Part shown: positions 1 to 64,000 of the stretch, one piece after another | How positions within the stretch are numbered: position 1 is the stretch's first letter | Layout of the letters: every line of letters starts with the position of its first letter | Assembly: GCA_964203565.1 (NCBI GenBank) | Contig: CAXNMP010000004.1 | Coordinates: 50,413 to 114,412 of the forward strand | DNA: 64,000 nucleotides | Direction: 5' to 3' | Source of the DNA: Limnohabitans sp. | Lineage (GTDB): Bacteria; Pseudomonadota; Gammaproteobacteria; Burkholderiales; Burkholderiaceae_C | The notes under the pieces: model-generated | Seen by the model: the letters and a program-made list of their open reading frames with translations, nothing else | What the model was told of the DNA's origin: nothing | Database searches by the model: none | Program-made: the position numbers and the translations under genes

Positions 1-2344
1 TGTCAATCATCATGTTGCTCAAGCCTTCAAGCCCGCGCGACGATTCCGGTAGACGCAGCACCAGGTTAAATCGCCGATTGCCTTCGACTACTTCCGTGAT
101 GCGTTCACCGTCAATCAGCGTTTGCAACTCTTGCAGCAATTTAGCCGGCGTGATCCCCAAACCCAGTGCCTTGTCGTAGTTGACCTGCACCTTGATTTGA
201 GGCGTTAGCACCTGCTTTTCAACTTCCAGATCGACGACACCCGGAATGGCGCTTAGGCGTTGCCTTAGGGTTTCAGCTTGCCCTCGCAGGCCATCCAGAT
301 CGTCGCCATACACCTTGATAGCGATTTGCGCACGCACGCCCGTGAGCATGTGGTCAATGCGGTGGCTGATCGGCTGGCCCAGGCCGATGGCGGCGGGTAG
401 TGGCGCAATGCGGCTACGCATGTCGGCGTAAATCTGCTCAACCGTACGGTCACTGCGCTTGAGCTTAATGTCTAGCTCAGACACATGCACCCCCTCGGCG
501 TGTTCGTCCAGCTCAGCTCGGCCAGAGCGGCGGCCCACATGTTCGACCTCAGGGACGCCAGCCAAAGCCTTTTCAGCAATTGCGCCAATTCGTACTGATT
601 CGCTCAAGGTCGTGCCGGGATTGAGCCGCAGGCCGACCAAGGCCACGCCTTCGTTGAACGGCGGCAAAAACGTGGTCGGGAAAAACGGCACCGCCGCAAT
701 AGCCAGCACTGCGGCCAGCGCGCCCGCACCGACCCAGGCTTTGGGGTGGTTAAGTACTTTTTGGAGCAGAACGGCGTAGTGTGTTTTCAGCCAGACTTGC
801 GCTTTGGTGTCGCCATGATCTAGGCTTTTCATCTGCGGCAGCAGGTAATAAGCCATCACCGGCGTAACAGTCACCGACACCACCATCGAAGCCAGCATGG
901 CCACGATGTAGGCGATGGCCAACGGCTGCATCAGGCGGCCTTCAATGCCAGGTACAAAGAACAGCGGAACCAGCACCAGCACCACAATGACTGTAGCAAT
1001 CACAATACCCGAGCGCACTTCCAGCGTGGCTTTGGCAATCAACCCCAGTGGCCCCAGACGTTTGTTGGGGTGCGCAGCGCGATCGATTTTCAGTCGACGC
1101 AGCACGTTTTCAACCCCTACCACTGCATCATCCACCAGTTCACCAATTGCTATTGTTAGTCCACCCAACGTCATGGTGTTGATCGATAGGTCCAAGTACT
1201 TGAACACCAGCACTGTCACCATGAATGAAATCGGAATCGCCACTAGTGAAATCAGCGTAGTGCGCACATTGGCCAAAAAGAAATACAACACAACTGCCAC
1301 CACGACAAACGCAAGCATGAGTTTGCTTTTCAAGTTATTTACCGACGACTCGATAAAGTTAGCTTGGCGCATGGTCACCTGCGCTTCACCCATGCCTGCC
1401 GGCTGCCCTTTTTTTAACTCTTGCAGCGCAGCTTCAACCTGACGCGTCAATTTGACGGTATCTGCATCGGGCTGCTTTTGAATGCCTAAGATGACTGCGG
1501 GCTGGCCGTTCAAGCCTGCATCGCCGCGTTTAATAGCGGCAGCGAATTTGACATCCGCCACTTGGCTCAGCTGAATCGGTTTGCCATTTTCAAACGCCAC
1601 AGGCAAGCGCTGCAAGTCTTCAATGCGTGTGGTGCGGCCAATGTTTCGAATCAGGTATTCACGAGAATTAAGCTCTAAAAACCCGCCGCTTGAGTTGCCT
1701 GAAAAGCCCTTGAGCGCTGCGGCAACAGATTCGAGCGTGATACCAAGCGCCGCCATGCGCGCGGTATCGGGTTGTACCTGGTACTGGCGCACCTCACCGC
1801 CAATGGGCACAACCTGCGCCACACCCGGAATAGTCAACAAGCGGGTTCGCATTACAAAGTCGGCGTATTCACGCACCGCCATCGGACTGATTTTGGTGGT
1901 GTCAATAGGCAGTGCAAGCAGCATGATCTCGCCCATGATGGAGCTAATAGGCCCCATGCCGACGTGCTCAATTTCCTGGGGCAATTGTTCGCGCACCAGT
2001 TGCAACCGCTCACCCACCATTTGGCGAGCGCGGTAAATGTCAGTGCTCCAGTCAAAGGTGACGTACACAAAAGACAAGCCAACACTGGACACACTGCGAA
2101 TGTTTTCTACACCAGGTATGCCGCCCATGGCCACTTCAAGACGGGTGGTGATTTGCTGCTCAACTTCTTCAGGGGCCATGCCGCCTGCTTCAACTTGAAG
2201 AGTGACAGTAGGTTTGTTCAGGTCGGGGAAGACATCAACTGGCATTTTCACCAACGTAGTCGCACCCGCGATCAGCAGCACAGCGCTCAGGACCAGCACA
2301 ATCAAGCGGTTGCCCAATGAGGAATGGATTAATTTATCAAACAT
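1..2344 (-). CDS. CusA/CzcA family heavy-metal efflux RND permease (runs off the left window edge)
   Basis: Manual translation from ATG at 2344: MFDKLIHSSLGNRLIVLVLSAVLL..KMPVDVFPDLNKPTVT..GGMAPEEVEQQIT..GPISSIMGEIM; missing from the ORF track because it has no stop in the window; follows adaptor and TolC genes. Confidence 0.92.
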   Translation of the reverse strand, partial: MFDKLIHSSLGNRLIVLVLSAVLLIAGATTLVKMPVDVFPDLNKPTVTLQVEAGGMAPEEVEQQITTRLEVAMGGIPGVENIRSVSSVGLSFVYVTFDWSTDIYRARQMVGERLQLVREQLPQEIEHVGMGPISSIMGEIMLLALPIDTTKISPMAVREYADFVMRTRLLTIPGVAQVVPIGGEVRQYQVQPDTARMAALGITLESVAAALKGFSGNSSGGFLELNSREYLIRNIGRTTRIEDLQRLPVAFENGKPIQLSQVADVKFAAAIKRGDAGLNGQPAVILGIQKQPDADTVKLTRQVEAALQELKKGQPAGMGEAQVTMRQANFIESSVNNLKSKLMLAFVVVAVVLYFFLANVRTTLISLVAIPISFMVTVLVFKYLDLSINTMTLGGLTIAIGELVDDAVVGVENVLRRLKIDRAAHPNKRLGPLGLIAKATLEVRSGIVIATVIVVLVLVPLFFVPGIEGRLMQPLAIAYIVAMLASMVVSVTVTPVMAYYLLPQMKSLDHGDTKAQVWLKTHYAVLLQKVLNHPKAWVGAGALAAVLAIAAVPFFPTTFLPPFNEGVALVGLRLNPGTTLSESVRIGAIAEKALAGVPEVEHVGRRSGRAELDEHAEGVHVSELDIKLKRSDRTVEQIYADMRSRIAPLPAAIGLGQPISHRIDHMLTGVRAQIAIKVYGDDLDGLRGQAETLRQRLSAIPGVVDLEVEKQVLTPQIKVQVNYDKALGLGITPAKLLQELQTLIDGERITEVVEGNRRFNLVLRLPESSRGLEGLSNMMID

Positions 2345-2368
2345 GATTTATATGGCTTAAGCTTTTGT

Positions 2369-4027
2369 TTAGCGCACTTGATTGACCAGCGGTGCGCCTT
2401 GCGACACCACCCTGTCGCCAGCCTCAAGCCCGTTCGTTACAGAAATCATGCTGCCACTTAGAGGGACGACGCGCACTGTGCGCGGCACAAATGTTTCAGC
2501 ACCTGTGTGTACCCACACCATATCCTGGTTGCTCGTGTTTTTGACCACTGCGGAGCTGGGCACAGCAAAGCCTTTGACAACTTCTTTGGTTTGCAGGATC
2601 ACCTTGACGGGCTGGTTAACAGCTAATTGCAGCGCTCCTTTACCCGGCTTAGTGCGAAACAATAGTGGAATGGCACCTTCACGCAGCGTGCGACCAGCAC
2701 CTGCAAATTGCAGCGCCACATTTCCATGGGTGCTGGTAATAGATGCTGAGGCGATGTTGCCCACCAAAGCGGCATCAAACGCGCTGGCCTCCACGCTCAA
2801 GCGGTTGGGGTCAACAATTTCAAACAACACCTCGCGTGCATCCACGACTTGGCCAGCGACCACATGGGTAGAAGCAATCACCCCAGACACCGGTGCTACC
2901 AGAGCTTCAAGAGCCACCAAGCTCGCGCCGATAGCTGCAGAGCGTTGCTGCAAGCTGCTGACATCTGATTTTGCAGCTTCAATATCCTTGGCTGGTACTG
3001 TGCCCTCAAGCTGCTCCAGCCTGGCTAGGCGCTTTTTTGCCAGTTCCAAGTTGCTTTGAAGCTCCGTGCTTTGTGACTGCTGGTTGGCACGTTCAATCGC
3101 GCTGGTGGATGCGCGCACCACGGCCAGCACCTCCCCTTTGCGCACGGCTTGTCCTAATGTAGGCAGGCCGCGCGGGCCTGATTCAATGCGTCCGGCTTGG
3201 GTAGGCTGCACTTTGCCACCTGCATTGGCGTCTGCCACCACACGGCCAGTCAGTTCAACTGCTTTGGGCAGAGAGGCTTCTTCGACTGCGACAGTGCGTA
3301 TACCTAATTGCCGCTGCGACAGTTTGGGTAAAAACACACCGCCATCTGCCTGGCGTTTGGGTGCGTTTCCACTGGCTGCAGGTACTGATTCTTCGCCGTG
3401 GTCGTGTCCTGGCCCAGCTATTGCAACAATTGAGACAGTAGTGCCAATTATTAGAGCGCAAGCAGCTAATAAAAACGTAACATTTGACGCAAAGGTGGCC
3501 GCGCGCCTGCGGCTTCGAATTGCAACAAAGAAAATAGCAGCAAGCAGCAGCGCACCGCTGGCATAGGCTGCCCAGCGCAACCAAGGTTTGCCGTTTTCAT
3601 CATGCGCATGGTCATCAATAGGGCCGTCAATTTTCAAGTCACCCGCCAGCAGGTCAGCGTCTTTGCCAGCGATTACCGTGAAGCTGACTGACAAGTCGCC
3701 CGGGTTGGTAAACACATCGTTTTTAAAGATGTAGCTGCCATCGGCTTGCGCCGCAGCAATGCCTTTGATATTGCCAATTTCAACTTCGATCTTTGCGTCG
3801 GTCACAGGCTCATTGGTAGTGAAACGGTCCAGGTAGATTTTCATCTCGTTGCCTTCAACCATGCCAACCAGTTCAAACAGGTCAGAGTGACTTGTCAAGC
3901 GTGGTGCGGCGGTGCCGGTTGCGGCGGTAGGAGCTTCGCCGTGGTCATGGCCTTCGCCAGCCCACGCAAAGCTAAAAAAAGTGCTCAAAACGACGGTGAG
4001 AGCTACTATCAAAACAGCTATTTGCAC
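2369..4027 (-). CDS. Efflux RND periplasmic adaptor (CzcB/CusB-like) with extra N-terminal His-rich domain
   Basis: 552 aa; GHDHG motifs twice; MFP signatures (APVSGVIAS, VPSSAVV..VWVHTG..F.PR.V, GLEAGDRVVSQGA). Confidence 0.88.
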   Translation of the reverse strand: MQIAVLIVALTVVLSTFFSFAWAGEGHDHGEAPTAATGTAAPRLTSHSDLFELVGMVEGNEMKIYLDRFTTNEPVTDAKIEVEIGNIKGIAAAQADGSYIFKNDVFTNPGDLSVSFTVIAGKDADLLAGDLKIDGPIDDHAHDENGKPWLRWAAYASGALLLAAIFFVAIRSRRRAATFASNVTFLLAACALIIGTTVSIVAIAGPGHDHGEESVPAASGNAPKRQADGGVFLPKLSQRQLGIRTVAVEEASLPKAVELTGRVVADANAGGKVQPTQAGRIESGPRGLPTLGQAVRKGEVLAVVRASTSAIERANQQSQSTELQSNLELAKKRLARLEQLEGTVPAKDIEAAKSDVSSLQQRSAAIGASLVALEALVAPVSGVIASTHVVAGQVVDAREVLFEIVDPNRLSVEASAFDAALVGNIASASITSTHGNVALQFAGAGRTLREGAIPLLFRTKPGKGALQLAVNQPVKVILQTKEVVKGFAVPSSAVVKNTSNQDMVWVHTGAETFVPRTVRVVPLSGSMISVTNGLEAGDRVVSQGAPLVNQVR

Positions 4028-4091
4028 CCGTATTGATTGGGCTATGGGTTTATTTGATGTATAAAAAATCTAAAAATAAAATTTTGGGCGT

Positions 4092-5360
4092 TCATGGAAA
4101 CACTCCGTGGGCTTGGTTCAAGTTTGCGATGGCGCGCTGCACATCAATGGCCGCGCGTGCCAGTGACAAGCTGGCTTCAAATTGTTCGTTGTCAGCGCGC
4201 AGACGGGTAGGCAAGTCGCTGTCGCCCAGCCGCCATGATTTAGTAATCAGCGTCTGCACCTCGGTGCTCAGGCGCACACGTTCGCTGGCCGCGATTTGAA
4301 CGGTGCGCGCAGCGAGCATCTCAGCATTAGCCGCAGCAACTTCAGCCAGCAGTTGACGCTGCAATGCATCAAGGTCTGCTTGGGACGCGTCTAATTCAGC
4401 ACGGGCCGCAGCTTGGCGCGGTGCGTTTCGGTTGTCGCCTCCTAGTGGAATTCGCAAGGCAACGCGTAGTGTGGTTTCATTGGAAGCAGCAAAACTACCG
4501 CGTTCGCGGGCAATGCCCACGCCCACAGACATAGGGTCACGCTTGTCAGCGTTTGCCAAAGCCAGTTTGGCTTGTGCGCCGCTTAACTGCGCTTGCGACT
4601 GGCGAAGTGCGGGGTGGTCTGCTGATATGGGCGCAGCAATGGCTTCATTGGCTGCCATGGCGGCAAGTTTTTCTTCAAGCGGTGCCACAGTTGCCAGCCC
4701 CGTAAGGCTACGCCACTGGCTTTGCACCCGCGCCAATTGGCCCTCTGCCTGCGCCATTGCCGCTTGCGCCTGCTGCACCAGCACTTGCGTTTGCAGGGAG
4801 TCGACCCGCGCGTTTTCACCCGCCTTCACGCGGCGCATCAAATCTTGCGTCAATGCATTTGCTTCCAAAAGCTTGCGCTTGTTCAAGTCCAGCTCAACTT
4901 GGGCTGTGGCTGCGCTGGCGGCAAGTGCCCGCAGCTCGCCAGCCAGCTTGAGTTTGGACAGCGCAAACTGGCCGTCAAAACCCAGTCGCTGGGCAGCAAG
5001 GTCGGCCTGGGTGGCAGCGCGAACGCCGCGATTCCAAAGCGGGAACTCAATTTCAGCTTCAAGTTCACGAAAGCCATCATTTTTATTGAGCCTGTCGGTG
5101 CGGTGCGCCAGGCCAGCAACAGCCTCACCAGATATCCAGCTGCCGGCAGCCTTTTCTTTGGCAGCCAGCTCGCTGCGGCGGTTGTCCAAAGAGCGTGACT
5201 GGCTACTGATTTCCCAGGCCGCGTCAAGCGCTTGCCTGAGCGTCGGCGGCTGGTTAGGGGTTTGGGCCAGCGCGCTTGAGGCCAGACAGGCAAGCCAAAG
5301 CGTAGTAAATATCGCGCTACGAAAAAACGCAGAATTTTTAGAATGAGAAAAATTAAACAA
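4092..5360 (-). CDS. TolC/CzcC family outer-membrane efflux protein
   Basis: 422 aa, signal peptide, Ala/Gln-rich helical repeats, ELEAEIEFPLWNRG and LRVALRIPLG beta-strands; operon context. Confidence 0.88.
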   Translation of the reverse strand: MFNFSHSKNSAFFRSAIFTTLWLACLASSALAQTPNQPPTLRQALDAAWEISSQSRSLDNRRSELAAKEKAAGSWISGEAVAGLAHRTDRLNKNDGFRELEAEIEFPLWNRGVRAATQADLAAQRLGFDGQFALSKLKLAGELRALAASAATAQVELDLNKRKLLEANALTQDLMRRVKAGENARVDSLQTQVLVQQAQAAMAQAEGQLARVQSQWRSLTGLATVAPLEEKLAAMAANEAIAAPISADHPALRQSQAQLSGAQAKLALANADKRDPMSVGVGIARERGSFAASNETTLRVALRIPLGGDNRNAPRQAAARAELDASQADLDALQRQLLAEVAAANAEMLAARTVQIAASERVRLSTEVQTLITKSWRLGDSDLPTRLRADNEQFEASLSLARAAIDVQRAIANLNQAHGVFP

Positions 5361-5432
5361 ACAAGGTCTCCGAAGTCAATCAAACTTCAGTGAACCTTTG
5401 CGCATTGCGCGCAGCGTTAGATTGCTGGCGCG

Positions 5433-5825
5433 TTAGCTCAAAAGGCTCACCACGGCGGGCGTGGTGTAAGACCATTTGGGGCGCTCAATGTTCGCGGTAA
5501 TGGCGCTGCTTGCGCTGCTTAGGTGGAATCTTGGTGCGGTATTTAACCGGTCAGTAATAAATCTAGTGCCGTGGGGTGTCAGCAGATAAGTGGCATGGCA
5601 TTTTTCACAGTGGGCTTGGCTGCAGCAGTCGGTGCAGTCGGCGTCCTGCGTGGTGGGTGCCTGTATGGCCACATCAGGCATTGTTTTGTGGTCGTGCTGA
5701 TCTTGGGAGACTAGGTCATGCGCGTGGTGAGCTAAATGCTCTGCGTCTGTAGTGGCATAAGCATTTGCCCCGCCAGACAATAATGCCAACCAAAAGATTA
5801 AAAAGTACAAAATCAAATTCTTCAT
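5433..5825 (-). CDS. His/Cys-rich secreted protein, CzcI-like
   Basis: Signal peptide, HLAHHAH, DCTDCC..HCEKCH, C-terminal IERPKW; first gene of the efflux operon. Confidence 0.6.
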   Translation of the reverse strand: MKNLILYFLIFWLALLSGGANAYATTDAEHLAHHAHDLVSQDQHDHKTMPDVAIQAPTTQDADCTDCCSQAHCEKCHATYLLTPHGTRFITDRLNTAPRFHLSSASSAITANIERPKWSYTTPAVVSLLS

Positions 5826-6087
5826 AAACTCAACTCTACCAGCAATTAATGGCGATCAAAGGATAACTACCAAAAACCTGTGAATTTTTGCGATTACTTC
5901 CTTACTTGTTTAGGAGTTGAACAGTGAAAACTCAACAGCCGAAAGAAGCTCACAGGCATCGGCTGTAGAGAGTTTTATTTTGGTCAATGAATTAACACTT
6001 TCAAAATTAAAAGCAGTAATTTAAGATAAGTCTCGACAAGTGCTAATGATTTTTGATGGGTCAATTAAGTTAAGTATCTGCAAGGGT

Positions 6088-6339
6088 CGTCAACCCTCCG
6101 CCTTCATCTGTTCGAGTCCCGATGGTGTCGTCGAAGTTTTGGGGTCAAAATTCGGGGGTCAAAACCTGAAAATCTAGGTTTTCACCTTGCCAGTTGCAAT
6201 ATGCAACTCTTGGCCAATTACACGAAATATTACACGGTGGCTATTTTTACATGTAAGTCATTGATTTATATAGACTTTTGACGAGCCTGGATTTCTGTTA
6301 AAGCACAGGTTCGCAATTCAAATCCGTGAAGCGCCACCA
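6088..6339 (+). repeat. Degenerate/chimeric att-like copy: left arm, IHF site, CTGTTAA loop and a diverged tRNA-like 3' half ending CCACCA
   Basis: 6216-6301 matches 12136-12221 (ACACGAAATATTACACGGTG..TAAGTCATTGATTTATATAG..GACGAGCCTGG.TTTCTGTTAA); 6295-6339 is 45 nt to CCA, the same register as the tRNA-Asn halves. Confidence 0.8.
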
Positions 6340-6545
6340 CAAAATACCTATATATAACCATCACTTAGAAGTAACTCTAGGTGTTTTTTTCTTGGCTATT
6401 TTTCATTGCATTGTCATCGCACAATCTTTACAGAGGCCAAATAAATGACATTGGGCTGCAGCCGGTATGGCTAACACACGCATAGGTCTTCGTAGTTATC
6501 GACTACCCGAAAAAATAGACCAGTGACTCAATAAGATTTGTATCG

Positions 6546-7742
6546 TCAAGCAGCAAATACCGACAAGGGCTCAAACTTGCCATTTAGCAAGCTTTGGCTG
6601 TTGGCCCCCATCCATTGTTCCATGACCGTGGCATACACACGGCGAAAGTCGACGGTGTGAAGCACATTGCCTTCACGGTTCAGCTTCGTCAAACTGGGCG
6701 CTTGTCCATAGTGACCGCCTTTGAGCGCTTGCCCTACCAAGTACACCTGGTTGGCCGTGCCATGGTCGGTGCCCAAGCTGGTGTTCTCAGCTGCTCGGCG
6801 TCCAAACTCGGAATACACCATCACCGTCACGTCTTTGTCTCGGCCAATGCGTTTCATGTCTTGCATGAAGCCACTCACACCATCGGACACATAGGTGAGC
6901 AAACGTTGGTGCAACTCGACTTGGTGTACGTGGGTGTCAAAAGCATTGTGTCTGTAAGCGGTTTGGTAAATGCGGGTAGGTAATTTGGCATCGATCATGG
7001 CGGCCACTTTGGGTAAGTCCATGGGCAAGATACCGTAGTCGACCGGTGTTTTGTAGTTCTGCCATGCCGCGCGCACTTGCTCTGAGGCTTGTCTGGCACT
7101 TTGCGCCACGTCTTCCAAAAACTTTTGCGAGGCATTGCGACCGGCCACTCCGTTGCTTAAGTCTTTGTCAATCAGGGGTCGGCTTTGGTAAAGCCCTTTG
7201 CGGCCAAACCGCTCAGGGTCGTCAAACACCACCGGCACATGGCGGGCTGCTCGCACGGACAAAGATTGGCGCTCATCAATATTGACCAAAAAATTGGGCG
7301 TCAGTTGTGGATCAATGGCGTCCGCCAAGCGACCCAACCAACCGTAGCTTTCGCCCCCATTGGGTACACCCGTGTGCCAATAAGCTGCAGAAGTGAAATG
7401 AGAGTAGGACGGGTTGTCATAGCCGCAACCATGCACCACCGCCATCTGCCCGTCTTTGAATAAACGCTCAAAACCCGCCATGCCGGGGTTGAAGCCGTAT
7501 CGGTCGTCAATCTTACGCAGTTTGTTGGCGCGGATGCCTATCTTGGGGCGCAAGCGGTAATAGGCATCGTCGGCATACGGCACCAAGGTGTTTAAGCCAT
7601 CGTTGGCGCCAGTGAGTTCCACCACCACCAGTATGCGTTGGCTGTCAGCGGCGAAGGCGTTTTGACCCAAGGGCAGGGTAGCGCCTAAGCCTAAGCCAGC
7701 TAAGCCTTGCAAAAACTGTCTTCGGTGAAAGGTGGTGTGCAT
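6546..7742 (-). CDS. DUF1501 domain-containing protein (Tat signal)
   Basis: Start moved to MHTTFHRRQFLQG; motifs LTGANDGLNTLVPY, HFTSAAYWHTG, FDTH, SEFGRR..EN.S.GTDHG. Confidence 0.88.
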   Translation of the reverse strand: MHTTFHRRQFLQGLAGLGLGATLPLGQNAFAADSQRILVVVELTGANDGLNTLVPYADDAYYRLRPKIGIRANKLRKIDDRYGFNPGMAGFERLFKDGQMAVVHGCGYDNPSYSHFTSAAYWHTGVPNGGESYGWLGRLADAIDPQLTPNFLVNIDERQSLSVRAARHVPVVFDDPERFGRKGLYQSRPLIDKDLSNGVAGRNASQKFLEDVAQSARQASEQVRAAWQNYKTPVDYGILPMDLPKVAAMIDAKLPTRIYQTAYRHNAFDTHVHQVELHQRLLTYVSDGVSGFMQDMKRIGRDKDVTVMVYSEFGRRAAENTSLGTDHGTANQVYLVGQALKGGHYGQAPSLTKLNREGNVLHTVDFRRVYATVMEQWMGANSQSLLNGKFEPLSVFAA

Positions 7743-7744
7743 AT

Positions 7745-9565
7745 TTATCCCAATTGGTAGGCTGGCAAAGACAAAATCACATGCAAGGCGTTGCGTAAAG
7801 CGTCCTCCATGTAACTGTCGGCAGCGGCAAGGTCTGAGGTGCCCAAGTCTTGGCTCAGCATGTCGGCAATTTGAGCTTGCACACTCGCGTCCACTTTCAC
7901 CGATACAAAACGCTTGATCAAATGCGCCACGGCATCCTGCGTGGTTTTGCATTTAGCCTCGCGCAGCATGGCCGACAGACTCAGCTTGGCAGGGCTTCGA
8001 TCTATGGGATTGACGTTCTCTATGGCTTTGCGCCAAGCGTGGTAGCTGGCCAAGCGTGTATTGAAATCTTCATCGCGGTCGCCTTGGTTAGACATAGACA
8101 TCTCGCCCATGTTTTTACCTACCGGCTTGGTGGCGGTGGTGATGTCTTGTCCTTGTGCCAATTGGTCTGCCACTGAAGTGATTTGGTACAGGCCATTGGG
8201 CACTCTGTCTGGGGCCACAAAGTCGATAGGCGGGTAAACAGTGTCATAAATCACATTGCCCCTTGCCAACAACAGCCCTGGGGTGATCCAACTGCGCCCA
8301 TGCGCCCAGCCCGCCACATTGGGTGGGTAGAACAATTTTTGCCCCAGCATCTCAGACTGCTGGTTGAAGTCGGGTAGACCCGGCACGGTTTTGAGACCCA
8401 TTTTTTTATAGGTAGAAATCAGCAACTCCACAGGCGGTTTGATGCGTGTGGCCACCGTTGCCTCGCTGTAAAAATCTTTGGATAACAAAACTGTTTCCAT
8501 GAAGACCGCGATGTTGTAGTCCGAGTCGCGAAGCAACTTGCCCAGTTGTTGCTGATAGACGGGCGACAAATCTTCCCGCACAAAGTAGCGGTAGAGCTTG
8601 CCGGCCAAATACTCGGCGGTGACGGGCTGAGCCAACAAAATATCTATGACCTGCTCGCCGTTGAAACGCCCGGTTTGATTCAGAACTGTCTTCAAGCCGT
8701 CGTCGTGCTGCGCGGGGTTGATGACGAATGTCAAACCTTGGTAATTCCAGCCAGTGAATGCCCGCGCTGCTTCGCGAATATCTTGTTCGGTGTAGTTGCC
8801 CACCCCCATGGTGAACAGCTCCATGATTTCACGGGCAAAGTTTTCGTTGGACGCGCCCTTGAGGTTGGCCGCTGCATCAAGGAAGGCCAGCATGGCGGGG
8901 TCTTTGGCAACAGCCACCATCAAAGTGCGAAATTTGCCGTTGGCGTGTTGGCGCAATACATTGTTTTGCACATGCAGTTTGCGGTAGTCGCGCACCTTTT
9001 CTTCGGTGGTGGCAAAGTGGCCATGCCAAAACAAAGTCATTTTTTCTTGAAAAGGACGTGGTGAGGTGAGCATGCGGTTGGCCCACCAGTAGCTCAAGCG
9101 GTGGGTTTCCAAACGCGAGGCCCTGAGCCAATACAAATAGCGGTCAGCCACTTGTTGCACTTGCCTGTTACCTGCGGGCTTGACTTTCACGCCCAAGGCT
9201 TGACCCGTGGCTTTGGCCAAGTCGGTGGCTGCGGGGCGGGACGCGGCAAAAGGCTCTAAACCTGCATCATGTGAACCCGAGTCTTTAAAGGGTTTGAACC
9301 TATCGGGTGTGGCTTGATAGCGCACCAGCCTTCTCACAGCTTGCGCGGGTGTCAATTTGGCGAGTTGTTCAATTTCTTGCGGTGTTGCACCAAAGCCGGC
9401 ACGCTCAAGCAAATGTTGAGCGCGCTCAAAGTTCCACTCGCGTTTTGGCAAGGGCTGGAGATCGTCGAGCCAAGGGTCTGCAGCTTGGGCATTGACTGCC
9501 AAGCCACTCAGCAACATGCAGCTGCATAAGAGCTTTGCAAAGGGCAAGCGGTGTAATGTCGTCAT
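7745..9565 (-). CDS. DUF1800 domain-containing protein
   Basis: HLLERAGFG, EKMTLFWHGHFAT, NENFAREIMELFTMGVGNYTEQDIREAARAFTGW; canonical partner of DUF1501. Confidence 0.9.
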   Translation of the reverse strand: MTTLHRLPFAKLLCSCMLLSGLAVNAQAADPWLDDLQPLPKREWNFERAQHLLERAGFGATPQEIEQLAKLTPAQAVRRLVRYQATPDRFKPFKDSGSHDAGLEPFAASRPAATDLAKATGQALGVKVKPAGNRQVQQVADRYLYWLRASRLETHRLSYWWANRMLTSPRPFQEKMTLFWHGHFATTEEKVRDYRKLHVQNNVLRQHANGKFRTLMVAVAKDPAMLAFLDAAANLKGASNENFAREIMELFTMGVGNYTEQDIREAARAFTGWNYQGLTFVINPAQHDDGLKTVLNQTGRFNGEQVIDILLAQPVTAEYLAGKLYRYFVREDLSPVYQQQLGKLLRDSDYNIAVFMETVLLSKDFYSEATVATRIKPPVELLISTYKKMGLKTVPGLPDFNQQSEMLGQKLFYPPNVAGWAHGRSWITPGLLLARGNVIYDTVYPPIDFVAPDRVPNGLYQITSVADQLAQGQDITTATKPVGKNMGEMSMSNQGDRDEDFNTRLASYHAWRKAIENVNPIDRSPAKLSLSAMLREAKCKTTQDAVAHLIKRFVSVKVDASVQAQIADMLSQDLGTSDLAAADSYMEDALRNALHVILSLPAYQLG

Positions 9566-9602
9566 GCTGAAAATCATAACCCTATGACTTTGTATGACCC
9601 TC

Positions 9603-9731
9603 ATGAAAATCGCTAGCCGTATTATGTTTGTTGTCGCCTGTGTGATTGCTGCGGTATCGGTCTTGTTGGCCGCTTATGTGGCGCACATGCGTGAGTTGAC
9701 CCCCACAGTACTCCCTTCAATTTTGCGCTAG
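9603..9731 (+). CDS. Possible 42-aa single-TM small protein
   Basis: Manual ORF MKIASRIMFVVACVIAAVSVLLAAYVAHMRELTPTVLPSILR; hydrophobic core; no homolog recognised. Confidence 0.3.
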   Translation: MKIASRIMFVVACVIAAVSVLLAAYVAHMRELTPTVLPSILR

Positions 9732-10063
9732 TCCTGGCCTCACCTTACCCCCACAAAAGAGCAAAAACCCACCACCCCTTAAAAATTCCCGCCCATTGAG
9801 ACTCCACCCATCCTGGACCCCCACTTATTGTCGATGACCCCCAGTCAACCTTCGCATACTAATTTGATCAAACGTTGAGCTTGTGGAAGTCTTCCCTTTC
9901 TTTCAGAACAAACTTAGGTATATGTATTTTTTGGAATACCAAACTCTAATGAAGCTACTTATAAAATTAGACTGTTGATTGTCCGACGTCATCGTGTGTG
10001 AGACAAATAGGGGTACTTGATTAAAGGTTCACAAGTACGCTTGGTGATGGGAACTGCGTCCGG

Positions 10064-10933
10064 TCAATAACCTGTGTTGGGTAGAGGGGCAAGCGTTGCT
10101 TGGGTACCAGACGGAATCTGACCACGTATCTCACCGCTTGTATTGGCAGCTGTGTGAACGTTGAAATAAAGACCGTTAGTAGTGAAGGCAGCAGCTTGAG
10201 CCTCAGTCAGCACTGTGCCAGCAGGAACGGCCCATTTTCCACCGCCTTGGTCTGTCAACGTAACGATTACTGAACCATTTGCACCGCTTGCACCTTGGTG
10301 AATGTGCGCAGCGGTGGCCGTTAGGTTAGTTAACTGAATGGACCCGATTAATGCACGTGTGGAAGTAACTATGGTGGCTATTCCCGTTCCTGACCCGACG
10401 GATGTAATAGGAGGGACTTCATTTGCACCAAGCAAAACAGATGAGTAAGTCACTGTTGGAATGGCAACAGACGGAATCTGACCACGTATCTCACCGCTTG
10501 TGTTGGCAGCTGTGTGAACGTTGAAATAAAGACCGTTAGTAGTGAAGGCAGCAGCTTGGGCCTCAGTCAGCACTGTGCCAGCAGGAACGGCCCATTTTCC
10601 ACCGCCTTGGTCTGTCAACGTAACGATTACTGAGCCATTTGCACCGCTTGCACCTTGGTGAATGTGCGCAGCGGTAGCCGTTAGGTTAGTTAACTGAATG
10701 GAACCGGTTAACGCACGAGTGGAGGTAAAGAGAGTTGCTGTTGCCGTACCAGATCCGATGGTTGCAACGGGGGAGACTTCGTTTACACCAGACAAAACCG
10801 ATGTGTAAGTCACAGATGGTTCACTGGAGCCACCACCCCCCCCCCCGCAAGCGGAAATGAACGTAATGACAATGCATAACAAAAAGAGATTTAGGCAATG
10901 AGTTTGAAAGGAAAGTGTTTTGAAGCTTGGCAT
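10064..10933 (-). CDS. Lipoprotein with two tandem CHRD domains
   Basis: Lipobox FISAC-GGGGGG; twice L.G.NEV.P...G.G...AAHIHQG..G.NG...LYFNVHTAANTSGEIRGQI. Confidence 0.9.
   Translation of the reverse strand: MPSFKTLSFQTHCLNLFLLCIVITFISACGGGGGGSSEPSVTYTSVLSGVNEVSPVATIGSGTATATLFTSTRALTGSIQLTNLTATAAHIHQGASGANGSVIVTLTDQGGGKWAVPAGTVLTEAQAAAFTTNGLYFNVHTAANTSGEIRGQIPSVAIPTVTYSSVLLGANEVPPITSVGSGTGIATIVTSTRALIGSIQLTNLTATAAHIHQGASGANGSVIVTLTDQGGGKWAVPAGTVLTEAQAAAFTTNGLYFNVHTAANTSGEIRGQIPSGTQATLAPLPNTGY
10108..10700. repeat. Intragenic direct duplication, period 360 bp
   Basis: 10108-10340 is nearly identical to 10468-10700. Confidence 0.9.
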
Positions 10934-11075
10934 AAAAAAGGTGTTTGAATTAATTTAACAATTTTACACTTGATTAATTAAGCCGTCATTAACCCCAATT
11001 TTGCAATGTCTTGATTTCGGAAGAATTTACACAAAATCTAGAGCACCTTCAAAAAACCAATTAGGACTGTCTGAT

Positions 11076-11210
11076 GAGTCGAACCTCTGCCCTCCTCTGC
11101 TAGAGCACCAGCGAGGGAGTCGAACAAGCGGGATTTCAAAGTTCAGTGTCCCTTCATGGAGTCGAACTTTGAGCTTTTTCGGTTCGAGTCCCGGTTATGT
11201 CGTCGAATGT
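11076..11210 (+). repeat. Phased 41-42 bp units (GAGTCGAAC-N14/15-GTTCGAGTCC-like); arm-only copy
   Basis: GAGTCGAAC at 11076, 11117 and 11159; degenerate TCGTCGAAT at 11200. Confidence 0.8.
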
Positions 11211-11239
11211 CAGAAGCATAATTTCAGGTCATTCGACAC

Positions 11240-11268
11240 TTGACAAAACGTATCAAAGATGGTACATT
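11240..11268 (+). promoter_or_regulatory. Sigma70 promoter of the TA operon
   Basis: TTGACA-17 nt-TACATT, 6 nt upstream of the ATG at 11275. Confidence 0.75.
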
Positions 11269-11274
11269 TTGGAT

Positions 11275-11616
11275 ATGAAACCGATATTGAACGCAAGTTT
11301 CTTCAGATCAGAAAGTGGCAATGAGCCTGTACGCGAATGGCTTAAAGCTTTGTCTGCTACAGAGCGAAGAATCATGGGTGAAGATATCAAAACAGTTCAA
11401 TTTGGTTGGCCACTGGGCATGCCTTTGGTTAGGCATCTAGAAGGTGGCATTTGGGAGATCAGGATCAAACTTGAAAACCGAATTGCTCGAATACTCTTTT
11501 GCCTCGAGGGCTCCACCATGGTGATTCTTCATGGTTTTATCAAGAAGCAACAAGCCACGCCCAAACAAGATTTGGATCTGGCCAAAGAACGTCTCAAGAT
11601 CTTGAAAAGGAAATGA
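11275..11616 (+). CDS. Type II TA toxin, RelE/ParE superfamily (Gp49/DUF891-like)
   Basis: FFRSESGNEPVREWL..IKTVQFGWPLGMPLVRHL..GIWEIR..ARILF..LHGFIKK.Q.TP..DL.LA. Confidence 0.9.
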   Translation: MKPILNASFFRSESGNEPVREWLKALSATERRIMGEDIKTVQFGWPLGMPLVRHLEGGIWEIRIKLENRIARILFCLEGSTMVILHGFIKKQQATPKQDLDLAKERLKILKRK

Positions 11617-11617
11617 C

Positions 11618-11905
11618 ATGTCAAAGAAAAACATTGGATCGAGTTTCGATGATTTTTTGCAAGAGGAATCCCTGCTTGAGTCCAGCACTGCTGTTGCCTT
11701 AAAAAGAGTTATTGCTTGGCAGATAGACCAAGAGATGAAAGCTCAGAAATTGACCAAAACTGAGCTCGCCAAACGCATGCACACAAGCCGTGCTGCCTTG
11801 AATAGATTGCTTGATGAAAACGATGCAAGCTTAACCCTAACCACTCTCGCCAGTGCCGCTGCGGCGTTAGGCAAGAAGGTGAACTTGCAACTAGCAGCGG
11901 CTTAA
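11618..11905 (+). CDS. XRE-family HTH antitoxin
   Basis: MSKKNIGSSFDDFLQEE..TKTELAKRMHTSRAALNRLLD; directly downstream of the toxin. Confidence 0.88.
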   Translation: MSKKNIGSSFDDFLQEESLLESSTAVALKRVIAWQIDQEMKAQKLTKTELAKRMHTSRAALNRLLDENDASLTLTTLASAAAALGKKVNLQLAAA

Positions 11906-11946
11906 CCAAAGATCAGTATTGCGCCAGTTAATTTTTTCATTTTGAA

Positions 11947-12415
11947 GTTCGAGCACCAGCGAGGGAGTCGAACAAAAGTGATTTCAAAGTTTAGTGTCCC
12001 GTCATGGAGTAGAACTTTTAGGAAATTTAGAACAAGCCCCAAGCCTAGCGTCTAACTTCTCGCGCGTAAAATGACTTCGCTGAGTGCAAATTTGCTTGTT
12101 TTGGCTGGAAAGTTACATAATGTAACTTTTGGGGTTATTACACGAAATATTACACGGTGACTATTTTTTCGCATAAGTCATTGATTTATATAGGTTTTTG
12201 ACGAGCCTGGCTTTCTGTTAATCCGTAGGTCCCTGGTTCGAGCCCAGGTCGAGGAGCCACCTAAAAAAGCATCGTCAAAAGCGATGTTTTTTCCTTTTAT
12301 ACGCAACAACTTGTCGCGTTGAGGGCCTCTGGGTGACTTTTTGCCCTCAAATTTCATCGAGTTATTGCACGTATATTACACGGTGGATGGTTCGAGTCAA
12401 GAGGCAGAATCAGTC
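11947..12415 (+). repeat. Full attP-like site, copy 1
   Basis: About 370 bp (12048-12415) is a close direct repeat of 21368-21722; contains the palindrome at 12109-12129, TATTACACG pairs at 12136-12156 and 12363-12382, and an IHF consensus at 12174-12186. Confidence 0.88.
12215..12259 (+). repeat. 3' half of tRNA-Asn(GTT) (att core; not a complete tRNA)
   Basis: CTGTTAA-TCCGT-AGGTC-CCTGG-TTCGAGC-CCAGG-TCGAGGA-G-CCA; no D-arm or 5' acceptor strand upstream; terminator-like hairpin follows. Confidence 0.9.
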
Positions 12416-12540
12416 GGCCCATAAAATATTCAAATGCCAAGAGACGATTCAACAAAAATCACCAGTGACGGCACTATGTGGAACGAACTTCGTAATTGGC
12501 CTCAATTTGGCCACGATAAGACTCAATAAGGTGCGACAAC

Positions 12541-12798
12541 GAACCGGCACCTTGGGTACCCAACTGGGATCGTCCATTATTTAGGCTACGAGGTTTTCTG
12601 ACACCAGAGGAAGGTACTCGTACAACATTGCACTGCGCAATTCATGCACCCCAAAAAGAGTCCGGCTTGTACTATGCAGACCCTAAACCGATGCAACCTG
12701 TAGCGCTGGGGCAAAATTCTGCATTAGCCGCTGAGCTTTGGAGGCTCAGTGAAGTTTGGATTAAACACAGCCATAACATTTCAAATCATCTTGGCTAA
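12541..12798 (+). pseudogene. C-terminal remnant of an SDR (retinol dehydrogenase/WWOX-like) gene
   Basis: Startless frame ..RPLFRLRGFLTPEEGTRTTLHCA..ESGLYYAD..LAAELWRLSE; upstream in-frame stops. Confidence 0.55.
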
Positions 12799-12966
12799 AA
12801 CTACTTAAGTGAGTAGGCTTAAGCTCGGGTCGGGAGTTGGGTATTGGCGACGGGCCTGCTGGGGGCTATGGACTTTGCCTGTATTGCATGAAACGCCAAA
12901 TCAAAGCTGTTGTGAAATTGACTTGCAGATGTCAAAGAATGAAGTTTTTGAAAAAGGAAACACCAA

Positions 12967-13944
12967 ATGAATATGAGCACAATTTGTCTCTGCAAACGCT
13001 GGTGCATGGCTGCGCTCTTGTGCGTAGCAGCCCAAGTTGTGGCGGCCCAGCCTTTTAGCTTTGTGGCCTTGGGTGACTTGCCTTACGGTCAGGCGGGCCA
13101 AGGATACGCGCCCTACAAATCGCTGATCCGTTCTATCAACCAAGAACATCCCAATTTTTCGATTCACATCGGTGACTTCAAATCAGGCTCTACGCTGTGT
13201 TCGGATGAAGAGTCCCAAGTGCAACTCGGGCATTTTGGCTTGTTTGACAGCGCCCTGGTCTTCACGCCAGGCGACAACGAATGGACCGACTGCCACCGCG
13301 CCAACAATGGCGGTCATGATCCCCTGGAGCGCCTGCAGGCTTTGCGTGCCACTTTTTACAAGCCGGGTTTGTCGATGGGTAAGCAGCCGCTGCCTCTGCT
13401 GAACCAGTCAGTGGCGATACCGGCATTTGCCAAGTTTGTAGAAAACCAGCGCTGGTATCACCAAGGCGTGGTGTTTGCCACGCTGCACATTGTGGGCAGT
13501 AACAACAACTTTGAAGTGCGTGACCCGCGTGCAGCAGCCGAATTTTTTGAGCGCGACAAGGCCAACATCGCTTGGATACGTGAAGCCTTTGCAAACGCCA
13601 CAAAGACACAGGCCAAAGCCATCGTGCTGACCATGCACGCTGACGTGTTTGAAGTCAAGAGCCTGTGGGAAGACTTTCCTGCGCACTCGGGTTTCCGTGA
13701 CAGCATTGGCGAGACTTTGCTGCCCTTGGCGGCGCAATCCAAAATCCCGGTGCTGTTGATCCACGGCGACAGCCATGTTTTCCGCTTTGACCAGCCCTTT
13801 ACGCTGAACAAAAAGCCAATCACCCAACTCACCAGGCTGGAAGTGCCCGGTGCCGGTGACGTGCGCGCAGTGCATGTGACGGTGGACTCCCGCCAACGCA
13901 ACCCCTTCGCGGTGCGCTTGTTGGAGCCAGCTGCCGCGCCCTGA
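12967..13944 (+). CDS. Secreted calcineurin-like metallophosphoesterase
   Basis: LGDLPY, IHIGDFKSG, TPGDNEWTDCH, LIHGDSH motifs; signal peptide. Confidence 0.82.
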   Translation: MNMSTICLCKRWCMAALLCVAAQVVAAQPFSFVALGDLPYGQAGQGYAPYKSLIRSINQEHPNFSIHIGDFKSGSTLCSDEESQVQLGHFGLFDSALVFTPGDNEWTDCHRANNGGHDPLERLQALRATFYKPGLSMGKQPLPLLNQSVAIPAFAKFVENQRWYHQGVVFATLHIVGSNNNFEVRDPRAAAEFFERDKANIAWIREAFANATKTQAKAIVLTMHADVFEVKSLWEDFPAHSGFRDSIGETLLPLAAQSKIPVLLIHGDSHVFRFDQPFTLNKKPITQLTRLEVPGAGDVRAVHVTVDSRQRNPFAVRLLEPAAAP

Positions 13945-14123
13945 TTCGCCAAGGCTTGTAGCCGATTTGTGCGACCATCGCGTCAATACACATGATGGAC
14001 TCGCCATTTACGATGCATCTGGTAGACAACCAGGTCGCATTGATGGAGATCTCGTTTACAACTCATCAAGCAGCCAAGTAGGTCGCATAGCGCCTAATCT
14101 CAGATGAAGGTTAACTTTGCAAT

Positions 14124-14525
14124 TTACGCAGACAGGTCAATCCTTGGTGATCCTGTATGACTGGCCAAAGACTCAGGTTTCTTTGAACTTGGCTGAGTAT
14201 TACTAACCGATGCATGTGACTGGAGTTGCCCGCCACGATTTTGCAGTTCCAAGCCAACGTGTTGCGCAGCATATACATTGCTGCTTTGCAAAGCAGCACC
14301 AAGCTTGTTCAGATAAGGATCTGCAGACACAGTGGGATCGAAATTGATCAAAGCAGTGAATGCCAGTCTTGCAGCATCCAAATCGCCCGCTTTTAAGGTT
14401 TGAAGCAAAGCCTGTAATTTTTGGCGACGACGTTGTTGCTTGTCACCCTGAGGCGAACTATTGCCATCCCAACGCTTTCTATTAGCGTCAATACGAAGCG
14501 CAAATGAAGTATCCATGACACCCAC
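14124..14525 (-). CDS. Hypothetical protein
   Basis: 133-aa helical ORF ending G.PRIDLSA. Confidence 0.6.
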   Translation of the reverse strand: MGVMDTSFALRIDANRKRWDGNSSPQGDKQQRRRQKLQALLQTLKAGDLDAARLAFTALINFDPTVSADPYLNKLGAALQSSNVYAAQHVGLELQNRGGQLQSHASVSNTQPSSKKPESLASHTGSPRIDLSA

Positions 14526-14792
14526 TCCTTCCGATCAATTTGGTCTGTTCCGCTACACCTCTGCTTTTATTAATTATTTAAGTTTCAAAATGAGTGATTG
14601 GTTGTCTCGTTTGACCTGATTTGAAAGGTTCAATAAAAATTGAATGTCAAGAGATCAACCAATCAATAGTCATCAAGCATAAAGAATGCCAAGTTGGGCG
14701 TGCGGAGATTGACAAGGTTAAAAATACGGTCAAGGTCATTAAGTGTTCACATAACACCTATAAAACATTGTTATCAACGTAGGAGGCTGAAC

Positions 14793-15128
14793 ATGGACAA
14801 TTCGGTTTCATCTATTGAACTGCTTGCTCGTCTCTTTAACCAATCATTACGCAAGCGGGGTTTTACCAGAGCCATACATAGGGCGATGAACCCTAGTGAA
14901 TGCACCGGAATCATGTATCAAGATTTCGGGGTTGTCGGTCTGGTCGTTGCAGGTGAATTGGCGCTTGAATTTTATGAATCAAGTCAAAGCCACGGCACTG
15001 GAGAAGAGTTCACACTTCCTGCAAATATCTATTTCCAAGCTACTGCCGGTGATGATGGGGCACAACTGCTAATTGCAAAGAAGCGAGCACACTTGGCAAG
15101 TACAACAGAATCGCTTGAAGAGATCTGA
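14793..15128 (+). CDS. Hypothetical protein, possible cupin-like fold
   Basis: AGGAGG RBS before the ATG at 14793; LVVAGELAL..GEEFTLPAN beta pattern. Confidence 0.55.
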   Translation: MDNSVSSIELLARLFNQSLRKRGFTRAIHRAMNPSECTGIMYQDFGVVGLVVAGELALEFYESSQSHGTGEEFTLPANIYFQATAGDDGAQLLIAKKRAHLASTTESLEEI

Positions 15129-15155
15129 TCAAACATTAACCAAAGGAGCCTGACC

Positions 15156-15443
15156 ATGGAAAACCAAGCCACTGAAAAATTCTCTGAATTAGTTGACGAG
15201 TACCAAGAAGAATTTGAAACACCAGCAGAATTGCATCGAATGGCAGCCTATCACTTGATGCAGGCCTCAAAGCAGCACGAGTTAGCCGCAGAGGCTTTTG
15301 AGAACGATGATCAAGTCACCTGCGATCTTCATTCCCTTCGTGCATACAAGCATGAACTCAATGGAAGGCAGTATTCTGAAATGGCCATGATGGATGCTGA
15401 CGATATTGATGACATAGAAGACGTTGAAGCTACACAGACATAG
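15156..15443 (+). CDS. Acidic His-containing helical hypothetical protein
   Basis: AAGGAG RBS; ELHRMAAYHL..KQHELAAEA. Confidence 0.6.
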   Translation: MENQATEKFSELVDEYQEEFETPAELHRMAAYHLMQASKQHELAAEAFENDDQVTCDLHSLRAYKHELNGRQYSEMAMMDADDIDDIEDVEATQT

Positions 15444-15466
15444 GCATCAAAAGATCTCTAAATTCA

Positions 15467-15760
15467 ATGAAGCGAGCCAGCAAATACGATAATCTTTTGA
15501 ATCCAATCAACCAAAAGAAAATTGACGATCTGTGCCAATCAATCAGTGAAAACTGTGACAGCCCCTTAGGATGGGAGCAATTAACCAAGCTAAGTGGCTT
15601 GACTCACAAAGAATTGATTGCTCTTTTTCAACTGTACAAACAAACAACGCCTATGGCGTTCATCAAACACGCTAGGCTTCTTAGAAAAATTGACTCACCG
15701 GTATTTCCTCAAAATCAACTTTTTCCAAAATCTATAAAAAATACAGATACGACAGGATGA
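15467..15760 (+). CDS. Short AraC-like HTH protein (single HTH)
   Basis: EQLTKLSGLTHKELIALFQ..TTPMAFIKHARL resembles AraC HTH1. Confidence 0.6.
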   Translation: MKRASKYDNLLNPINQKKIDDLCQSISENCDSPLGWEQLTKLSGLTHKELIALFQLYKQTTPMAFIKHARLLRKIDSPVFPQNQLFPKSIKNTDTTG

Positions 15761-15775
15761 ACATGATCACAACAA

Positions 15776-16864
15776 ATGAATGTGTTGTTGAGAGTTTTTT
15801 CTAAAACAAGACACACCCCTGCCATAAACAAATCTTTTAATGTGAAGTGTTTTTTAAAAAATACTCCCATGTCAGTTGAGTCAGTCTGTTCAGAATTCCA
15901 CCTAATCAATGATGGTGGTATCAATCGCAAAGTAGCCTATTCACGATTAGGTGAACTAAATGCAAAACATATTTTTTTATGCTTGCCGGGATTGTTAGAG
16001 ACGCGTGAGAGCTTTTATCCTTTGCTTGATATGGTTGAGCAATTTGATGATTGTTGCTGGATAAGTATAGACTACTGTGGAAGAGGAAATTCGGATCCAC
16101 TATCTTCTACTGCAAACTACTCATTCTCAAAATATCTTGCTGATACAGAAGATTTGATTGAGTCATTGATTCTGCCGCAGCAAGTGGATGCAAGTCGCAA
16201 ACTCCATCTGATTGGAACAAGTATGGGCGGCATTTTGGCAATGCATCTTGTGAATCGCTTAAGCCATAAGGTCGACAGCGTGATGCTTAACGATATTGGC
16301 TTTTATCTCCACTGGTCAGCTTTGATGACTCTTTACCAGAATATCAATCAATCAGACAACCAAATCGATAAATTAACAGTAGATGTGCGTGCCTTGGAAG
16401 CAGTACAAAGCAGCTCACACTTTGATTTGCCCTATGAATTTGATTTACTTGGAATGCGGTTTCACACTCTACTTCAAAATTTCACCGGCCGGGTTGTTTT
16501 GCTGCACAACGCTGAGAGCCCGATATGTTCATTGAACATAGCGAATCAATCCAAAGCAAAATTTCCAACCTTGAAGGTTTGGACCTTAGATAAGTCAGGC
16601 CACCCAGCCAAATGGGAGGAAAGTATGGTCGTAAAACTCTCTCAATTGATGAGGCTCAAGGCAAAGTCAATAGAAAATACAGATAGTCAAGTTTCGCTAC
16701 AAATACCTGAGATTATTCAATCAACAAGCGCCTTCGGTACGAGCTTCATTGAATCATTTCTTAAAACCAGTCAAGCCTACTTTGAATCAACTATTGAAGA
16801 TCCGAGACTTTGGTTCAACAAATTGGTAAAACGGATCAAGTTTTGGAAAGGATCTTATTCTTGA
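15776..16864 (+). CDS. Alpha/beta fold hydrolase
   Basis: CLPGL, DYCGRGNS, nucleophile motif IGTSMGG, LNDIG. Confidence 0.8.
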   Translation: MNVLLRVFSKTRHTPAINKSFNVKCFLKNTPMSVESVCSEFHLINDGGINRKVAYSRLGELNAKHIFLCLPGLLETRESFYPLLDMVEQFDDCCWISIDYCGRGNSDPLSSTANYSFSKYLADTEDLIESLILPQQVDASRKLHLIGTSMGGILAMHLVNRLSHKVDSVMLNDIGFYLHWSALMTLYQNINQSDNQIDKLTVDVRALEAVQSSSHFDLPYEFDLLGMRFHTLLQNFTGRVVLLHNAESPICSLNIANQSKAKFPTLKVWTLDKSGHPAKWEESMVVKLSQLMRLKAKSIENTDSQVSLQIPEIIQSTSAFGTSFIESFLKTSQAYFESTIEDPRLWFNKLVKRIKFWKGSYS

Positions 16865-16924
16865 CACTTTATGAAATAACCAATAAATTAAAACTGATGA
16901 ACAAAGTTTTATAAAGGAAGTGAT

Positions 16925-17560
16925 ATGAGGATAGCTTCATTCGTTGGTCAAAAAGGTGGGGTTGGAAAAAGCACCCTTGCAAGGGTACTTGCAGTGGCAG
17001 CTGCCAGACAAGAATACAAGGTTCTGCTGGGCGATTTTGATCTAGAGCAACTGTCTTGCATCGAATGGAGTGCTACCCGCTTGCGAAATGGTATTGAACC
17101 AGAGATAGAAGCACGTGCTTTCAAAAGTCTAAAAAAGCTTCGAAAATCTGTGGAAGGTTTTGATTTAGTGGTGGTGGACACTCGTGGTTTGGCCGATGAG
17201 TTAACCACAGACATCAGCCAAGAAAGTGATGTAATTTTCCTTCCAACAGGCACATCAATGGATGATCTCCGTCCTACCCTTGCCTTGGCAAGAAGGCTTT
17301 CCAAGAATCGTAAAATCGGCAATAAAATTGTATTAGTACTCTCAAAAGTAGGTCGCTCTGAACGCCTACTTGAAATCGCCAAAGTGACCATTGAAGAAGC
17401 TGGCTTCGAAGTGCTGGATAGTATTTGGCCAGAGAGAGATGGCTTTCAAGCAGACTTGGACATTGGAAAAGCCGGAAGCGAAGCTCACAATCCTTATTTG
17501 CGTGAAGCAGCTGAGTCGATTGAAGCTGAACTACTTCATATTGCGATCAATTCTAAATAA
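16925..17560 (+). CDS. ParA/MinD family ATPase (short type, no ParB neighbour)
   Basis: Deviant Walker A GQKGGVGKST, DFDLEQ, VVVDT. Confidence 0.85.
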   Translation: MRIASFVGQKGGVGKSTLARVLAVAAARQEYKVLLGDFDLEQLSCIEWSATRLRNGIEPEIEARAFKSLKKLRKSVEGFDLVVVDTRGLADELTTDISQESDVIFLPTGTSMDDLRPTLALARRLSKNRKIGNKIVLVLSKVGRSERLLEIAKVTIEEAGFEVLDSIWPERDGFQADLDIGKAGSEAHNPYLREAAESIEAELLHIAINSK

Positions 17561-17592
17561 GTTGTGTATGTATCAATTCGCCAATCAACATC

Positions 17593-18231
17593 ATGGTTGA
17601 ATTGATTGACCTAAACATAACTGATGAATTGCTTCGGGCGATTGTTGGTATTTTTGTGATTGTTGATCCTATTGGTTCAGTTGGCATTTTTTTGTCTGTC
17701 ACTAGCGGCTTTACTCAAATCAAAAAAGAAAAAGCAGCTCGTTTTGCAGGCATAACAGTTGCTGCTGTTCTGGTGATAGCCGCATTGATGGGGCAAGCAA
17801 TACTAGATCTCTTTGGAATTCGGCTTGCCGCCTTTTCAGTCGCAGGAGGGATTCTTTTTTTAATCCTGGCTGTTGAAATGATCAGAGGTGAAGGGGCTTC
17901 TCAGTTTCACAAATTGAGTGAACGACCTGAACAACTGCCGGCAGCTGCAATTGTTCCATTAGGCGTCCCTTTAATGGCGGGACCAGGAGCAATAAGTACC
18001 GTTATCCTTTCAAGTCCGGGAAGTGCTAATTGGTTTGAAACCACTATTCTCATTAGCTCAATAGCCGTGCTTGGCTTGGTAACGTGGTTGTGCTTTTCAT
18101 ATGCTCAACACATAGGAAAACTGATCGGAGATATCGGAATACAACTCATCAGCAGAATCATGGGTTTGATACTTGCGGCTTTAGCTGTCGAGTACATGGT
18201 GAAAGGTATACAGATACTGTTCAACCTTTAG
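17593..18231 (+). CDS. MarC family membrane protein
   Basis: IVDPIG, FSVAGGILF, IVPLGVPLMAGPGAISTVI, RIMGLILAALAVE. Confidence 0.9.
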   Translation: MVELIDLNITDELLRAIVGIFVIVDPIGSVGIFLSVTSGFTQIKKEKAARFAGITVAAVLVIAALMGQAILDLFGIRLAAFSVAGGILFLILAVEMIRGEGASQFHKLSERPEQLPAAAIVPLGVPLMAGPGAISTVILSSPGSANWFETTILISSIAVLGLVTWLCFSYAQHIGKLIGDIGIQLISRIMGLILAALAVEYMVKGIQILFNL

Positions 18232-18257
18232 ATTTGAGACATGCGGTCTCAAATAGT

Positions 18258-18506
18258 TCAAGAAATATTTTTAGCGTGCGTAGCCGTATCAAAGGCTTTG
18301 GCTTTGCCGATATAGAAACGATCAATGCGCCAATCTCGCAGCAACTCTATTGCCAAGTCAAAATCATCAGAATTGAGTTTGTACAGTTCAGTCACTGGAA
18401 ACTCCTGGTCAGATTCCAAAGCAAGTATGACCTTAGCAAACGTGAGACCTTCAATTGAATTTGGAGATTTTTCGATGAATTTTTTTACTTTTTTAATGGC
18501 TCGCAC
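18258..18506 (-). CDS. Hypothetical protein
   Basis: 82-aa ORF with GAGAAA RBS; LALES..F...LY.L...DFDLAIELL.DWRIDRFY. Confidence 0.6.
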   Translation of the reverse strand: MRAIKKVKKFIEKSPNSIEGLTFAKVILALESDQEFPVTELYKLNSDDFDLAIELLRDWRIDRFYIGKAKAFDTATHAKNIS

Positions 18507-18844
18507 AGCATTTCTCTAAGAATAAAGATGTGAGAATGTTACACGCTTCTTTACCAAGAAATTATGACATATTGATGTCATATTCTACCGTGATGTGAAC
18601 TTAGTTGGTGAGATGCATACAAATTCAAATTTTGACATCGAATTGAAGTTACAAGTGCCCAATGCATCAATACAGGTTTGAAAAAGGCCTGCACTCGCAG
18701 GAAGGGGTGCTTAGTGACTATTTTTTAGAAAACCATCATGAATTGCATTAAATAGTATGCAATATGAAGTTTTATTAGTCCTAAATAAACACACCGTTTC
18801 GGGGTTCCGAGTTCGAGAACCCTCATGTCAGCTGTCCGGGTATG

Positions 18845-18985
18845 GAGTCGAACTTTTGAGAAATTTAGTTCCAGCCCCAAGCCTGAGCGTCTAAGTTGTC
18901 CAATGCACGGTGACAGCACTGATTGCAAAATCTACGAAAGTGCTGGAAGGATTGCAATTTACAATTTTTGTCTATTTACATGAAA
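18845..18985 (+). repeat. Diverged left-arm copy of the att-like element
   Basis: GGAGTCGAACTTTTGAGAAATTTAG..AGCCCCAAGCCT.AGCGTCTAA..TGCAAA..GCTGGAA aligns with 12006-12156. Confidence 0.75.
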
Positions 18986-19123
18986 TTTCTTCACAGTAGT
19001 CTTAGGTCTATGGGTTAAAGTAAAAGAACTGATTCAAATCGTTGACCAAGAAAAAAATCTGATTTATTCGAATACAGTCTTGGGATCAGTTGCTTGTCTT
19101 GTTATAAATTGACAGTTGTCTGA

Positions 19124-19591
19124 ATGACTACAAAGGTGGATAAGATGTCTGCGTCTTTTATAGATTCCATACTAGCCCTAGACCAACAACTCATTCAATT
19201 GGTTTACCGGAGTCGCTCTCTGATAGAAGGAGCTGAATACGAAAAATTAATGTCTACATGTCTTCGTAACAACCCTAGCCGCGGTATCACGGGAGTTCTG
19301 ATCTCGCATTCAGGCTGGTTTCTTCAAGTGCTTGAAGGCACAGCAGCAAATGTCAGCTCACTTTTTAAAGTCATCGAAAATGACCCGCGGCATTCTGATT
19401 TTCTGCTTTTAAGATTCAACGCTGTTGCAGTTCGGGATTTCAGCGACTGGTCGATGGCCTCGATAACAGTTGATGAGCAGCGATTCATACACATGGCGAA
19501 TCAAGCTCTGCTAGCCGAAGGTGTGGCGATGTCTGCAGTCCGGGACTTCTTGTGCTATGGCAAATGGACAGATGGAGCAGAAAGCTATTGA
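19124..19591 (+). CDS. BLUF domain blue-light sensor
   Basis: LVYRS, RNN...GITGVL, FLQVLEG, I..DPRH (conserved Tyr/Asn/Gln). Confidence 0.9.
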   Translation: MTTKVDKMSASFIDSILALDQQLIQLVYRSRSLIEGAEYEKLMSTCLRNNPSRGITGVLISHSGWFLQVLEGTAANVSSLFKVIENDPRHSDFLLLRFNAVAVRDFSDWSMASITVDEQRFIHMANQALLAEGVAMSAVRDFLCYGKWTDGAESY

Positions 19592-19705
19592 TGCCAACAC
19601 CAGTCGTTCCTGACAACGCATAGGTCAATAGCTTATCCAATTCAACTCACCCTAATCAAATTCCAACACCATTCAACATGTGCGATCTTGTGATGACACC
19701 GAATC

Positions 19706-19825
19706 AAGTTCGAGCCCCAAGCCAACCGTGTAACTTTTCAAGTGCAAAATGACGCGGCCAAGTGCAAAATCTACGAAAGTACTGAAAAAATTGTAATTTA
19801 CAATTTTCGGTCATATACACGGCAG
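19706..19825 (+). repeat. Diverged left-arm copy of the att-like element
   Basis: GTTCGAGCCCCAAGCC..GTGTAACTT..AAAATGAC..AGTGCAAAATCTACGAAAGT..palindrome 19787-19807..TACACG. Confidence 0.75.
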
Positions 19826-19950
19826 TTCATTAGCAAAAAATTATGCACGAAAATTAACAGCCCTGAAACAAAAAACTAGCAGAATTCATTAAATTTTATT
19901 TACTGGTCAAGAAGATTTCGATAGGCAGTTTTTAAAATTATGGAGTTTAA

Positions 19951-20322
19951 ATGTTTTCAATTTTAAAGTTTTTCTATCTAGTTTTTCAAAAAGGTCGCAG
20001 CCTTTTAGATCCCAATCTCAATCCCTTGAGGCACGCTCCAGCGCACATCAGGTATTTCGCCACCATACTTCTAGCTTGTTTTTGGTGTTTGGCTTTTGGG
20101 CTTTACTTTAAAGAGTTTCTATCTATCGGCTTCAACATGCTTGGGCACATAGCTGTAATCAGCATGGCATTCATAACTTGGTTTACATTTAAACAGTTCA
20201 ATAGGATTTATAGCCCCAGAGCCGGAACAGAGGACTGGCTTCGCATGCCTGATCGAGGAAGTCGTTGTGACGAGATGACTGAGGAACAAAGGCTTTCAAG
20301 GGCTAATGAGTTGAATAAGTAA
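19951..20322 (+). CDS. Hypothetical membrane protein
   Basis: LDPNLNPLRH motif followed by two hydrophobic helices. Confidence 0.65.
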   Translation: MFSILKFFYLVFQKGRSLLDPNLNPLRHAPAHIRYFATILLACFWCLAFGLYFKEFLSIGFNMLGHIAVISMAFITWFTFKQFNRIYSPRAGTEDWLRMPDRGSRCDEMTEEQRLSRANELNK

Positions 20323-20568
20323 CTCACTTGTTGCATTGTGCCGATTAGCATAGAAAAAACATGGCCAAGGAAACTACTAATGTCCCGAAAAGTGATGACG
20401 ACGTAATCGATGCTGAAGTAAAGGAAATCTCAAAAAATAATCAACTTTCGTTATATACGTCGTCTAAAGATTCTCCATCAAAATATGAGTGCTTTCACAA
20501 AGATACAGTGCCAACCTTTTTATAATGAACTACAGTTCAAGTTAATCTAAAACACTTAGGAGTGATTT

Positions 20569-21261
20569 ATGACTGAACAATCTCAAACCATTGAATATGG
20601 AACTGTCTTATCCAGTCCCGAAGAGCGCAACCGTGTTCTAAGAAACACTTACTGGCTTCTAGCCCTGAGCATGTTGCCCACCGTTTTGGGAGCTTGGCTG
20701 GGCGTTGAGACTGGTCTTAGCAAGGTACTCAGTGGATGGGTGGGTCTGGCTGTGATCTTGGCTGGGGGGTTTGGATTCATCTATGCGATTGAAAAGACCA
20801 AGAACTCAGCTGCTGGTGTACCTGTTCTCTTGGGCTTTACTTTCTTCATGGGTCTGATGATCAGTAGCTTGATTGCTGCTGTATTGGGCTTTAAAAATGG
20901 CTCTTCCCTTGTTATGACTGCGTTTGGTGGTACGGCAGGCGTCTTTTTTGTCATGGCCAGTTTGGCCTCTGTTATCAAAAGAGATCTCTCTGGGATGGGT
21001 AAGTGGCTGTTTGTTGGCGCAATAGTCATGATGGTTGGTGGCATCATCAACGTGTTTGTTGGCTCCAGCGTTGGCATGATGGTGATCTCAATGATGGGTA
21101 TTGCTATCTTCAGTGCTTACATGCTTTATGACATCAAACAAATCATTGATGGTGGCGAAACCAATTACATAAGTGCAACTCTGGCTCTGTACCTCGACAT
21201 CATCAATGTATTCCAAAGCCTTCTGGCCTTGCTGGGACTCATGGGCGGCGAGAAGGACTAA
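20569..21261 (+). CDS. yccA: Bax inhibitor-1/YccA family membrane protein
   Basis: RVLRNTYWLLALS, 7 TM segments, II.GGETNYISATLALYLD..NVF. Confidence 0.9.
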   Translation: MTEQSQTIEYGTVLSSPEERNRVLRNTYWLLALSMLPTVLGAWLGVETGLSKVLSGWVGLAVILAGGFGFIYAIEKTKNSAAGVPVLLGFTFFMGLMISSLIAAVLGFKNGSSLVMTAFGGTAGVFFVMASLASVIKRDLSGMGKWLFVGAIVMMVGGIINVFVGSSVGMMVISMMGIAIFSAYMLYDIKQIIDGGETNYISATLALYLDIINVFQSLLALLGLMGGEKD

Positions 21262-21326
21262 TTACAGTAAGTCACCAATAGAGATGTCAATTTGATTTGT
21301 TGAAATCTGATTCCACCGCCTTTCAA

Positions 21327-21722
21327 GGAGTCGAACTTTCGCCCGTACTGGTTCGAGCCCTAAGCCTAGCGTCTAACTTTCACGCGTAAAATGACCGCGC
21401 TGAACGCAAATTTGCGTGTTTTGGCTGGAAAGTTACATAATGTAACTTTTGGGTTAATACACGAAATATTACACGTTTAATAAAAACGCCTATAAGTCAT
21501 TGATTTATAAGGGTTTTTGACGAGCCTGTTTTCCTGTTAATCCGTAGGTCCCTGGTTCGAGCCCAGGTCGCGGAGCCACCTAAAAAAGCATCGTCAAATG
21601 CGATGCTTTTTCCTTTTATACGCAACTACTTGTCGCGTTGAGGGCCTCTGGGTGACTTTTTGCCCTCAAATTTCATCGAGTTATTGCACGTATATTACAC
21701 GGTGGATGGCATCAGTCAAGAG
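21327..21722 (+). repeat. Full attP-like site, copy 2
   Basis: Direct repeat of copy 1; palindrome at 21429-21449, IHF consensus at 21493-21505. Confidence 0.88.
21534..21578 (+). repeat. 3' half of tRNA-Asn(GTT) (att core)
   Basis: Identical to 12215-12259 except one acceptor-stem base (TCGCGGAG vs TCGAGGAG). Confidence 0.9.
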
Positions 21723-21766
21723 GTTTAGCTTTTTGTGTTGAGAAAGTAAGGCGGTGTAGACAAGCT

Positions 21767-22201
21767 ATGCAAAAAAAGTGGGTGTTATCGGGGTTGCTTT
21801 TGCTGTGTTTTTCAGCCTCAGCAGAATGGAAATTTTTGTTTACGACCCAAATTGAACCTTGGCGACCAGGATCAAAGGGCATGAGGGTAGACCACTACAT
21901 TGGCGAATATTCAATCAATGCAGAAAGCCCTTTCTTAGAAATTCAAGTTTTACAAAACTTTACAACATTGGAATCGGGGACTGGCCCAAAAAGAAATTGG
22001 TCAGTTGTAAAGCAAGAAAAATTAAATTGTGCGCAAGCAAATTTCAGTACTTTGTCCTTTGTTGTTTTTTCGGATTTGAATGGCTTGGGCGAAGTTTTGG
22101 AAAGCTTTACGAAAACACAGATCAAATGGGAAAAAATCGACTCTGATGAGGACATCACCAAGATTCATAGGGTTGTCTGCGGCAACACAGCAAGTCGGTA
22201 A
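21767..22201 (+). CDS. Secreted surface-adhesin E family-like protein
   Basis: Signal peptide-AEW, ..KLNC.., W..I, C-terminal Cys. Confidence 0.55.
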   Translation: MQKKWVLSGLLLLCFSASAEWKFLFTTQIEPWRPGSKGMRVDHYIGEYSINAESPFLEIQVLQNFTTLESGTGPKRNWSVVKQEKLNCAQANFSTLSFVVFSDLNGLGEVLESFTKTQIKWEKIDSDEDITKIHRVVCGNTASR

Positions 22202-22245
22202 AAGCCACTTTTAAAGAGCGAAGTCTTTTTTGAACCGAGCCAGAA

Positions 22246-22542
22246 CTAATTACTTTTCTTTTGAATTAGATCTACAACAGGCGTCCCGTTCTGATCAAAT
22301 CCGTAAGGCATGTCTTTCTCACTGCTTCCATCGCAGGCGGCAGCCATATTTCGCTTAGCGTTGTTGCAAGCAATATTGGCTGTCGTGAAAATATCGTCTT
22401 TAGTGGGGTCCCCCTTTTTGCTGCAGTAGTGGTCATATTGCATTTTTGTTTGTTCACAAGTACCGCCCCGAGTATCTTTATTTTGGGCTAGAGCGGTCAC
22501 TAAAACTGTACTCAATAAAGTCAAAATAACTATTGATTTCAT
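22246..22542 (-). CDS. Small secreted 4-Cys protein (paralog of 25609-25890)
   Basis: Signal peptide; GTC-x10-C..AC.NAK.N...ACDG. Confidence 0.7.
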   Translation of the reverse strand: MKSIVILTLLSTVLVTALAQNKDTRGGTCEQTKMQYDHYCSKKGDPTKDDIFTTANIACNNAKRNMAAACDGSSEKDMPYGFDQNGTPVVDLIQKKSN

Positions 22543-22706
22543 TTTTTTCCTTTAAGGTGAAATGGATAAAAAGAGCAAAAACAACCTTGCCTCAAGCATA
22601 AATCGCACTATAAACACTAAAGACTGCCAAGTCACTTTTTCTTTTAGCCCATCATTTCGTCAGAATACACCTTATGTACAAGCGCCTGACGCAAAGCTTT
22701 TCATTT

Positions 22707-23690
22707 TCATTGGTCAACCTCAATAACTACATTTCCTATGGTTTGACCCGCCTCGACAGCCAGGTGCGCCTCAGCAGTTTGCTGCAATGAAAAAGTTGCC
22801 CCGATAGTGTGCTTGAGCTGTTTGTTTTCCAGCATCCTACTCAAAATGTGCACACACGGTTCGCGCTGCTGAACCGGAAGGTCGTAGACCAAGAAAAAAC
22901 TCATGCTGATGGAGTTAAATAGTAGCGGCCTGAACATCACAGGCACCTCTGCAGGAAGATTGGACCCGTAACACACCAAATGGCCGTGGGGTCGCAAAAC
23001 ACCTTGAGCAACCCATGAAATGGTGGTGGAAAAATCCATGTCAATGATGGTGTCGACGCCTTTTCCGTGTGTCAGGTCTTTAACTTGCGCCACGACATCA
23101 TCGGTTTTGTAAAAAAGGCAGTTATCCGCTCCAGCTTCCTTGGCATGTGCAGCCTTGGCTGGTGAGCCCACTGTGCCAATGACTTTGGCACCCATCCTCT
23201 TTAGCATCTGGGTCACATAATGACCAACTGCAGACGATGCACCAGTGACAAGCACGGTTTGTTTTGTCACATCCCCTGCGATCCGAACAGCTTGTAACGC
23301 TGTCAATCCTGGAATTCCCATGCAGGCACCTTCCTGAAATGAGGTGCCGTCTGGCAAATGAGCCGCCTGATCTGAAGGCAGGCAGACATATTGCGCTGAT
23401 GTCCCCATGGGTCGTTGCCATTGGGCATTCCAAACCCATACCCGTTCCCCGAGCCGAGCCGGATCCACCCCTTGACCGATGGCGTCGATGATGCCAGCAC
23501 CGTCACTGTGCGGCACGATGAAAGGGTCTTGGAGTGGCCGCGCCAAACGCGACTTGACATCAGAGGGGTTCACCCCTGAAGCGAACAATTGCACGCGAAC
23601 TTCATTCTTGGCTGGCTGTGGAGTGGGTAGATCGCCGTAAATCAGAACTTCTTTGGCGCCACCGTTGCGCTCGTACCAAACAGCTTTCAT
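22707..23690 (-). CDS. NADPH:quinone reductase (zeta-crystallin/MDR family)
   Basis: SGVNPSDVKSR, PHSDGAG, VLVTGASSAVG. Confidence 0.9.
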   Translation of the reverse strand: MKAVWYERNGGAKEVLIYGDLPTPQPAKNEVRVQLFASGVNPSDVKSRLARPLQDPFIVPHSDGAGIIDAIGQGVDPARLGERVWVWNAQWQRPMGTSAQYVCLPSDQAAHLPDGTSFQEGACMGIPGLTALQAVRIAGDVTKQTVLVTGASSAVGHYVTQMLKRMGAKVIGTVGSPAKAAHAKEAGADNCLFYKTDDVVAQVKDLTHGKGVDTIIDMDFSTTISWVAQGVLRPHGHLVCYGSNLPAEVPVMFRPLLFNSISMSFFLVYDLPVQQREPCVHILSRMLENKQLKHTIGATFSLQQTAEAHLAVEAGQTIGNVVIEVDQ

Positions 23691-23959
23691 GGGCTTTTCC
23701 TTAGGTTGAACCACCATGGCGCAAATGACTGCGCATGTGGCAATTTCAGACTATATATTTTTTGCACCCTTCGCAAAATATCCTATTTTTTTAAGATCTT
23801 GGGGCTGTCAGATTTATACATGGTAAGAATTTGCGGCGAAGCTAAGTGAATACCCTAGCGTTTAAATATTCTTTCTTGACAATTGATTAGGTATGCATCA
23901 CATTTCGCAGACCAAACACTTTTTTGTGTTCGGAAATTAACATCAAAAAGGAGACTTTT

Positions 23960-25513
23960 ATGAGTGATAAACAACGCCCCTTCGGCGTTTCCATGACCGA
24001 AAGAGAATTTGATGAGTGTTTGCATGCGGACGAGGCCGCATTTCGTTCGCCAATACCAACACAAATTGTCTCCAATGGCGAATACAACCCGATGCCGCAA
24101 ACGGAAAAGCAAAAAAAGGTTGAGTTTCTGATCAAAGAAATTGCGGACAAAGAAGCCAAGCGCCACAACACGACGCGCCGCAAATTTCTGGCATCTTCCT
24201 CTGGCATGGCTGCTGCCTTCATGGCTATGAACATGGTTCACGGCGACATCTTCGATGTCAATGCAGCTGAGGTCAAAAGCCCTGATGCAGCAGGCGACCG
24301 CAAAGCCAAATACAAGGGTCAATTCATCTTTGATGATCAAACCCACTTTATCCGTGATGATTTCAAAGAGGAAGGTCTGCTGGGTTTGACCAAATGGGCT
24401 GAAGGCGCAAATGTCAATCCCAATATTGGCAGTGTTCCCACCAATTTGTCGCGTTACAAAATGGACAACTACCTCAAGGAAATTTTTCTTGACAGTGATA
24501 CCACCATTGCTTTGCTGTCTGGTGCGCCATTTGATGACCCGAACTGGTGGTTGCTCTCCAATGATGCGATTCAAAACGCCTGCCGTGCAGTCAACAAAAT
24601 GGCTGGCAGCGTGCGCATGTTGGGTCACTCCATCATCACACCCAAATATCCCAATTGGATGGATGAAGTGGACCGTGCCATTGCCGAACTCAAGCCTGTG
24701 TCCTGGAAGTCCTACACCATTGGCGACCCCTTCGGCCCGTCCAAATACGCTTGGCGACTGGACGATGAAAAGCTCATGTATCCGTTCTACGAGAAAGCGC
24801 TTAAGTCGGGCATCAACACCATTTGTATCCACAAGGGCTTGATGCCACGTGACTATGAAAAAGCTTTTGCCGGTACTTGGGAAAACGCAACTGTCGCTGA
24901 TGTGGGTAAAGCCGCCAAAGACTGGCCCAAAATGAACTTTGTCATCTACCATGCTGCTTTGCGTCCATGGTTGGCTGACAAACCCGACATGGAAATGGCC
25001 CAGTTTGAAAAGGATGGCTATATCCAGTGGGCGACAGACTTGGCTCGTATTCCTCAAAAATACGGCGTCAATAATGTCTATGCCGAAATCGGATCAAGCT
25101 TTGCCAGTACCGCAGTGACAGACCCTCGCTTCTGTGCCGCCTTCATCGGACAACTGGTCAACCTGATGGGTCCTGAGCGCGTGGTGTGGGGTACTGATTC
25201 GGTTTGGTACGGTTCACCGCAGTGGCAGATCGAAGCCATGCGCCGCCTTGAGATTCCAGATGACATGATGAAAAAACAAGGCTGGAAAATCAAGCTGGGC
25301 GATGGCCGCGGATCTGTCAAAAACAAGATCTTCGGTGAAAACTCTGCCAAGTTGTACCGCTTGGACGCACAGAAGATCGCTGCTGATGCAAAAGCCTTCG
25401 ACCACGACATGATTGCCCAAATGAAGGCCGAGTATTTGGCCATGGGTGGCGAGCGTAGCAATGCAGCTTATGGCTATATCGCCAAGGAAGGACGAGAGGG
25501 CAGCCTTGGTTGA
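23960..25513 (+). CDS. Amidohydrolase family protein with internal twin-arginine motif
   Basis: AAGGAG RBS; DDQTHF, ICIHKG, VIYHAA, VWGTDSVWYGSPQWQIEA; TTRRKFLA at about residue 70. Confidence 0.85.
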   Translation: MSDKQRPFGVSMTEREFDECLHADEAAFRSPIPTQIVSNGEYNPMPQTEKQKKVEFLIKEIADKEAKRHNTTRRKFLASSSGMAAAFMAMNMVHGDIFDVNAAEVKSPDAAGDRKAKYKGQFIFDDQTHFIRDDFKEEGLLGLTKWAEGANVNPNIGSVPTNLSRYKMDNYLKEIFLDSDTTIALLSGAPFDDPNWWLLSNDAIQNACRAVNKMAGSVRMLGHSIITPKYPNWMDEVDRAIAELKPVSWKSYTIGDPFGPSKYAWRLDDEKLMYPFYEKALKSGINTICIHKGLMPRDYEKAFAGTWENATVADVGKAAKDWPKMNFVIYHAALRPWLADKPDMEMAQFEKDGYIQWATDLARIPQKYGVNNVYAEIGSSFASTAVTDPRFCAAFIGQLVNLMGPERVVWGTDSVWYGSPQWQIEAMRRLEIPDDMMKKQGWKIKLGDGRGSVKNKIFGENSAKLYRLDAQKIAADAKAFDHDMIAQMKAEYLAMGGERSNAAYGYIAKEGREGSLG

Positions 25514-25539
25514 TCAAGGTTTCCTTGCCTAAGTGATTA

Positions 25540-25580
25540 GCAAGCTGCATACAAAGCGTATGCAGCTTGCTTCTTTTTTT
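25540..25580 (+). terminator. Intrinsic terminator
   Basis: GCAAGCTGCATAC-aaagc-GTATGCAGCTTGC followed by TTCTTTTTTT. Confidence 0.8.
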
Positions 25581-25608
25581 GAGAACCAAACTTCTTTCAG
25601 AGATGCAT

Positions 25609-25890
25609 ATGAAAAAAATCCATAAGACATCCATAGCTTTGTTGTCATTAGCCCTGTTTTCACTGTCTGTTTCAGCCAATGAAGAGGAAAAGAAATCCCG
25701 TGTGGGAACCTGTCAGGACGCAAAAAAGCAGCAAGAATATTTTTGTGACATGAAAAATGCAGCAACAGACTCCATGGTTGCATTGGGCACTGCATGCCGT
25801 AATGCCAAGATCAATGTCAAGGAGGCGTGTGAAGGTGTTGTGCTTCCAGACCCTGTATATAAATCTTGCGCTATGGAACAAAAGTGCTGA
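25609..25890 (+). CDS. Small secreted Cys protein (paralog of 22246-22542)
   Basis: Signal peptide; GTC-x10-C..AC.NAK.N...ACEG. Confidence 0.7.
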   Translation: MKKIHKTSIALLSLALFSLSVSANEEEKKSRVGTCQDAKKQQEYFCDMKNAATDSMVALGTACRNAKINVKEACEGVVLPDPVYKSCAMEQKC

Positions 25891-25930
25891 AGCAAACCTT
25901 TGATCCATCACTCAGTATTTGCCTTTGAGC

Positions 25931-27313
25931 ATGTGGTTTTCACGGCTCAGTCTTAGCCACAAGCTGAGCTTGGGTTTATTGGTTTTGGTATTTCTGTCTT
26001 TGCAAGCATTTGCACAAATACTTCGTTCTGAACCCAAGCCGATTAGCCCTCAACAGGTGTATTTGCAGCCTGTTGCGGGCCTAAGCTTTAAACAAATCGG
26101 AGTTTTCAGAGAAGGTGAAAAGGAATTCTCTGTTCCATGGGTGGTTTTCCCGCTGCTTGGTGGCCACTGGGGCTTGGGGCCTACCTTCATAGCTGACGCC
26201 TGTTCTGTTTGCCATGTTCAAGCGGGGCGGGGGCGTACCCTTGATGACGCTGTCATTACTCAGCAACTATTGCGTCTGTCTGTCCCGGGAGAGGGTACGC
26301 ATGGTGCGCCAAAACCGCATCCTCACTACGGCGATCAGATACAGGTCACTGGCGTGAGCGTGGGACTGAAGGAGAACCGTAAACCTGGTGAAGCAGATAT
26401 TTTTATCGACTGGCTTTATCACCAAGTCACCTTGGCAGACGGTACCAAAGTTGAATTACGCAAACCACAGTTACGCATAGAAAACTTGGCTTTTGGACCT
26501 CTCGAGCCAGATGTCATGTTTTCTTTAAGAAATACACAAGCTTTGTTTGGCTTGGGATTTCTGGAAGCTGTTCCGCAGGCAAGTCTTCAAGCCATTGCCG
26601 AGCACCAAAAAACACAAGGTCTGAATGGCCGGATCAACTATGTCCGCGACGATATTAAGCGTACTGAAGCAGTGGGACGTTTTGGATGGAAGGCAGCCCA
26701 GCCCAGCATCAGGCAGCAAACTGCCACTGCATTTCTCGGTGACATGGGGGTCACCTCGTCTTTGTACATAGAAGAGAATTGTCCGCCTGTCCAAACGCTG
26801 TGCTTGGCTATGCCGCCAGGTAATCGCCCTGAATTACTCGATTACAACTGGGATCAGCTGGAATTTTGGCAAGCGGCACTGGCACCACCACCACCTCGGA
26901 ATAAAGAATCTGCGCAAGTGCAGCGTGGTCAAATTCTTTTTGAAAAGGCAGGATGTGCCCAATGTCATTTGCCAGAGCTGAAAACAGGCGATTACCCTTT
27001 GTTGCCTGTGATTGCTAACACCACTTTTCGTGCTTATACCGACTTGTTGTTGCATGACATGGGTGAAGAATTGGCTGATGGCAGACCCGAGTTTATGGCG
27101 GGACCGCGCGACTGGCGTACTGCACCTTTGTGGGGCATTGGCCTGTCGCAACAGGTCAATGGAAGCACCCATTTTTTACACGATGGCAGAGCGCGAAATG
27201 TATTAGAGGCAATTTTGTGGCATGGCGGTGAGGCCAAAAAAGCACGAGATACGTTTGCCTCGATGCTAAAAGATGAACGAGATGCAGTCTTGCAATTTGT
27301 GAACTCACTATGA
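25931..27313 (+). CDS. Di-heme oxidoreductase family protein (DUF1111-like)
   Basis: GLGP.F.A..CSVCH..GRG, GLGFLEAV, GRFGWKA, CAQCH, YTDLLLHDMG, WRTAPLWGIG, LHDGRAR. Confidence 0.9.
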   Translation: MWFSRLSLSHKLSLGLLVLVFLSLQAFAQILRSEPKPISPQQVYLQPVAGLSFKQIGVFREGEKEFSVPWVVFPLLGGHWGLGPTFIADACSVCHVQAGRGRTLDDAVITQQLLRLSVPGEGTHGAPKPHPHYGDQIQVTGVSVGLKENRKPGEADIFIDWLYHQVTLADGTKVELRKPQLRIENLAFGPLEPDVMFSLRNTQALFGLGFLEAVPQASLQAIAEHQKTQGLNGRINYVRDDIKRTEAVGRFGWKAAQPSIRQQTATAFLGDMGVTSSLYIEENCPPVQTLCLAMPPGNRPELLDYNWDQLEFWQAALAPPPPRNKESAQVQRGQILFEKAGCAQCHLPELKTGDYPLLPVIANTTFRAYTDLLLHDMGEELADGRPEFMAGPRDWRTAPLWGIGLSQQVNGSTHFLHDGRARNVLEAILWHGGEAKKARDTFASMLKDERDAVLQFVNSL

Positions 27314-27693
27314 AAATACAACTTCTGGCAGGATTGATCGCATTCTTTTCGTTGACCTTAACTCACGCTGACTGGATTGAATTTGCAGACAACGGTAAAG
27401 CTGTCTTTTATTACGACCCGGCCACCGTACAAATTAACAAAGACAAGGTGATCGTTTGGGAAATGCTCAATTACAGTTTTCCTTTAAATCGGGTTTTGTC
27501 TAGCAAAACACGCAAAGAGTATGACTGTGGCAAACAGCTTTTTCGCAATCTGTCGGGTGAATTTTTTGCCGGCCCCCTACTCAGTGGTGAACGCATCAGC
27601 GCCAGTGAAGAGGCTGACCATGACTGGCGGGTGGCGGTCGAGGGAACCCGCAATTTAGAGTTACTCCAAATGCTGTGCCCTAAGCTCAGTTAA
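27310..27693 (+). CDS. Secreted surface-adhesin E family-like protein
   Basis: Signal-ADW, YYDPATV, VWEMLN, EYDC, terminal LC; ATGA overlap with the upstream gene. Confidence 0.7.
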   Translation: MKIQLLAGLIAFFSLTLTHADWIEFADNGKAVFYYDPATVQINKDKVIVWEMLNYSFPLNRVLSSKTRKEYDCGKQLFRNLSGEFFAGPLLSGERISASEEADHDWRVAVEGTRNLELLQMLCPKLS

Positions 27694-27721
27694 CCCATCG
27701 TTTTTTCAACAAAGGAAAACT

Positions 27722-28117
27722 ATGAAGAAGAGCTTAATTTTGTTGGGTTTGTTTATCGCGCCCTTATTGGGTGCTGCACAAGGGGTAGATTTTATTTATC
27801 CAAAAGATGGCGATACTGTAGAGCCAACATTTTGGGCTAAATTTTCTGTCAGCGGTTTGGAATTGGTGCCCGCAACTGAGGTGAGGCCAGGGACCGGACA
27901 TCATCATTTGTTTATCAATGCAGTTGATATTGAAGAGAATGTTGTGATTCCCTTCGATAACCAGCATAAGCACTATGGAAAAGGGCAAAAAGAAGCTGAA
28001 ATTTTTTTACAGCCAGGCAAATATAAATTGACTTTGCAATTTGGGGATAGCGCTCACCGCTCCTATGGCGCAGCTTTTAGAAAAACAATTTCAATCAATG
28101 TGGTTGGTAAACCCTGA
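27722..28117 (+). CDS. DUF4399 domain-containing protein
   Basis: F..PKDG..V, GHHHLFIN, HYGKGQ.E, L.PG.Y.LTLQFGD..H. Confidence 0.88.
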   Translation: MKKSLILLGLFIAPLLGAAQGVDFIYPKDGDTVEPTFWAKFSVSGLELVPATEVRPGTGHHHLFINAVDIEENVVIPFDNQHKHYGKGQKEAEIFLQPGKYKLTLQFGDSAHRSYGAAFRKTISINVVGKP

Positions 28118-28226
28118 AGCCAATGCACCTCTGTATTTAAATCTTTGACCGAATAAATAAAGAGCGTAATTAATCATGACCACTTGGCCTACATCTTTTT
28201 TCGCCGACTACAGCTAAACAACCAAC

Positions 28227-28285
28227 ATTTCAAAGTTCGGTGTCTGAGCAAGGAGTCGAACTTTGAGCTTTTTCAGTTCGAGTCC
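28227..28285 (+). repeat. Arm fragment of the att-like element
   Basis: ATTTCAAAGTTC.GTGTC..GGAGTCGAACTTTGAGCTTTTTC.GTTCGAGTCC nearly matches 11133-11191. Confidence 0.8.
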
Positions 28286-28437
28286 GGATCCAGATCAGTG
28301 AAGCTACGCACCAAGCCTTGATTCATCCGTTTTCAGTTGAACACAGAGGCGTCATTGAAGTCAAAGGTAAAGGAGAGATGAGTACTTGGTTCTTGAACAA
28401 TAGCGGGATCGCTCCCCCACTCTGCGCAGCATGAAAG

Positions 28438-30459
28438 TTAAAACTTGTCCCATAGCTGACGCACAACATAGTCAGCACCTCTGAGGCTCAGGTGATCATC
28501 ATCCATGTAAAACAAGACCTCATTCTTTGAGCCGAAACACCATTCGTCATCGCACAATGCTTGGGCTAAATCAATCACTTTGATTTCAGGCCGTTGCGAC
28601 AATATCTGATTCACCCCAGCCCTGTGTATCTGGGTTCTGGCCACAAAATCACTTTTTTTAACTGCACACGGGTCCATCACCTTGTTTGAAATAACAACTG
28701 GCCTGAAAGTAAAACAGCTTCGGATATCAAATCCAAGTTCAGGAACATCATGTAAGAAAGTTACATTTTTTTTGGTGGCAAGCAAAGCATCCAAGGTATT
28801 TGCCAAGCCCATTAGGAAAACCTCTTCATTGCTTCGCAGGCCACTGTCTTCACCCTCAAAGTGCAGAACCCAAGTTCCAAATTGTGTTGCCTCAATATCT
28901 CCAAAACCTTTTCCAGTTGTGTACATGGGCCCACGGCTGGTCAGTATCACTTCTTTGATGGCAGGATCCTCGATCACTCTTCTAATTGCTTGTGTACCTT
29001 TTTTTATACAGTTTCTGGTGTCACCGCCTAGGTCTTGTATGACCACATTTAAAAGGGGGGGACATCCATCACTTCCACCATAAAGACCTAGGGCCTGCCC
29101 TTTAGCTTTGAAACGCTCAACCAGGCCAGCGTAAATGGTCAGTGCATGGCTGTCTCCAATAACCACAGTCGTTGGGTCAGGTCCACTGCTAAGGCAGCGT
29201 GGCCCCTCATTACTTGAGTCGCTGCAATACCATTCGGTACTGGTTGGAATATCGAATGACAAGTCAGAGAGTTGTACGTCAATCGATTGGTTGGCAAATC
29301 TTGACTTGAATCCATCCGAAATATAAGTGGAGAACCCAATACCTGCAGTGATCACCATAAGTGTGATCAAAGTGTATGTTTTAGCCTTTTGATGGTTTCC
29401 AAAACGGATTGGGCGCTCAATAAAAAAATAGGTAAGCAAAGACAAAACAAATGCAATGGCGATACAGAAAAGACTTATGTGCCACTCTGGCTGACCACGT
29501 TCAACAATTCTTGCAAATGACAGCAACGGCCAATGCCATAAATACAAAGGGTAACTGATCAATCCAATGCCCATAAGGATTCGGTTGGAGAGAATCGATT
29601 GGTTAAACCATGCTTTGTTCCCTGCCAGAATGATCATCACGGTGCCCATCACGGGCAACAGCGCCCAGCTACCCGGAAAGAGTTGATCTTGATGGATAAA
29701 TAGCAAGCCCAACGATAAGAGCAGCAGCCCCAAAATAGACAGCACCTGATTGAAGGCGGTGTTGCTTGAAAGCTTGGTTCTGAAAGAGCTATGTTTGACG
29801 AAGTCTGCTTGAACACAGAAGGCTAACAAACTCCCTGCTAACAACTCCCATATTCTGGTGAAGGGCAAGAAGAATGTTGCGGATGTATTTTTCTCTATCA
29901 AGAACAGGTTTAACAAAAACGACCCCAGCAAAAGCAAAGAAGTTACTCTTATGGCGTTTAATTTATATTTGAATAGAAGGCAAAGAGTGAGAGGCCAGAA
30001 TAAATAAAACTGCTCCTCAATACCAAGGCTCCAAAGATGCAAAAGTGGTTTTGTATTGGCGGCGTAATCAAAGTAGCCGCTTTCACTCCAAAAAATCCAA
30101 TTTGGAATTAACAATGCAGTTGCCGATATGTGCTTACCCAGTGATTTGTATTCATCTGAAAGCAATGCGAACCAAGCAAATGTTTGACAGGCCAGCAACA
30201 CCAAAATCAGTGATGGGAAAAGACGCCTTACTCTGCTTGCATAAAAAGCAAGGATACTGAAATTTTGTTCCCTAAGACGGACCTGAATAAGATTGGTTAT
30301 CAAAAAACCCGAGATCACAAAGAAAACATCGACGCCAATAAACCCGCCAGAAACCCATTCGGGAAAAGCATGGAATGCAATAACTGCCAGTACAGCTATT
30401 GCGCGCAATCCGTCTATGTCGGGACGGTAGCTGGTGGCGTACACAGTTTTCAAACGCAA
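28438..30459 (-). CDS. Acyltransferase-3/SGNH fusion (OafA/OatA-like O-acetyltransferase)
   Basis: YRPDIDGLRAIAV, GVDVFFVISGFLIT, HLWSLGIEEQFY, IGDSHA, DDDHLS. Confidence 0.93.
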   Translation of the reverse strand: MRLKTVYATSYRPDIDGLRAIAVLAVIAFHAFPEWVSGGFIGVDVFFVISGFLITNLIQVRLREQNFSILAFYASRVRRLFPSLILVLLACQTFAWFALLSDEYKSLGKHISATALLIPNWIFWSESGYFDYAANTKPLLHLWSLGIEEQFYLFWPLTLCLLFKYKLNAIRVTSLLLLGSFLLNLFLIEKNTSATFFLPFTRIWELLAGSLLAFCVQADFVKHSSFRTKLSSNTAFNQVLSILGLLLLSLGLLFIHQDQLFPGSWALLPVMGTVMIILAGNKAWFNQSILSNRILMGIGLISYPLYLWHWPLLSFARIVERGQPEWHISLFCIAIAFVLSLLTYFFIERPIRFGNHQKAKTYTLITLMVITAGIGFSTYISDGFKSRFANQSIDVQLSDLSFDIPTSTEWYCSDSSNEGPRCLSSGPDPTTVVIGDSHALTIYAGLVERFKAKGQALGLYGGSDGCPPLLNVVIQDLGGDTRNCIKKGTQAIRRVIEDPAIKEVILTSRGPMYTTGKGFGDIEATQFGTWVLHFEGEDSGLRSNEEVFLMGLANTLDALLATKKNVTFLHDVPELGFDIRSCFTFRPVVISNKVMDPCAVKKSDFVARTQIHRAGVNQILSQRPEIKVIDLAQALCDDEWCFGSKNEVLFYMDDDHLSLRGADYVVRQLWDKF

Positions 30460-30495
30460 TGGAAGCCCAAGCTGAAAAAAAGTTTTGTGGTCGAC

Positions 30496-31710
30496 TTAAG
30501 AACCGGATCTGCCCTTTTCAAGCCGTTGTAAAACTTGCTGACCTGATTCAGCCACTTTTTGCATACTGGCTTCCAATAACGCCATTTCCCTCAAAGACTG
30601 CGATAAAGCTTGGTACTGGGCTGCCTGCGCCTTTGCTAACTCAGGCGAGGGTGATGCCTCTTTGACTGCATTGGTGATGGACGAAAAACTGCTCTGTAAT
30701 TTCGCCAACTGAGCACGCAAAGGTGCAAGCTCATCGCGACGCTGAGAAGAATTGGACAAGTCATCCAAGGTTTGAACCAATACTTCAAATGCACCTGCCT
30801 CTCGAGCAGCAACAATTTGCATTGACAGGTTACGTTGACTTTCATTCCAACTGTTTTGAAATGTATCGTCGCGCATACCGTCTAACTGCTGCTCAAGGTG
30901 GCGGTTGAGAACACCAAGGCGAGAGCCCACAGCAACCACCTCGCTGAGAATGCCATCAAGGTCGTGCACAATTTGCTTGACTCGATCTAAGAAGTGATTG
31001 ATGTCCTGCGCTAACTCTCCAAATTCATCATTTGAATTGACTTTGGTACGAGGAGACAAGTTCATCACGCCTTTGGCCAATGAAGCTGCTGTGGTGCGCA
31101 ATGCCAACAAGGGCTCCATGCGAACTTTAAGTAAGAAAAACAGCACTATGGTGTGTATGACAATTTTGATACTCAAGGCGCTGGCAGTCACACGAACCTC
31201 TTGCCACCAAGTCGCCTCTTTACGCGACAAATAGCTTCTTACCGTCACTGTTCCGAGCACGTCACCCACTTTCGCCTTGACATGACAGCCTAGACAAAAC
31301 TGTTCAGCCTTGAGTTGTACGGACGACTCGCTGTTATCCCCTTCTGGCCAGGGCTGTATCAAGCCAATTGGATTTAACTTAAAGGTTTGCTTGATAGACT
31401 CAACAGTGATGTCTGAAGGAGCAACTGCAATGGATAAACCCAAGCTGTCGTAGTTGCGATTCAAAATTGGGTAGACCGTTTGAGCTGCTGTTGGTCCACC
31501 AGAATTCAGCATGATCGATTTGACGTCATCTGCCAGTAGCTGAGCTGCGCGCTCAACTCGCTGGGGTTCATAGCTTTTGAAGTCGTAGACAAGGACCGCG
31601 TAGCGAATGCCCAGTTCAAGGCCAGCAACTACAATCAAAAGCAAGAAGAAGTCCCGAATCATGTGAAACATGAAGGACTGCTCAAACCTGCCAAAACTGC
31701 TTTCTTTCAT
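30496..31710 (-). CDS. Membrane sensor with periplasmic c-type heme motif and HAMP domain (MCP-like)
   Basis: TM, CLGCH, TM, HAMP (PL..L..LAKG.MNLS.R..VNSNDEFGELA..IN.FL), short coiled-coil tail. Confidence 0.75.
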   Translation of the reverse strand: MKESSFGRFEQSFMFHMIRDFFLLLIVVAGLELGIRYAVLVYDFKSYEPQRVERAAQLLADDVKSIMLNSGGPTAAQTVYPILNRNYDSLGLSIAVAPSDITVESIKQTFKLNPIGLIQPWPEGDNSESSVQLKAEQFCLGCHVKAKVGDVLGTVTVRSYLSRKEATWWQEVRVTASALSIKIVIHTIVLFFLLKVRMEPLLALRTTAASLAKGVMNLSPRTKVNSNDEFGELAQDINHFLDRVKQIVHDLDGILSEVVAVGSRLGVLNRHLEQQLDGMRDDTFQNSWNESQRNLSMQIVAAREAGAFEVLVQTLDDLSNSSQRRDELAPLRAQLAKLQSSFSSITNAVKEASPSPELAKAQAAQYQALSQSLREMALLEASMQKVAESGQQVLQRLEKGRSGS

Positions 31711-31757
31711 GGCTGCTCCTGTTTACTTCATTGGTAGTATATTGATTCAATACGAGC

Positions 31758-32318
31758 ATGCCCTTGAACCTTGATCCTTATTCATTGGAATTAGCTCGCG
31801 CCCAATGGCGTTGGCGTGGGACGGACCGCCCTTTCTTTGCAGAGCCCCCGAAGCAAGGTCAAATTTCCGTGTGGGACTTTCCGCGCCCGCCAGAACTCAT
31901 TCGTGATGAGCGCGAGATCGTGGTGCATTGGGGCAAGTCGCTGGTGGCCAGAACGTGTGGTGCTTGGGCGGTCAGGGAGACCTCGCACCCGCCCACCTTT
32001 TACCTTCCGATAGCGGATGTCATCCATACACTTTTGCGCCCTGCAGGTCGAGGCTCATTTTGCGAGTGGAAAGGCCCCGCACTTTATTGGGATCTGATGG
32101 ATGGCGAACATCGTTTGCCCCGGGTTGCTTGGAGCTATCCGCAACCCTTGGCTGGAGCAGAGCCGCTGGCTGATTGCATTGCTTTTTATGCGCACCATCT
32201 TGAATGCACCATCAATGGGGAAAAGGTTGTTCCACAGTCAGGTGGGTTCTATGGAGGATGGATCACACCTGATCTGTCTGGTCCATTTAAAGGTGAACCC
32301 AACAGCAGCGACTGGTAA
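31758..32318 (+). CDS. DUF427 domain-containing protein
   Basis: SVWDFPRPP, ETSHPPTFYLP, SFCEWKG.A.YW, AWSYP.P, GGFYGGWIT. Confidence 0.9.
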   Translation: MPLNLDPYSLELARAQWRWRGTDRPFFAEPPKQGQISVWDFPRPPELIRDEREIVVHWGKSLVARTCGAWAVRETSHPPTFYLPIADVIHTLLRPAGRGSFCEWKGPALYWDLMDGEHRLPRVAWSYPQPLAGAEPLADCIAFYAHHLECTINGEKVVPQSGGFYGGWITPDLSGPFKGEPNSSDW

Positions 32319-32334
32319 CAAGGAATACTCGTCT

Positions 32335-32709
32335 TTAGTTATCAAGCACTGCCCTGGCCCTGCGTTGCAGCCAAGGGCGCAAGGGCAAGAATGCCTTGTA
32401 TGCAAGCTCAAGCATGGATGTCACTGGCCAAAAGCTGGCAATATGTCCTGCATATTTCCATGCACCAGGCAGCAGTGTCCACATCAATGCGAAACCTGCC
32501 GCGCCGCTGAACATGCGGCCATCGGTTGTCCTCACATGAAAACGTCTAGGCAAGTCTTGCTGGCAGTAGCCGTCGGGACAACTGGCATCATTGAGTGAAA
32601 CATCCACCCATGCCAACTTGCGAGAAATATCAAGCCTTTGGTAGTAGGCAATATCTCGTCTGCACATCGGGCAAGAACCATCAAAGAATACCTCCAGTGA
32701 GGTGCTCAT
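32335..32709 (-). CDS. DCC family thiol-disulfide oxidoreductase (DUF393)
   Basis: FFDGSCPMCRRDI, RFHV. Confidence 0.85.
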   Translation of the reverse strand: MSTSLEVFFDGSCPMCRRDIAYYQRLDISRKLAWVDVSLNDASCPDGYCQQDLPRRFHVRTTDGRMFSGAAGFALMWTLLPGAWKYAGHIASFWPVTSMLELAYKAFLPLRPWLQRRARAVLDN

Positions 32710-32722
32710 GGCCAAAACCCAG

Positions 32723-32959
32723 TCAGATGCCCAACATCTTTTTAGCCTCACCAAGCGCTTTCATGGATTCATCGTGCTTACCGGCTTTATGGAATTTTTC
32801 GCCCTCTTCGCGAAGTGCCTTGACCTTCACCAAATCTGAATCAGACAATTTCGCATTTGCCATCTTTGCATCAATGGCTTTCATTTCATTGGGACAGTTA
32901 TGGGCAAATGCCATGCTTGTGACAAAAGCCAGTGATACGACGAGAAATTTTTTCATCAT
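32723..32959 (-). CDS. Small secreted helical protein
   Basis: Signal-AHNCP..MKAID...GEKFHKAGKHDESM. Confidence 0.75.
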   Translation of the reverse strand: MMKKFLVVSLAFVTSMAFAHNCPNEMKAIDAKMANAKLSDSDLVKVKALREEGEKFHKAGKHDESMKALGEAKKMLGI

Positions 32960-33140
32960 TTTTCCTTTGGTAAAGTTAACACTGCCAGTACACGCTTGAA
33001 TGATGGCTCAAGCCCTTAACAAACTCAGACTTAATCTAGCACATCCCTCCACTTGTTTGTAACATTTACCCTATCATTCCAGCTAAACCCCCTCAAAATC
33101 TATTCACTTTTTATTTTCAAACTTCCAATGAGTACGCTCA

Positions 33141-33428
33141 GTGTCAGTCAGCAAATTCATTAAACACAAGGCCTTAACTGCAGGTGACATATCCCTTGTG
33201 ATTCAAATGGCATGGGAAGACCGTACGTCCTTTGAGACGATCAAAGACCGCATGGGCTTGACAGAAGCCGAGGTCATTCGACTCATGAGGTCTGAATTGA
33301 AGCCCCAGTCTTTCAACTTGTGGAGAAGGCGGGTTGCGGGCAGAGTGACCAAACACCGCGCCTTGAGAGATCCGTCGATGAAGTTCAATGATCGCCATAT
33401 TGCAGATCACCGCAGAGCCAATTGCTAA
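33141..33428 (+). CDS. TIGR03643 family protein
   Basis: IQMAWEDRTSFETI...GL.EAEVI.LMR.ELKP.SF.LWRRRV.GR.TKH. Confidence 0.88.
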   Translation: MSVSKFIKHKALTAGDISLVIQMAWEDRTSFETIKDRMGLTEAEVIRLMRSELKPQSFNLWRRRVAGRVTKHRALRDPSMKFNDRHIADHRRANC

Positions 33429-33456
33429 CTCAACCCAGTGACGCAAAAGAGCGGCC

Positions 33457-33903
33457 ATGTCAAATCACATCAATAAGCCTTCCTTGACTGCCCTGCTTCT
33501 CGGTTTTGGTGGATTGATTCCTTTTATCGGGCTGTCAGGTCTTTCAGTGCTCACTTCAGACACCCATCAGCAAACACTTTTGTTCAGTCTTTTGGCATAT
33601 GGCGCAACCATCATCAGCTTTTTAGGCGCTATACATTGGGGACTAACGATGAGGGAACCTTCTCCACACAGTCTGCGACTTGTGTGGGGCGTGATACCAA
33701 GTCTGGTCGCTTGGCTAAGCTTGATTTTCAGTACGCAAGTGGGTCTTGCTATGGAGTGTTCTATCCTTTGGGTCTGTTTTCTTGTGGACTACAAAACTTA
33801 CCCCCATTTCAATTTATCGGCTTGGCTAAAGTTGAGATTTGCATTGACGCTTATTGCAAGTGTGAGTTTGTTAGCGCCACTTGCTTTGATCAACATGCAA
33901 TAA
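33457..33903 (+). CDS. DUF3429 membrane protein
   Basis: LGFGGLIPF, YGATIISFLGAIHWG, WGVIPSLVAW, W.KLRF.LT. Confidence 0.88.
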   Translation: MSNHINKPSLTALLLGFGGLIPFIGLSGLSVLTSDTHQQTLLFSLLAYGATIISFLGAIHWGLTMREPSPHSLRLVWGVIPSLVAWLSLIFSTQVGLAMECSILWVCFLVDYKTYPHFNLSAWLKLRFALTLIASVSLLAPLALINMQ

Positions 33904-33927
33904 ATTGAGAAACCATCAAACAGTACC

Positions 33928-35449
33928 ATGAGCTACTCTTTGGTTTGGTTCAAACGTGACTTGCGCTGGCAAGACCATTCTGCGTTGGCCAATGCGAGTC
34001 GCAATGGTCCCGTCAGATGCATTTATGTCATTGAACCTGAACTGTGGCTACAACCTGACGCCGCACTTCAGCACTTCGAATTTGTGCGCGAGTCATTGCA
34101 AATATTGGACGCACATTTTCGCTCTCTAGAAGGGTGCATTGAAATTCATCATGGGGAATTGCCAGATGTTCTGAGTCGAATTTGGCAAGACGCGCCATTT
34201 GCAGGGTTGTACTCACATGAAGAAACAGGTAATGGATTCACTTATGCACGCGATCTGAAAGTTTCAGCATGGTGCAAATTGCACGGCGTTGATTGGCATG
34301 AAACCCCACAGTTTGGCGTTGTGCGGCGCTTGAAAAATCGCAACCTTTGGCAAAGCGCATGGGAGCGACATATGATGTCGCCTATTGAAAACACGGTTTC
34401 ATTGCGCTTTTGGGGGAAACCTGCTGAGCGAGCTTTTTCAATGCTTGCCCCCAGTCATTTGAAACACGACCCGCCTATGCGGCAAATTGGAGGTCGTGTT
34501 AATGCCTTGAAAACATTACACAGTTTTCTCAACGCTCGAAGCATTGGATACAGAGGCGGTATTTCTTCACCTTTGACTGCTCCCGATGCATGCTCTAGGT
34601 TGTCGGTCTATTTGACCTATGGCTGCATCAGTATGCGCGAAGTGGTACAGCAAACACGCGCTCACATTGCAGAGCTGCCGCAGCAGGCAAGCAGACACCG
34701 AGCCGGCTTGACAGCATTTACAAGTCGCCTCTACTGGCATTGCCATTTCATTCAAAAGCTCGAGAGTGAGCCTGAAATCGAATGGCGCAATATGCACCAA
34801 GGGTATGACGATTTGCGCGAACATGACTTCAACCTCGAATACTTCGAAGCACTCAAAGATGCTCGCACGGGTTGGCCCATGGTCGACGCCTGTGTCAACA
34901 TGCTAAGAGAAACGGGTTGGCTGAACTTTCGCATGCGGGCGATGCTGGTCTCGGTCGCGGCCTATCCCTTATGGCTACATTGGCGGCCTTGTCGGTGAAT
35001 GGTTGGCGACTCAATTTTTAGACTACGAACCTGGTATTCACTGGAGCCAATTACAGATGCAATCAGGCACCACTGGGATCAATACCACACGCGTGTACAA
35101 CCCCATCAAGCAAGCGCAAGACCACGATCCATACGGAAAATTTGTCAGGCGATGGCTGCCTCACATGCGACATGTACCAGACATATGGCTGTTTGAACCC
35201 TGGCTGATGCCCGAACAACAGAAAAACAAGCTTGCACTCAGCGGTCATATCGTCGAACCACTCGTTGATTTGGCTTCTTCTACGCGTGAATCAAAACAAC
35301 GCTTGTACGCTAGACGAAAAGAGCCTGAGATCATTAAAGGGAAAAAAGCTGTCATTGATAAGCACGCCTCTCGAAAATCCATGCCGCCCCGCAAAAAAGC
35401 AATGACGACAAGTAGACTCAGCGAAAGTCAGCTTGGCTTTGACTTTTAG
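33928..35449 (+). pseudogene. Cryptochrome/photolyase family gene split by a +1 frameshift at about 34989-34990
   Basis: LVWFKRDLRWQDH..CSRLSVYL.YG..TGWPMVDAC..GWLNFRMRAM; removing one T restores HWRPVGEWLATQFLDYEPGIHWSQ and fuses ORFs 33928-34998 and 35003-35449. Confidence 0.88.
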
Positions 35450-35491
35450 CTGTGTAGAAAACAGGTATCAAAATTCAACGCTCAGAATGAG

Positions 35492-36106
35492 ATGAAAACC
35501 ATGAAATTTCTGCTGGTGTTTTTTCTAAACTTGTTATGGATTGGAAACGTCTTGGCGATCGAAGAGCCAAAATTTGAAGTTCTCCTGACAGATGGTTCTT
35601 TTGAAATTCGACAGTACGCACCCTACTTGACTGCAGAAACATTGGTGATGGGGGACATGGATGAAGCTTCTGGTAGAGGTTTCAGACTGATTGCAGACTA
35701 TATTTTTGGCAACAACCAAGCCATCAATTCAGCGACAAGCGAAAAAATCTCCATGACTGCACCGGTAACCATAGAGCCTCAAATGAACGCTGGGAGCATG
35801 GAAACCTCTAAGCAGTGGCTTGTCAAGTTCATCATGCCCAGTCAATACACTTTAGCGACTATTCCAAAACCTAAAAACAGCGCTGTGAACTTACGAGAAG
35901 TTCCTAGCAAGCGATACGCTGTTCTGAAATATTCTGGATTTAATTTTCAATCGAAAGTTCAAAGCAAAACCCAAGAGGCTATTGAATGGGTTGCCAAGAG
36001 AAATCTACAAGCCACTGGGCAGCCTCAATTGTCCAGGTATGACCCTCCTTGGACCTTACCCATGCTCAGGCGAAATGAAATCATGATCGAAATTTCAAAT
36101 CAGTGA
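35492..36106 (+). CDS. SOUL family heme-binding protein
   Basis: IEEPKFEV, FEIRQY, GFRLIADYIFGNN, ISMTAPV, YDPPWTLP..RRNE. Confidence 0.92.
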   Translation: MKTMKFLLVFFLNLLWIGNVLAIEEPKFEVLLTDGSFEIRQYAPYLTAETLVMGDMDEASGRGFRLIADYIFGNNQAINSATSEKISMTAPVTIEPQMNAGSMETSKQWLVKFIMPSQYTLATIPKPKNSAVNLREVPSKRYAVLKYSGFNFQSKVQSKTQEAIEWVAKRNLQATGQPQLSRYDPPWTLPMLRRNEIMIEISNQ

Positions 36107-36123
36107 TTGCCCCAAAACGCCAC

Positions 36124-36843
36124 TCAGACCTGCAGGCTTTCAGCCACTTCTGCAAGGTCACGAACTGTCCAGGGTTGTGGTGATTGATGCGCCCAAAGAT
36201 GTCCTTCTGGATTGATCCATACCGTTTGTAAACCGGCTTCTTTAGCTCCCCAGACATCGGCAATCGCATCGTCTCCAATATGCAGTACCTGCTCAGGACT
36301 CAAGCCTAAATATGTCGTAGCAGCATGGTAAATTTTTGCTGCCGGCTTTGCGATACCCACCTCATGCGCGCTGAATGCCGCATCAAAGTAAGGACCGGCG
36401 GGTGTAACAAACACATTAGCAGTGCCATTGGATATTGCTACCAAACGATATTTCAAGGCAAGGCGGGCCAGTGCCTGTTCTACACCTTGAAAGAGCGTAA
36501 CCCGTTGTCTAGCTGCATCAAACACAGCATACGCATCATCTGCTAAAAACGGGTCGTCACCTGCAAGACGCAGACTTTCACGAATCATTTCTCGTCGTAA
36601 AAAGCCAAGATCGTGAGCGTGAGCATGGTGTTTTGCGGTTACTTCTTGGCGAATGGCTTTTTTAACCTCACTTTGTCGGGTCAAGTCTGCCGTTTTGGGT
36701 GCGTGAGTGGATAACCAGTCAAATAAATCTTTCTCTGCACCTGCGATCGTCGGGGCAACAGGCCACAAGGTATCGTCGAGGTCTAGGGTAATCGCTTTGA
36801 TATCAGCAATTGATTTCTTGAAAAGAATATCCTTGTTTTGCAT
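36124..36843 (-). CDS. HAD-IA family hydrolase
   Basis: TLDLDDTLW, ISNG, AKP, HIGDD..ADVWGA. Confidence 0.9.
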   Translation of the reverse strand: MQNKDILFKKSIADIKAITLDLDDTLWPVAPTIAGAEKDLFDWLSTHAPKTADLTRQSEVKKAIRQEVTAKHHAHAHDLGFLRREMIRESLRLAGDDPFLADDAYAVFDAARQRVTLFQGVEQALARLALKYRLVAISNGTANVFVTPAGPYFDAAFSAHEVGIAKPAAKIYHAATTYLGLSPEQVLHIGDDAIADVWGAKEAGLQTVWINPEGHLWAHQSPQPWTVRDLAEVAESLQV

Positions 36844-36949
36844 AAGAAATTGATCAAACTTTTTTTAACTGTCATTGTTGCTTTATGGCCTTGTCATATC
36901 CAAACAAGCTGTTGTACTGAGAGCCAAGGGTGACTTTTTACCCTCAAAT

Positions 36950-37561
36950 TTAAAATTCTCCGCTGTGACCAATCAATGAATCGATGATTTGCAATCTCTT
37001 TAATGGATCGAGTTCGGATAAGAGCTGGACCTTCAACTCTGTACTGATGCCTAGGGCTTCAGCATACCGATTGGCCACCCAGCCACATTGGTCTAGGCAA
37101 TAGGGTTGCAAAATAGGCAATCTGTTAATTTGTCCTTGCTTTTGAGCACTTGAGATGATTTTCCCCAAACGTGCGGCATGGTGCTCTAGATAAACAGGTA
37201 ATTCAACCTCTGGGTCCTGTGCAAGGATGGAGATCTCTCCTTGCCATACACCATAGGGTCCAGGCTTTGTGTCATTTAACTCAAAGCGAAGTCCTCCTTG
37301 GCAAATGACACGAAATAAATTGGGTTGCACCTGCTCAAATTCGCGAATATGCGCACTGCAACCATAGCTGTGCAACATAGGTGTCTCGCCAGGCACTTGT
37401 ACTTCGCTGCCTTTTTTCAGCCAAACCACGCCAAACGGAAGTTGTTGTTGATGGCAACGCTTGATCAAGTCAAGATATCGAACCTCGAAAATTTGAAGAG
37501 CCAACATGCCATCAGGAAAGAGGCCGTGGGAGAGAGGGAAAAGAGGAATTTGACTCGACAT
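36950..37561 (-). CDS. LON peptidase substrate-binding domain protein
   Basis: IPLFPL..LFPDG.L.LQIFEVRYLDL, FGVV, WVANR.AE. Confidence 0.88.
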   Translation of the reverse strand: MSSQIPLFPLSHGLFPDGMLALQIFEVRYLDLIKRCHQQQLPFGVVWLKKGSEVQVPGETPMLHSYGCSAHIREFEQVQPNLFRVICQGGLRFELNDTKPGPYGVWQGEISILAQDPEVELPVYLEHHAARLGKIISSAQKQGQINRLPILQPYCLDQCGWVANRYAEALGISTELKVQLLSELDPLKRLQIIDSLIGHSGEF

Positions 37562-37600
37562 GACGTATGTTTTGTAGCTAATTTCTCCAGACTAAAGACA

Positions 37601-38188
37601 TTAGCCGGGCAAAACAAATTGCAAGAAGAAATCCTGACCTTGTTGCACCATGGACAAGCTTGGATCAAACAAAAAATCTTTTTGATTGCTGGGGTGATTT
37701 GGCAAGTAAAGTTGGGTGGTGAGAACTTGTCCTCCCTTGCGCTGAACTTTGACATGTAAATGGGGTGTTCTTCCAGGATATGAGCCTGGAATCAACGTTT
37801 CCAGAAAAAATTCTCCTTTGCTATTGGCGTATTGATGCCCTCGCAAACTAAAGCCGTTTGTATCGTACTCACCTTTTTCATCGCACTGCCAAAAATCCAG
37901 CAAGGCGCCAGGCACCGGCCTACATGCTGTATCAACCACAAGCCCCTTCAAACGCATACGTGGCGCTTTCATTTTCGGTTCGACAAGATTGCGTCGCTCG
38001 GGTGAGAGCGGTATGAAGAAGGGCCCTTGCATCTGAGGAGGCGTTTGTGTTTCACACAACTGCTTAGCCGACTTCTGCGCCCAAGACTTTGGACTGGTTA
38101 GGATGGCGGGCGTGATAAGACCCATTAAAGACACAAAGCGTCCATAACGCTTCAGAATGTTTCGACGGGTAATGGGTATTTTTTCCAA
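37601..38188 (-). CDS. Intradiol ring-cleavage dioxygenase-like protein (Tat signal)
   Basis: TRRNIL, QGPFF, DFWQCDEKGEYD, LRGHQ, YPGRTPHLH.KV. Confidence 0.88.
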   Translation of the reverse strand: MEKIPITRRNILKRYGRFVSLMGLITPAILTSPKSWAQKSAKQLCETQTPPQMQGPFFIPLSPERRNLVEPKMKAPRMRLKGLVVDTACRPVPGALLDFWQCDEKGEYDTNGFSLRGHQYANSKGEFFLETLIPGSYPGRTPHLHVKVQRKGGQVLTTQLYLPNHPSNQKDFLFDPSLSMVQQGQDFFLQFVLPG

Positions 38189-38234
38189 TGCTGTGATCCA
38201 AGTTGTTAAGCAAAAAGGGACATGGCGTCAAAAG

Positions 38235-39443
38235 CTAACTCAGCAGGTTCAACAAGCCCGTGATCAACAATGCGTTAGTAAAGTCGATGAAAAATGCACC
38301 TACGATGGGAGCGACCAAAAACGCACGAGGCGATGGCCCATAGCGTTGCACCACGGAGTGCATGACGGCCATGGCATTGGCTGTGGTGCCCAGCATGAAG
38401 CCAATGAAGCCGCCGCTCATGACAGCTGCGTCGTAATCCCGACCCATGACCTTGAAAACCACATACCAGCAAAAAACAGCCACGGCAACGACTTGAACGA
38501 CCAGATTGACCAACAAGGGTGCCGCAATGGAGGTCAGTTCCCACAGTTTTAAATTCATCAAGGCCACTGACAAGAACAAGGACAGGCAGACCACGCCAAT
38601 GCGTTCCGTCAGCTCATGTGGGATATTGAGCCATCTAGTCTGATCATCGATATTTCGAATCAAAGCTCCCATGATCATGGCACCGACATAGCCCGGCAGT
38701 GTCAAATCCGCCGACTTCATCACGCCACCCAACCAAGCACCAACCCCCATGGCAACAAGCAACACGCTCAAGCCTTTGAGTACCGTCAACATATTGCCTT
38801 CTTCATCACTTGATGAATCCACAGAAGAACTGGTGCTGGTTTGTGCTGTGGGTGTCAAAGTGGGAGCAGCTGCTTGCAATTGGTGATGATCAAGCAAGCG
38901 TGTCACGATGGGTCCACCCACCAAGCCACCCATGACAATACCTGCCATTGCAGCAGCAATGGCCACTGACTCTGCAGAAGCCACTCCAGCAGCTGCAAAC
39001 TGCGGTGCAAATGCCAATGCGGTTGCAGGACCTCCGGTCAGTGCAGCTGGACCCATCAGCACTCCCAGCAATGGGGATTGACCAAAGGCAACAGCGGTGG
39101 CTATGCCGATCACACTTTGGATCACAGCCAAAAATGTTGCAAGTGCGAGAAATACCAACGCTTGTCGGGTTCCAGCTCTTAACAAACCAACACTGGCACT
39201 CAAACCAATCGATGTGAAAAATGCAGTCATCAATGGCGCTTGCAAGGTGGTATCAAACTTGACAGCCACCAAATTGGATTCGCGCGATAGGGTCACCAGG
39301 ATCGCAATCACCAGACCGCCAACAACAGCAGCAGGAATGTTGTAGCGCCGCAGCACGGGCACACGGTTCAGGATAGACATCCCCAAAAACAGCGCGATGG
39401 CGCCGACCGCCGTTGTTTGAATAAAGTCGAGAGACCAGGTCAT
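38235..39443 (-). CDS. gltS: Sodium/glutamate symporter (GltS family)
   Basis: IP.AVVGGL, AFFTSIGL, LTGGPATA, G.LVGGP, DYDAAV..GG..GF.LG.T.NA, FL..P.VGAFFIDF.N. Confidence 0.88.
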   Translation of the reverse strand: MTWSLDFIQTTAVGAIALFLGMSILNRVPVLRRYNIPAAVVGGLVIAILVTLSRESNLVAVKFDTTLQAPLMTAFFTSIGLSASVGLLRAGTRQALVFLALATFLAVIQSVIGIATAVAFGQSPLLGVLMGPAALTGGPATALAFAPQFAAAGVASAESVAIAAAMAGIVMGGLVGGPIVTRLLDHHQLQAAAPTLTPTAQTSTSSSVDSSSDEEGNMLTVLKGLSVLLVAMGVGAWLGGVMKSADLTLPGYVGAMIMGALIRNIDDQTRWLNIPHELTERIGVVCLSLFLSVALMNLKLWELTSIAAPLLVNLVVQVVAVAVFCWYVVFKVMGRDYDAAVMSGGFIGFMLGTTANAMAVMHSVVQRYGPSPRAFLVAPIVGAFFIDFTNALLITGLLNLLS

Positions 39444-39726
39444 TGTTTTATTCCCGTCAAAATCATGATGAATTCCTAGGTTTGAACTAGTCCTGCTGTT
39501 GATCACATTATCCAACGACCTGCAAGCCTACATCGGCATAACCCGAATACAGTTTTGACACTATTGAATGTCAACTGAATGTTATGAATGTCGCCCAATC
39601 ATTTGGTGGTGAAGGAAAAAAACTGATTGCGACATGGGTATTGTCTGCATATCAACAAGTTTTATGTACTTCGGACTACACTGCGTTTGAGGATTTTTTG
39701 TATTGCTTTCTTTTTTGGAGTTCACT

Positions 39727-40653
39727 ATGCACGGTAGATTTCTTTCTGTTGCTTTGGCTTTGGTGATGGGTTTTTACAGTTTGAGTGCTGAAGCCGCAAA
39801 GCGCATGGGCTCAGGCAAGTCTGTTGGCCAACAATCTAATAATGTCTCCCAAACACAAGGCACCAAGCCTGCACAAAATGCAACACCCGCTACCCCAGCT
39901 TCTTCACCGGCTGCGGCGGCACCACAAAGACGTCCATGGGGCGCTATGCTCGGCGGACTCGCAGCTGGTCTTGGGCTAGCTTGGCTTGCAAGTTCCATGG
40001 GGTTTGGGGAAGAACTTGCGCAGTTCATGATGTTTGGTCTCATAGCTTTGGTCATCATGATGGTTGTGGGTTACGTCATGCGACGCAGATCAACAGCCCA
40101 AAACACTGTGCAAAACACAAGTCCCTTGGCCTTTCAAGGTGCGGGGGCAACACCACCGCTACAGCAACAAACGACCCAATTCAATACACGTCCCCATGCG
40201 ACCCATTCCTCATCGGGCAGCATGATTGGCTCAGCGGTCAGCGGATTTCAACCCACATGGTCAATCCCAGATGGCTTTGATGCCAACGGATTCCTTCATC
40301 AGGCCAAAGAAAATTTCGTCATCATGCAAGATGCTTGGGATCGATCGGATACTGCCAGCCTGCGTAAGCTGATGACAGACAATATGTTGACTGAAATCAA
40401 AGCACAAATTGCTGAGCGCGACGCCACCAGTTCTGTCGGCCAAATGACCAAAACTGAAGTGGTTTCCCTAGAGGCCAAGTTACTCGGCATTGAAGAAACA
40501 TATGACAGCCACCTTGCCAGTGTGGAGTTCTCCGGAATGATTCGCGAAGATGCCGGATCCCAAGCCGAGGCATTCCATGAAGTCTGGAATATGTCACTCA
40601 GCAAAACCGCCAACAGTGGCTGGCTTGTGGCTGGTATCCAGGCTACCAGTTAA
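39727..40653 (+). CDS. Tim44 domain-containing protein
   Basis: AEAAKRMGSGKSVGQQS, WGAMLGGLAAGLGLA, FL..AK.NF..MQ.AWD, ASVEFSG, W..AGIQ. Confidence 0.9.
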   Translation: MHGRFLSVALALVMGFYSLSAEAAKRMGSGKSVGQQSNNVSQTQGTKPAQNATPATPASSPAAAAPQRRPWGAMLGGLAAGLGLAWLASSMGFGEELAQFMMFGLIALVIMMVVGYVMRRRSTAQNTVQNTSPLAFQGAGATPPLQQQTTQFNTRPHATHSSSGSMIGSAVSGFQPTWSIPDGFDANGFLHQAKENFVIMQDAWDRSDTASLRKLMTDNMLTEIKAQIAERDATSSVGQMTKTEVVSLEAKLLGIEETYDSHLASVEFSGMIREDAGSQAEAFHEVWNMSLSKTANSGWLVAGIQATS

Positions 40654-40677
40654 TACAAAATCAAAGCTGCATCAAAG

Positions 40678-40959
40678 TCACTCTGTGACTTTGACGCCTT
40701 TCCAAAAAGCCACACGGCCGCGAATTTCTTCAGCCTGTGGCTTTGGATCTGCGTAAAACCATACGGCGTCATTGTTCAATTCACCGTTGACCAGCAGTGA
40801 CAAATAACTGGCCTGTCCTTTCCATGCGCAAATAGTTTTGTGGTTGCTGTTAGAAACATAGTTTTGATTCAGTGACTCGGCTGGGAAGTAATGGTTACCT
40901 TCTAGCAAAACTGTGTCCTTGCTTTCGGCAACCAAGGTATCTTTCCAAATAGCTTTCAT
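40678..40959 (-). CDS. DUF427 domain-containing protein
   Basis: MKAIW....AES..TV..EGNHYFP, T.CAWKG.ASY, AVW.Y..PK. Confidence 0.9.
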   Translation of the reverse strand: MKAIWKDTLVAESKDTVLLEGNHYFPAESLNQNYVSNSNHKTICAWKGQASYLSLLVNGELNNDAVWFYADPKPQAEEIRGRVAFWKGVKVTE

Positions 40960-41918
40960 GATGGTGTTTCCTGTTTGTGGGGAATGTTGAGCCAGAGCAG
41001 GCCAAAGTACTGTTGTTGATCGGTCCAAAATGACCCAGCTCGTAGACCTGCTAACCGTGCCGCTTGTTGTACGCCGGCAATCGTGAACTTGTGGGAGTAC
41101 TCCGTGTGAAGGGTTTCGCCTTGCGCAAACGTATACGCCTGTGCGTTTAGATGAACAGTTTGCGACTTCAAACTAAGCAAATGCATTTCAATTCTTTGCA
41201 ACGGAGCGTTATAGAAAGCACTGTGCACAAATTGCGTCAGATCAAAATCACACCCTAGTTCTCGATTCGCACGTGTCAACAGGTTGAGGTTGAAGGCAGC
41301 CGTCACTTCTTGCGAATCATTGTATGCCGCGTGTAAAACCGCAGGTGATTTGATCAGGTCGACACCAAGCAACAAGGCGCCGCCACGCAAGTGCTCAGCA
41401 CAGTTTTGAAAGAAAGTATGCGCTTGAGCGGGTGAAAAATTGCCGATGGTTGAACCTGGGAAAAATGCAACTCGCTTGCCTGTACCAGGCAAAGAAGATG
41501 GCAGATGCCATTGGTTGGTGTAGTCAGCCACCAAAGGAAGGATCTGCAGATTGACAAACTCAGTTTGCAACTCTGCACTGGCAGCATGCAAATGTGGGCC
41601 GGAAATATCCATAGGCACATAGCGAGATGGCTTGATGGCTGCATGAAGTAAAGAACGAATTTTTATCAATGAACCTGCACCAAATTCAATGATGTCAGCG
41701 TTTTCACCCATGTGTTTAGATATATCTTCTGCATGGGTTTGCAAAATGGACAACTCAGTTCGAGTTGGGTAGTACTCAGGCAATTCGCAAATACGGTCAA
41801 ACAGGGCTGATCCCGCTTGGTCGTAAAAATATTTGGGTGAAATACGCTTGGGCGTTTGCGACAGCGCTGCTTGCATGTCCTGCATGAATAGCAGGCGTTC
41901 AGATTCAGTAGCGGTCAT
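40956..41918 (-). CDS. egtD: L-histidine N-alpha-methyltransferase
   Basis: K.ISPKYFYD..GS.LFD.IC.LPEYYPTRTE, FFPGSTIGN, GVDLIK, HAAYND...VTAAFNLN, LHTEYSHKF. Confidence 0.93.
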   Translation of the reverse strand: MTATESERLLFMQDMQAALSQTPKRISPKYFYDQAGSALFDRICELPEYYPTRTELSILQTHAEDISKHMGENADIIEFGAGSLIKIRSLLHAAIKPSRYVPMDISGPHLHAASAELQTEFVNLQILPLVADYTNQWHLPSSLPGTGKRVAFFPGSTIGNFSPAQAHTFFQNCAEHLRGGALLLGVDLIKSPAVLHAAYNDSQEVTAAFNLNLLTRANRELGCDFDLTQFVHSAFYNAPLQRIEMHLLSLKSQTVHLNAQAYTFAQGETLHTEYSHKFTIAGVQQAARLAGLRAGSFWTDQQQYFGLLWLNIPHKQETPS

Positions 41919-41920
41919 AT

Positions 41921-43141
41921 TCAGTGGTTTGAGTTGTCTTTGGCTAAACGCAAGCCGCTGAACTGCCAGCGTACATGGGCAGGAAAAAAATTACGGTAGG
42001 TCTGGCGACTGTGTTGTGCAGGCGTTGCAAGACTGCCTCCACGCAGCACTTGCTGACCCACCATGAATTTGCCGTTGTACTCGCGTACCGCACCATTGGC
42101 CGGCACAAACCCTGGGTAAGGCTCATAGGCCGAGCGGGTCCATTGCCACACCTGTGAATACAAGTCGTGCATGGCTTTGTGAGTACTTGCAATTTCCCAC
42201 TCAAATTCTGTGGGTAGACGGGCACCACACCATTGTGCAAATGCTGATGCTTCATAAAAACTCAGGTTAGCCACAGGCGCTTGTGGGTTGAGTTCTTGCA
42301 AGCCGTTCAAGCCAAACACCTGCCACTGGTCTGAGTGAGACCGAGGATCGTCAGGGGCCAACCAATACAGTGGGCATTGCCAACCGTTTTGCAGAACTTG
42401 AGAGCGGCCTTCGGAGAGCCAGAGGTCTGCGTTGTCATAGCCGCCGTCTTTGATAAACGACAGGTACTCGCCGCAGGTCACCAACCGATTGGCGATCTGA
42501 AACCTTTGAACAAACCGCTGATGTTTCGGTGTTTCGTTGTCGAATGAAAAACCTGCTTGATCAACTGATCTGCCAATCTCAGACAAGCTTTCATCAAACG
42601 AAAGCCATTGCATCTCTGCGCAAGAGGTTGGCGGGTATATGAAAGAAGTGTTGTAGGCAGGTAGCAAGGGATGACAAGACAGCAAATGCAAGGCATCGGT
42701 CAGAAATAACTCTTGGTGTTGTTGCTCGTGGTTCATGCCAAGCTCTATCAAGGCCAATAATTCTTCGTTGAGAGAATCTGTGTTCATCAACAGTTGTTGC
42801 ATAGCGGCATCCACGTGCTGTCGAAATGCAAGCACCTGTTGCAACGACGGCCGTGTCAGCAATCCGCGCTGCGGACGCGGATGCCGTGGTCCCAAGGCTT
42901 CGTAATACGAGTTGAAAAGATAAGCAAAAGAAGCGTCAAACACTTGGTAACTGGGCAAAAAAGGTAGCAGCACCAAATTTTCAAAAAACCAGCTGGTATG
43001 CGCCAAATGCCATTTAGTGGGACTGGTGTCTGGCATTGACTGCACACACTGATCCTCGGCGCTTAAAGGCGCAGCTAGGTTCAAAGAGTGTTGGCGCAGA
43101 AATGTGTAGCGGTCTGGTAGCGAGTAATGCATGTACGTCAA
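41921..43141 (-). CDS. egtB: Ergothioneine biosynthesis sulfoxide synthase
   Basis: QSMPD.SP.KWHLAHT.WFFE, FNSYY, HEQQHQEL..TD, FGE-sulfatase domain, NGKFM, YRNFF..RWQFSG.RLA. Confidence 0.93.
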   Translation of the reverse strand: MTYMHYSLPDRYTFLRQHSLNLAAPLSAEDQCVQSMPDTSPTKWHLAHTSWFFENLVLLPFLPSYQVFDASFAYLFNSYYEALGPRHPRPQRGLLTRPSLQQVLAFRQHVDAAMQQLLMNTDSLNEELLALIELGMNHEQQHQELFLTDALHLLSCHPLLPAYNTSFIYPPTSCAEMQWLSFDESLSEIGRSVDQAGFSFDNETPKHQRFVQRFQIANRLVTCGEYLSFIKDGGYDNADLWLSEGRSQVLQNGWQCPLYWLAPDDPRSHSDQWQVFGLNGLQELNPQAPVANLSFYEASAFAQWCGARLPTEFEWEIASTHKAMHDLYSQVWQWTRSAYEPYPGFVPANGAVREYNGKFMVGQQVLRGGSLATPAQHSRQTYRNFFPAHVRWQFSGLRLAKDNSNH

Positions 43142-43319
43142 ATTTTATGCGTCAAACTGGTTTATTCAATTCACCCGATTTCATCAGGTCTAAAGTGCAT
43201 GCCAATCTATTCATAGCCAAAAGTGATGTAGCCTATTCAGATGCAGTCTACTCTTCAGAAATTACAAAGCCATTCTCGATAAAATAAGCCTACACATTGC
43301 TGTTGATGAAGGAAATTGT

Positions 43320-43517
43320 ATGAGTGAAGACCCAAGATGCTGTGGCACCGGAACCTGCATCATCAACGCGGATGGCGTTTGTTGGTGTGGCCAAGCATGG
43401 GACGGAGAAAAAATGTGTATGCCAAAAATAATGAAGAATGCTGATCTTGAAAAAGATAAAAAGACCGTTGATATGGATACCGATAGCTCTGATAGCAGTC
43501 GCATCAACCCACATTAG
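43320..43517 (+). CDS. Small Cys-rich hypothetical protein
   Basis: AAGGA RBS; CCGTGTCIINADGVCWCGQAWDGEKMC. Confidence 0.6.
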   Translation: MSEDPRCCGTGTCIINADGVCWCGQAWDGEKMCMPKIMKNADLEKDKKTVDMDTDSSDSSRINPH

Positions 43518-43965
43518 CTGGATTGAGGATGACTTAGGTGTTTTACTGACCGTGGCCGACAGTCCATTTGATTTGATTGGCACCTTGCGCAATCAGATGA
43601 ATAAAGCCACAAGAAATTGTGAAAGCGTTGTACGTTTAACGCCTTCACAAGACAAGTACCAAATGGCTCAAAGCTTGATTCATTCTTACAGCCCACCAGA
43701 CTCAAGATTTGCTCAACTGGCAAGCGTGTGGTCTTTGGGGTCTTGGGTTTTGGTAGAAGTTGAATTCAAGGACCTTCTTCCTGCAGTGGTCCTTATTAAA
43801 GATACAGACAAAGTCGCCTCCATAGTTCCAGAAGGAATTTGGAGTGGCTACACCAACCCACACAAATCAGCCTCATTCATACGCAAGTACCTCATCCAAA
43901 AAGTTGATTCCGCTCCTGTGGAACTGATCAATTGTTTTGACCCTCAATCGCAGTCGTTCAGATAA
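43438..43965 (+). CDS. Hypothetical protein with N-terminal hydrophobic segment
   Basis: 175-aa ORF; overlaps the previous ORF, so the start is uncertain. Confidence 0.55.
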
Positions 43966-44039
43966 AACACCCATATGATGGAAACTGTCCATTCTTCAAC
44001 ATCAAACACAACCATCACGATTGGCTCATCCGCTATATG

Positions 44040-44210
44040 GTGACCACAAGCGCTTCGTACAAAGGGAACAAACAAAACTTGCCTAGCAAGCCCTGCCAAG
44101 TTTGCGGACGACCTATGACTTGGCGTAAGTCATGGGCGAAGAATTGGCAGGAAGTGAAATACTGTTCCGATGCTTGTCGAAAAAACAAAACAAGCAGTCA
44201 TACCCCATGA
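44040..44210 (+). CDS. DUF2256 domain-containing protein
   Basis: Manual ORF (56 aa): [40 protein letters not shown]. Confidence 0.88.
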
Positions 44211-44240
44211 GTTTCTCAAGGTAATCCTAGGCTTTTGCAT

Positions 44241-45824
44241 ATGAAAACATCCATTCGCCATCTGGTGCTTGTCTTGGGAGATCAACTCAACGAGGACGCT
44301 TCATCCTTTAACGGTTTTGATCCGACACTCGATGCAGTGTGGATGGCAGAAGTGGATGAGGAGTCTACGCATGTCGTATCTGCCAAGCAGCGCACAACGA
44401 TTTTTTTAAGTGCCATGCGCCATTTCGCATTAGCCTTGCGTGAAAAAGGCTGGCATGTTTTGTACAGCGAGTTGGACGCACCAAACAACCAAGGCAGCTT
44501 AGCCGGGGAGCTTGAAAAAGCTTTAACCCAGCACCAACCCGACACACTCATCATGACCGCGCCCGGCGAATGGCGTGTGCTACAAAACTTGCGGGCAGTA
44601 GCGGCAAGGCATCAAAAGGTGTTAGAGGTGCGTGATGACATGCATTTTTTCAGCACGGTGCGGGATTTTGCAGCGCATGCAGCCAATCGCAAGCAGATTC
44701 GGTTGGAATATTTCTATCGCGAACTCCGGCTCAAAACCGGCATCCTGATGGATGGGAAAAAGCCAATTGGCGGCAAGTGGAATTTTGATGCAGACAACCG
44801 TGGCAGCTTTGGCAAACACGGGCCAGTTGCGCTTCCCTCCCCCACACGCTTCGCACCCGATCAAATCACGCAAGAGGTGATTCGCTTGGTGCAACAACGA
44901 TTCGCCCACCATCCTGGCTCAGTCGACAGTTTTGCTTGGCCTGTCACACGCCCACAAGCATTGCTGGCCTTGAGTGAATTTGTGGCGCATCGCTTACCAA
45001 GCTTTGGACTCTACCAAGATGCCATGTGGGAAGGCGAGGTTTGGCTTTACCACTCGCATCTGTCTTCTGCGCTCAATTTAAAGTTACTCAACCCAAGAGA
45101 AGTCTGTGAAGCAGCCGCTAAGGCTTATCACGAAGGGCATGCACCCTTAGAAGCTGTTGAAGGTTTTGTGCGACAGGTATTAGGGTGGCGCGAATACGTG
45201 CGAGGCATTTACTGGAGTCATATGCCTAACTACCTTGAGCTCAACACCTCGAATGCACAGGCCGCTCTGCCCGGCTTTTATTGGACGGGCCAAACAGACA
45301 TGGCTTGCCTTCGTGACGCTATTGAACAAACCCTCAAGCATGGCTATGCACATCACATTCAGCGCTTGATGGTCACGGGCCTATACGCACTTTTATTAGG
45401 GGTCCAGCCTAAACAAGTCCATGCTTGGTATTTGGGTGTTTATGTGGACGCTGTTGAATGGGTGGAGCTTCCCAACACTTTAGGTATGAGTCAATTTGCC
45501 GATGGTGGCCTGATGGCCAGCAAGCCCTATGTGGCTAGCGGTAAGTACATAGACCGCATGAGCAACCATTGCAAAGGCTGCAAATTCAACCCCGCAGAGT
45601 CAACTGGGGACAAAGCCTGCCCTTTCACTACCCTGTATTGGGATTACTTGAACACCCATGCTGACACCTTAGCGAAAAATCCGCGAATGCTGATGCAGTT
45701 GAAAAATCTCCACCGGCTGACAGATGAAAACAAACTTCTGATTGCCGAGCAAGCCCAAAAGCATCGCTCATCAGTTCTGAGCCACCCACTCCCAGGTGCC
45801 GAGCACATAGACCCTTTATTCTGA
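44241..45824 (+). CDS. FeS-BCP/CryPro-type cryptochrome/(6-4) photolyase family protein
   Basis: LVLVLGDQL, RLEYFYR, GGKWNFDADNR, YHS.LS.ALNL.LL, EGFVRQ.LGWREYVR, HHIQRLMV, KPY..SG.YI.RMS..C..C, ACPF (Fe-S Cys). Confidence 0.92.
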   Translation: MKTSIRHLVLVLGDQLNEDASSFNGFDPTLDAVWMAEVDEESTHVVSAKQRTTIFLSAMRHFALALREKGWHVLYSELDAPNNQGSLAGELEKALTQHQPDTLIMTAPGEWRVLQNLRAVAARHQKVLEVRDDMHFFSTVRDFAAHAANRKQIRLEYFYRELRLKTGILMDGKKPIGGKWNFDADNRGSFGKHGPVALPSPTRFAPDQITQEVIRLVQQRFAHHPGSVDSFAWPVTRPQALLALSEFVAHRLPSFGLYQDAMWEGEVWLYHSHLSSALNLKLLNPREVCEAAAKAYHEGHAPLEAVEGFVRQVLGWREYVRGIYWSHMPNYLELNTSNAQAALPGFYWTGQTDMACLRDAIEQTLKHGYAHHIQRLMVTGLYALLLGVQPKQVHAWYLGVYVDAVEWVELPNTLGMSQFADGGLMASKPYVASGKYIDRMSNHCKGCKFNPAESTGDKACPFTTLYWDYLNTHADTLAKNPRMLMQLKNLHRLTDENKLLIAEQAQKHRSSVLSHPLPGAEHIDPLF

Positions 45825-45838
45825 TCAGATAATCTACA

Positions 45839-46303
45839 ATGTCTGACTTGTTTATAAACCAAGAAACCCAGGTAAGGAAACCTATGTATAAAGTCTTTAG
45901 TCTTGTTTTTGCTGTCCTTTTCCTTATTTCCGCTGGTTTGCAATGGAATGACCCAGACCCTTATTTATGGATCCCGTTGTACCTTCTTTCAGTTTTATCT
46001 TGCGCTTACGCTTTCAAGGGTATGAGTGCCAAACGCCTCAATATTTTTAACATTGCTGTTTATTCTGTTTATGCTGTGTACTTATTCTTGGAGAAAGACG
46101 GCGTGATTTCCTGGGCTACTGAGCACCATTTCGACTCCTTGACCCAATCTATGCTGGCCTCTTCACCTTGGATCGAAAACACCAGAGAATTTGGTGGACT
46201 CTTCATTATGTTGGTGGTTTGCGCCATCAATTTGTATGTCGGCAGACAACAACTGTCCGACGAAAACTTTTCCGAAGCAGACGAGAAGCACGTTAGTACC
46301 TGA
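45839..46303 (+). CDS. Transmembrane-220 family protein
   Basis: AGLQWNDPDP.LW..LY, IE..REFGGL. Confidence 0.8.
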   Translation: MSDLFINQETQVRKPMYKVFSLVFAVLFLISAGLQWNDPDPYLWIPLYLLSVLSCAYAFKGMSAKRLNIFNIAVYSVYAVYLFLEKDGVISWATEHHFDSLTQSMLASSPWIENTREFGGLFIMLVVCAINLYVGRQQLSDENFSEADEKHVST

Positions 46304-46327
46304 ACCTTCAACCCAAAGAAAGCCTTT

Positions 46328-47626
46328 ATGTTTTTTTCCAGAATTTTTCAACTTCTTGTTGCCAGTCTGTGTGTGTCGTCCACTGCATGGGCAGAAACAC
46401 CTATCCAATTGGTGAAGGTCGTAGGTGGCTTGAACAAGCCATTAGCCATGGTTCAGCCACATGGTGAATCGCGCATGTTCATCATGGAACACGAGGGACT
46501 GATCAAAGTTTTGGAAGACGGCAAAATCACTCACACACTTTTGGACTTGACGTCCAAAGTTCTGCCTTTTAACTCCGACTACAGCGAAGCCGGTTTGTTA
46601 GGCATGGCCATTCATCCCAACTTTCAGAAAAACGGAAAGATTTATGTGGCGTATTCTGCCCCCTTGGGGTCAGACAACACCGTCGCGCCAGCTGGTTATT
46701 CCCACCTCAATGTGGTGGAAGAATTTGTGGTCAGCAAATCTTCAAAAAATCGCATAGACCCTAATTCAGGTAAGCGTGTCCACTCTTTGCCTTGGCCGAA
46801 TTTCAACCACAATGGGCATTGGATCGGTTTTGGTCCAGACCAAATGCTCTACATATCTACGGGTGATGGCGGCTACAAGGCCGAATGGACAGAGAAAAAG
46901 GCCAACTTCAACAGCCAAAATTTAGACAATTACTTCGGCAAAATACTTCGCATTGATGTTTCACAAAGCACCAAAAGCAAGCCTTACCGGGTTCCTGCTG
47001 ACAACCCCATGGTCAAAGTACCCCAAGCACTTCCCGAAATTTGGGCATTTGGTTTGCGTGACCCTTGGCGTTGTTCTTTTGATACCAAAGGAAGCAAGCA
47101 GTTAATTTGTGGTGATGTACAAGAAGACAGCTTTGAGTCCATCAAGATCATTGAAAAAGGCAAGAACATGGGATGGCCGATAGTTGAAGGCAAAATGCGC
47201 TGCTTCAACTGGGACAACCCACAGTCCCACAAAGACAACTGCGACAAGTCAGCCATCAATCCTGCTGTGATCGAATACCCCAATTGCACTGCTGTGCCTG
47301 CCGGTTGCAAAGGTATCTCCGTGGCTGGCGGTTATGTACACCGCGGCAACTCCTCACAGTTGAATGGCAAGTATATTTTTGGCGACTGGAGTAAGCGGTT
47401 TGACCAAAATGAGGGTCAAGTTTTCGTTGCCACGCCAGCCAAGGAAGGTTCTTGGTCTATGGTTAACACCAGCATCAAAATGAGTGAGCCGACTGCCAAT
47501 GGAAAATTGCCCTATATTTTGTCTTTTGCACAAGACAGCAGTGGCAATGTGTATGCTTTGACAGCTGTTAACAGCAAGCGCAACAAAGTGTTTGAAGACG
47601 CCATCTACATGGTCAAAGCAGATTGA
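46328..47626 (+). CDS. PQQ-dependent sugar dehydrogenase-like (GSDH) beta-propeller
   Basis: E.GLLGMAIHPNF, NHNG..I.FGPD..LYISTGDGG, GKILRID, EIWAFGLRDPWR.SFD. Confidence 0.9.
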   Translation: MFFSRIFQLLVASLCVSSTAWAETPIQLVKVVGGLNKPLAMVQPHGESRMFIMEHEGLIKVLEDGKITHTLLDLTSKVLPFNSDYSEAGLLGMAIHPNFQKNGKIYVAYSAPLGSDNTVAPAGYSHLNVVEEFVVSKSSKNRIDPNSGKRVHSLPWPNFNHNGHWIGFGPDQMLYISTGDGGYKAEWTEKKANFNSQNLDNYFGKILRIDVSQSTKSKPYRVPADNPMVKVPQALPEIWAFGLRDPWRCSFDTKGSKQLICGDVQEDSFESIKIIEKGKNMGWPIVEGKMRCFNWDNPQSHKDNCDKSAINPAVIEYPNCTAVPAGCKGISVAGGYVHRGNSSQLNGKYIFGDWSKRFDQNEGQVFVATPAKEGSWSMVNTSIKMSEPTANGKLPYILSFAQDSSGNVYALTAVNSKRNKVFEDAIYMVKAD

Positions 47627-47764
47627 AGCGCTGTCTTGGTCACCATTAGCCAAGACACCGCTTTACTCCGTCTAAGGTGATTTTTTGAGGGGTCACCTGT
47701 CGAATTAAGTTATTCTCGGGAATGAATTCGGATTCAACGTCTGTTCATTCACCAAGGAGTTGCC

Positions 47765-48610
47765 ATGACCTGTGTCTTCACCCCTGCTCAACAAGCTGCT
47801 TTTGAGACAGATGGTTATGTGCTGATTCGCGGTCTGTTCGACTCGCAAGAGATTGCGCTTATGCGCAGTTCCATAGAGCAGGATCCGGACCTACAAGGCA
47901 GCTTGTACAACCGCAAGGACGCTCAGGGCAAAGCCACCATGATGGCAACTTGGAACCATCCCGGTGACAGCGCTTACGGGCTGGCCGCCAGAACTGAGCG
48001 CGTGGTTGACACCATGGAACAGATGCTCGGCGGTGAGGTTTACCACTACCACTCTAAGCTCACAGCCAAGGAACCCTTAGATGGCGGCGCTTGGGAATGG
48101 CACCAGGATTATGGTTACTGGTACCACAACGGCTGTTTGCTGCCACACATGGCGAGCGTCATGGTGGCACTGGACAAAGCCAACAAAGAAAACGGTTGTT
48201 TGCAGGTCTTGCGCGGCTCTCATTTGGCTGGGCGGGTGGATCACGGCATCATCCCTGGCGAGCAAGTCGGTGCAGACCCCAAACGCGTTGAAGAGATGTT
48301 GCGAACCATGACGCTGGAGTATGCGGAAATGGAACCTGGCGACGGCTTGTTTTTCCATGCGAACGTGATGCACCGCTCGGACCAAAACCGCTCGCCTAAC
48401 CGTCGCTGGACGGTGCTGTTTTGCTATAACGCTGCACGAAATAATCCTTTCATCGCGCATCACCATCCGTTTTATACGAAACTGGACAAGGTCAGCGATG
48501 ACGCCATCAAAAAGGCAGGGGTGAAATTTTCTGGAACAGGAGAGAACGCCTTCATGAAGACATTCTCCAACCCGCCTGGGTTGAAGCAGCGCTTGAACAC
48601 ACCCTCCTAA
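47765..48610 (+). CDS. Phytanoyl-CoA dioxygenase (PhyH) family 2OG/Fe oxygenase
   Basis: YHYHSK, WEWHQDYGYW, ENGCL.V..GSH, FFH....H.S..N.S...R. Confidence 0.92.
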   Translation: MTCVFTPAQQAAFETDGYVLIRGLFDSQEIALMRSSIEQDPDLQGSLYNRKDAQGKATMMATWNHPGDSAYGLAARTERVVDTMEQMLGGEVYHYHSKLTAKEPLDGGAWEWHQDYGYWYHNGCLLPHMASVMVALDKANKENGCLQVLRGSHLAGRVDHGIIPGEQVGADPKRVEEMLRTMTLEYAEMEPGDGLFFHANVMHRSDQNRSPNRRWTVLFCYNAARNNPFIAHHHPFYTKLDKVSDDAIKKAGVKFSGTGENAFMKTFSNPPGLKQRLNTPS

Positions 48611-49034
48611 TGAAAAACTCTCGAATGAAAGTAACTCTGGCTGCTTTTTTCTTGTTCGCGTTAGTCCAAGCCCAAGCTTCCAATGCGTTGAGCAAGCTCA
48701 AGAATGAAGTTCAAGTCAGTTGTCAGCCGAGTCAAGCTTTTTTTGCGGCAACATGCACGTGTCGTGTGCAGGCAAAACGAACGTAGCTACTTTTCCTTTC
48801 ACTCTGAACATTCAGGGTAAAGAGGTTCAAATGATGGCACCCAGTCATTTGGAGGTGTTTAATCGACTTTATGGGGGTAGTCAGATTGAATGGGGCACAG
48901 ATGCTTTGTATGGGGTCATCTCACCTGTCGGTTCAACTGGGTACATCAAGATTTTTGAAAATGGAAACTATGTATTCAGGTACTACCCTTCCCAACAAGC
49001 AGATGGAATCATGTCCCTTGGGAAATGCGAGTAA
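48610..49034 (+). CDS. Possible secreted hypothetical protein, apparently split at a T7 run (48738-48744)
   Basis: Signal-peptide ORF 48610-48786 overlaps the startless ORF 48720-49034; one extra T joins them. Confidence 0.4.
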
Positions 49035-49049
49035 GGACATATCACTTTT

Positions 49050-49835
49050 ATGGATAGCGCTATGAAAAATCATTTATCCGGTCGCGTTGCCTGGATTACG
49101 GGTGGCGGCAGTGGTATTGGACTAGCAGGCGCTTTGGAATTGGTCAAAGCAGGTGCGCATGTCGTGATCAGCGGACGAAATGCGGCAAGCAACGCCAGTG
49201 CATTGGAACAATTACAAGCATTGGGTAGCGCTGAAGCCATTTTGCTGGATGTGTCTGACAAAAATGCCGTGCAAAATGTTTCAAAGCACATCGTTTCTGC
49301 TCACGGTCGAATTGATATTCTGGTTAACAGTGCAGGAATGAATGCCACGAAACGAAATCTGGATGTGTTGACCACAGAGTCTTGGGATGAAGTTGTCAAC
49401 ATCAACCTCAACGGTTTGTTTTATTGCGTACACGCCGTACTTCCAACCATGCGAGCGCAAGGTGATGGACTCATCGTCAATGTATCGTCGTGGGCTGGTC
49501 TGTATGCATCAAAGTTAACCGGCCCAGCATACAACGCAACCAAACGCGCAGTGCTGGCCCTGAGCGAGTCCATCAATATGGAAGAGTGCGCTAGTGGCAT
49601 ACGCGCCACTTCATTGCTGCCAGGCGAAGTTGCAACCCCTATTTTGAACAAACGCCCTGTCCCTCCCTCCCAAGAAATACGCGAACGCATGGTGCAAGCA
49701 GAAGACATGGGACAAGCCATTTTATTTTTAGCCCAAATGCCACCCCGAACCTGTGTCAATGAGCTGATCATTTCCCCAACCCATAACCGTTTTTACCTTG
49801 GTGGTCTCGAATCGCCACCCGAAGCCAAAGCATAG
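49050..49835 (+). CDS. SDR family oxidoreductase
   Basis: ITGGGSGIG, NSAG, YNATK. Confidence 0.92.
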   Translation: MDSAMKNHLSGRVAWITGGGSGIGLAGALELVKAGAHVVISGRNAASNASALEQLQALGSAEAILLDVSDKNAVQNVSKHIVSAHGRIDILVNSAGMNATKRNLDVLTTESWDEVVNINLNGLFYCVHAVLPTMRAQGDGLIVNVSSWAGLYASKLTGPAYNATKRAVLALSESINMEECASGIRATSLLPGEVATPILNKRPVPPSQEIRERMVQAEDMGQAILFLAQMPPRTCVNELIISPTHNRFYLGGLESPPEAKA

Positions 49836-49869
49836 ACTTTGTATGCTTTATGCATAAAGCAGCTAAGCG

Positions 49870-50592
49870 TTAAATGCTTTTTTGATTGACTCTTTTTGAC
49901 AGTTCTTGAGCAGATTCTTTGCGCTCGCTGTAGCGGTCTACCAAATACGGTGCTATGTCGCGGGTTAACAAAGTGAACTTCACCAACTCCTCCATCACAT
50001 CAACCACTCTGTCGAAATAAGCTGACGCCTTCATTCGGCCGTCTTCTTCGAACTCTAAGAATGCTTTTGCAACAGAGCTCTGATTGGGAATGGTCAACAT
50101 CCGCATCCAACGCCCTAGTATTCGCATTTGGTTCACAGCATTGAAAGACTGCGAGCCGCCACAGACTTGCATCACCGCCAAGGTTTTACCCTGCGTGGGA
50201 CGAACAGCACCGACAGACAGTGGAATCCAATCAATCTGACTTTTCATAATGCCTGTCATGGCGCCATGCCGCTCTGGTGAACACCACACCATTGCCTCCG
50301 ACCAAGCTGCCAAGTCACGCAACTCTTTTACCTTAGGGTGCGTATCCGGTGCTGCGTCAGGCTGGGGTAGCCCCAGGGGGTCAAACACCCTCACCTCGGA
50401 ACCCATGGCTTCAAGCAAGCGAGCAGCTTCTAGCATCAATAGTTTGCTGTAAGAGCGTTCACGCAAGGAACCATAGAGCATCAAAATTCTAGGAGGATGG
50501 GTTGATGCATGCTGCGATACCAATAACTGCTGTTGGGGCAGTTTGAAGCAATGTTCATCAAGCTGAGGCAATGGTTCAGCGACTTTTGACAC
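49870..50592 (-). CDS. arsH: Arsenical resistance protein ArsH
   Basis: [42 protein letters not shown]. Confidence 0.95.
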
Positions 50593-50618
50593 GCCAGTCC
50601 TTTAGATTGATAAAGTTT

Positions 50619-51263
50619 TTACTCAGATTTCAGCGCTGCAACCAGCACCATGGCAAGGAGTCCACCAACTATCTGAGCCACCACAAAGGCTGGTACATCT
50701 GCGGGTGAAATGCCAGCAAATGTATTTGAAAACATCCGCCCAAAGGCAGCGGCTGGATTCGCAAAAGAAGTGCTTGCAGTGAACCAATACGCTGCGCCAA
50801 TGTAGCAAGCTACCAACGATGAGGCCTTGCCTGAAGGGGCTCGCAAAATCACGAACAACAAACCGCCAGTAGCAACTGCTTCAGCAAACCACTGTGCAGG
50901 TCCTGTTCTGACTTTGCTTGACCATTGCAATATGTCTAGATCAAACATGGCATGCGCGACCCAAGCGCCCATTGCCGCACCGATCAGCTGTGCCACCACA
51001 TACCCGAACAAATGGTGCTGCGCTAATTCTTTGCGTAGCACCAAGACCAATGAAACCACGGGATTGAAGTGAGCACCGCTGACAGGGCCCAGGGTTTCAA
51101 TCAATACATAGAGTGCAAAGACTGTGGCAAGCGTATTGGCCAACAGCGCAATCGCCATATTGCCCCCCGCCAATTGCTCGGCCATGATGCCCGAGCCTAT
51201 CACCGCACACAACAAGGCAGCTGTGCCGATCAGCTCTGAGAAATACCTTCTCCAATGAATCAT
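50619..51263 (-). CDS. Aquaporin/aquaglyceroporin (arsenite channel, AqpS-like)
   Basis: SGAHFNPVVS, FTASTSFANPA; inside the ars operon. Confidence 0.9.
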   Translation of the reverse strand: MIHWRRYFSELIGTAALLCAVIGSGIMAEQLAGGNMAIALLANTLATVFALYVLIETLGPVSGAHFNPVVSLVLVLRKELAQHHLFGYVVAQLIGAAMGAWVAHAMFDLDILQWSSKVRTGPAQWFAEAVATGGLLFVILRAPSGKASSLVACYIGAAYWFTASTSFANPAAAFGRMFSNTFAGISPADVPAFVVAQIVGGLLAMVLVAALKSE

Positions 51264-51763
51264 TTTTTGGCAAGATCTCGTGCCGAGTTTTCTAAAGCCA
51301 TCTTGCTGAGGCTTGCTAAAGGAAGGCTGACGAAAAGGTCTAGACGTCGTCCGATCTGATGCATCGTTTGTTTAAAAGCCTCCAGTTTTTCCTCCTCACC
51401 ACCTGTGGCTTCTGATGGATCGGGATAGCCCCAATGTGCAGTGGCTGGTTGACCAGGCCAATACGGACACACTTCACCTGCTGCGTTGTCGCAAACAGTG
51501 ATGACCAAATCCATATGGGGTGCATCGGGCAAAGCAAAAACATCCCAGCTTTTGCTGCTTAGACCCTGGGTAGAGATGCCAGCTTTATCCAAAGTTGCAA
51601 TGGCCAAGGGGTTTGGCTTTTGATTGTCCCTAGGGCTGCTGCCAGCTGAAAAGGCTTTGAATTTGCCTTTACCCATATGGTTAAGCAATGCCTCGGCCAA
51701 AATACTGCGGGCCGAGTTGTGGGTACACAAAAAAAGTACGTTTAAGGGTTTTACTTCGGTCAC
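51260..51763 (-). CDS. arsC: Arsenate reductase, LMW-PTP type
   Basis: LFLCTHNSARS, TVCDNAAGEVCP.WPG; start set at the GTG after a GGAG RBS. Confidence 0.92.
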   Translation of the reverse strand: MTEVKPLNVLFLCTHNSARSILAEALLNHMGKGKFKAFSAGSSPRDNQKPNPLAIATLDKAGISTQGLSSKSWDVFALPDAPHMDLVITVCDNAAGEVCPYWPGQPATAHWGYPDPSEATGGEEEKLEAFKQTMHQIGRRLDLFVSLPLASLSKMALENSARDLAKK

Positions 51764-51779
51764 TTTTAACTCCTTCGAA

Positions 51780-52106
51780 TTAACAACTCTTACAAATTTC
51801 CTCGGGGCTGACTTCGCATTCATTCCCTTGGCAACAGTTTTGGGTCAAATACGCCAGCACAGCATTCATGCGGTCGTACTGCGCCCGATAAATCAGATTG
51901 CGCCCGCTGCGCTCCTGAGAAATAAGGTCTGCATTCATCAACTCTTTCAAGTGAAATGAAAGTGTGTTGGCTGGCAGACCCAACGCTTGGGCCAACAAAG
52001 CAGGCGTTAACCCCTCGTGGCCTTTGACCACCAAGGAACGAAAAATCTGCAAACGGTTGGGCTGAGCCAACGCTGCAAGCGCTTTGATCACGTATTTATT
52101 TTCCAT
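51780..52106 (-). CDS. arsR: ArsR family repressor (C-terminal CC..C type)
   Basis: ALAQ..RL.IFR.LV, TLSFHLKEL, NCCQG..C. Confidence 0.92.
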   Translation of the reverse strand: MENKYVIKALAALAQPNRLQIFRSLVVKGHEGLTPALLAQALGLPANTLSFHLKELMNADLISQERSGRNLIYRAQYDRMNAVLAYLTQNCCQGNECEVSPEEICKSC

Positions 52107-52198
52107 TGTTCAATGATAATGGAAATATATGACAGTTTGACGCATGGAAAATGTTAGCCCCTGCCCCTCTACACTGAACGATTTTTGGAGAGCACCAC

Positions 52199-53632
52199 GT
52201 GGCCCACATGATCATTGGCGGCAAAGCCGTTCAAGCCCAAAGCGGCAAAACCTTAGAGGTACGCTCCCCTGTGGATGGTTTGACCTTTGAAACAATTCCT
52301 CGCGGCGAAGCAGCGGACATTGACTTGGCTGTCGCTGCAGCCAGGCAAGCGCTGAATGGCGCCTGGGGCAAGATGTCTGCTTTAGAGCGTGGTCGCTTGA
52401 TGCTCAAAATGGCGCAGCACGTTCTCGACCATGCTGAAGAGTTGGCTTTGCTGGAAGCGCAAGACACCGGCAAGCCCATGACCACCGCACGCAACGACAT
52501 GGTAGTGCTGGCAAGGTATTTTGAGTTTTACGGCTCTGCTGCTGACAAGATCCACGGTGAAGTCATCCCCTTTTTGAACGGTTACCAAGTCAATTTATTG
52601 CGTGAGCCCTTGGGTGTCACTGCACATATCATTCCTTGGAACTACCCAGCACAAATGATGGGGCGCAGCATCGGGCCAGCGCTGGCCATGGGCAATGCGG
52701 TGGTGGTTAAACCCGCCGAAGATGCATGCTTGAGTTGCCTGCGCATTGCCGAGATGGCCTTGGAAGTGGGTTTCCCCCCCGGCGCTTTGAATATCGTCAG
52801 CGGTTTGGGAGAAGAAGCCGGTGCAGCATTGGCCAAACACCCTGACATCAACTTCATCAGCTTCACAGGATCGAATGAAGTGGGCGTCTTGATCCAACAA
52901 GCAGCAGCGGTGAACGCTGTGAAATGTGTGCTCGAACTGGGTGGCAAGTCGCCACATCTGGTTTTTTCCGATGCCAATCTCGAACTGGCTGCGAGCACGG
53001 TGGTTCGAGGCATCGTTCAAAACACGGGACAAACCTGCACCGCTGGTAGCCGGTTGCTGGTTCAATCAGATTTTTATGAGCAATTCCTTTCCTTGGTCGC
53101 AGAGAAATTCTCCAAAGTGCGAGTTGGTACACCCGAGATGAATTTAGACTGCGGCCCGGTGGTGAATCTCTCGCAACAGCAACGTGTGAACAAGTACATT
53201 GCACAAGCCCAAAAAGACGGTTTAAAAATTTTGGCGCAAGGCCAAATCGATCCGAATGTGCCAAGTGGCGGCTATTACGTTACGCCGACCTTGTTTGGTC
53301 AAGTTCCTGCTGAGCATCCCTTGGCCCATGAAGAAGTGTTCGGCCCAGTCTTGGCGGCCATGCCTTTTGTAGACGAGGCCCATGCCATTGCTTTGGCAAA
53401 CGGCACTGACTATGGATTACTGGCCGCGGTTTGGACTGAAAATGGGGGACGACAGCAGCGTGTGGCAAAAGCACTGAAATGTGGCCAAGTGTTTGTGAAT
53501 TCTTTTGGCGCAGGCGGCGGTGTTGAACTGCCGTTTGGTGGCGTCAAGCGCAGCGGTCACGGCCGCGAAAAAGGATTCATGGCACTGGAAGAAATGAGCA
53601 CCACCAAAACAGTCATTCATTTTCACGGTTGA
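52199..53632 (+). CDS. Aldehyde dehydrogenase
   Basis: IIPWNYP, KPAE, FTGS, LELGGKSP, GQTCTAGSR, EEVFGPV, PFGG.K.SG.GREKG. Confidence 0.95.
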   Translation: MAHMIIGGKAVQAQSGKTLEVRSPVDGLTFETIPRGEAADIDLAVAAARQALNGAWGKMSALERGRLMLKMAQHVLDHAEELALLEAQDTGKPMTTARNDMVVLARYFEFYGSAADKIHGEVIPFLNGYQVNLLREPLGVTAHIIPWNYPAQMMGRSIGPALAMGNAVVVKPAEDACLSCLRIAEMALEVGFPPGALNIVSGLGEEAGAALAKHPDINFISFTGSNEVGVLIQQAAAVNAVKCVLELGGKSPHLVFSDANLELAASTVVRGIVQNTGQTCTAGSRLLVQSDFYEQFLSLVAEKFSKVRVGTPEMNLDCGPVVNLSQQQRVNKYIAQAQKDGLKILAQGQIDPNVPSGGYYVTPTLFGQVPAEHPLAHEEVFGPVLAAMPFVDEAHAIALANGTDYGLLAAVWTENGGRQQRVAKALKCGQVFVNSFGAGGGVELPFGGVKRSGHGREKGFMALEEMSTTKTVIHFHG

Positions 53633-53656
53633 ACACACCTACACAGAAAGAGAAAC

Positions 53657-54409
53657 ATGGAACAGCTAAAAAATAAAATTGCCATCATCACCGGTGCTGG
53701 TGGTGGGTTTGGAGAAGGCATTGCCCAGGCCTATGTGCGTGAAGGCGCCAAGGTCATCGTGGCTGATATTCAAGACGCTGCTGCCAAGCGTGTGGCTGCA
53801 AGCTTAGGCGCACAAGCCAGTGCTTTCACTTGCGATGTCAGCAATGCAGCGCAGGTACAAGCCTTGGTGCAGCATTGCATCAACACCTTTGGCATTCCAG
53901 ACATCGTGGTTAACAACGCTGGCACCACGCATAAAAACCGTCCCATGCTAGAAGTGGATGAAGCCACTTTCGACAAAGTTTTCAATGTGAATGTGAAGTC
54001 CATCTATTACATGACCCATGCAGTGCTGCCGCATTTGCGTCAAAAAGGTGGCGGCGTGATTTTGAACATCGGATCGGTGGCGGGCATTCGTCCTCGCCCT
54101 GGGCTGACTTGGTACAACGCCTCCAAGGGCGCCGTCAACTTGCTGTCCAAGTCCATGGCGGTAGAGCTTGGCCCCGAGAAAATCCGCGTGAATGCCATTT
54201 GCCCTGTCATGGGCGTGACGGGTTTGTTTGAAGATTTCATGGGCTTGCCCGATACCCCCGAAAACCGCGCCAAATTCATGTCCACCATTCCGCTGGGGCG
54301 CTTCGCCCTAGCTAGTGATATTGCAGCAGCAGCCGTGTTTTTGGCCAGCGATGCTGCAGAGTTTTTCACTGGTGTTGAATTTCCAGTCGACGGTGGTCGA
54401 ACCATCTGA
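53657..54409 (+). CDS. SDR family oxidoreductase (FabG-like)
   Basis: ITGAGGGFG, NNAG, YNASK. Confidence 0.93.
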   Translation: MEQLKNKIAIITGAGGGFGEGIAQAYVREGAKVIVADIQDAAAKRVAASLGAQASAFTCDVSNAAQVQALVQHCINTFGIPDIVVNNAGTTHKNRPMLEVDEATFDKVFNVNVKSIYYMTHAVLPHLRQKGGGVILNIGSVAGIRPRPGLTWYNASKGAVNLLSKSMAVELGPEKIRVNAICPVMGVTGLFEDFMGLPDTPENRAKFMSTIPLGRFALASDIAAAAVFLASDAAEFFTGVEFPVDGGRTI

Positions 54410-54427
54410 TGGCATCTTGAAACGACC

Positions 54428-55594
54428 ATGAATACTGCTGCCGTCAAACCGTTAGACCATATCACCGTGGTGTCGCTGGAACACGCCATTGCAGCGCCTT
54501 TTTGTACACGCCAATTGGCTGATTTAGGGGCCAGGGTCATCAAGGTTGAGCGCCCCGAGGTGGGTGACTTTGCCCGCAGTTACGACCAACGCGCTCGGGG
54601 AGAGTCATCGCATTTTGTATGGGTTAACCGCTCCAAAGAAAGTTTGGCTCTGGACTTAAAGAACCCCGAGCACTTGCAGGTACTCAAGCAATTGATTGCC
54701 AAAGCCGATGTGCTTGTGCAAAATTTGGCGCCAGGTGCCACAGCCCGCATGGGTTTGGACGCCAGCAGTTTGCGAGCAGCGCATCCACGTTTGATCGTTT
54801 GCGATATTTCTGGCTACGGCAACGAAGGACCTTACCGAGATAAGAAAGCCTACGACTTGCTGATTCAAAGCGAGTCTGGTTATTTGTCGGTCACGGGTAC
54901 AGCTGAGACGCCGAGCAAAAGCGGCAACTCGATCGCTGATATTGCCGCCGGTATGTACGCTTACACCAATATCTTGAGTGCCCTTATTCAACGCGACAAA
55001 ACGGGTGAAGGGGCGCATATAGATATATCCATGTTGGAGGCCTTGGCAGAGTGGATGGGATTCCCCATGTATTACGCCACTGACAACGCCCCACCTCCCC
55101 CGCGCACAGGCGCATCCCACGCCACCATATACCCCTATGGTCCTTTTCTAGCGGGCGATGGTGTCAGCGTGATGCTGGGTTTGCAAAATGAAAGAGAGTG
55201 GGTTAGCTTCTGCAAAACAGTCTTGTGCATGCCAGAGTTAGCAACGGATTCACACTTTAATAACAACAGCTTGCGTAACCAAAACCGAACTGATCTCGAG
55301 AGCATCATCTTGTCGGTCTTTGCCACCCTCACTGCGTCTGAAGTGATTCAGCGTTTGGATGATGCGGCGATTGCCAACGCCCGGATGAACAATATGGCAG
55401 ATTTATGGGCGCATCCACAACTGCAAGCCAGAAAACGTTGGACCCAGGTAGATTCGCCCGCAGGACCGCTGCCCGCTTTGCTCCCTCCCGGATTGCAAAG
55501 TGGATTTGAATACACCATGGGACCGATCCCCAGTGTGGGACAACACAATGCCGCCATTCTTAAAGAGTTGGGTATGACTCTTTCATTCAAGTAG
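54428..55594 (+). CDS. CaiB/BaiF CoA-transferase family III
   Basis: AAPFCTRQLADLGARVIKVERP..GD, NRSKES..LDLK, AYDLLIQ. Confidence 0.94.
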   Translation: MNTAAVKPLDHITVVSLEHAIAAPFCTRQLADLGARVIKVERPEVGDFARSYDQRARGESSHFVWVNRSKESLALDLKNPEHLQVLKQLIAKADVLVQNLAPGATARMGLDASSLRAAHPRLIVCDISGYGNEGPYRDKKAYDLLIQSESGYLSVTGTAETPSKSGNSIADIAAGMYAYTNILSALIQRDKTGEGAHIDISMLEALAEWMGFPMYYATDNAPPPPRTGASHATIYPYGPFLAGDGVSVMLGLQNEREWVSFCKTVLCMPELATDSHFNNNSLRNQNRTDLESIILSVFATLTASEVIQRLDDAAIANARMNNMADLWAHPQLQARKRWTQVDSPAGPLPALLPPGLQSGFEYTMGPIPSVGQHNAAILKELGMTLSFK

Positions 55595-55612
55595 CAGCCG
55601 TTTATTTTTTTC

Positions 55613-56767
55613 ATGACACCACTTCAAAGGAATATCAGGCTTGCATCACTTGTTTTTTGTGAATCGGTGACATTCTGCTTGTTGAGTTTTTTAAGCATTG
55701 GTGTATCCGCACAGGAGCCTTTGGTACCCGCGAATAAAAATGAACGCATTGCCCTTTTCCGTGAGTCTGTAGACAAAATTCTGAATCAACTTGACAAAAA
55801 ACAAGGACCGGGCGTGGCTGTTTGGGTCGAGGTTGATGGCGAAGTGGTTTACAGCAAGTGGGCAGGTCTTGCGCAAAGGGAGATGCGAATCCCTATTGAT
55901 GGCAATACCACCTTTGAACTTGCTTCTGCATCCAAGCCATTGACCGCTGCACTTGTGTTGCAACTGGCAGAAAGCGGTCTACTCCAACTTGATGATGTAG
56001 CCATAAAGTGGTTGCCTCAGTTACCGTCTGTATGGGGAGCCATCACGATTCGAAACTTATTGAATCAAACCGCAGGCATTCCAGACTATATGAGTCAAAT
56101 CAATTCAACCAAACTGCTTGGATTAGATGGATTGACCAATCAGCAGTTGTTAAAACGTTGGGAAACGGGTAGCCGTTTGAACTTTAACCCTGGGACACAA
56201 GTTGAATACAGCAACAGCAACTATGTTTTATTGGCTGAGATAGCTTCATCTGCCTGCGGAACTGGCTTTGGGCAGTGTTTGCGACAACGCATATTTCAGC
56301 CTTTGGGCATGAACAACACTCGAGTTGAATCCGAGGAATCAAGCCAAGGTGAAGTTTTGGCGCTCAATTACGCACTGAGCAAAAAAACCAAAGGGATTCT
56401 TCTGAAAACCGAAGGACCCACAGGGATTTACAGTTCGCTCAACGATATTGCTTTGTGGCTTCAAGCCTACCAAGCAGGAAAGATTGTGAGCAAAGCAGGG
56501 ACCACCTTAATGACCACACCCGTTTTAATGAGCCCTGTGTTTGATAGCGGTGAGCGATATGGCATGGGGTGGGTTCTTCCCCCAGAGGACAATCAAATTG
56601 TCAGCTACACACATGCTGGACAAAAAGATGGCTACCGAACACTCATCAGCGCAAACACCACAAATTATGTGAATTACATCATCCTCAGCAACGGTGGCGA
56701 CTTTGTTCAACCGATCAGCACAGAGATTAAGTATTGGATACAAGAAATTTTTGAAGCACAGCCCTAA
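55613..56767 (+). CDS. Serine hydrolase (beta-lactamase/class C-like)
   Basis: SxxK (ASASK), YSN, HAG. Confidence 0.88.
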   Translation: MTPLQRNIRLASLVFCESVTFCLLSFLSIGVSAQEPLVPANKNERIALFRESVDKILNQLDKKQGPGVAVWVEVDGEVVYSKWAGLAQREMRIPIDGNTTFELASASKPLTAALVLQLAESGLLQLDDVAIKWLPQLPSVWGAITIRNLLNQTAGIPDYMSQINSTKLLGLDGLTNQQLLKRWETGSRLNFNPGTQVEYSNSNYVLLAEIASSACGTGFGQCLRQRIFQPLGMNNTRVESEESSQGEVLALNYALSKKTKGILLKTEGPTGIYSSLNDIALWLQAYQAGKIVSKAGTTLMTTPVLMSPVFDSGERYGMGWVLPPEDNQIVSYTHAGQKDGYRTLISANTTNYVNYIILSNGGDFVQPISTEIKYWIQEIFEAQP

Positions 56768-56802
56768 AGTAAGGCATTGACAGATTTAAGTATTGGCCTA
56801 CT

Positions 56803-58545
56803 TTAATCTTCCACTTCGTTTCCACGATCAAAATCTTTAAGCAAGGCATAGCGTTGGTTTCTTTGTTCTTGAACCATCCGAATCACGCGTTTCATTGGAA
56901 CACCCACCAAAGCAAGCGCGTGAGTGGCTAGCATCAAAGAGCCTTCAATCGTTTCAGGCACTACCTCTGCAGCACCCGCTGCTTGCAGTTTCTCCAAGTC
57001 CAAATCGTCTTGTGTTCTCACAATGACCGGGATTTGTGGAGCATGCTCTTGGGTAAGCGCAAGCACACGCATTGCAGAGGCATTTTCTAAATATGTCACA
57101 ACCACTGCACTGGCTCGCACCAACCCCACTGCCATGAGCGACTGCAAGCGTGCTGCATCGCCATAGACAACCTTTTCTCCATGCGATTGTGCTCGACTGA
57201 TTCTGTCTGGATCCAAATCTAAGGCCATATAGGGAACGTTTTGCTTCTGTAATAGCTTGGCTAAGTTTTGGCCACATCGTCCGTAACCACAAATGATGAT
57301 GTGCTTTTCGATATCCATGCTTTTCTGCGCAATTTGTGTCATTCCTAAAGATTGCTGCAACCAATCGCTAGAAGACCACTTCATCACCCAATCGTTGGCG
57401 TTCATGATGATGAAGGGTGTCGCCAACATGGAAAGCACCATACTGGCCAGCACAGGGTTAAGCCAATCTGCAGGAATCAATTGATTTTGATTGCCCAGAG
57501 TGAGCAACACAAAACCGAACTCGCCTGCTTGCGCCAAATACAAACCAGTACGTAAAGAAATACCTTCGCTGGCACCGCTCAATCGAGTGACAACTGCAAT
57601 GAGTACAAATTTAAAAACAACGGGCACCGTGAACAAAAACAATACGAATGCCCATCGATCCCAAATAATGCGCCAGTCAAGCATCATTCCAATGGTGATG
57701 AAGAACAGTCCAAGCAAGATATCGTGAAACGGCTTGATGTCCAGCTCAACCCGGTGCTTGAATTCAGTTTCGGAAATCAACATACCGGCCACAAAAGCGC
57801 CCAGTGCCAAGCTAAGTCCGGCAAGCTCAGTCAACCAAGCCAAACCCAAGGTGATCAACAAGACGTTCATCACAAAAAGTTCTTCGCTTTGGCGGCGAGC
57901 CACCAAAAGCAACCACCAACGCATCAGCCTCTGACCTCCCGTTAACAACAAAGCAATCAACGCTGCGGCCTTGAGTGCCGCCAGCAACAAAGCAGGGATC
58001 AATTGCTCTGGAGGCGCATTCAGGGCAGGAATAAGAACCAACAATGGCACGACAGCTAAATCTTGGAAGAGCAAGACCCCAACCACTCTCTTGCCATGCT
58101 CAGTAGCCAATTCCAATCTGTCAGATATGAGCTTAATCACAATGGCAGTGCTGCTCATGGCTAAGGCACCCGACAACGCCAGTGCCGTCTGCCAACTCAT
58201 TTGCCACAAGGTAGGCACCACGCTATTTAAGAGCAAAGAACCTATTGTTAAAAACGCAATGGTCAGTAACACCTGGAGAACACCCAACCCAAACACATGC
58301 TTTTTCATGGACTTCAGCTTGGGCAAGTTGAATTCCAGTCCAATAACAAACATCAGAAAGACCACCCCAAACTCGGCCAGATGGCGGATGCTTTCGGAGT
58401 TTTGCGCCAATGCAAGCGCATTTGGCCCAATCAGTACGCCAACCAGCAAATAGCCCAGCATGGGCGGTAGCTTCATAAGACGACAGCCCACTACACCCAA
58501 CACGGCGGCCAATAGGTATAGAAGCATCAATTCCAAGGATGTCAT
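56803..58545 (-). CDS. Monovalent cation:proton antiporter-2 (CPA2) with TrkA-N domain
   Basis: AEFGVVFLMF.IGLEF, FQDLAVVP, GEFGFV, ICGYGRCG, YGDA. Confidence 0.9.
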   Translation of the reverse strand: MTSLELMLLYLLAAVLGVVGCRLMKLPPMLGYLLVGVLIGPNALALAQNSESIRHLAEFGVVFLMFVIGLEFNLPKLKSMKKHVFGLGVLQVLLTIAFLTIGSLLLNSVVPTLWQMSWQTALALSGALAMSSTAIVIKLISDRLELATEHGKRVVGVLLFQDLAVVPLLVLIPALNAPPEQLIPALLLAALKAAALIALLLTGGQRLMRWWLLLVARRQSEELFVMNVLLITLGLAWLTELAGLSLALGAFVAGMLISETEFKHRVELDIKPFHDILLGLFFITIGMMLDWRIIWDRWAFVLFLFTVPVVFKFVLIAVVTRLSGASEGISLRTGLYLAQAGEFGFVLLTLGNQNQLIPADWLNPVLASMVLSMLATPFIIMNANDWVMKWSSSDWLQQSLGMTQIAQKSMDIEKHIIICGYGRCGQNLAKLLQKQNVPYMALDLDPDRISRAQSHGEKVVYGDAARLQSLMAVGLVRASAVVVTYLENASAMRVLALTQEHAPQIPVIVRTQDDLDLEKLQAAGAAEVVPETIEGSLMLATHALALVGVPMKRVIRMVQEQRNQRYALLKDFDRGNEVED

Positions 58546-58636
58546 AAAGACATCCTACCAAGTTCTAAATGGAATCAGCCAATTTGCACTATCTTGTAGG
58601 GTAGATAGGCCAAGTTAAAACTATTTAGGAGAATAG

Positions 58637-58682
58637 TGGTGGATCGTAGTGGGATCGAACCACTGGCTTCCACCGTGTGAAG
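58637..58682 (-). repeat. attR-type duplicate of the tRNA-Val 3' half
   Basis: 46 bp matching 62281-62326 with one mismatch; begins at the anticodon loop. Confidence 0.92.
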
Positions 58683-58926
58683 ACTCCGACACTGTGCCAT
58701 TTTCCTTTTTAAAATCAAAAAATTAACGCATCACGTCGGGGTTAAAGTAGTATGGTTGTAGCATAGTCATCTTATATTAAAGATCTAATTTACAGATTGA
58801 ATTAGAACTTATAGGACAGCAAGCGTAAAGAGTCTTTACGCTTGTGTGTTTCGAAGCCCGGCAGCAAACTCCATAGAACTTTTCGCAACCAATTTATCCC
58901 GTAGCACCAACACCATGTTCAGAAGA

Positions 58927-60066
58927 CTACAGACGTTTTTTGTTGAGGTTACTAGTAAATAAACGCTTAACCCAAAAATAAACAACAAGGATTAGCGCCA
59001 GTAACGCCATAAATATTTCAGTCAACAACAAGCCGTCTTCATTTTTAATAAACGGAAAATTTTCAAAGTTCATACCAAAAAATCCAGTAATTAAATTAAG
59101 TGGCAAAAAGATAGCGGTCAATGCTGTCAATGTTTTCATCACATCATTGTTGCGATTGCTTTGAATATTGAAATGCATTTGAACTGCAGTTTCTGCACTT
59201 TGCTCGAGCCTGGTCACATGGTGCACGACCCTTTCAAGATGCTCAAGAACATCACGACTTCGAACTCTGACCAGTTCCAAATCTTTGTTCGACAGTGAAT
59301 CCGTTTCCAACCAAGAACCCAAAGCTTCAATCCAGTCCTGAATAGCTGCACGCTGGTCTTCGCATATTTCATCCAAATAGTGCAGTGTGATACGCGAGTC
59401 CAAAAGAGCACTCCAGTTATTGAAGCGGGCTTTTGGGTTGATTAATTCACTCTGCCAGTGATCCAGTTGATGGGTTAATTCTTTGCGCAAATCCAAGTAC
59501 CCATCTACAACCAACCCTATCATTCTTAACATCAAATCCACCGAATTATTGGGTAACCGACTGCTGGCATATGCTGCACTGGAGGCAGTTGCAGTACTGA
59601 GCAATCGACTCGCAAATAACTCACGCACTGCACAATCGGCTGGGTGGACAGAAATTGTCAGTCTATCGAAAATCAAAAAACTGATTGGGCTTGTATCAAT
59701 GCGCTTCAAGATGGGCGGACCGCCCTTTGAACTTGAAGCATGCATGATCTGACCGGGACTTGAGATATCAGATTCAGTACGACCTCTTGCTAAGCGTCTG
59801 AAGATGATGATGTCGTACTCAGATGTGTAATCGTAATGTGATGGTAACTGGTTGTTCAAGATATTGGAGACGTGCAAATCAAGCAATTGAATTTGATAAA
59901 GCTTGTCCAGCATGACTTGAATGTCATTCAGATGGACCTCGAATTCGCGCCTTGTGCAACTGAGCCAATGAAATCCCTGAGAAATCCGCCCTTGAATCAG
60001 GGATTCGTTTTCAGAAATTAAATTGTTATGAATGTATAAATTTCTCATTTGCAGTTTTCGACTCAT
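58927..60066 (-). CDS. CorA family magnesium transporter
   Basis: MKTLTALTAIFLPLNLITGFFGMNF (GMN signature), 2 C-terminal TM segments. Confidence 0.92.
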   Translation of the reverse strand: MSRKLQMRNLYIHNNLISENESLIQGRISQGFHWLSCTRREFEVHLNDIQVMLDKLYQIQLLDLHVSNILNNQLPSHYDYTSEYDIIIFRRLARGRTESDISSPGQIMHASSSKGGPPILKRIDTSPISFLIFDRLTISVHPADCAVRELFASRLLSTATASSAAYASSRLPNNSVDLMLRMIGLVVDGYLDLRKELTHQLDHWQSELINPKARFNNWSALLDSRITLHYLDEICEDQRAAIQDWIEALGSWLETDSLSNKDLELVRVRSRDVLEHLERVVHHVTRLEQSAETAVQMHFNIQSNRNNDVMKTLTALTAIFLPLNLITGFFGMNFENFPFIKNEDGLLLTEIFMALLALILVVYFWVKRLFTSNLNKKRL

Positions 60067-60193
60067 TAAGATTTAAAAAATGGAGCGACTCTAACTTCAG
60101 CGATTGGTAAGTCATATGTTGTTGCATTGGTCAGCAATGGTAGATAGTACTCACCGCGAACAAAGAAAAAAATAAGGACTAGGCTTCCTCAAA

Positions 60194-61009
60194 GTGAAAT
60201 TCATGACAGTGTCATTTGCAAAATACAAGATGGATCCAAAGCACTTCAAAAGCTCCATGAAAACTAAGTTGAAAAAAGTCTTGATTGTGGGCAGCGCGCC
60301 TGATGCGGTGAGAACTGCAGGTTGGGACACATCGTTTTTCGACCATATTATTGCCATCAACAACGCGTGGATGGCGTGCCCTTCTTGGAGTTGCTTGATC
60401 TTTCCCGATGACTTCCCAAAAGAGAGACGCCCCTGTACAGACTCTCTTAAAGGAAAACAAATTGTGACATCTTATGAATTTGTACCCATCCTAAATGAGT
60501 TTGGAGGATTTGTTTATGCAGGCGGAACAATGTCGTTTACGGCAGGCTATTGGGCATTGGGTGCACTGAAACCTGATGTCATAGCCTACATTGGATGCGA
60601 CATGGTTTACGACGCCAGGCCCGGACAGATAACGCATTTTTACGGTTGCGGTGTTGCCGACCCATTGCGAGAAGATGTCACACTGCAAAGCCTTGAAGCA
60701 AAATCCTTGCGCTTACAAGCCTTGGCCGAGAGAAATGGTTGTGCGGTGGTCAATTTGTCCAACCAACAAACCTCTCGACTTTTGCTACCACGCATTGAGC
60801 TGCAAATTCTCGAAGCGATGAAACAAAATTCACATACCACTGCCTTCAACCACATGGCTGTTCAGGAGGCGTTGGATACCGAGTCTGAACTGGGGTACTG
60901 GGTTGAATCTGGAAGGTATTGGGAAAAGTACGAGCAATTTGATAGCCATCAACTACAACAGATTGATGCACTTTGGCTGAGAACCATGTCGGAATCTGTT
61001 TGTAGCTGA
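60194..61009 (+). CDS. Hypothetical protein, possible Maf/GT29-like Rossmann fold
   Basis: VLIVGSAP, AINNAW, GGTM.FTAGYWAL, IAYIGCDM.Y; start uncertain. Confidence 0.6.
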   Translation: MKFMTVSFAKYKMDPKHFKSSMKTKLKKVLIVGSAPDAVRTAGWDTSFFDHIIAINNAWMACPSWSCLIFPDDFPKERRPCTDSLKGKQIVTSYEFVPILNEFGGFVYAGGTMSFTAGYWALGALKPDVIAYIGCDMVYDARPGQITHFYGCGVADPLREDVTLQSLEAKSLRLQALAERNGCAVVNLSNQQTSRLLLPRIELQILEAMKQNSHTTAFNHMAVQEALDTESELGYWVESGRYWEKYEQFDSHQLQQIDALWLRTMSESVCS

Positions 61010-61198
61010 TCTAGTTTTTGCACACACAAAGGCATGGCAGGGTAGTCGGAGTCACAGGATCATCGCTTTTAGGATTGAAAGAGTGATATCTAAACCTCAT
61101 CTCAAGGCGACTGCAAACATTACAAACTGTCAAATTTTATGGAGTTTTCACTATGCAATAGACTGCAAGCCATTGCCAATCCACTATAGGAGGTCACC

Positions 61199-61993
61199 AT
61201 GTGCAGATGGGTTGCTTACGCGGGTCCAGAAATTTACCTAGAAGACTTGGTATTTCATCAAGAGCACTCGATAGTGAGTCAAAGCCTTGCTGCTAACCAA
61301 TCTAGTTGGGTCACCAATGGCGATGGATTTGGTGTTGCTTGGTACACCCAGCGCACCACGCCTGGACTATTTAAAGATGTACTGCCAGCCTGGAACGATG
61401 CCAATCTTCGCTCGCTTGCAGCACATATTCGAACAAGTTTGTTTTTCGCTCATGTACGCGCTACCACTGGCACTGCGGTCAACAGAAGCAATTGCCATCC
61501 GTTTATTTGGCAAAACTGGACCTTCATGCACAACGGCAAGATTGGCAATTGGCATAACTGCCGCAAAGATGTAGAAGACTTAATTGACCATGTGCACTAC
61601 CCACACAGAGAAGGCACCACAGACAGTGAAGCTTTATTTTTAGTGGCACTTAGCAAAGGCCTAATTAATGATCCTATCTCTGCCCTGCAAGCAACGTTAC
61701 GTGATGTAACCAGCATCATGAAAAAACATAAATCAAATGATCCTATGCGGATCTCTTGCGCACTTACCAACGGCAAAGAAATGTGGGCATTTAGATATTC
61801 AAGTGACGATCAGTCACCAAGTATGTACTTTGGTTCCCCGCATACGCGAGCCAGCGAAGCAGGCTCCAACCCAATCACAACCATTGCATCGGAGCCATCA
61901 GATTCTGATGCTGGACACTGGTTCAAAGTTGAAGAACGTAATGGTATCCATTGGACAGAGCAAGGTTTACAGCATTTCAAAATAACTGTGTAA
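61199..61993 (+). CDS. Class II glutamine amidotransferase (YafJ/EgtC/DUG3-like)
   Basis: N-terminal MCR, NGDGFG.AWY, WND.NL, FAHVRA.TG, NCHPF, MHNG, GTTDSE. Confidence 0.9.
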   Translation: MCRWVAYAGPEIYLEDLVFHQEHSIVSQSLAANQSSWVTNGDGFGVAWYTQRTTPGLFKDVLPAWNDANLRSLAAHIRTSLFFAHVRATTGTAVNRSNCHPFIWQNWTFMHNGKIGNWHNCRKDVEDLIDHVHYPHREGTTDSEALFLVALSKGLINDPISALQATLRDVTSIMKKHKSNDPMRISCALTNGKEMWAFRYSSDDQSPSMYFGSPHTRASEAGSNPITTIASEPSDSDAGHWFKVEERNGIHWTEQGLQHFKITV

Positions 61994-62230
61994 CTTCTTA
62001 GAAGAAATGCTAAGTGCGACCCTTGCGGGAGTTGAAACCGCTTGGAATGAAATCCAAGCCTTTTCTCAAATCAATATTTTGGTTTTGGTCTTGCTCACAT
62101 ATTGTGAGCATATGAATTTTTGTAGCTAAATTCAATCAGGATTTCTACGCATCTATAAACAGCAATATCTAATTTTTTAAATCAAAAAAATTTGCTTCCT
62201 TGGGAAGCATATAAAAATACTTTAAAAAGT

Positions 62231-62273
62231 AAATCCTGAAAACCACCTAAGCAGTTGATAGTCTTCAGGATTT
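62231..62273 (-). terminator. Hairpin downstream of tRNA-Val
   Basis: AAATCCTGAA...TTCAGGATTT inverted repeat with an IHF-like TATCAACTGCTTA in the loop (minus strand). Confidence 0.6.
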
Positions 62274-62280
62274 TTTATAG

Positions 62281-62355
62281 TGGTGGGTCGTAGTGGGATC
62301 GAACCACTGGCTTCCACCGTGTGAAGGTGGCACTCTACCGCTGAGTTAACGACCC
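62281..62355 (-). tRNA. tRNA-Val(CAC)
   Basis: GGGTCGTTAACTCAGCGGTAGAGTGCCACC-TTCACAC-GGTGGAAGCCAGTGGTTCGATCCCACTACGACCCACCA; full cloverleaf, 75 nt. Confidence 0.96.
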
Positions 62356-62366
62356 AATGCTTAATT

Positions 62367-63071
62367 TTACACTGCAATAGTCCGCCACAAGGTTTTCCCA
62401 CTGCTGGCCTTGTCAATATCAGCAAGAAGCTGCTCATGCGCCAGCATTTCCTCGACTTCAGGCATGACGATGGAAAGAGGAAAGACTGATAAGTCAATTT
62501 TGATGTTGTTTCCAGCAGCATCTTGCGACTGGTTATCTCCCATGACCAAAGCATTTTGTCCACGCGTCAAAAAAATATAAACATCAGCCAGCAGTTCAGC
62601 ATCAAGCAAAGCGCCATGAAGTGTGCGGGCAGAATTATTGACACCCAATCGGTCGCACAGTGCATCTAAAGAATTCCGCTTGCCAGGATAGATTTCCTTG
62701 GCCATGGCCAAGGTATCCAGAATTTTTACGACATGGTTTTTCAAAGGCAAAGCGCCACAAGACGAAAGCTCTTTGTCAATAAACCCCACATCGAAAGAAG
62801 CGTTATGAATGATTAATTCAGCATCGCGGATGAACTCAAGAAACTCTTGAGAAATCTCAAAAAATTTAGGTTTGTCCAAAAGAAATTCATTGCTGATGCC
62901 GTGAACTTTGAGCGCATCTTCGTGGCTTTCACGTTCAGGGTTCAAGTAGTAGTGAAAGGTTCGACCCGTCAATTTTCGGTTAAGTAACTCTACACAACCT
63001 ATCTCGATGATCCTATCGCCGGCATCGGCAGAAAGTCCCGTTGTCTCTGTATCTAAAACAATTTGACGCAT
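62367..63071 (-). CDS. dnaQ: DNA polymerase III epsilon subunit
   Basis: MRQIVLDTETTG, IHNASFD.GF, NSLDALC, LHGALLDAELLADVY. Confidence 0.96.
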   Translation of the reverse strand: MRQIVLDTETTGLSADAGDRIIEIGCVELLNRKLTGRTFHYYLNPERESHEDALKVHGISNEFLLDKPKFFEISQEFLEFIRDAELIIHNASFDVGFIDKELSSCGALPLKNHVVKILDTLAMAKEIYPGKRNSLDALCDRLGVNNSARTLHGALLDAELLADVYIFLTRGQNALVMGDNQSQDAAGNNIKIDLSVFPLSIVMPEVEEMLAHEQLLADIDKASSGKTLWRTIAV

Positions 63072-63077
63072 GAGCAA

Positions 63078-63416
63078 TCAGTGATTCTCTTTGGCGTGAT
63101 TGATGGTGTAGCGCGGTATTTCAATGACCAAGCTTTGATTGCCTAATAAAGCTTGGCAAGCCAAGCGTGAGTTAGGCTCTAAACCCCAAGCGCGGTCCAA
63201 TAGATCGTCCTCTTCCTCACTTGCAGCATTAAGACTTGCCAAACCTTCCTTGACGATCACATGGCAGGTGGTACAGGCACAGCTCATGTCACATGCGTGT
63301 TCAATAGAAATGCCATTGTCTAGCAAGGCTTCGCAAATAGAAGTTCCACTGATGGCTTGAATTTCTCGGCCTTCTGGGCAGTATTCTGCGTGTGGGAGTA
63401 TTCGAATGATGGTCAT
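63078..63416 (-). CDS. fdx: ISC system 2Fe-2S ferredoxin
   Basis: IEHACDMSCACTTCHV, SRLACQA, TINHAKE. Confidence 0.96.
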   Translation of the reverse strand: MTIIRILPHAEYCPEGREIQAISGTSICEALLDNGISIEHACDMSCACTTCHVIVKEGLASLNAASEEEDDLLDRAWGLEPNSRLACQALLGNQSLVIEIPRYTINHAKENH

Positions 63417-64000
63417 TACAGCGATTCTATGGTTTTGCCAGATAAAGCCTGACGAATACTTTCATTCATTCGCAATGCTGCAAAAGCCTCGGTGCCTTTT
63501 GCCAGAGCTTCTGTCGCATTTTCAATGGCGATTGCATCATCCAAACTTTTGGCCTCTATGGCCAATGTCATCAACTGTTTGATGTTTTCAAGCTCTGCAG
63601 TTGTCAACAAATGGGCATCTTTGTTCAAGGCAGCATTTGTGGCCAAGCACATGCGATCCACTTCAAGACGAGACTCTGCCAATGACCTTGCCTGTTTATC
63701 AATCTCGGCCGTGTGAAAGCTGTCTTGCAGCATGGAGGTAATTTGTTCATCTGATAAGCCATAACTTGGCTTGACCTCAATTTGCGATTCAACACCACTG
63801 TTCATTTCTTTTGCTGCGACAGATAGAAGACCATCTGCATCCACAGTAAAAGTGACTCTGATTCGTGCAGTACCTGCGGCCATGGGTGGAATGCCACGCA
63901 ATTCAAAATGTGCAAGACTACGGCAATCTTTGACCAAGTCACGTTCACCTTGAACAATATGCAGAGCTAACGCGGTTTGTCCATCTTGGTAAGTGGTGAA
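63416..64000 (-). CDS. hscA: Fe-S chaperone HscA, C-terminal part (continues beyond the window)
   Basis: FTTYQDGQTA..HIVQGERDLV.DCRSLA.FELRGIPPM.AG.ARIRVTF.VDADGLL.V; upstream of fdx. Confidence 0.95.
   Translation of the reverse strand, partial: FTTYQDGQTALALHIVQGERDLVKDCRSLAHFELRGIPPMAAGTARIRVTFTVDADGLLSVAAKEMNSGVESQIEVKPSYGLSDEQITSMLQDSFHTAEIDKQARSLAESRLEVDRMCLATNAALNKDAHLLTTAELENIKQLMTLAIEAKSLDDAIAIENATEALAKGTEAFAALRMNESIRQALSGKTIESL

Follow-up and report, generated by a model that had tools for sequence, protein, structure and literature searches.

Limnohabitans is a dominant genus of freshwater bacterioplankton, and in one of its genomes short palindromic units recur every 41-42 bp in the gaps between small gene modules, which raises the question of what these units are. 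The window analysed here, that is, the whole stretch of 64,000 nucleotides, corresponds to C4:50413-114412 of an assembly of 2.74 Mb (26 contigs, 99.8% complete), which was the genome searched. An initial annotation of the window had read the units either as an array of same-face binding sites for a dimeric protein (a recombination directionality factor, a partition protein or a replication protein) or as secondary T-loop-type recombination sites. On the evidence given below, the units are best seen as accessory elements of an att-site arm, a known kind of feature in a new form.

The left half-site GAGTCGAAC occurs in eight exact copies in the window, as compared with an expectation of 0.20 ± 0.40, and none of 100 shuffles reached eight. 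Seven of these copies lie on the + strand, and the single copy on the - strand (47836), which is isolated inside a gene and has no partner half-site, is a chance match. Genome-wide, the exact 9-mer was found 20 times; nine copies, on the + strand, are clustered within about 37 kb (C4:41.7-78.7 kb), and those outside the cluster are isolated. A BLAST search of this genome located the unit family solely on C4. This confinement to one region of C4 excludes a dispersed REP/BIME-like family, which the initial annotation had named as incompatible with its reading.

In outline, CGAAC(TTT) is followed by a 14-nt variable spacer and GTTCGAG(C/T)CC; the full unit of 34 bp is GGAGTCGAAC, the 14-nt spacer opening with TTT, and GTTCGAG(C/T)CC, after which a linker of 7-8 nt brings the period to 41-42 bp. 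Tandem spacings in the window are 41, 42 and 41 bp, 42 and 41 bp, and 42 bp, in agreement with the spacing first reported, and a period test across the arms of relatives (see below) was also positive. The recurrences listed earlier at 11076, 11117, 11159, 11965 and 18845 are exact copies, but those at 12007 (GAGTAGAAC, one mismatch), 11200 (GTCGTCGAAT), 12048 (GCGTCTAAC) and 18887 (GCGTCTAAG) are only degenerate, the last three being left-like sites; that list had also missed 21328, 28253, a degenerate unit at about 6085-6119, and C4:41768 and C4:48509 upstream of the window. The imperfect inverted repeat described for each unit is real but short, only CGAAC/GTTCG and one T-A pair being consistently complementary. 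The elements of the window are as follows, from left to right after the exact 9-mers.

11076, 11117, 11159, 11965, 18845, 21328 and 28253, + strand: exact copies of GAGTCGAAC (seven, range 11076-28261).
6085-6119, + strand: degenerate unit, GGGTCGTCAAC ... GTTCGAGTCC, heading a type-II arm.
6217-6236 and 6295-6301, + strand: TACACG direct repeat and then the heptamer CTGTTAA of the type-II arm, the heptamer being joined to a non-Asn tRNA-like 3' half.
11075-11108, + strand: unit 1 of a three-unit array, with left GAGTCGAAC, 14-nt spacer and degenerate right GCTAGAGCAC; of the same type as the GGAGTCGAAC..CCCTCCTCT..GTTCGAGCAC units of relatives.
11116-11152, + strand: unit 2, GGAGTCGAAC, 14-nt spacer and degenerate right half-site AGTTCAGTGTCC; kept, spacer included, in at least 9 arms from other genomes.
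11158-11191, + strand: unit 3, canonical, GGAGTCGAAC, 14-nt spacer opening with TTT, GTTCGAGTCC.
11192-11210, + strand: type-II arm stub with an extra left-like site GTCGTCGAAT, truncated by the toxin-antitoxin module.
11197-11905, + strand: Gp49/HigB-like toxin and HTH antitoxin pair between the two arrays (antitoxin 11618-11905); the longest ORF of the toxin begins at 11197 and a promoter lies at 11240-11268, the true start being probably near 11270, past the promoter.
11947-12039, + strand: second array, opening with right half-site GTTCGAGCAC at 11947-11956; unit 2 occupies 11964-11999, and the proximal unit at 12006-12039, GGAGTAGAAC ... GAACAAGCCC, is decayed.
12040-12214, + strand: remaining type-I P arm, with left-like GCGTCTAAC-TTT at 12048, palindrome 12109-12129, TACACG direct repeat 12137-12156, IHF-like site 12174-12186 and core-proximal block.
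12215-12259, + strand: displaced 45-nt tRNA-Asn 3' half, from the anticodon loop CTGTTAA (att core), with a terminator at 12264-12292.
18811-18877, + strand: right half-site (18811-18820) and unit (18844-18877; right half GTTCCAGCCC), heading a diverged arm without a tRNA-Asn core, before the BLUF gene.
19708-19717, + strand: isolated right half-site GTTCGAGCCC, at the head of a second copy of the arm, also diverged.
21327-21360, + strand: proximal unit with right part CTGGTTCGAGCCC; downstream, direct repeat 21456-21475 and tRNA-Asn half 21534-21578.
28227-28285, + strand: rightmost copy, a partial unit 2 and a canonical unit (28252-28285), directly meeting unrelated DNA, with arm and core both absent there.

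The units thus listed occupy gaps between + strand gene modules, which include the Gp49/HTH toxin-antitoxin pair, BLUF, Bax1-I, Adhesin_E and others. From several units a repeat of about 370 bp extends rightward and includes the 45-nt tRNA-Asn 3' half, beginning at the anticodon loop, and then the terminator. Four displaced tRNA-Asn 3' halves are present on C4, whereas C3 and C5 have one intact tRNA-Asn gene each, next to which are encoded a tyrosine integrase of 461-491 aa and a conserved protein of about 160 aa. With tRNA-Asn halves lying downstream of units and intact genes lying next to integrases, the region is, as judged from these sequence features, a tandem accretion of predicted tRNA-Asn islands and their remnants, mostly without an integrase; the integrase-less modules retain units. 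Because the islands accreted in tandem and were partly degraded, several arms, whole or decayed, are found in the window. Moreover, several arms in this and other genomes are joined at CTGTTAA to sequences other than tRNA-Asn, and these joins place the crossover in that heptamer. Every mapped crossover lies in this anticodon-loop CTGTTAA, about 205 bp from the units. Arms joined at CTGTTAA to something other than a tRNA-Asn half include those at 6295-6339 of the window, L016 (C4:41976 onward), L018, L023, L028, L041, L066, L069 and L083. One recurrent non-Asn variant (CTGTTAATCAGAGGTTCTSTGG...) also has three copies on C5 and is found on Comamonas plasmids. These joins look like secondary-site integrations or diverged island-borne copies of a tRNA half.

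The integrase of these islands is a heterobivalent-type tyrosine integrase of 461-491 aa, the C3 and C5 enzymes being 50% identical. The protein of about 160 aa encoded 3' of each integrase on the same strand (C5:70977-72899 and C3:22204-24193; L055, L056) is 26% identical between the two copies, matched nothing in Pfam, PHROG or PDB sequences, and is represented by only 71 cluster representatives among 1.8 billion proteins. It is the sole conserved neighbour of the integrase, detected in just 10 of the 22 genomes with arms (many of these genomes being fragmented MAGs), and is a candidate directionality or accessory factor. No recognisable AlpA/HTH_17-type excisionase (Xis) gene was found in the tRNA-Asn islands. 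After the first displaced tRNA-Asn half of C4, the integrase gene (C4:13598-14985; L017) is split into ORFs of 238 and 149 aa, compared with 461 aa on C5, and is probably a pseudogene.

Placed against these junctions, the units are part of the predicted island-side (P) arm of att junctions at tRNA-Asn. The complete arm is about 325 bp long and contains, from the outside to the core, a distal TACACG-like pair, 1-4 units (decayed in some arms), two short palindromes, a proximal TACACG pair, an IHF-like site and the core. For comparison among relatives, arms were selected by the TACACG direct repeat and core pattern only, with the units excluded from the pattern to avoid circularity. This yielded 40 distinct arms from 22 genomes of the same genus, 36 of which had enough flanking sequence and were analysed. 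Units were found upstream of the TACACG repeats and CTGTTAA core in at least 30 arms, and in about 20 arms the unit starts 130-131 bp ahead of the TACACG repeat. Within the 36 arms, the distance from CGAAC to GTTCG was 19 bp in 19 cases and 20 bp in three, and that from GTTCG to CGAAC was 22 bp in 19 cases. Preferred positions relative to the proximal repeat were -190, -148 and -106 for GTTCG and -168, -126 and -84 for CGAAC, and the proximal right half-site lay at -105 to -107 from the TACACG direct repeat in 30 of the 36 arms. The half-sites therefore alternate in orientation every 19-22 bp, about two helical turns, which places them on the same face. The helical period is thus conserved in homologous arms, contrary to the outcome that the initial annotation had taken as fatal to its own reading.

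The register is kept through DNA that is itself variable. In the segment from -95 to -35, arm subtypes are only 26-37% identical to each other; nevertheless, the distance of the half-sites to the arm-type repeats and the crossover is fixed to ±1 bp, despite the near-random identity of the DNA between. The claim that the inner spacers vary with ends and period kept was borne out, the half-sites being conserved far above the spacers: information content was 1.74 bits per column for GTTCGAGCCCC, 1.31 for CGAAC-TTT and 1.33 for the next left-like site, as compared with 0.50 for the inner spacer. In a second arm class, which has the left half-site TAGATC-CGAAC, the conserved block extends outward by roughly another 115 bp, as far as a second TACACG-like pair, so that the units sit between two pairs of presumptive arm-type sites; past the outer pair, the cargo differs at every locus. 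The arms are related by descent, and inheritance could account for part of the conservation.

A pattern for the hairpin detected the unit in 28 of 139 genomes of the genus, with almost no matches to a reversed control pattern, in none of 24 other genera of the order, and in just one other genome among 400 of the family. The arm had no match in phage collections, and a literature search found nothing on these Limnohabitans tRNA-Asn islands. On Comamonas plasmids the proximal arm and core are present at 83% identity, but no recognisable unit stands at the matching position. Since arm and core are shared there without a unit, the units may not be essential for recombination.

Several further elements of the arms were observed. 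A palindrome of 15-21 bp lies 8-28 bp before the proximal TACACG repeat at 12109-12129, 21429-21449 and 6192-6212 and in homologous arms; it exists in at least four versions (GTTACATWATGTAAC, GTTGCAAWATGCAAC, TTTGTAATTTACAAA and ACTGTAAWTTACAGT), in which paired changes preserve the dyad. A second, outer palindrome behaves likewise (ACGCAAATTTGCGT versus AACCTG..CAGGTT). To the right of the core, the P' side (12363-12399) has a TACACG-like repeat pair of its own, and 7 nt beyond this pair stands GTTCGAGTC; the copy from 21682 has GCATCAGTC instead.

The units might act as RNA, forming stem-loops in the 3' termini of island mRNAs that read toward att, which they would terminate, stabilise or mark for processing, and in most modules they do lie downstream of + strand genes, each with the potential for a short hairpin. 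We regard such a role as very unlikely, however. Only 5-6 bp are consistently paired, and mismatches prevail in the outer stem (of 27 distinct units, 17 have G.G and 17 have A.C); no covariation was found in the stem, changes in the left arm, including the T-to-C change of the second class, being uncompensated. No U tract or terminator was called within the units, the single-strand fold z-scores of the array (-1.2 to -1.9) are unremarkable, and no Rfam family matched the units even at E ≤ 10. Moreover, the array at 11076 lies upstream of a divergent gene and not downstream of any. Little pairing, together with the lack of covariation, Rfam and terminator signals, indicates conservation at the level of double-stranded sequence and points to protein contacts. 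The resemblance to tRNA suggests another explanation, namely that the units are a functionless relic, a tandemly duplicated and decayed tRNA-Asn 3' segment (T-arm to acceptor) inherited with the arm block. Indeed, the right half-site plus three bases is CTGGTTCGAGCCC, the T-arm of tRNA-Asn, an identity reported earlier for 21348-21360 and verified here; about one-third of distinct units in other genomes also carry this 13-mer, which in the present genome is confined to both tRNA-Asn genes, their four displaced halves and two units. It is plausible from this match that the right half-site descended from the T-arm of the target. In addition, the right half-site, linker and next left half-site loosely resemble the stretch from T-loop to acceptor end, copy number is variable with several copies decayed, and one arm (L065) aligns with most of the tRNA, in an alignment that fails multiple-testing correction. 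Against a relic stand the part of the unit 5' of the T-arm, which is no more similar to tRNA-Asn than shuffles are (mean score 13.4 vs 13.2), the much better conservation of half-sites than of intervening spacers, and the ±1-bp spacing to the TACACG repeat across dissimilar DNA, which is unexpected of neutral relics; we consider this explanation unlikely. A tRNA gene or pseudogene was rejected, with ARAGORN negative, Rfam negative (at gathering thresholds and at E ≤ 10) and the 5' part no better than shuffles, as was a whole pseudo-tRNA, only the T-arm 10-13-mer matching tRNA-Asn.

A role in recombination at the units themselves, either as lox/FRT-like 34-bp sites (13-8-13) for module exchange on an integron-like platform or as the secondary T-loop sites proposed initially, agrees with the unit length, the inverted ends, the arrays that frame the toxin-antitoxin module and the cassette-like appearance of small same-direction gene modules between repeats. 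The left and right flanks of the proximal unit also assort independently, with a hinge at the left half-site or spacer (in an ungapped mosaic test that is fragile to 1-nt indels and is used qualitatively). All mapped crossovers are at CTGTTAA, however, and junction positions vary: when the breakpoints of modules in relatives were mapped relative to the units, hybrids between arm subtypes were found to switch at differing positions past the right half-site, with no fixed exchange point. The array-toxin-antitoxin-array arrangement represents one junction, identical in this genome and a relative (G138), and is therefore inherited and not recurrent, which rejects recurrent cassette insertion. Differing cargo joined to one arm, seen as the variable left flank, is the expected look of the outer edge of an att site. 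Integron attC sites likewise are imperfect inverted repeats between small same-direction modules, including toxin-antitoxin pairs, but attC or CALIN sites were rejected: attC sites measure 57-141 bp with R''/L''/L'/R' boxes (RYYYAAC ... GTTRRRY), whereas the unit measures 34 bp, its GTCGAAC and GTTCGAG misfit the R/Y pattern, L boxes and compensatory changes are absent, and its distance from a tRNA-type core is fixed. No IntI was found, with no TIGR02249 match above cut-off in this 99.8% complete genome, and res-like sites of serine recombinases were rejected, a resolvase-family gene being absent from the genome. From the varying switch points, the single shared toxin-antitoxin junction and the absence of integron integrase and serine recombinase, the mosaicism is read as homologous exchange and deletion among tandem related arms, and exchange at the units appears highly improbable. 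The units might alternatively serve another step of the excised island, as a transfer origin, a sopC-style centromere or a replication origin, in which case they would stand close to the end of the island but have no part in its integration. Tandem units of about 42 bp with an inverted repeat resemble the geometry of sopC, an orphan ParA-like gene lies at 16925-17560, and integrase-less modules have kept the units. Nevertheless, C4 has no ParB, the sole ParB_N match being chromosomal (C1), no relaxase or Rep gene was found among the scanned ORFs, there are only 1-4 units, and single-bp register with the arm-type repeats is unexpected for an independent site; we hold this to be rather improbable. 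The partition-protein version of the initial proposal is thereby disfavoured, as is the replication-protein version, nothing pointing to replication. Operators of the adjacent HTH antitoxin were also rejected as a general role, since the toxin-antitoxin pair stands beside an array in only about 5 of the 36 arms.

About 36 kb from the arrays of the window, next to probable restriction-modification genes, C4:25083-25694 encodes a 203-aa tyrosine recombinase, for which no link to the units was found. It is of invertase size and has a paralogue at C3:13703-14227. Next to it, within C4:25083-33635 (L005, L017, L016), are a NucS-like gene and ORFs of 307, 406, 684 and 917 aa, which may constitute a phase-variable restriction-modification system.

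We return to the island-side arm, in which the units would be phased docking sites for a putative architectural or directionality protein of the intasome, a reading that we prefer and regard as having an even chance of being correct. The kind of site suggested initially, same-face sites for a protein, is supported by the conserved half-sites, the phase of about two turns, the ±1-bp register and the location within an att arm; the dyad is weaker than first described and does not by itself establish a dimeric protein. In the mechanism that we envisage, the TACACG repeats would be arm-type sites of the integrase, and the phased half-sites would bind an accessory protein that, by wrapping or bending, brings the approximately 200 bp separating the two repeat pairs into the recombination complex. 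The binder could be a factor with a directionality or architectural role, the integrase itself through an additional contact, or a protein of the host. Since the right half-site is a copy of the target T-arm, and the T-arm in the target itself lies 18-30 bp to the right of the crossover, one factor could touch both places. Against the docking-site reading, the units lie 205-330 bp from the crossover, farther than the accessory sites of well-studied att sites.

A bolder version, to which we attach a low probability, is target mimicry, in which the right half-sites would be deliberate copies of the T-arm and one protein would read GTTCGAGCCC both in the tRNA gene and in the arm. This sequence would then be met beside the crossover and again, in phase, in the island arm at distances of about 185, 227 and 269 bp. 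Either the integrase, through a third DNA-binding surface, or its conserved neighbour of about 160 aa could be that protein, and by bridging both locations it would bring the arm back onto the target, with consequences for site choice or directionality. To our knowledge, such a mechanism is undescribed for tRNA-integrating islands.

As docking sites in an att arm, the units can be compared with known systems. The P arm of lambda attP carries the Int arm-type sites P1 and P2, with sites for IHF, Xis and Fis between P1/P2 and the core. The Limnohabitans arm resembles it in several respects: the site is that of a tyrosine integrase, the arm is long and asymmetric, the core has repeated arm-type sites on either side, an IHF-like site is present, and extra conserved phased elements lie between arm-type sites on the arm that ends up in attR. 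The Limnohabitans arm is, however, about twice as long, is accompanied by no recognisable Xis-type gene, and has inverted half-sites two turns apart in units of 41-42 bp, in place of the adjacent direct Xis sites of lambda; a right half-site that copies the T-arm of the target tRNA is likewise unlike lambda attP. The Xer sites cer and psi have about 180 bp of accessory sequence beside the core, which is bound by PepA with ArgR or ArcA. Shared features are an accessory region of about 200 bp on one side of the crossover and the importance of its spacing to the core, together with the binding of non-recombinase proteins in cer/psi; the recombinase class (here an integrase with arm sites) and the motifs differ. 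In the F plasmid centromere sopC, SopB binds a 7-bp inverted repeat that is present in each of 12 tandem 43-bp repeats; sopC is similar in having tandem units of about four helical turns with a short inverted repeat in each; the present locus differs in its 1-4 units, in having no ParB/SopB gene nearby, and in the fixed register with att arm repeats. At the genomic scale, the asparagine tDNA hotspots of Klebsiella provide an example of the tandem accretion of islands and integrase-less cis-mobilisable elements (CIMEs) at tRNA genes (PMC4891358). In Limnohabitans, as in Klebsiella-type accretion, tandem islands and remnants are bounded by tRNA 3' fragments and most are integrase-less (PMC4891358), but the present islands cross over in the anticodon loop, retain both arms at internal junctions and have phased units in the arms.

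The Limnohabitans tRNA-Asn locus is evidently a hot spot for cargo such as defence genes, toxin-antitoxin pairs and light- or stress-related genes. Its arm architecture, comprising two TACACG pairs, phased half-sites, covarying palindromes, an IHF-like site and an anticodon-loop crossover, offers a precise, searchable signature for islands and their remnants and provides a small group of cis elements with which integration and excision could be reconstituted in an assay. If the half-sites bind a new accessory factor, or the integrase through T-arm mimicry, they would represent a new route of directionality or target recognition in tyrosine-integrase systems; if they do not bind, they would still be a useful marker of island boundaries.

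Some further observations concern the surroundings of the units. The G+C content of contig C4 is 48.5%, as compared with 53-56% in the three large contigs, and several small contigs are also at 48-50%. A duplication of 1973 bp with 93.7% identity relates C4:46937-48907 to window positions 19761-21726 and spans a 123-aa ORF, the Bax1-I gene (apparently truncated in the upstream copy), a unit and the arm. Finally, the CHRD-domain gene at 10064-10933 contains an internal direct repeat of 300 bp (10103-10762), 92% identical and 360 bp apart, which corresponds to its two CHRD domains.

Follow-up and report, generated by a model that had tools for sequence, protein, structure and literature searches.

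The question raised by this locus is how sites that carry arm-type repeats on both sides of a recombination core, the layout of an attP, came to lie within the chromosome of a Limnohabitans sp. Limnohabitans and Polynucleobacter are among the most abundant lake bacteria, and to our knowledge the exchange of flexible genes in these genera is poorly described. The literature searched yielded no paper on the integrase and att family considered here. We analysed a 64,000-nt stretch of contig C4 (the window; its coordinates are given as plain numbers, and those of the contigs of the same assembly with the prefixes C2 to C5). The regions 11947-12415 and 21319-21723 are probably internal attP-like joints in a tandem array of modules that is anchored at tRNA-Asn.

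The anatomy of the first site agreed with what the first-pass annotation had read from the letters alone. The tRNA half begins precisely at the anticodon loop CTGTTAA, and its 45 nt are 100% identical to the 3′ part of tRNA-Asn(GTT). ARAGORN called no tRNA at 12215-12259, where the 5′ half is absent; the sequence is thus a tRNA half only. When both copies were aligned with the tRNA-Asn gene on contig C5, the 12.2-kb copy matched at 45 of 45 positions and the 21.5-kb copy at 44 of 45. The left and right pairs were located as claimed, on the same strand and in the same orientation (Table 1), so that arm-type repeats distinct from the core are present on both of its sides. Between the left pair and the core, the putative IHF site TAAGTCATTGATT matches YAANNNNTTGATW, the reverse complement of the IHF consensus. 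The recurrence of the whole layout at about 21.5 kb was confirmed as well, the two copies being 94% identical over 232 nt.

Table 1. Coordinates of the att-like features and associated genes in the window.
Feature	Position	Strand	Remarks
Distal left (P) arm, first joint	11947-12108	+	GGAGT(C/A)GAAC ... GTTCGAGCCCC-type unit, AAGCCTAGCGTCTAAC block, TAAAATGAC block
Palindrome AAGTTACATAATGTAACTT	12109-12129	+	immediately left of the arm pair
Left arm-type pair TATTACACG-AAA-TATTACACG	12136-12156	+	columns at least 80% conserved in 39 copies
IHF-consensus-like site TAAGTCATTGATT (putative)	12174-12186	+	followed by an A/T-rich stretch
Core-proximal block GACGAGCCTGGCTTT	12200-12214	+	at least 80% conserved in 39 copies
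Core/crossover region CTGTTAA (tRNA-Asn anticodon loop)	12215-12221	+	sole stretch common to all partners
tRNA-Asn(GTT) 3′ half	12215-12259	+	from anticodon loop to CCA
Terminator-like hairpin CATCG ... CGATG with T run	12263-12292	+	after the tRNA half; in every copy of the right-arm module
Right (P′-b) arm	12310-12404	+	hairpin, pair and conserved tail
Hairpin GAGGGC..GCCCTC	12321-12348	+	within P′-b
Right pair TATTGCACG-TA-TATTACACG	12363-12382	+	followed by conserved tail GTGGATGG..TCAAGAGG
Second two-armed joint	21319-21723	+	left arm; pair 21455-21475; IHF-like site 21493-21505
Second joint, core and right side	core 21534-21540; tRNA half 21534-21578; right pair 21682-21701	+	
Third left arm with core	6088-6339	+	pair 6216-6236; IHF-like site 6254-6266; core 6295-6301
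Decayed left arm, core absent	18833-18994	+	distal unit, palindrome variant, degenerate pair; repeat families D4-D6, D8
Decayed left arm, core absent	19706-19833	+	from alignment; repeat families D5, D8
Distal left-arm unit, fragment only	28197-28292	+	from alignment; repeat families D4, D6, D7
Duplicate of distal left-arm units (GAGTCGAAC ... GTTCGAGTCC)	11076-11210	+	left of the toxin-antitoxin pair
Toxin-antitoxin pair	11197-11905	+	Gp49-like toxin 11197-11616 (PF05973); HTH antitoxin 11618-11905 (HTH_37/HTH_3)

The listed site features are far from what chance would give. The 21-nt pattern of the left pair had three matches in the window, with 0.00 expected. The single unit TATTACACG was found 21 times in the 2.74-Mb genome, near the ~17 expected from base composition; 19 of these 21 copies, all in one orientation relative to the array, were concentrated in about 135 kb (C4:13-72 kb together with C5), where 0.8 were expected. 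Nor were the pairs common away from att cores, which the first-pass annotation had named as an observation that would speak against it: seven of the eight strict pairs found genome-wide lay in att-like sites. The IHF consensus had 13 matches in the window versus 3.6 expected, and a match to it is weak evidence when taken alone. The putative IHF site was nevertheless at least 80% conserved in position and sequence over 39 left-arm copies from many genomes, divergent arms included.

These 39 copies, from the same genome and from relatives among many freshwater Burkholderiales, define the left arm as a conserved block of ~230 nt, and the distal blocks (repeat families D4-D9) are kept in them. The dyad of the palindrome is maintained by compensatory changes between copies (GTTGCA..TGCAAC, CTGTAA..TTACAG and TTGTAA..TTACAA). 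The core-proximal block is a candidate core-type integrase site. The left-arm pattern with its core was found in 24 of 120 other genomes of the genus, and a reversed control pattern in none; the P′-b right arm was present in 13 of 138. Three distinct right-arm types were recognised, each conserved across genomes, which suggests that they are maintained rather than decaying ends.

Further left arms, whole or fragmentary, lie elsewhere in the window. The third left arm (6088-6301) is fused to a tRNA-Met-like 3′ half at 6302-6339, without a right pair; over 36 nt, this side matches C2:304550-304585, the 3′ part of a tRNA-Met gene, at 89% identity. The duplicated distal units form a direct repeat of 11951-12021 with 90% identity, and the toxin-antitoxin pair sits inside the distal left arm. 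The same order of units, toxin-antitoxin pair and units was also seen in four metagenome contigs, one of which shows a fused form that lacks the core. In the assembly collection, 1170 indexed blocks contain the identical antitoxin; at most of the eight places inspected, the same left arm came next and the cargo differed on either side.

The full tRNA-Asn gene on C5 is adjoined by an intact tyrosine integrase gene of 461 aa (C5:71514-72899; PF00589, 29.3 bits). Its relatives in the genome are a frameshifted sibling on C4 and a paralogue of 50% identity at a second tRNA-Asn gene, on C3. At both full tRNA-Asn genes the integrase lies directly downstream, with a right pair between the tRNA and the integrase start. 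In total, Limnohabitans, Polynucleobacter and Oxalobacteraceae yielded 59 related integrase loci; Limnohabitans isolates recorded with the integrase include strains 2KL-17 and Rim11. Where a locus extends to the tRNA, it almost always contains a AATTACACG-GT-TATTACACG pair ~62 nt past tRNA-Asn, and the arm motif differs by integrase clade. Residues that, by our reading, fit the catalytic R, H-x-x-R and Y were invariant in 26 homologues. The AF2 model predicts an N-terminal domain (about residues 1-70) of four strands plus a helix, with pLDDT of 83-91 in a model whose overall pTM was only 0.51; its best fold matches were XerH and full-length lambda Int. Sequence searches gave no useful match in NCBIfam or the PDB, and the protein is very divergent, with a Pfam score of 29 bits. 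The integrase may bind the arm-type pairs. IHF, in turn, would bind the consensus site; genes for IHF-alpha and a near-threshold IHF-beta are present in the genome, and the island contains an additional IHF-alpha-like gene.

The arms occur in different combinations in relatives and metagenomes. The attR form, P-core-B′, with the left arm, the tRNA-Asn 3′ half and a plain flank without a right pair, was present at six loci. The attL-like form, B-core-P′, with the full tRNA-Asn gene, a right pair of the P′-a type and the integrase, was found in most of the 59 related loci; in one relative, the right-arm module of the window itself comes after a full tRNA-Asn gene. The two-armed form, P-core-P′, was observed in the window, at C4:48716, in three other genomes and in one metagenome contig, and at nine further loci it was followed immediately by an integrase. 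In each case compared, CTGTTAA is precisely where the sequences of the partners cease to match. The 21.5-kb joint itself has an identical counterpart in a 1.7-kb metagenome contig. Another metagenome contig carries the cargo right of this joint at 97.6% identity, with the same right-arm boundary and a different left neighbour. The left arm thus behaves as that of an attR and the right arm is attL-like; together with the break at CTGTTAA, this makes the window sites P-core-P′ joints. The tandem integration proposed in the first-pass annotation is supported in that all three forms exist and meet at the same 7 nt.

The two joints are probably part of a larger array. Over ~135 kb of C5 and C4 we found at least 11 att-like left-arm or core sites, all in the same orientation. 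The assembly consists of 26 contigs of differing G+C, and the intact integrase (C5) and the window (C4) are on separate contigs. P′-b has three copies in the array, one of them in the further P-core-P′ joint at C4:48716. The part of the earlier proposal that concerned sibling elements also held. The C5 and C4 backbones that carry an integrase share 86-94% identity, and C4:46937-48907 is 93.7% identical over 2 kb to C4:70173-72138, the two segments ending in the joint at C4:48716 and in the 21.5-kb joint of the window, respectively. A hybrid joint at C4:13428 combines a left pair of the motif of the C3 paralogue (GTTACACG) with a right pair of the C5 type, and is followed by the frameshifted integrase (94% identical).

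The only array members with an integrase are those on C5 and at C4:13.4 kb. No integrase or remnant of one was found at 6.3-12.1 kb, at 12.4-21.4 kb or after 21.7 kb of the window, and tblastn with nine integrases of the C5 family detected no remnant in any window module. The tandem definition of Islander asks for an integrase and a tRNA fragment in every member, and the array falls outside it. The module at 12.4-21.4 kb lies between two complete sites and contains cargo genes only, an arrangement like that of cis-mobilizable elements (CIMEs), which are bounded by att sites of a resident integrative element and have neither integration nor transfer genes. No remnants of transfer genes were seen, and the parts scanned contained no conjugation or mobilisation genes. 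Lacking an integrase, the window modules resemble CIMEs in their gene content. In 120 genomes of the genus, the 12.4-21.4 kb module was found as sub-blocks only and not as a unit, so mobility of the whole module could not be shown. At the far end of the module that follows the 21.5-kb joint, the window contains just the fragment at 28.2 kb and no intact left arm. The small ORFs after the joint gave nothing in PHROGs and Pfam, and no further contexts emerged when the protein of the first gene past the 21.5-kb joint was looked up by exact match.

The sites might instead be ordinary attR (P-core-B′), with the P′-b module representing a native or relic flank of tRNA-Asn whose arm-motif likeness was left from an old element. 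In one other genome, the window's own right-arm module indeed follows a full tRNA-Asn gene without an integrase. No integrase came after P′-b in any of 14 copies with searchable downstream DNA, so this arm was never seen starting an autonomous element. Moreover, its distal half, hairpin and pair, also occurs by itself at a non-tRNA locus with shared synteny in three genomes (C3:337982 in the one studied here); the pair could thus serve some other function or be a remnant. It is also in line with a native flank that the rightmost tRNA half of the array, at 21.5 kb, is followed by P′-b, in a genome with no other candidate native flank. However, no native flank could be present in triplicate and continue differently each time. 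The copies of P′-b are alike only until ~22 nt past the pair, and the DNA beyond differs among the genome's own three copies and in nearly every other genome. The right pair also matches the pairs between tRNA-Asn and integrase in motif, orientation and 2-nt spacing. At the true attR sites of relatives another flank recurs, which has a terminator of its own; that terminator motif is absent from the Limnohabitans genome searched. Some of these flanks match inside integrase-bearing backbones, and hence are themselves mobile. A synteny search with the DNA right of 21.7 kb found no conserved neighbourhood in close relatives, which also speaks against a native flank and gives no boundary for the island. 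We consider the attR explanation unlikely.

Segmental duplication, or homologous recombination of one junction together with its neighbouring DNA, would also multiply two-armed sites. Direct-repeat arrays are prone to unequal crossing-over, and the 2-kb repeat pair on C4 includes 1.8 kb of cargo left of the core. Still, the similarity stops at the outer edge of the right arm, after which the continuations differ, and the 12.2-kb joint shares only the att region, not cargo, with the 21.5-kb and C4:48716 copies. Such duplication is decidedly improbable as the source of arms that are joined to many partners in dozens of genomes and metagenome contigs, with breaks at the 7-nt core. The repeats could, finally, be intergenic elements with a regulatory or structural role, for example modules of terminator and operator or genes for small RNAs derived from tRNA, that were spread in some other way. 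The palindrome kept by compensatory changes and the T-arm-like hairpins of the left arm would suit this idea, as would the terminator-like hairpins of the right arm. An Rfam scan of the window returned tRNA-Val only, and neither arm matches a known RNA family, which leaves room for elements of this kind. What makes them extremely improbable is the strict association with a breakpoint in the tRNA-Asn anticodon loop and an adjacent tyrosine integrase at 59 loci, the uniform orientation of the pairs across the array, the variation of the arm motif with integrase clade, and the presence of attL-like, attR-like and attP-like combinations alike.

Taking the sites as joints of a tandem array, their observed anatomy, conservation, combinatorial partners and core breakpoint are consistent with the following model. 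A lambda-type tyrosine integrase family would target the 7-nt anticodon loop CTGTTAA, and each circular module would carry one left arm and one right arm. The left arm, of ~230 nt or more, would comprise the distal units, the palindrome, a WATTACACG pair 3 nt apart, the IHF-like bend site and the core-proximal block; the right arm would consist of the tRNA 3′ half, terminator, hairpin and two arm-type sites separated by 2 nt. Upon integration into an occupied att site, the left arm of the upstream module would meet the right arm of the incoming one, giving a two-armed joint. At 12.2 kb, the left arm would then belong to the module that ends with the toxin-antitoxin pair, and the right arm to the next, integrase-less module. 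Modules of the latter kind would be movable only with an integrase from elsewhere in the array. The joints may still be competent for recombination.

It is possible, though we put this forward tentatively and with more doubt than confidence, that the array serves as a working platform for gene cassettes, functionally analogous to an integron and based on a lambda-type tRNA integrase, in which one integrase near the array captures, excises and reshuffles cassettes. Each integrase-less cassette would have a complete two-armed att site, toxin-antitoxin pairs in the left arm would hold the stack in place, and deletion of the core between directly repeated arm sites would fix cassettes permanently. 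If this were true, the platform would rank among the principal ways in which abundant freshwater Burkholderiales (Limnohabitans, Polynucleobacter and Oxalobacteraceae) exchange flexible genes. As the window shows, one att system at tRNA-Asn orders much of the flexible DNA. These arms occur in a fifth of the genus genomes sampled, and the left arm bearing the toxin-antitoxin pair in more than 1000 blocks of the assembly collection. With arms, core and candidate protein-binding sites precisely delimited, the system is directly testable, and if the integrase-less modules do move, it would offer a natural tool for stacking cassettes on a single tRNA site.

Tandem arrays with internal attP sites have precedents in SGI1, SXT, ICE/CIME accretion and tycheposons. 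In SGI1 and SXT arrays, successive integration at the same site leaves a complete attP between neighbours, and attL, attR and every internal attP can then serve for excision (PMC2297512). Such arrays are made of copies of a single element with its own integrase and are short-lived, whereas the neighbours in the Limnohabitans array differ in cargo, mostly lack an integrase and are spread over at least 11 sites in ~135 kb on two contigs. In the ICESt1/ICESt3 family, accretion at the 3′ end of a target gene places CIMEs, which lack an integrase and keep their att sites, in tandem with relatives that carry one (PMC5704250). Our array is similar in that integrase-less modules keep att sites in tandem with integrase-bearing relatives; it differs in its three conserved right-arm types and in the lack of conjugation or mobilisation genes in the scanned parts. 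Tycheposons of Prochlorococcus (bioRxiv 10.1101/2020.12.28.424599) and the additive flexible genomic islands of Methylophilaceae (PMC10872708) are tRNA islands that grow by repeated integration, with partial tRNA copies between cargo modules and with degraded elements among them. The likeness to both, judged on island architecture, lies in the streamlined planktonic host and the tRNA-anchored stacking, while the host lineage and the target tRNA are different. Compared with both, the Limnohabitans joints preserve a full two-armed att anatomy and have a toxin-antitoxin pair built into the left arm.

A core placed in the tRNA anticodon loop is class A in Islander, with 2083 islands (PMC4383910). 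As in lambda-type attP, the core lies in the anticodon loop, arm motifs distinct from it are found on both sides, an IHF-consensus site is placed between the arm pair and the core, and the modelled integrase has a predicted extra N-terminal domain. The Limnohabitans enzyme, however, is very divergent, and all binding assignments are ones that we infer. The array also recalls integrons, being a same-orientation series of small, mostly promoter-poor modules with unrelated functions, toxin-antitoxin pairs included, that lie stacked beside one integrase. Its att sites are double-strand and two-armed, ~470 nt long with half a tRNA, unlike attC hairpins, and the integrase is located at a tRNA gene. 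Since the sites are not attC-like, membership among the integrons was rejected, and the analogy is functional only. The structure as such is of a familiar kind; the array in which it occurs, made up mostly of modules without an integrase, is unusually long, and its context, a cassette stack in abundant lake bacteria, is the more interesting part.

The best-supported reading of the two-armed sites is integrase-driven recombination between att sites, with the exchange at the 7-nt anticodon loop of tRNA-Asn. Integration into an already occupied site would set the left arm (P) of the resident module beside the right arm (P') of the incoming one, and a two-armed joint (P-core-P') would result. The anatomy of the sites, their conservation, three combinations of partners and the breakpoint were observed directly. 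We infer which protein would bind where, and that the joints may still recombine.

The core, the flanking pairs of arm-type repeats and the IHF-like site described around 12.2 kb by the first-pass annotation, which took them for a junction left by tandem integration of sibling elements, were recovered from the sequence at the same positions, as was their repetition at 21.5 kb (Table). The tRNA-Asn half matched the 3' part of a tRNA-Asn(GTT) gene elsewhere in this genome at every position; ARAGORN predicted no tRNA at this position, so just half a tRNA is present. At the 6.2-kb site, the match to tRNA-Met means that the left arm and loop are of Asn type while the half tRNA attached to them is tRNA-Met-like. 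This may reflect an event at a secondary site, or a joint with elements of a family targeting tRNA-Met. The palindrome beside the arm pair kept its dyad through compensatory changes over 39 copies, with at least four stem variants, which suggests either a hairpin or a dimer site of drifting specificity.

Coordinates of att-site features and associated sequences (window numbering unless a contig is named)
Feature	Coordinates	Remark
Core CTGTTAA	12215-12221	
tRNA-Asn half, 45 nt	12215-12259	
Left pair TATTACACG-AAA-TATTACACG	12136-12156	+ strand
Right pair TATTGCACG-TA-TATTACACG	12363-12382	+ strand
IHF-like TAAGTCATTGATT	12174-12186	predicted; matches reverse complement of IHF consensus
Repeated layout	21319-21723	94% identity over 232 nt; tRNA half 44/45 identical
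Third left arm and core	6088-6301	runs on into a different tRNA-like 3' end
Right side of 6.2-kb site	6295-6339	89% identity over 36 nt to 3' part of tRNA-Met(CAT), C2:304550-304585
Palindrome left of arm pair	12109-12129, 21429-21449, 6192-6212	
Hybrid joint	C4:13300-14980 (L003:3300-4990)	tRNA-Asn half at C4:13428
Left-arm-plus-core sites, C4	41976, 48716, 56707, 62627, 71946	
Left-arm-plus-core sites, C5	32400, 22729, 18637, 8187, 2579	minus strand
Toxin-antitoxin pair	11197-11905	95-aa antitoxin at 11618-11902
Extra IHF-alpha-like gene	C5:66944-67222 (L001:10815-11165)	
1.9-kb block	14734-16674	99% identical second copy at C3:491602-493542
Tandem duplication, 360 nt	10103-10762	92% identity; inside CHRD-domain gene

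The left-pair pattern occurred three times in the window, against 0.00 in shuffles. Genome-wide, TATTACACG was seen 21 times (~17 expected from base composition), and 19 of these copies fell within ~135 kb on two contigs, where 0.8 were expected, in a single orientation relative to the array. Seven of the eight strict pairs in the whole genome lay in att-like sites. Because of this clustering and this association, the possibility raised at first pass as counter-evidence, that pairs are common away from att cores, does not hold. The IHF consensus matched 13 times in the window against 3.6 expected, and on its own is weak evidence.

The genome (2.74 Mb) is in 26 contigs, and the window is C4:50413-114412. 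Two full tRNA-Asn genes were found. Downstream of the C5 gene lie the pair AATTACACG-GT-TATTACACG and a tyrosine integrase, intact at 461 aa; the C3 gene is followed by GTTACACG-GTG-GTTACACG and an integrase paralogue (50% identical). The joint at C4:13428 is a hybrid between two element families: its left pair, GTTACACG-TTTG-GTTACACG, carries the motif of the C3 paralogue, and on its right a tRNA-Asn 3' half leads into a C5-type pair and an integrase copy (94% amino-acid identity) broken by two frameshifts. The two integrase-bearing backbones, on C5 and C4, were 86-94% identical over ~12 kb. Among the further left-arm-plus-core sites, C4:48716, 62627 and 71946 continue into a tRNA half and the right-arm module of the window, which we named P'-b, and several C5 sites bear a second, shorter right arm (P'-c), in which a pair comes after a diverged tRNA-like stretch. 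Between the sites of the window lies cargo only (DUF1501/DUF1800, CHRD, a Gp49/HTH toxin-antitoxin pair, hydrolase, ParA-like, MarC, BLUF and Bax1-I genes), with no integrase or integrase remnant. The array spans C5 and C4 on the assumption that they are linked, the assembly being fragmented and its contigs differing in G+C; a search for where the last module ends did not locate its far end.

Some further observations concern the composition of this DNA. C4, C5 and most small contigs had 48-50% G+C against 53-56% for C1-C3, with 40-57% throughout the window; this may mean that much of C4 is flexible DNA or that the bin is mixed. The 1.9-kb block (three small ORFs and the start of an alpha/beta hydrolase gene), also present at 95% identity in another genome of the genus, appears to have recently moved or been duplicated inside the module. 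The 360-nt tandem duplication corresponds to the two CHRD domains of its gene.

Members of the integrase family were found at 59 loci in freshwater Burkholderiales, among them Limnohabitans, Polynucleobacter and Oxalobacteraceae. Where a locus extends as far as the tRNA, the integrase start is in almost every case preceded by a tRNA-Asn gene with a terminator and the pair AATTACACG-GT-TATTACACG; the pair differs in more distant integrase clades (AATTGCACA-TA-TATTGCACA and AATAACACA-GT-TATAACACA) and in the paralogue (GTTACACG). In at least nine loci, a half tRNA with the left arm precedes the integrase, which makes them P-core-P' joints with integrase. The 39 copies of the left arm aligned over ~230 nt. 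From the distal end, the conserved blocks are a GGAGTCGAAC...GGTTCGAGCCCC unit, AAGCCTAGCGTCTAAC, the palindrome and the pair, followed by TAAGTCATTGATTTATA, GACGAGCCTGGCTTT and CTGTTAA. The pair-to-core pattern was found in 24 of 120 other genus genomes (reversed control, 0). In relatives, the same left arm often runs through a tRNA half into plain flank with its own terminator and without a pair; these are true attR sites (P-core-B'). One contig of a relative (G033:C86) carried two internal joints and then such an attR, all within 8 kb. On a metagenome contig (L110:7016-8776), a ParD/ParE pair and another tyrosine integrase, different and 342 aa long, lie after a left arm and core; the same arrays may be used by a second type of integrase.

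Of 138 other genomes of the genus, 13 had a single copy of P'-b each, and the studied one had four. It followed a left arm and core in three genomes (G077, G012, G099), a full tRNA-Asn gene in G111 (an attL-like arrangement), and other left partners joining at the core in G010 and G037; its distal half alone occurred at a non-tRNA locus syntenic in three genomes. Similarity stopped ~22 nt past the pair. Since the DNA beyond it varied almost everywhere, P'-b behaves as an element arm, the left end of variable DNA. No integrase was found downstream in the 14 copies with searchable downstream DNA (G077 ORFs included), and its elements would thus have none of their own.

The C5 integrase scored 29 bits against PF00589 and 4e-28 against a PHROG integrase, had no sequence match in NCBIfam or PDB, and is a divergent tyrosine recombinase. 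Residues fitting the catalytic arginine, H-x-x-R and tyrosine, as assigned by reading, were invariant across 26 homologues. In the AlphaFold model (mean pLDDT 73, pTM 0.51), four strands and a helix (pLDDT 83-91) precede the core-binding and catalytic domains, and the top fold matches were XerH, full-length lambda Int and the Tn1549 integrase. These features fit a heterobivalent integrase without proving arm binding. The genome encodes IHF-alpha and a near-threshold IHF-beta. Within the C5 integrase-bearing element, ~4.5 kb from the integrase, lies one more IHF-alpha-like gene, which scored 116 bits against TIGR00987, slightly short of the cut-off.

The antitoxin sequence was found identical in 1170 blocks of a public assembly collection. 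At most of the eight places that were read, this toxin-antitoxin pair sits between duplicated distal arm units, followed by the palindrome, the pair, the IHF-like site and the core, and the genes on either side are different and unrelated. Many different modules therefore have it as a component of their left arm. To the right, those places included plain attR flank, P'-b, another pair type, and unrelated DNA straight after CTGTTAA. A lake metagenome contig, L108, carried a 97.6% identical copy of the cargo that lies to the right of the 21.5-kb joint; the copy begins at the same boundary and has another left neighbour. There (L108:9865-10020 compared with window 21455-21723), the second repeat of the left arm was fused directly to the tail that follows the second repeat of the right arm, and nothing remained of the IHF-like site, the core, the tRNA half or the hairpin. 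This looks like the product expected of a deletion between directly repeated arm sites, welding two modules. A deletion of this kind could be how the core-less arm copies of the window, at 18.9 and 19.8 kb, arose.

Tandem arrays of SGI1 and SXT are known to contain internal attP sites (PMC2297512). Among 3919 tRNA islands, Islander lists 125 tandems, only four of which have at least three members, and an anticodon-centred crossover in 2083 islands (PMC4383910). Prochlorococcus tycheposons (bioRxiv 10.1101/2020.12.28.424599) and the additive islands of Methylophilaceae (PMC10872708) likewise arise from repeated tRNA integration, with partial tRNAs between modules. Internal attP joints are therefore already known as a kind, to which the present tRNA-Asn array belongs, and its modules without an integrase fit what is defined as a cis-mobilizable element (PMC5704250). 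We found no paper on this integrase/att family in Limnohabitans or Polynucleobacter in the literature searched. What is unusual in the array is its length, the dominance of integrase-less modules with complete arms, the conservation of three types of right arm, and the placing of a toxin-antitoxin pair within the left one.

Follow-up and report, generated by a model that had tools for sequence, protein, structure and literature searches.

Core-less attachment-site arms and acquired genes at the end of a probable composite element in a tRNA-Asn array of Limnohabitans

What placed a blue-light sensor gene and a yccA-like gene between successive copies of a short repeat in a Limnohabitans genome? 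The locus lies in a window of 64,000 nucleotides (nts), the whole stretch of DNA that we analyzed, on contig CAXNMP010000004.1 (here C4; C3 and C5 are other contigs of the same genome, and positions without a contig label are those of the window). A first-pass annotation had proposed that the repeats are copies of an attachment-site (att) arm, that the genes between them are acquired cargo, and that new cargo is added beside an active core while older arms decay.

The repeat belongs to a larger unit

The 11-mer AGCCCYAAGCC occurs four times in the window, always on the + strand, at 12035, 18873, 19713, and 21356; 0.07 matches were expected, and four or more were reached in 0 of 100 shuffles. 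The first-pass annotation had placed the last three copies correctly, with spacings of 840 and 1643 bp; the copy at 12035 is the fourth. The 11-mer is embedded in a unit of about 265 bp, and the full copy at 11935-12300 served as the reference for arm searches, which gave at least 16 arm copies on C4 and C5. The likeness between the copies at 18873 (arm C) and 19713 (arm D) extends far past the 11-mer (72% over 102 nts between 18888-18989 and 19727-19828), and in BLAST searches both arms match full arms at other places in the genome (E values of 1e-11 to 6e-26). The features of the region are listed in Table 1.

TABLE 1 Features of the right-hand end of the 9.3-kb element and of its left boundary
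Feature	Position	Strand	Details or basis
Left boundary junction of the 9.3-kb element	12173..12404	+	Core-proximal arm segment, tRNA half, terminator, P' sites
Arm C, truncated core-less P arm (fossil)	18833..18994	+	Arm alignments
Arm C parts	18845; 18873; 18950-18969; 18976		GAGTCGAAC; 11-mer; imperfect palindrome; degenerate arm-type site TTACATG
Short BLUF blue-light photoreceptor gene, 148 aa	19145..19591	+	PF04940, E 2e-25
Arm D, truncated core-less chimeric type II P arm (fossil)	19677..19822	+	Arm alignments
Arm D parts	19713; 19786-19806; 19815		11-mer; palindrome; single arm-type site ATACACG
Membrane protein gene, 123 aa	19951..20322	+	No Pfam or NCBIfam family
54-aa ORF travelling with the membrane protein gene (ORF54)	20361..20525	+	
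YccA-like (Bax1-I family) membrane protein gene, 230 aa	20569..21261	+	PF01027, E 1e-46
Arm E, complete type I P arm	21290..21533	+	Arm comparisons
Arm E parts	21328; 21356; 21429-21449	+	GAGTCGAAC; 11-mer; palindrome
Arm E arm-type sites	21456-21463; 21468-21475	+	Conserved core-proximal segment kept
Crossover core (anticodon loop CTGTTAA) and tRNA-Asn(GUU) 3' half, CCA end	21534..21578	+	Read directly
Terminator hairpin accompanying the tRNA half	21583..21611	+	12 pairs, then T-run
P' arm-type sites	21683..21701	+	TTGCACG and TTACACG

The unit is the P arm of tRNA-Asn-specific elements

In integrative elements specific for tRNA-Asn, this ~265-bp unit is the P arm. Phased GAGTCGAAC repeats come first, followed by a covarying palindrome and then two TTACACG sites; after these come the CTGTTAA core and the tRNA-Asn 3' half. 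The junctions of the array are attP-like, and in each the tRNA half is succeeded by a terminator and P' sites. At each junction of the array the P arm measures about 250 bp, including a core-proximal segment that is 92% conserved among 8 full arms, and there are at least three arm subfamilies. On one reading, the palindrome consists of 8-bp inverted arms separated by a spacer of 7 bp, and its symmetry is held by compensatory changes across arm copies. When the palindrome together with GTCTAAC was compared by eye with the dif/pdif and attC consensus sequences, the fit was poor and both identities were rejected. A conserved block of the arm is common to Limnohabitans, Polynucleobacter, Curvibacter, Acidovorax, and Oxalobacteraceae genomes; the array may therefore be a pool through which lake bacteria commonly exchange accessory genes.

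Among the copies at 18873, 19713, and 21356, only the last (arm E) is complete. With the arm at C4:48537 it shares 99% identity, and with the one at 12035, 86%. The CTGTTAA core beside it is the single occurrence of this motif in 18700-21800, and the adjoining tRNA-like segment shares 47 consecutive identical nts with genuine tRNA-Asn genes, from the anticodon arm to the 3' end (BLAST, 96% over 53 nts). This segment is not an intact tRNA, and neither ARAGORN nor Rfam called one there. Known RNAs (tRNA, tmRNA, or other) were rejected as an identity for the repeats, since the two tools gave a tRNA-Val at 62281 only; the tRNA-like parts are 3' halves, found at 12215-12259, 21534-21578, C4:13428, and C4:48757. 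Intact tRNA-Asn genes are located on C5 and C3, and paired TTACACG sites also lie 3' of these genuine genes, before their integrase genes.

An age gradient is not supported by the two internal arms

Neither arm C nor arm D has the CTGTTAA core or the core-proximal segment; over the latter, arm C showed 33 to 44% identity, which is about random. Because both copies lack these two parts and the tRNA half, they would be unusable by the integrase, and the alignments mark them as fossil junctions.

The first-pass annotation had described these two left copies as more diverged from the full att site, and numerically this is right: they are 55 to 60% identical to type I arms over about 135 aligned nts, versus 86% between the full arms at 12035 and 21356. 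The age gradient drawn from that divergence is unsupported because arms C and D stand at the same distance from the full arm. Pairwise arm identities revealed no gradient, the very outcome that the annotation had named as speaking against its idea. Their extra divergence is largely a matter of lineage, since both arms are 70 to 74% identical to a second subfamily (type II) on C5. A gradient formed in place also runs counter to the standard accretion model, according to which new elements arrive at the intact tRNA rather than at this junction.

Both internal arms are patchworks. Arm C is a mosaic, with a left segment 85 to 87% identical to type I arms and a middle segment 73 to 75% identical to type II. 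Arm D is conserved up to 19750 together with the BLUF module in another genome of the genus (G082) and from about 19761 together with the membrane protein-yccA module at C4:46937; the match of a metagenome contig (L147) to it starts at 19793. The right part of arm D, the membrane protein gene, ORF54, the yccA-like gene, and a full arm recur at C4:46937-48907 with 93.7% identity. This 1.97-kb duplicate, about 23 kb from the window copy, carries the same arm truncation, so the truncated arm travelled inside a larger unit. Identity between the two copies of arm D climbs gradually across the arm, from <60% to 85% and then 95%, with no single switch point.

The breakpoints lie at various points of the arm, near unit positions 125, 150, 165, 190, 220, and 235. 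The idea of one fixed breakpoint was dropped because this scatter exceeds 100 nts. Several independent breakpoints fall within ~30 nts of the palindrome, which could hint at a site-specific process as opposed to random deletion.

The cargo genes have counterparts at ordinary loci

Comparisons with other genomes show that the cargo genes are extra or xenologous copies of genes found at ordinary chromosomal loci in related species, and both parts of the original proposal, that the repeats are att-arm copies and that the genes between them were acquired, gain support. The 840-bp interval does contain the BLUF gene alone. The 1643-bp interval contains the membrane protein and yccA-like genes as annotated, but also ORF54, which had been missed.

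The predicted BLUF protein has a full BLUF domain (PF04940 covered over positions 1-92 of 92) that retains Tyr, Gln, and Trp/Met in the flavin pocket; in an alignment with BlrB (2byc), the YRSR, Q in LQ..EG, and DWSM positions are retained. An alternative start at ATG 19124 would give 155 aa. Orthologues with at least 86% identity are present in only 3 of 80 other genomes of the genus, and this genome has a second copy of the gene on C5. In G082 the BLUF module is 91.6% identical and has different neighbors. The orthologues in two genomes (G005 and G081) have no arms within 9 to 15 kb, that is, they are in arm-free contexts. Synteny of the BLUF gene and yccA in relatives, which the annotation had named as evidence against its reading, was not found in the 80 genus genomes.

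The 123-aa membrane protein has 240 homologues, mostly of 123 aa, and belongs to a conserved environmental family; the small proteins have no NCBIfam match. Its gene is present in only 3 of the 80 other genus genomes. Elsewhere it is found at loci with MerR, HIPIP, DCC1, FolB, DUF4149, and photolyase genes, and its usual home is a light-stress locus. ORF54 is 94% identical in amino acids to its copy in the internal duplicate, and a metagenome contig (L148) is 91% identical in DNA over 19946-20510, with an ORF called at the position of ORF54. The boundary of the captured membrane protein gene is tight, 5 nts upstream of the start codon; accretion alone leaves this boundary unexplained.

The yccA-like product scored 159.6 bits against PF01027 (cut-off, 34.1) and 107 bits against NF007765, the equivalog for YccA as a modulator of FtsH protease, for which the cut-off is 353 bits. 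Because that cut-off was missed, and because the protein belongs to the Bax1-I family and the core yccA-like clade of the genus, "YccA-like" is the safe name. The suspicion that this is a captured second copy was borne out. The core yccA-like gene of the genome lies on another contig (C3:92002-92691; 70% amino acid identity to the array copy), and the flanks of its locus show synteny with almost all of the ~35 other loci of the genus that were compared. Phylogenetically, the array copy does not group with this core gene, although it falls within the genus core clade; it is sister to the second, non-core copy of another species (100/99), and the pair then joins the core copy of another species (95/81). 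The placement supports an extra, horizontally acquired copy. The second yccA of one genome (G049) has no arms within 9 to 15 kb, again an arm-free context. In another (G011), three features come after yccA: one more truncated arm, a gene of 137 aa, and then a full arm.

The modules lie at the end of a 9.3-kb element

The segment 18833-21578, 2.7 kb long, is probably the right-hand end of an element of 9.3 kb (12215-21578) that has no integrase. The element is bounded by 232-bp direct repeats, 12173-12404 and 21492-21723, that are 94% identical, and each end carries a complete junction, a candidate attL or attR site. A Pfam profile search of the ORFs of about 2 to 27 kb of the window, the local array, found no integrase, and positions 1 to 28 kb contain no tyrosine recombinase; the ORFs of 12300-21300 gave no match to PF00589 and no conjugation-related Pfam match, and a ParA-like ATPase is their sole maintenance-type gene. 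The array also contains a toxin-antitoxin (TA) module at 11197-11905.

Tyrosine recombinase genes are present on the other two contigs. On C5, a 461-aa recombinase (71514-72899; PF00589, 29.3 bits versus a cut-off of 27.1) lies directly after a tRNA-Asn gene (c73025-73100), and on C3 the tRNA-Asn gene is followed by a 491-aa recombinase that is 50% identical to the C5 protein. A search for contig-end overlaps joining C5 to C4 found none. A relative (G016) has the same architecture: a tRNA half follows tRNA-Asn after 43 kb, and an arm with its own tRNA half follows after another 11 kb. The matches of other parts of the 9.3-kb element vary in location from genome to genome.

How the modules could have formed

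We consider it probable that the locus is a composite of a tandem tRNA-Asn accretion array whose internal junctions were eroded by deletion and by recombination between arms. Once-separate elements, or element ends, would have been joined by site-specific accretion. Deletion and homologous or illegitimate arm-to-arm recombination would then have stripped the internal cores, and loss of the cores would have welded the BLUF and membrane protein-ORF54-yccA cargo into one composite element. The whole 9.3-kb unit, rather than the mini-modules, could still excise by means of an integrase supplied in trans from the C5 tRNA-Asn locus. Against this reading, no complete ancestor of either mini-module was found, meaning an integrase-bearing element that ends in the BLUF gene plus an intact type II arm; serial integration of separate elements is therefore something that we infer. 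The breakpoints close to the palindrome and the tight boundary of the membrane protein gene also count against it.

Homologous recombination or gene conversion between arms within one element might instead have built the modules without serial integration, the arms acting only as portable homology by which cargo blocks are shuffled among related elements. The mosaic of arm C, the division of arm D between the BLUF and the membrane protein-yccA modules, the gradual rise in identity between the two arm D copies, and the dispersed matches of the 9.3-kb element all fit this explanation. Taken alone, however, it is unlikely, since it does not explain why the internal arms lack the core and the core-proximal segment, and the many complete attP-like junctions with tRNA halves in the array need site-specific integration. 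It complements the composite accretion array rather than excluding it.

We give little credence to an integron-like platform, in which a recombinase inserts single-gene cassettes at a fixed site in the arm, such as the palindrome, with arm copies 18873 and 19713 serving as functional cassette boundaries. The modules are indeed small (0.84, 0.85, and 1.64 kb) and co-oriented, with one to three genes each; the symmetry of the palindrome is preserved, three breakpoints fall in or near it, the membrane protein gene has its tight boundary, and G011 has one additional mini-module between yccA and the full arm. But the remaining breakpoints are spread over the arm, the right boundary of the BLUF module in G082 is 37 nts before the palindrome, the right part of the arm is truncated differently from copy to copy, the arms do not have attC architecture, and there is no IntI-type or other recombinase nearby. 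We find it highly doubtful that the arm itself, with its phased repeats and 8-7-8 palindrome, is the crossover site for insertion or exchange of single-gene cassettes, a platform driven by a tRNA-type tyrosine integrase or Xer-like enzyme and recruiting light- or stress-response genes. Were this true, the tRNA-Asn arrays of freshwater Burkholderiales would be an integron-like gene-capture platform that preferentially recruits light- and stress-response gene copies from related species.

It is scarcely credible that the repeats arose by chance or are regulatory (shared promoter or operator modules) and unrelated to recombination: every arm does lie upstream of a co-oriented gene, but the repeats are highly non-random, they are homologous to units that end in tRNA-Asn halves beside integrase arm-type sites, and a scan of the + strand of the arms found no sigma-70-like promoter.

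If the composite accretion array is the correct reading, the region illustrates how a tRNA-anchored array in a streamlined freshwater bacterium may turn separate mobile segments into one composite, with internal docking sites shedding their cores and end genes becoming fixed passengers. There is nothing exotic about the passengers, which encode a blue-light sensor, a membrane protein known from light-stress loci, and a yccA-like stress protein.

Comparison with known systems

Integron cassette arrays resemble this locus in having compact, co-oriented modules of one to a few genes that are parted by a repeated element like a recombination site, and here the array also includes a TA module. An attC site is an imperfect inverted repeat of 57 to 141 bp (R''/L''-L'/R') with the cassette boundary at the GTT crossover. 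The repeats described here are instead att arms of 150 to 265 bp that combine phased direct repeats with a palindrome and arm-type sites. Of the three, two lack a crossover core, and the boundaries of shared modules fall at varying positions in the arm. There is no IntI, attI, or Pc, and the PF00589 matches of the genome lie elsewhere.

The ssrA-specific islands of Dehalococcoides (McMurdie 2011, PMC3146451) offer another comparison. Many islands are arranged in tandem within ~100 kb downstream of one small-RNA gene, with direct repeats of the 3' end of that gene at their borders; for some, which have no integration module, an identity as cis-mobilizable elements (CIMEs) or as fixed remnants was proposed. 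Those islands use the serine recombinase DsiB, a 20-bp repeat, and the ssrA target, whereas our locus has a tyrosine recombinase, a 45-nt tRNA-Asn half with long arms, and far smaller modules. As in such island arrays, direct repeats of the 3' part of the tRNA bound the segments, and an integrase lies beside an intact tRNA-Asn gene, although on C5, for which no overlap with C4 was found.

A further parallel is the model of accretion, decay, and CIME formation developed for ICESt1/ICESt3 of Streptococcus (Pavlovic 2004, Bellanger 2011; reviewed in PMC5704250). In those arrays, too, site-specific elements pile up at the 3' end of their target gene, att sites persist in members without integrase or transfer genes, and composites may fuse and capture genes while a neighbor supplies the integrase; for our element, such a supply is putative. 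The target here is tRNA-Asn and the host a freshwater betaproteobacterium, and the junctions are large and attP-like, with P arms of ~250 bp in at least three subfamilies. Like a CIME, the 9.3-kb element no longer has integrase or transfer genes. The mini-modules of 840 and 1643 bp do not have attL and attR at both ends, since arms C and D are core-less, so they are not CIMEs; they are fossils inside a CIME-like 9.3-kb unit. The kind of structure, CIME and accretion, is already known, as is its mechanism, and the value of the present case is descriptive rather than conceptual.

Arm copies and the genes between them

We searched the window for the 11-mer AGCCCYAAGCC and found four copies, all on the + strand. 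Shuffling gave an expected number of 0.07, and four or more matches were obtained in 0 of 100 shuffles. The last three copies reproduce the intervals of 840 bp and 1643 bp reported in the first-pass annotation. The copies resemble each other well outside this motif, with 72% identity over 102 nt between 18888-18989 and 19727-19828 and 87% identity between 19708-19737 and 21351-21380. The first interval has one real gene, encoding a BLUF protein, as had been claimed. The second was said to hold a membrane protein gene and yccA; both are there, but so is a 54-amino-acid (aa) open reading frame (ORF54), making three genes.

Coordinates of features in the window
Feature	Position	Remarks
AGCCCYAAGCC	12035, 18873, 19713, 21356	+ strand
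Best complete unit copies	11935-12300, 21290-21725	unit of ~265 bp containing the 11-mer
21-bp palindrome	6192-6212, 12109-12129, 19786-19806, 21429-21449
Core-adjacent segment	12174-12223, 21493-21540	also in six other arms
CTGTTAA core	21534	sole occurrence in 18700-21800
Arm C	18833-18994	truncated
Arm D	19677-19822	truncated
BLUF protein gene	19145-19591	PF04940, E 2e-25
Membrane ORF, 123 aa	19951-20322	no family in Pfam or NCBIfam
ORF54, 54 aa	20361-20525
Bax1-I/YccA-like gene	20569-21261	PF01027, E 1e-46
9.3-kb unit	12215-21578	flanked by 232-bp repeats, 94% identical; no integrase

Anatomy of the repeat unit

From left to right, the unit consists of GAGTCGAAC-like repeats; the palindrome, whose halves covary from copy to copy; a pair of TTACACG sites in direct orientation; a highly conserved stretch ending in TTTCTGTTAA; and the 3' half of tRNA-Asn(GUU), from the anticodon loop to CCA, followed by a terminator. 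A second pair, TTGCACG/TTACACG, lies ~100 nt farther on. Read another way, the palindrome has an 8-bp inverted arm on each side of a 7-bp spacer, as in the core sites of tyrosine recombinases. ARAGORN and Rfam called a tRNA at neither of the tRNA halves of the complete units. The window's own genome (G000) has two intact tRNA-Asn genes (C5 c73025-73100 and C3 c24232-24307). Downstream of each comes a pair of TTACACG motifs and, after it, a tyrosine recombinase (461 or 491 aa; the two are 50% identical). From its tRNA-Asn half and these intact genes with their motif pairs and recombinases, the unit is an attP-like junction (P arm, core, and P') of elements that would integrate into the tRNA-Asn anticodon loop, with TTACACG as the likely arm-type integrase site.

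In eight full arms, the core-adjacent segment (TAAGTCATTG...TTTCTGTTAA) is 92% conserved (minimum, 85%; three subfamilies) versus 60 to 63% for the outer arm segments, which suggests that selection still maintains the complete junctions as functional att sites. The copy at 21356 is a complete junction. Arms C and D have no core, their core-proximal segment is not recognizable (33 to 44% identity at its place), and each retains one degenerate arm-type site; by these features they are core-less fossils, presumably of no use to the integrase. The 9.3-kb unit is like a cis-mobilizable element (CIME), and the two mini-modules (the BLUF and the membrane gene-yccA intervals) lie in its right-hand 2.7 kb.

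The first-pass annotation also held that older arms decay as new cargo is added next to the core, giving an age gradient. We calculated identities over ~135 aligned nt. The two left copies are indeed the more divergent: arm C is 55 to 60% and arm D 55% identical to the four type I arms (one arm subfamily), which are 86 to 99% identical among themselves. However, these values show no trend with distance, and the gradient is not borne out. Nor is decay the main source of the divergence, which mostly reflects lineage: arms C and D, 72% identical to each other, share 58 to 74% identity with the type II arms of contig C5 (70 to 74% with the two closest). Arm C is itself a mosaic: the left segment resembles type I arms (85 to 87% identity), the middle one type II arms (73 to 75%).

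Movement of blocks

A 1.97-kb segment of the window's contig, C4:46937-48907, ~1.5 to 3.5 kb upstream of the window start, repeats 19761-21725 with 93.7% identity. The duplicated block runs from the right part of arm D through the membrane gene, ORF54, and yccA to the full arm with its tRNA half and P'. The truncation of arm D is identical in the two copies, but the left part of the arm differs (<60% identity). The upstream membrane protein is intact and 99% identical to that in the window; the upstream yccA is a pseudogene, with in-frame stops and three insertions of one base each (nt 162, 198, and 393). A genus genome, G082, matches 18982-19750, the BLUF module, with 91.6% identity (97% for the protein); there the left part of arm C is absent and no yccA module lies downstream. 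Arm D is chimeric: its left part is tied to BLUF, its right part to the membrane gene-yccA block. The modules travel as blocks, truncated arms included.

In another species, G011, an array-type yccA (91% DNA identity; reverse strand of L063 = G011:C5:98000-107253, within the first 1.4 kb) precedes, in this order, a truncated arm, a 137-aa ORF, and a full type I arm that carries a tRNA-Asn half. One extra mini-module is thus stacked in the corresponding place. In the window, a Gp49/HigB-like toxin and HTH antitoxin pair (11103-11905) is preceded by an arm fragment (left part only) whose end point in the arm roughly coincides with those of the G011 fragment after yccA and a fragment at 28241-28292.

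The homology of a metagenome contig (L147; 95% identity) starts at 19793, within the palindrome, and a transposase-like ORF adjoins it. Including this one, three independent homology breakpoints fall inside the palindrome or within ~30 nt of it.

The remainder of the 9.3-kb unit is mosaic as well. For example, the 1.94 kb at 14734-16674 is 99% identical to C3:491602-493542 and 95% identical to a segment in a relative, G044; the block was transferred or duplicated very recently between the array and a contig that lacks arm copies. Besides three small ORFs, it includes the greater part of an alpha/beta-hydrolase gene.

Origin of the cargo

The first-pass suggestion that yccA is a captured second copy was upheld. 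G000 has a core yccA at C3:92002-92691, 70% identical to the array protein, and the same flanking genes surround yccA at nearly all of ~35 further loci inspected in the genus; the G049:C29 yccA clearly stands apart, with neither flank matching. In a maximum-likelihood tree the genus forms a single clade (100/99). The array yccA and the second yccA of G049, a non-core copy, are sisters (100/99); the core copy of G055 joins this pair (95/81), and the core copy of G000 falls in another supported clade (95/93). Identity to proteins from outside the genus is at most 62%. Its placement in the tree, the conserved core locus, and this low outside identity show that the array yccA is a xenologue from a congener rather than a local duplicate.

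BLUF orthologues (≥86% identity) are present in 3 of 80 other genus genomes, with one more copy on C5; those of G005 and G081 lie in chromosomal contexts free of arms. A complete type II arm lies ~0.9 kb from the C5 copy (C5:23824-24252; 87% aa identity), with arm and gene oppositely oriented. The membrane gene is likewise found in 3 of 80 other genus genomes, and its product belongs to a large environmental family. The homologues have a recurring neighborhood of genes for a MerR-type regulator, HIPIP, DCC1-like, COQ7, FolB, DUF4149, DUF2237, and photolyase (stretches L137-L143, L148-L150, and L059:1-5700). Such a neighborhood resembles a locus for light and oxidative stress and, taken with BLUF, lends the local cargo a light-response character. 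In L148, 91% identity runs from 5 nt ahead of the membrane-gene start codon through ORF54. When we checked relatives for BLUF-yccA synteny, no adjacency was found in any of those searched.

Distribution of the array

G000 carries at least 16 arm copies, on C4 and C5 only; no linkage of C5 to C4 was found. A Pfam search of window positions 2 to 27 kb gave no integrase. In a well-assembled relative, G016, the order is tRNA-Asn, 43 kb, a tRNA half, 11 kb, and an arm plus tRNA half, the same design as in G000. The conserved arm block was found in 49 stretches of public genomes, the majority from Limnohabitans and the remainder from Polynucleobacter, Curvibacter, Acidovorax, and Oxalobacteraceae. 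By this distribution, the host is a freshwater betaproteobacterium of the Limnohabitans type.

C4:13428-25688 and C5 (reverse) 2992-17817 are related elements, 83 to 94% identical over ~12 kb, and both begin at tRNA-Asn sequence. The C5 element has an intact 461-aa integrase; that of the C4 element appears to be broken because all that the corresponding region offers is two separate ORFs of 238 and 107 aa, neither matching Pfam.

Mechanism and known systems

We propose that separate elements would integrate serially and site specifically, lose their integrases to become CIMEs, and be joined by further elements integrating alongside, with composites moving and fusing. Arms C and D would be old junctions that lost their cores through deletion, the presumed eroding process, or through arm-to-arm recombination, and this loss would have fixed BLUF and the membrane gene-yccA block at the right-hand terminus of a composite. 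The 9.3-kb unit may still be mobile. The att anatomy, the loss of cores from arms C and D, the duplication and sharing of blocks, and the xenologous yccA are the steps that the sequences demonstrate; for neither mini-module did an intact ancestor turn up.

Homologous shuffling between arms alone is plausible and overlaps partly with accretion and decay. An integron-like cassette mechanism, with crossover at the palindrome, is unlikely: although several breakpoints are close to the palindrome, they are scattered along the arm (at approximately unit positions 125, 150, 165, 190, 220, and 235), the recombinase is missing, and, unlike integrons, the tRNA-Asn arms do not have attC architecture. That the repeats arose by chance or are purely regulatory is ruled out.

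An integrase-less tRNA-Asn array is of a kind already known in the literature. Tandem accretion followed by decay is a known pattern for such elements (PMC5704250), and the array matches it, as do the tandem ssrA islands of Dehalococcoides (PMC3146451).
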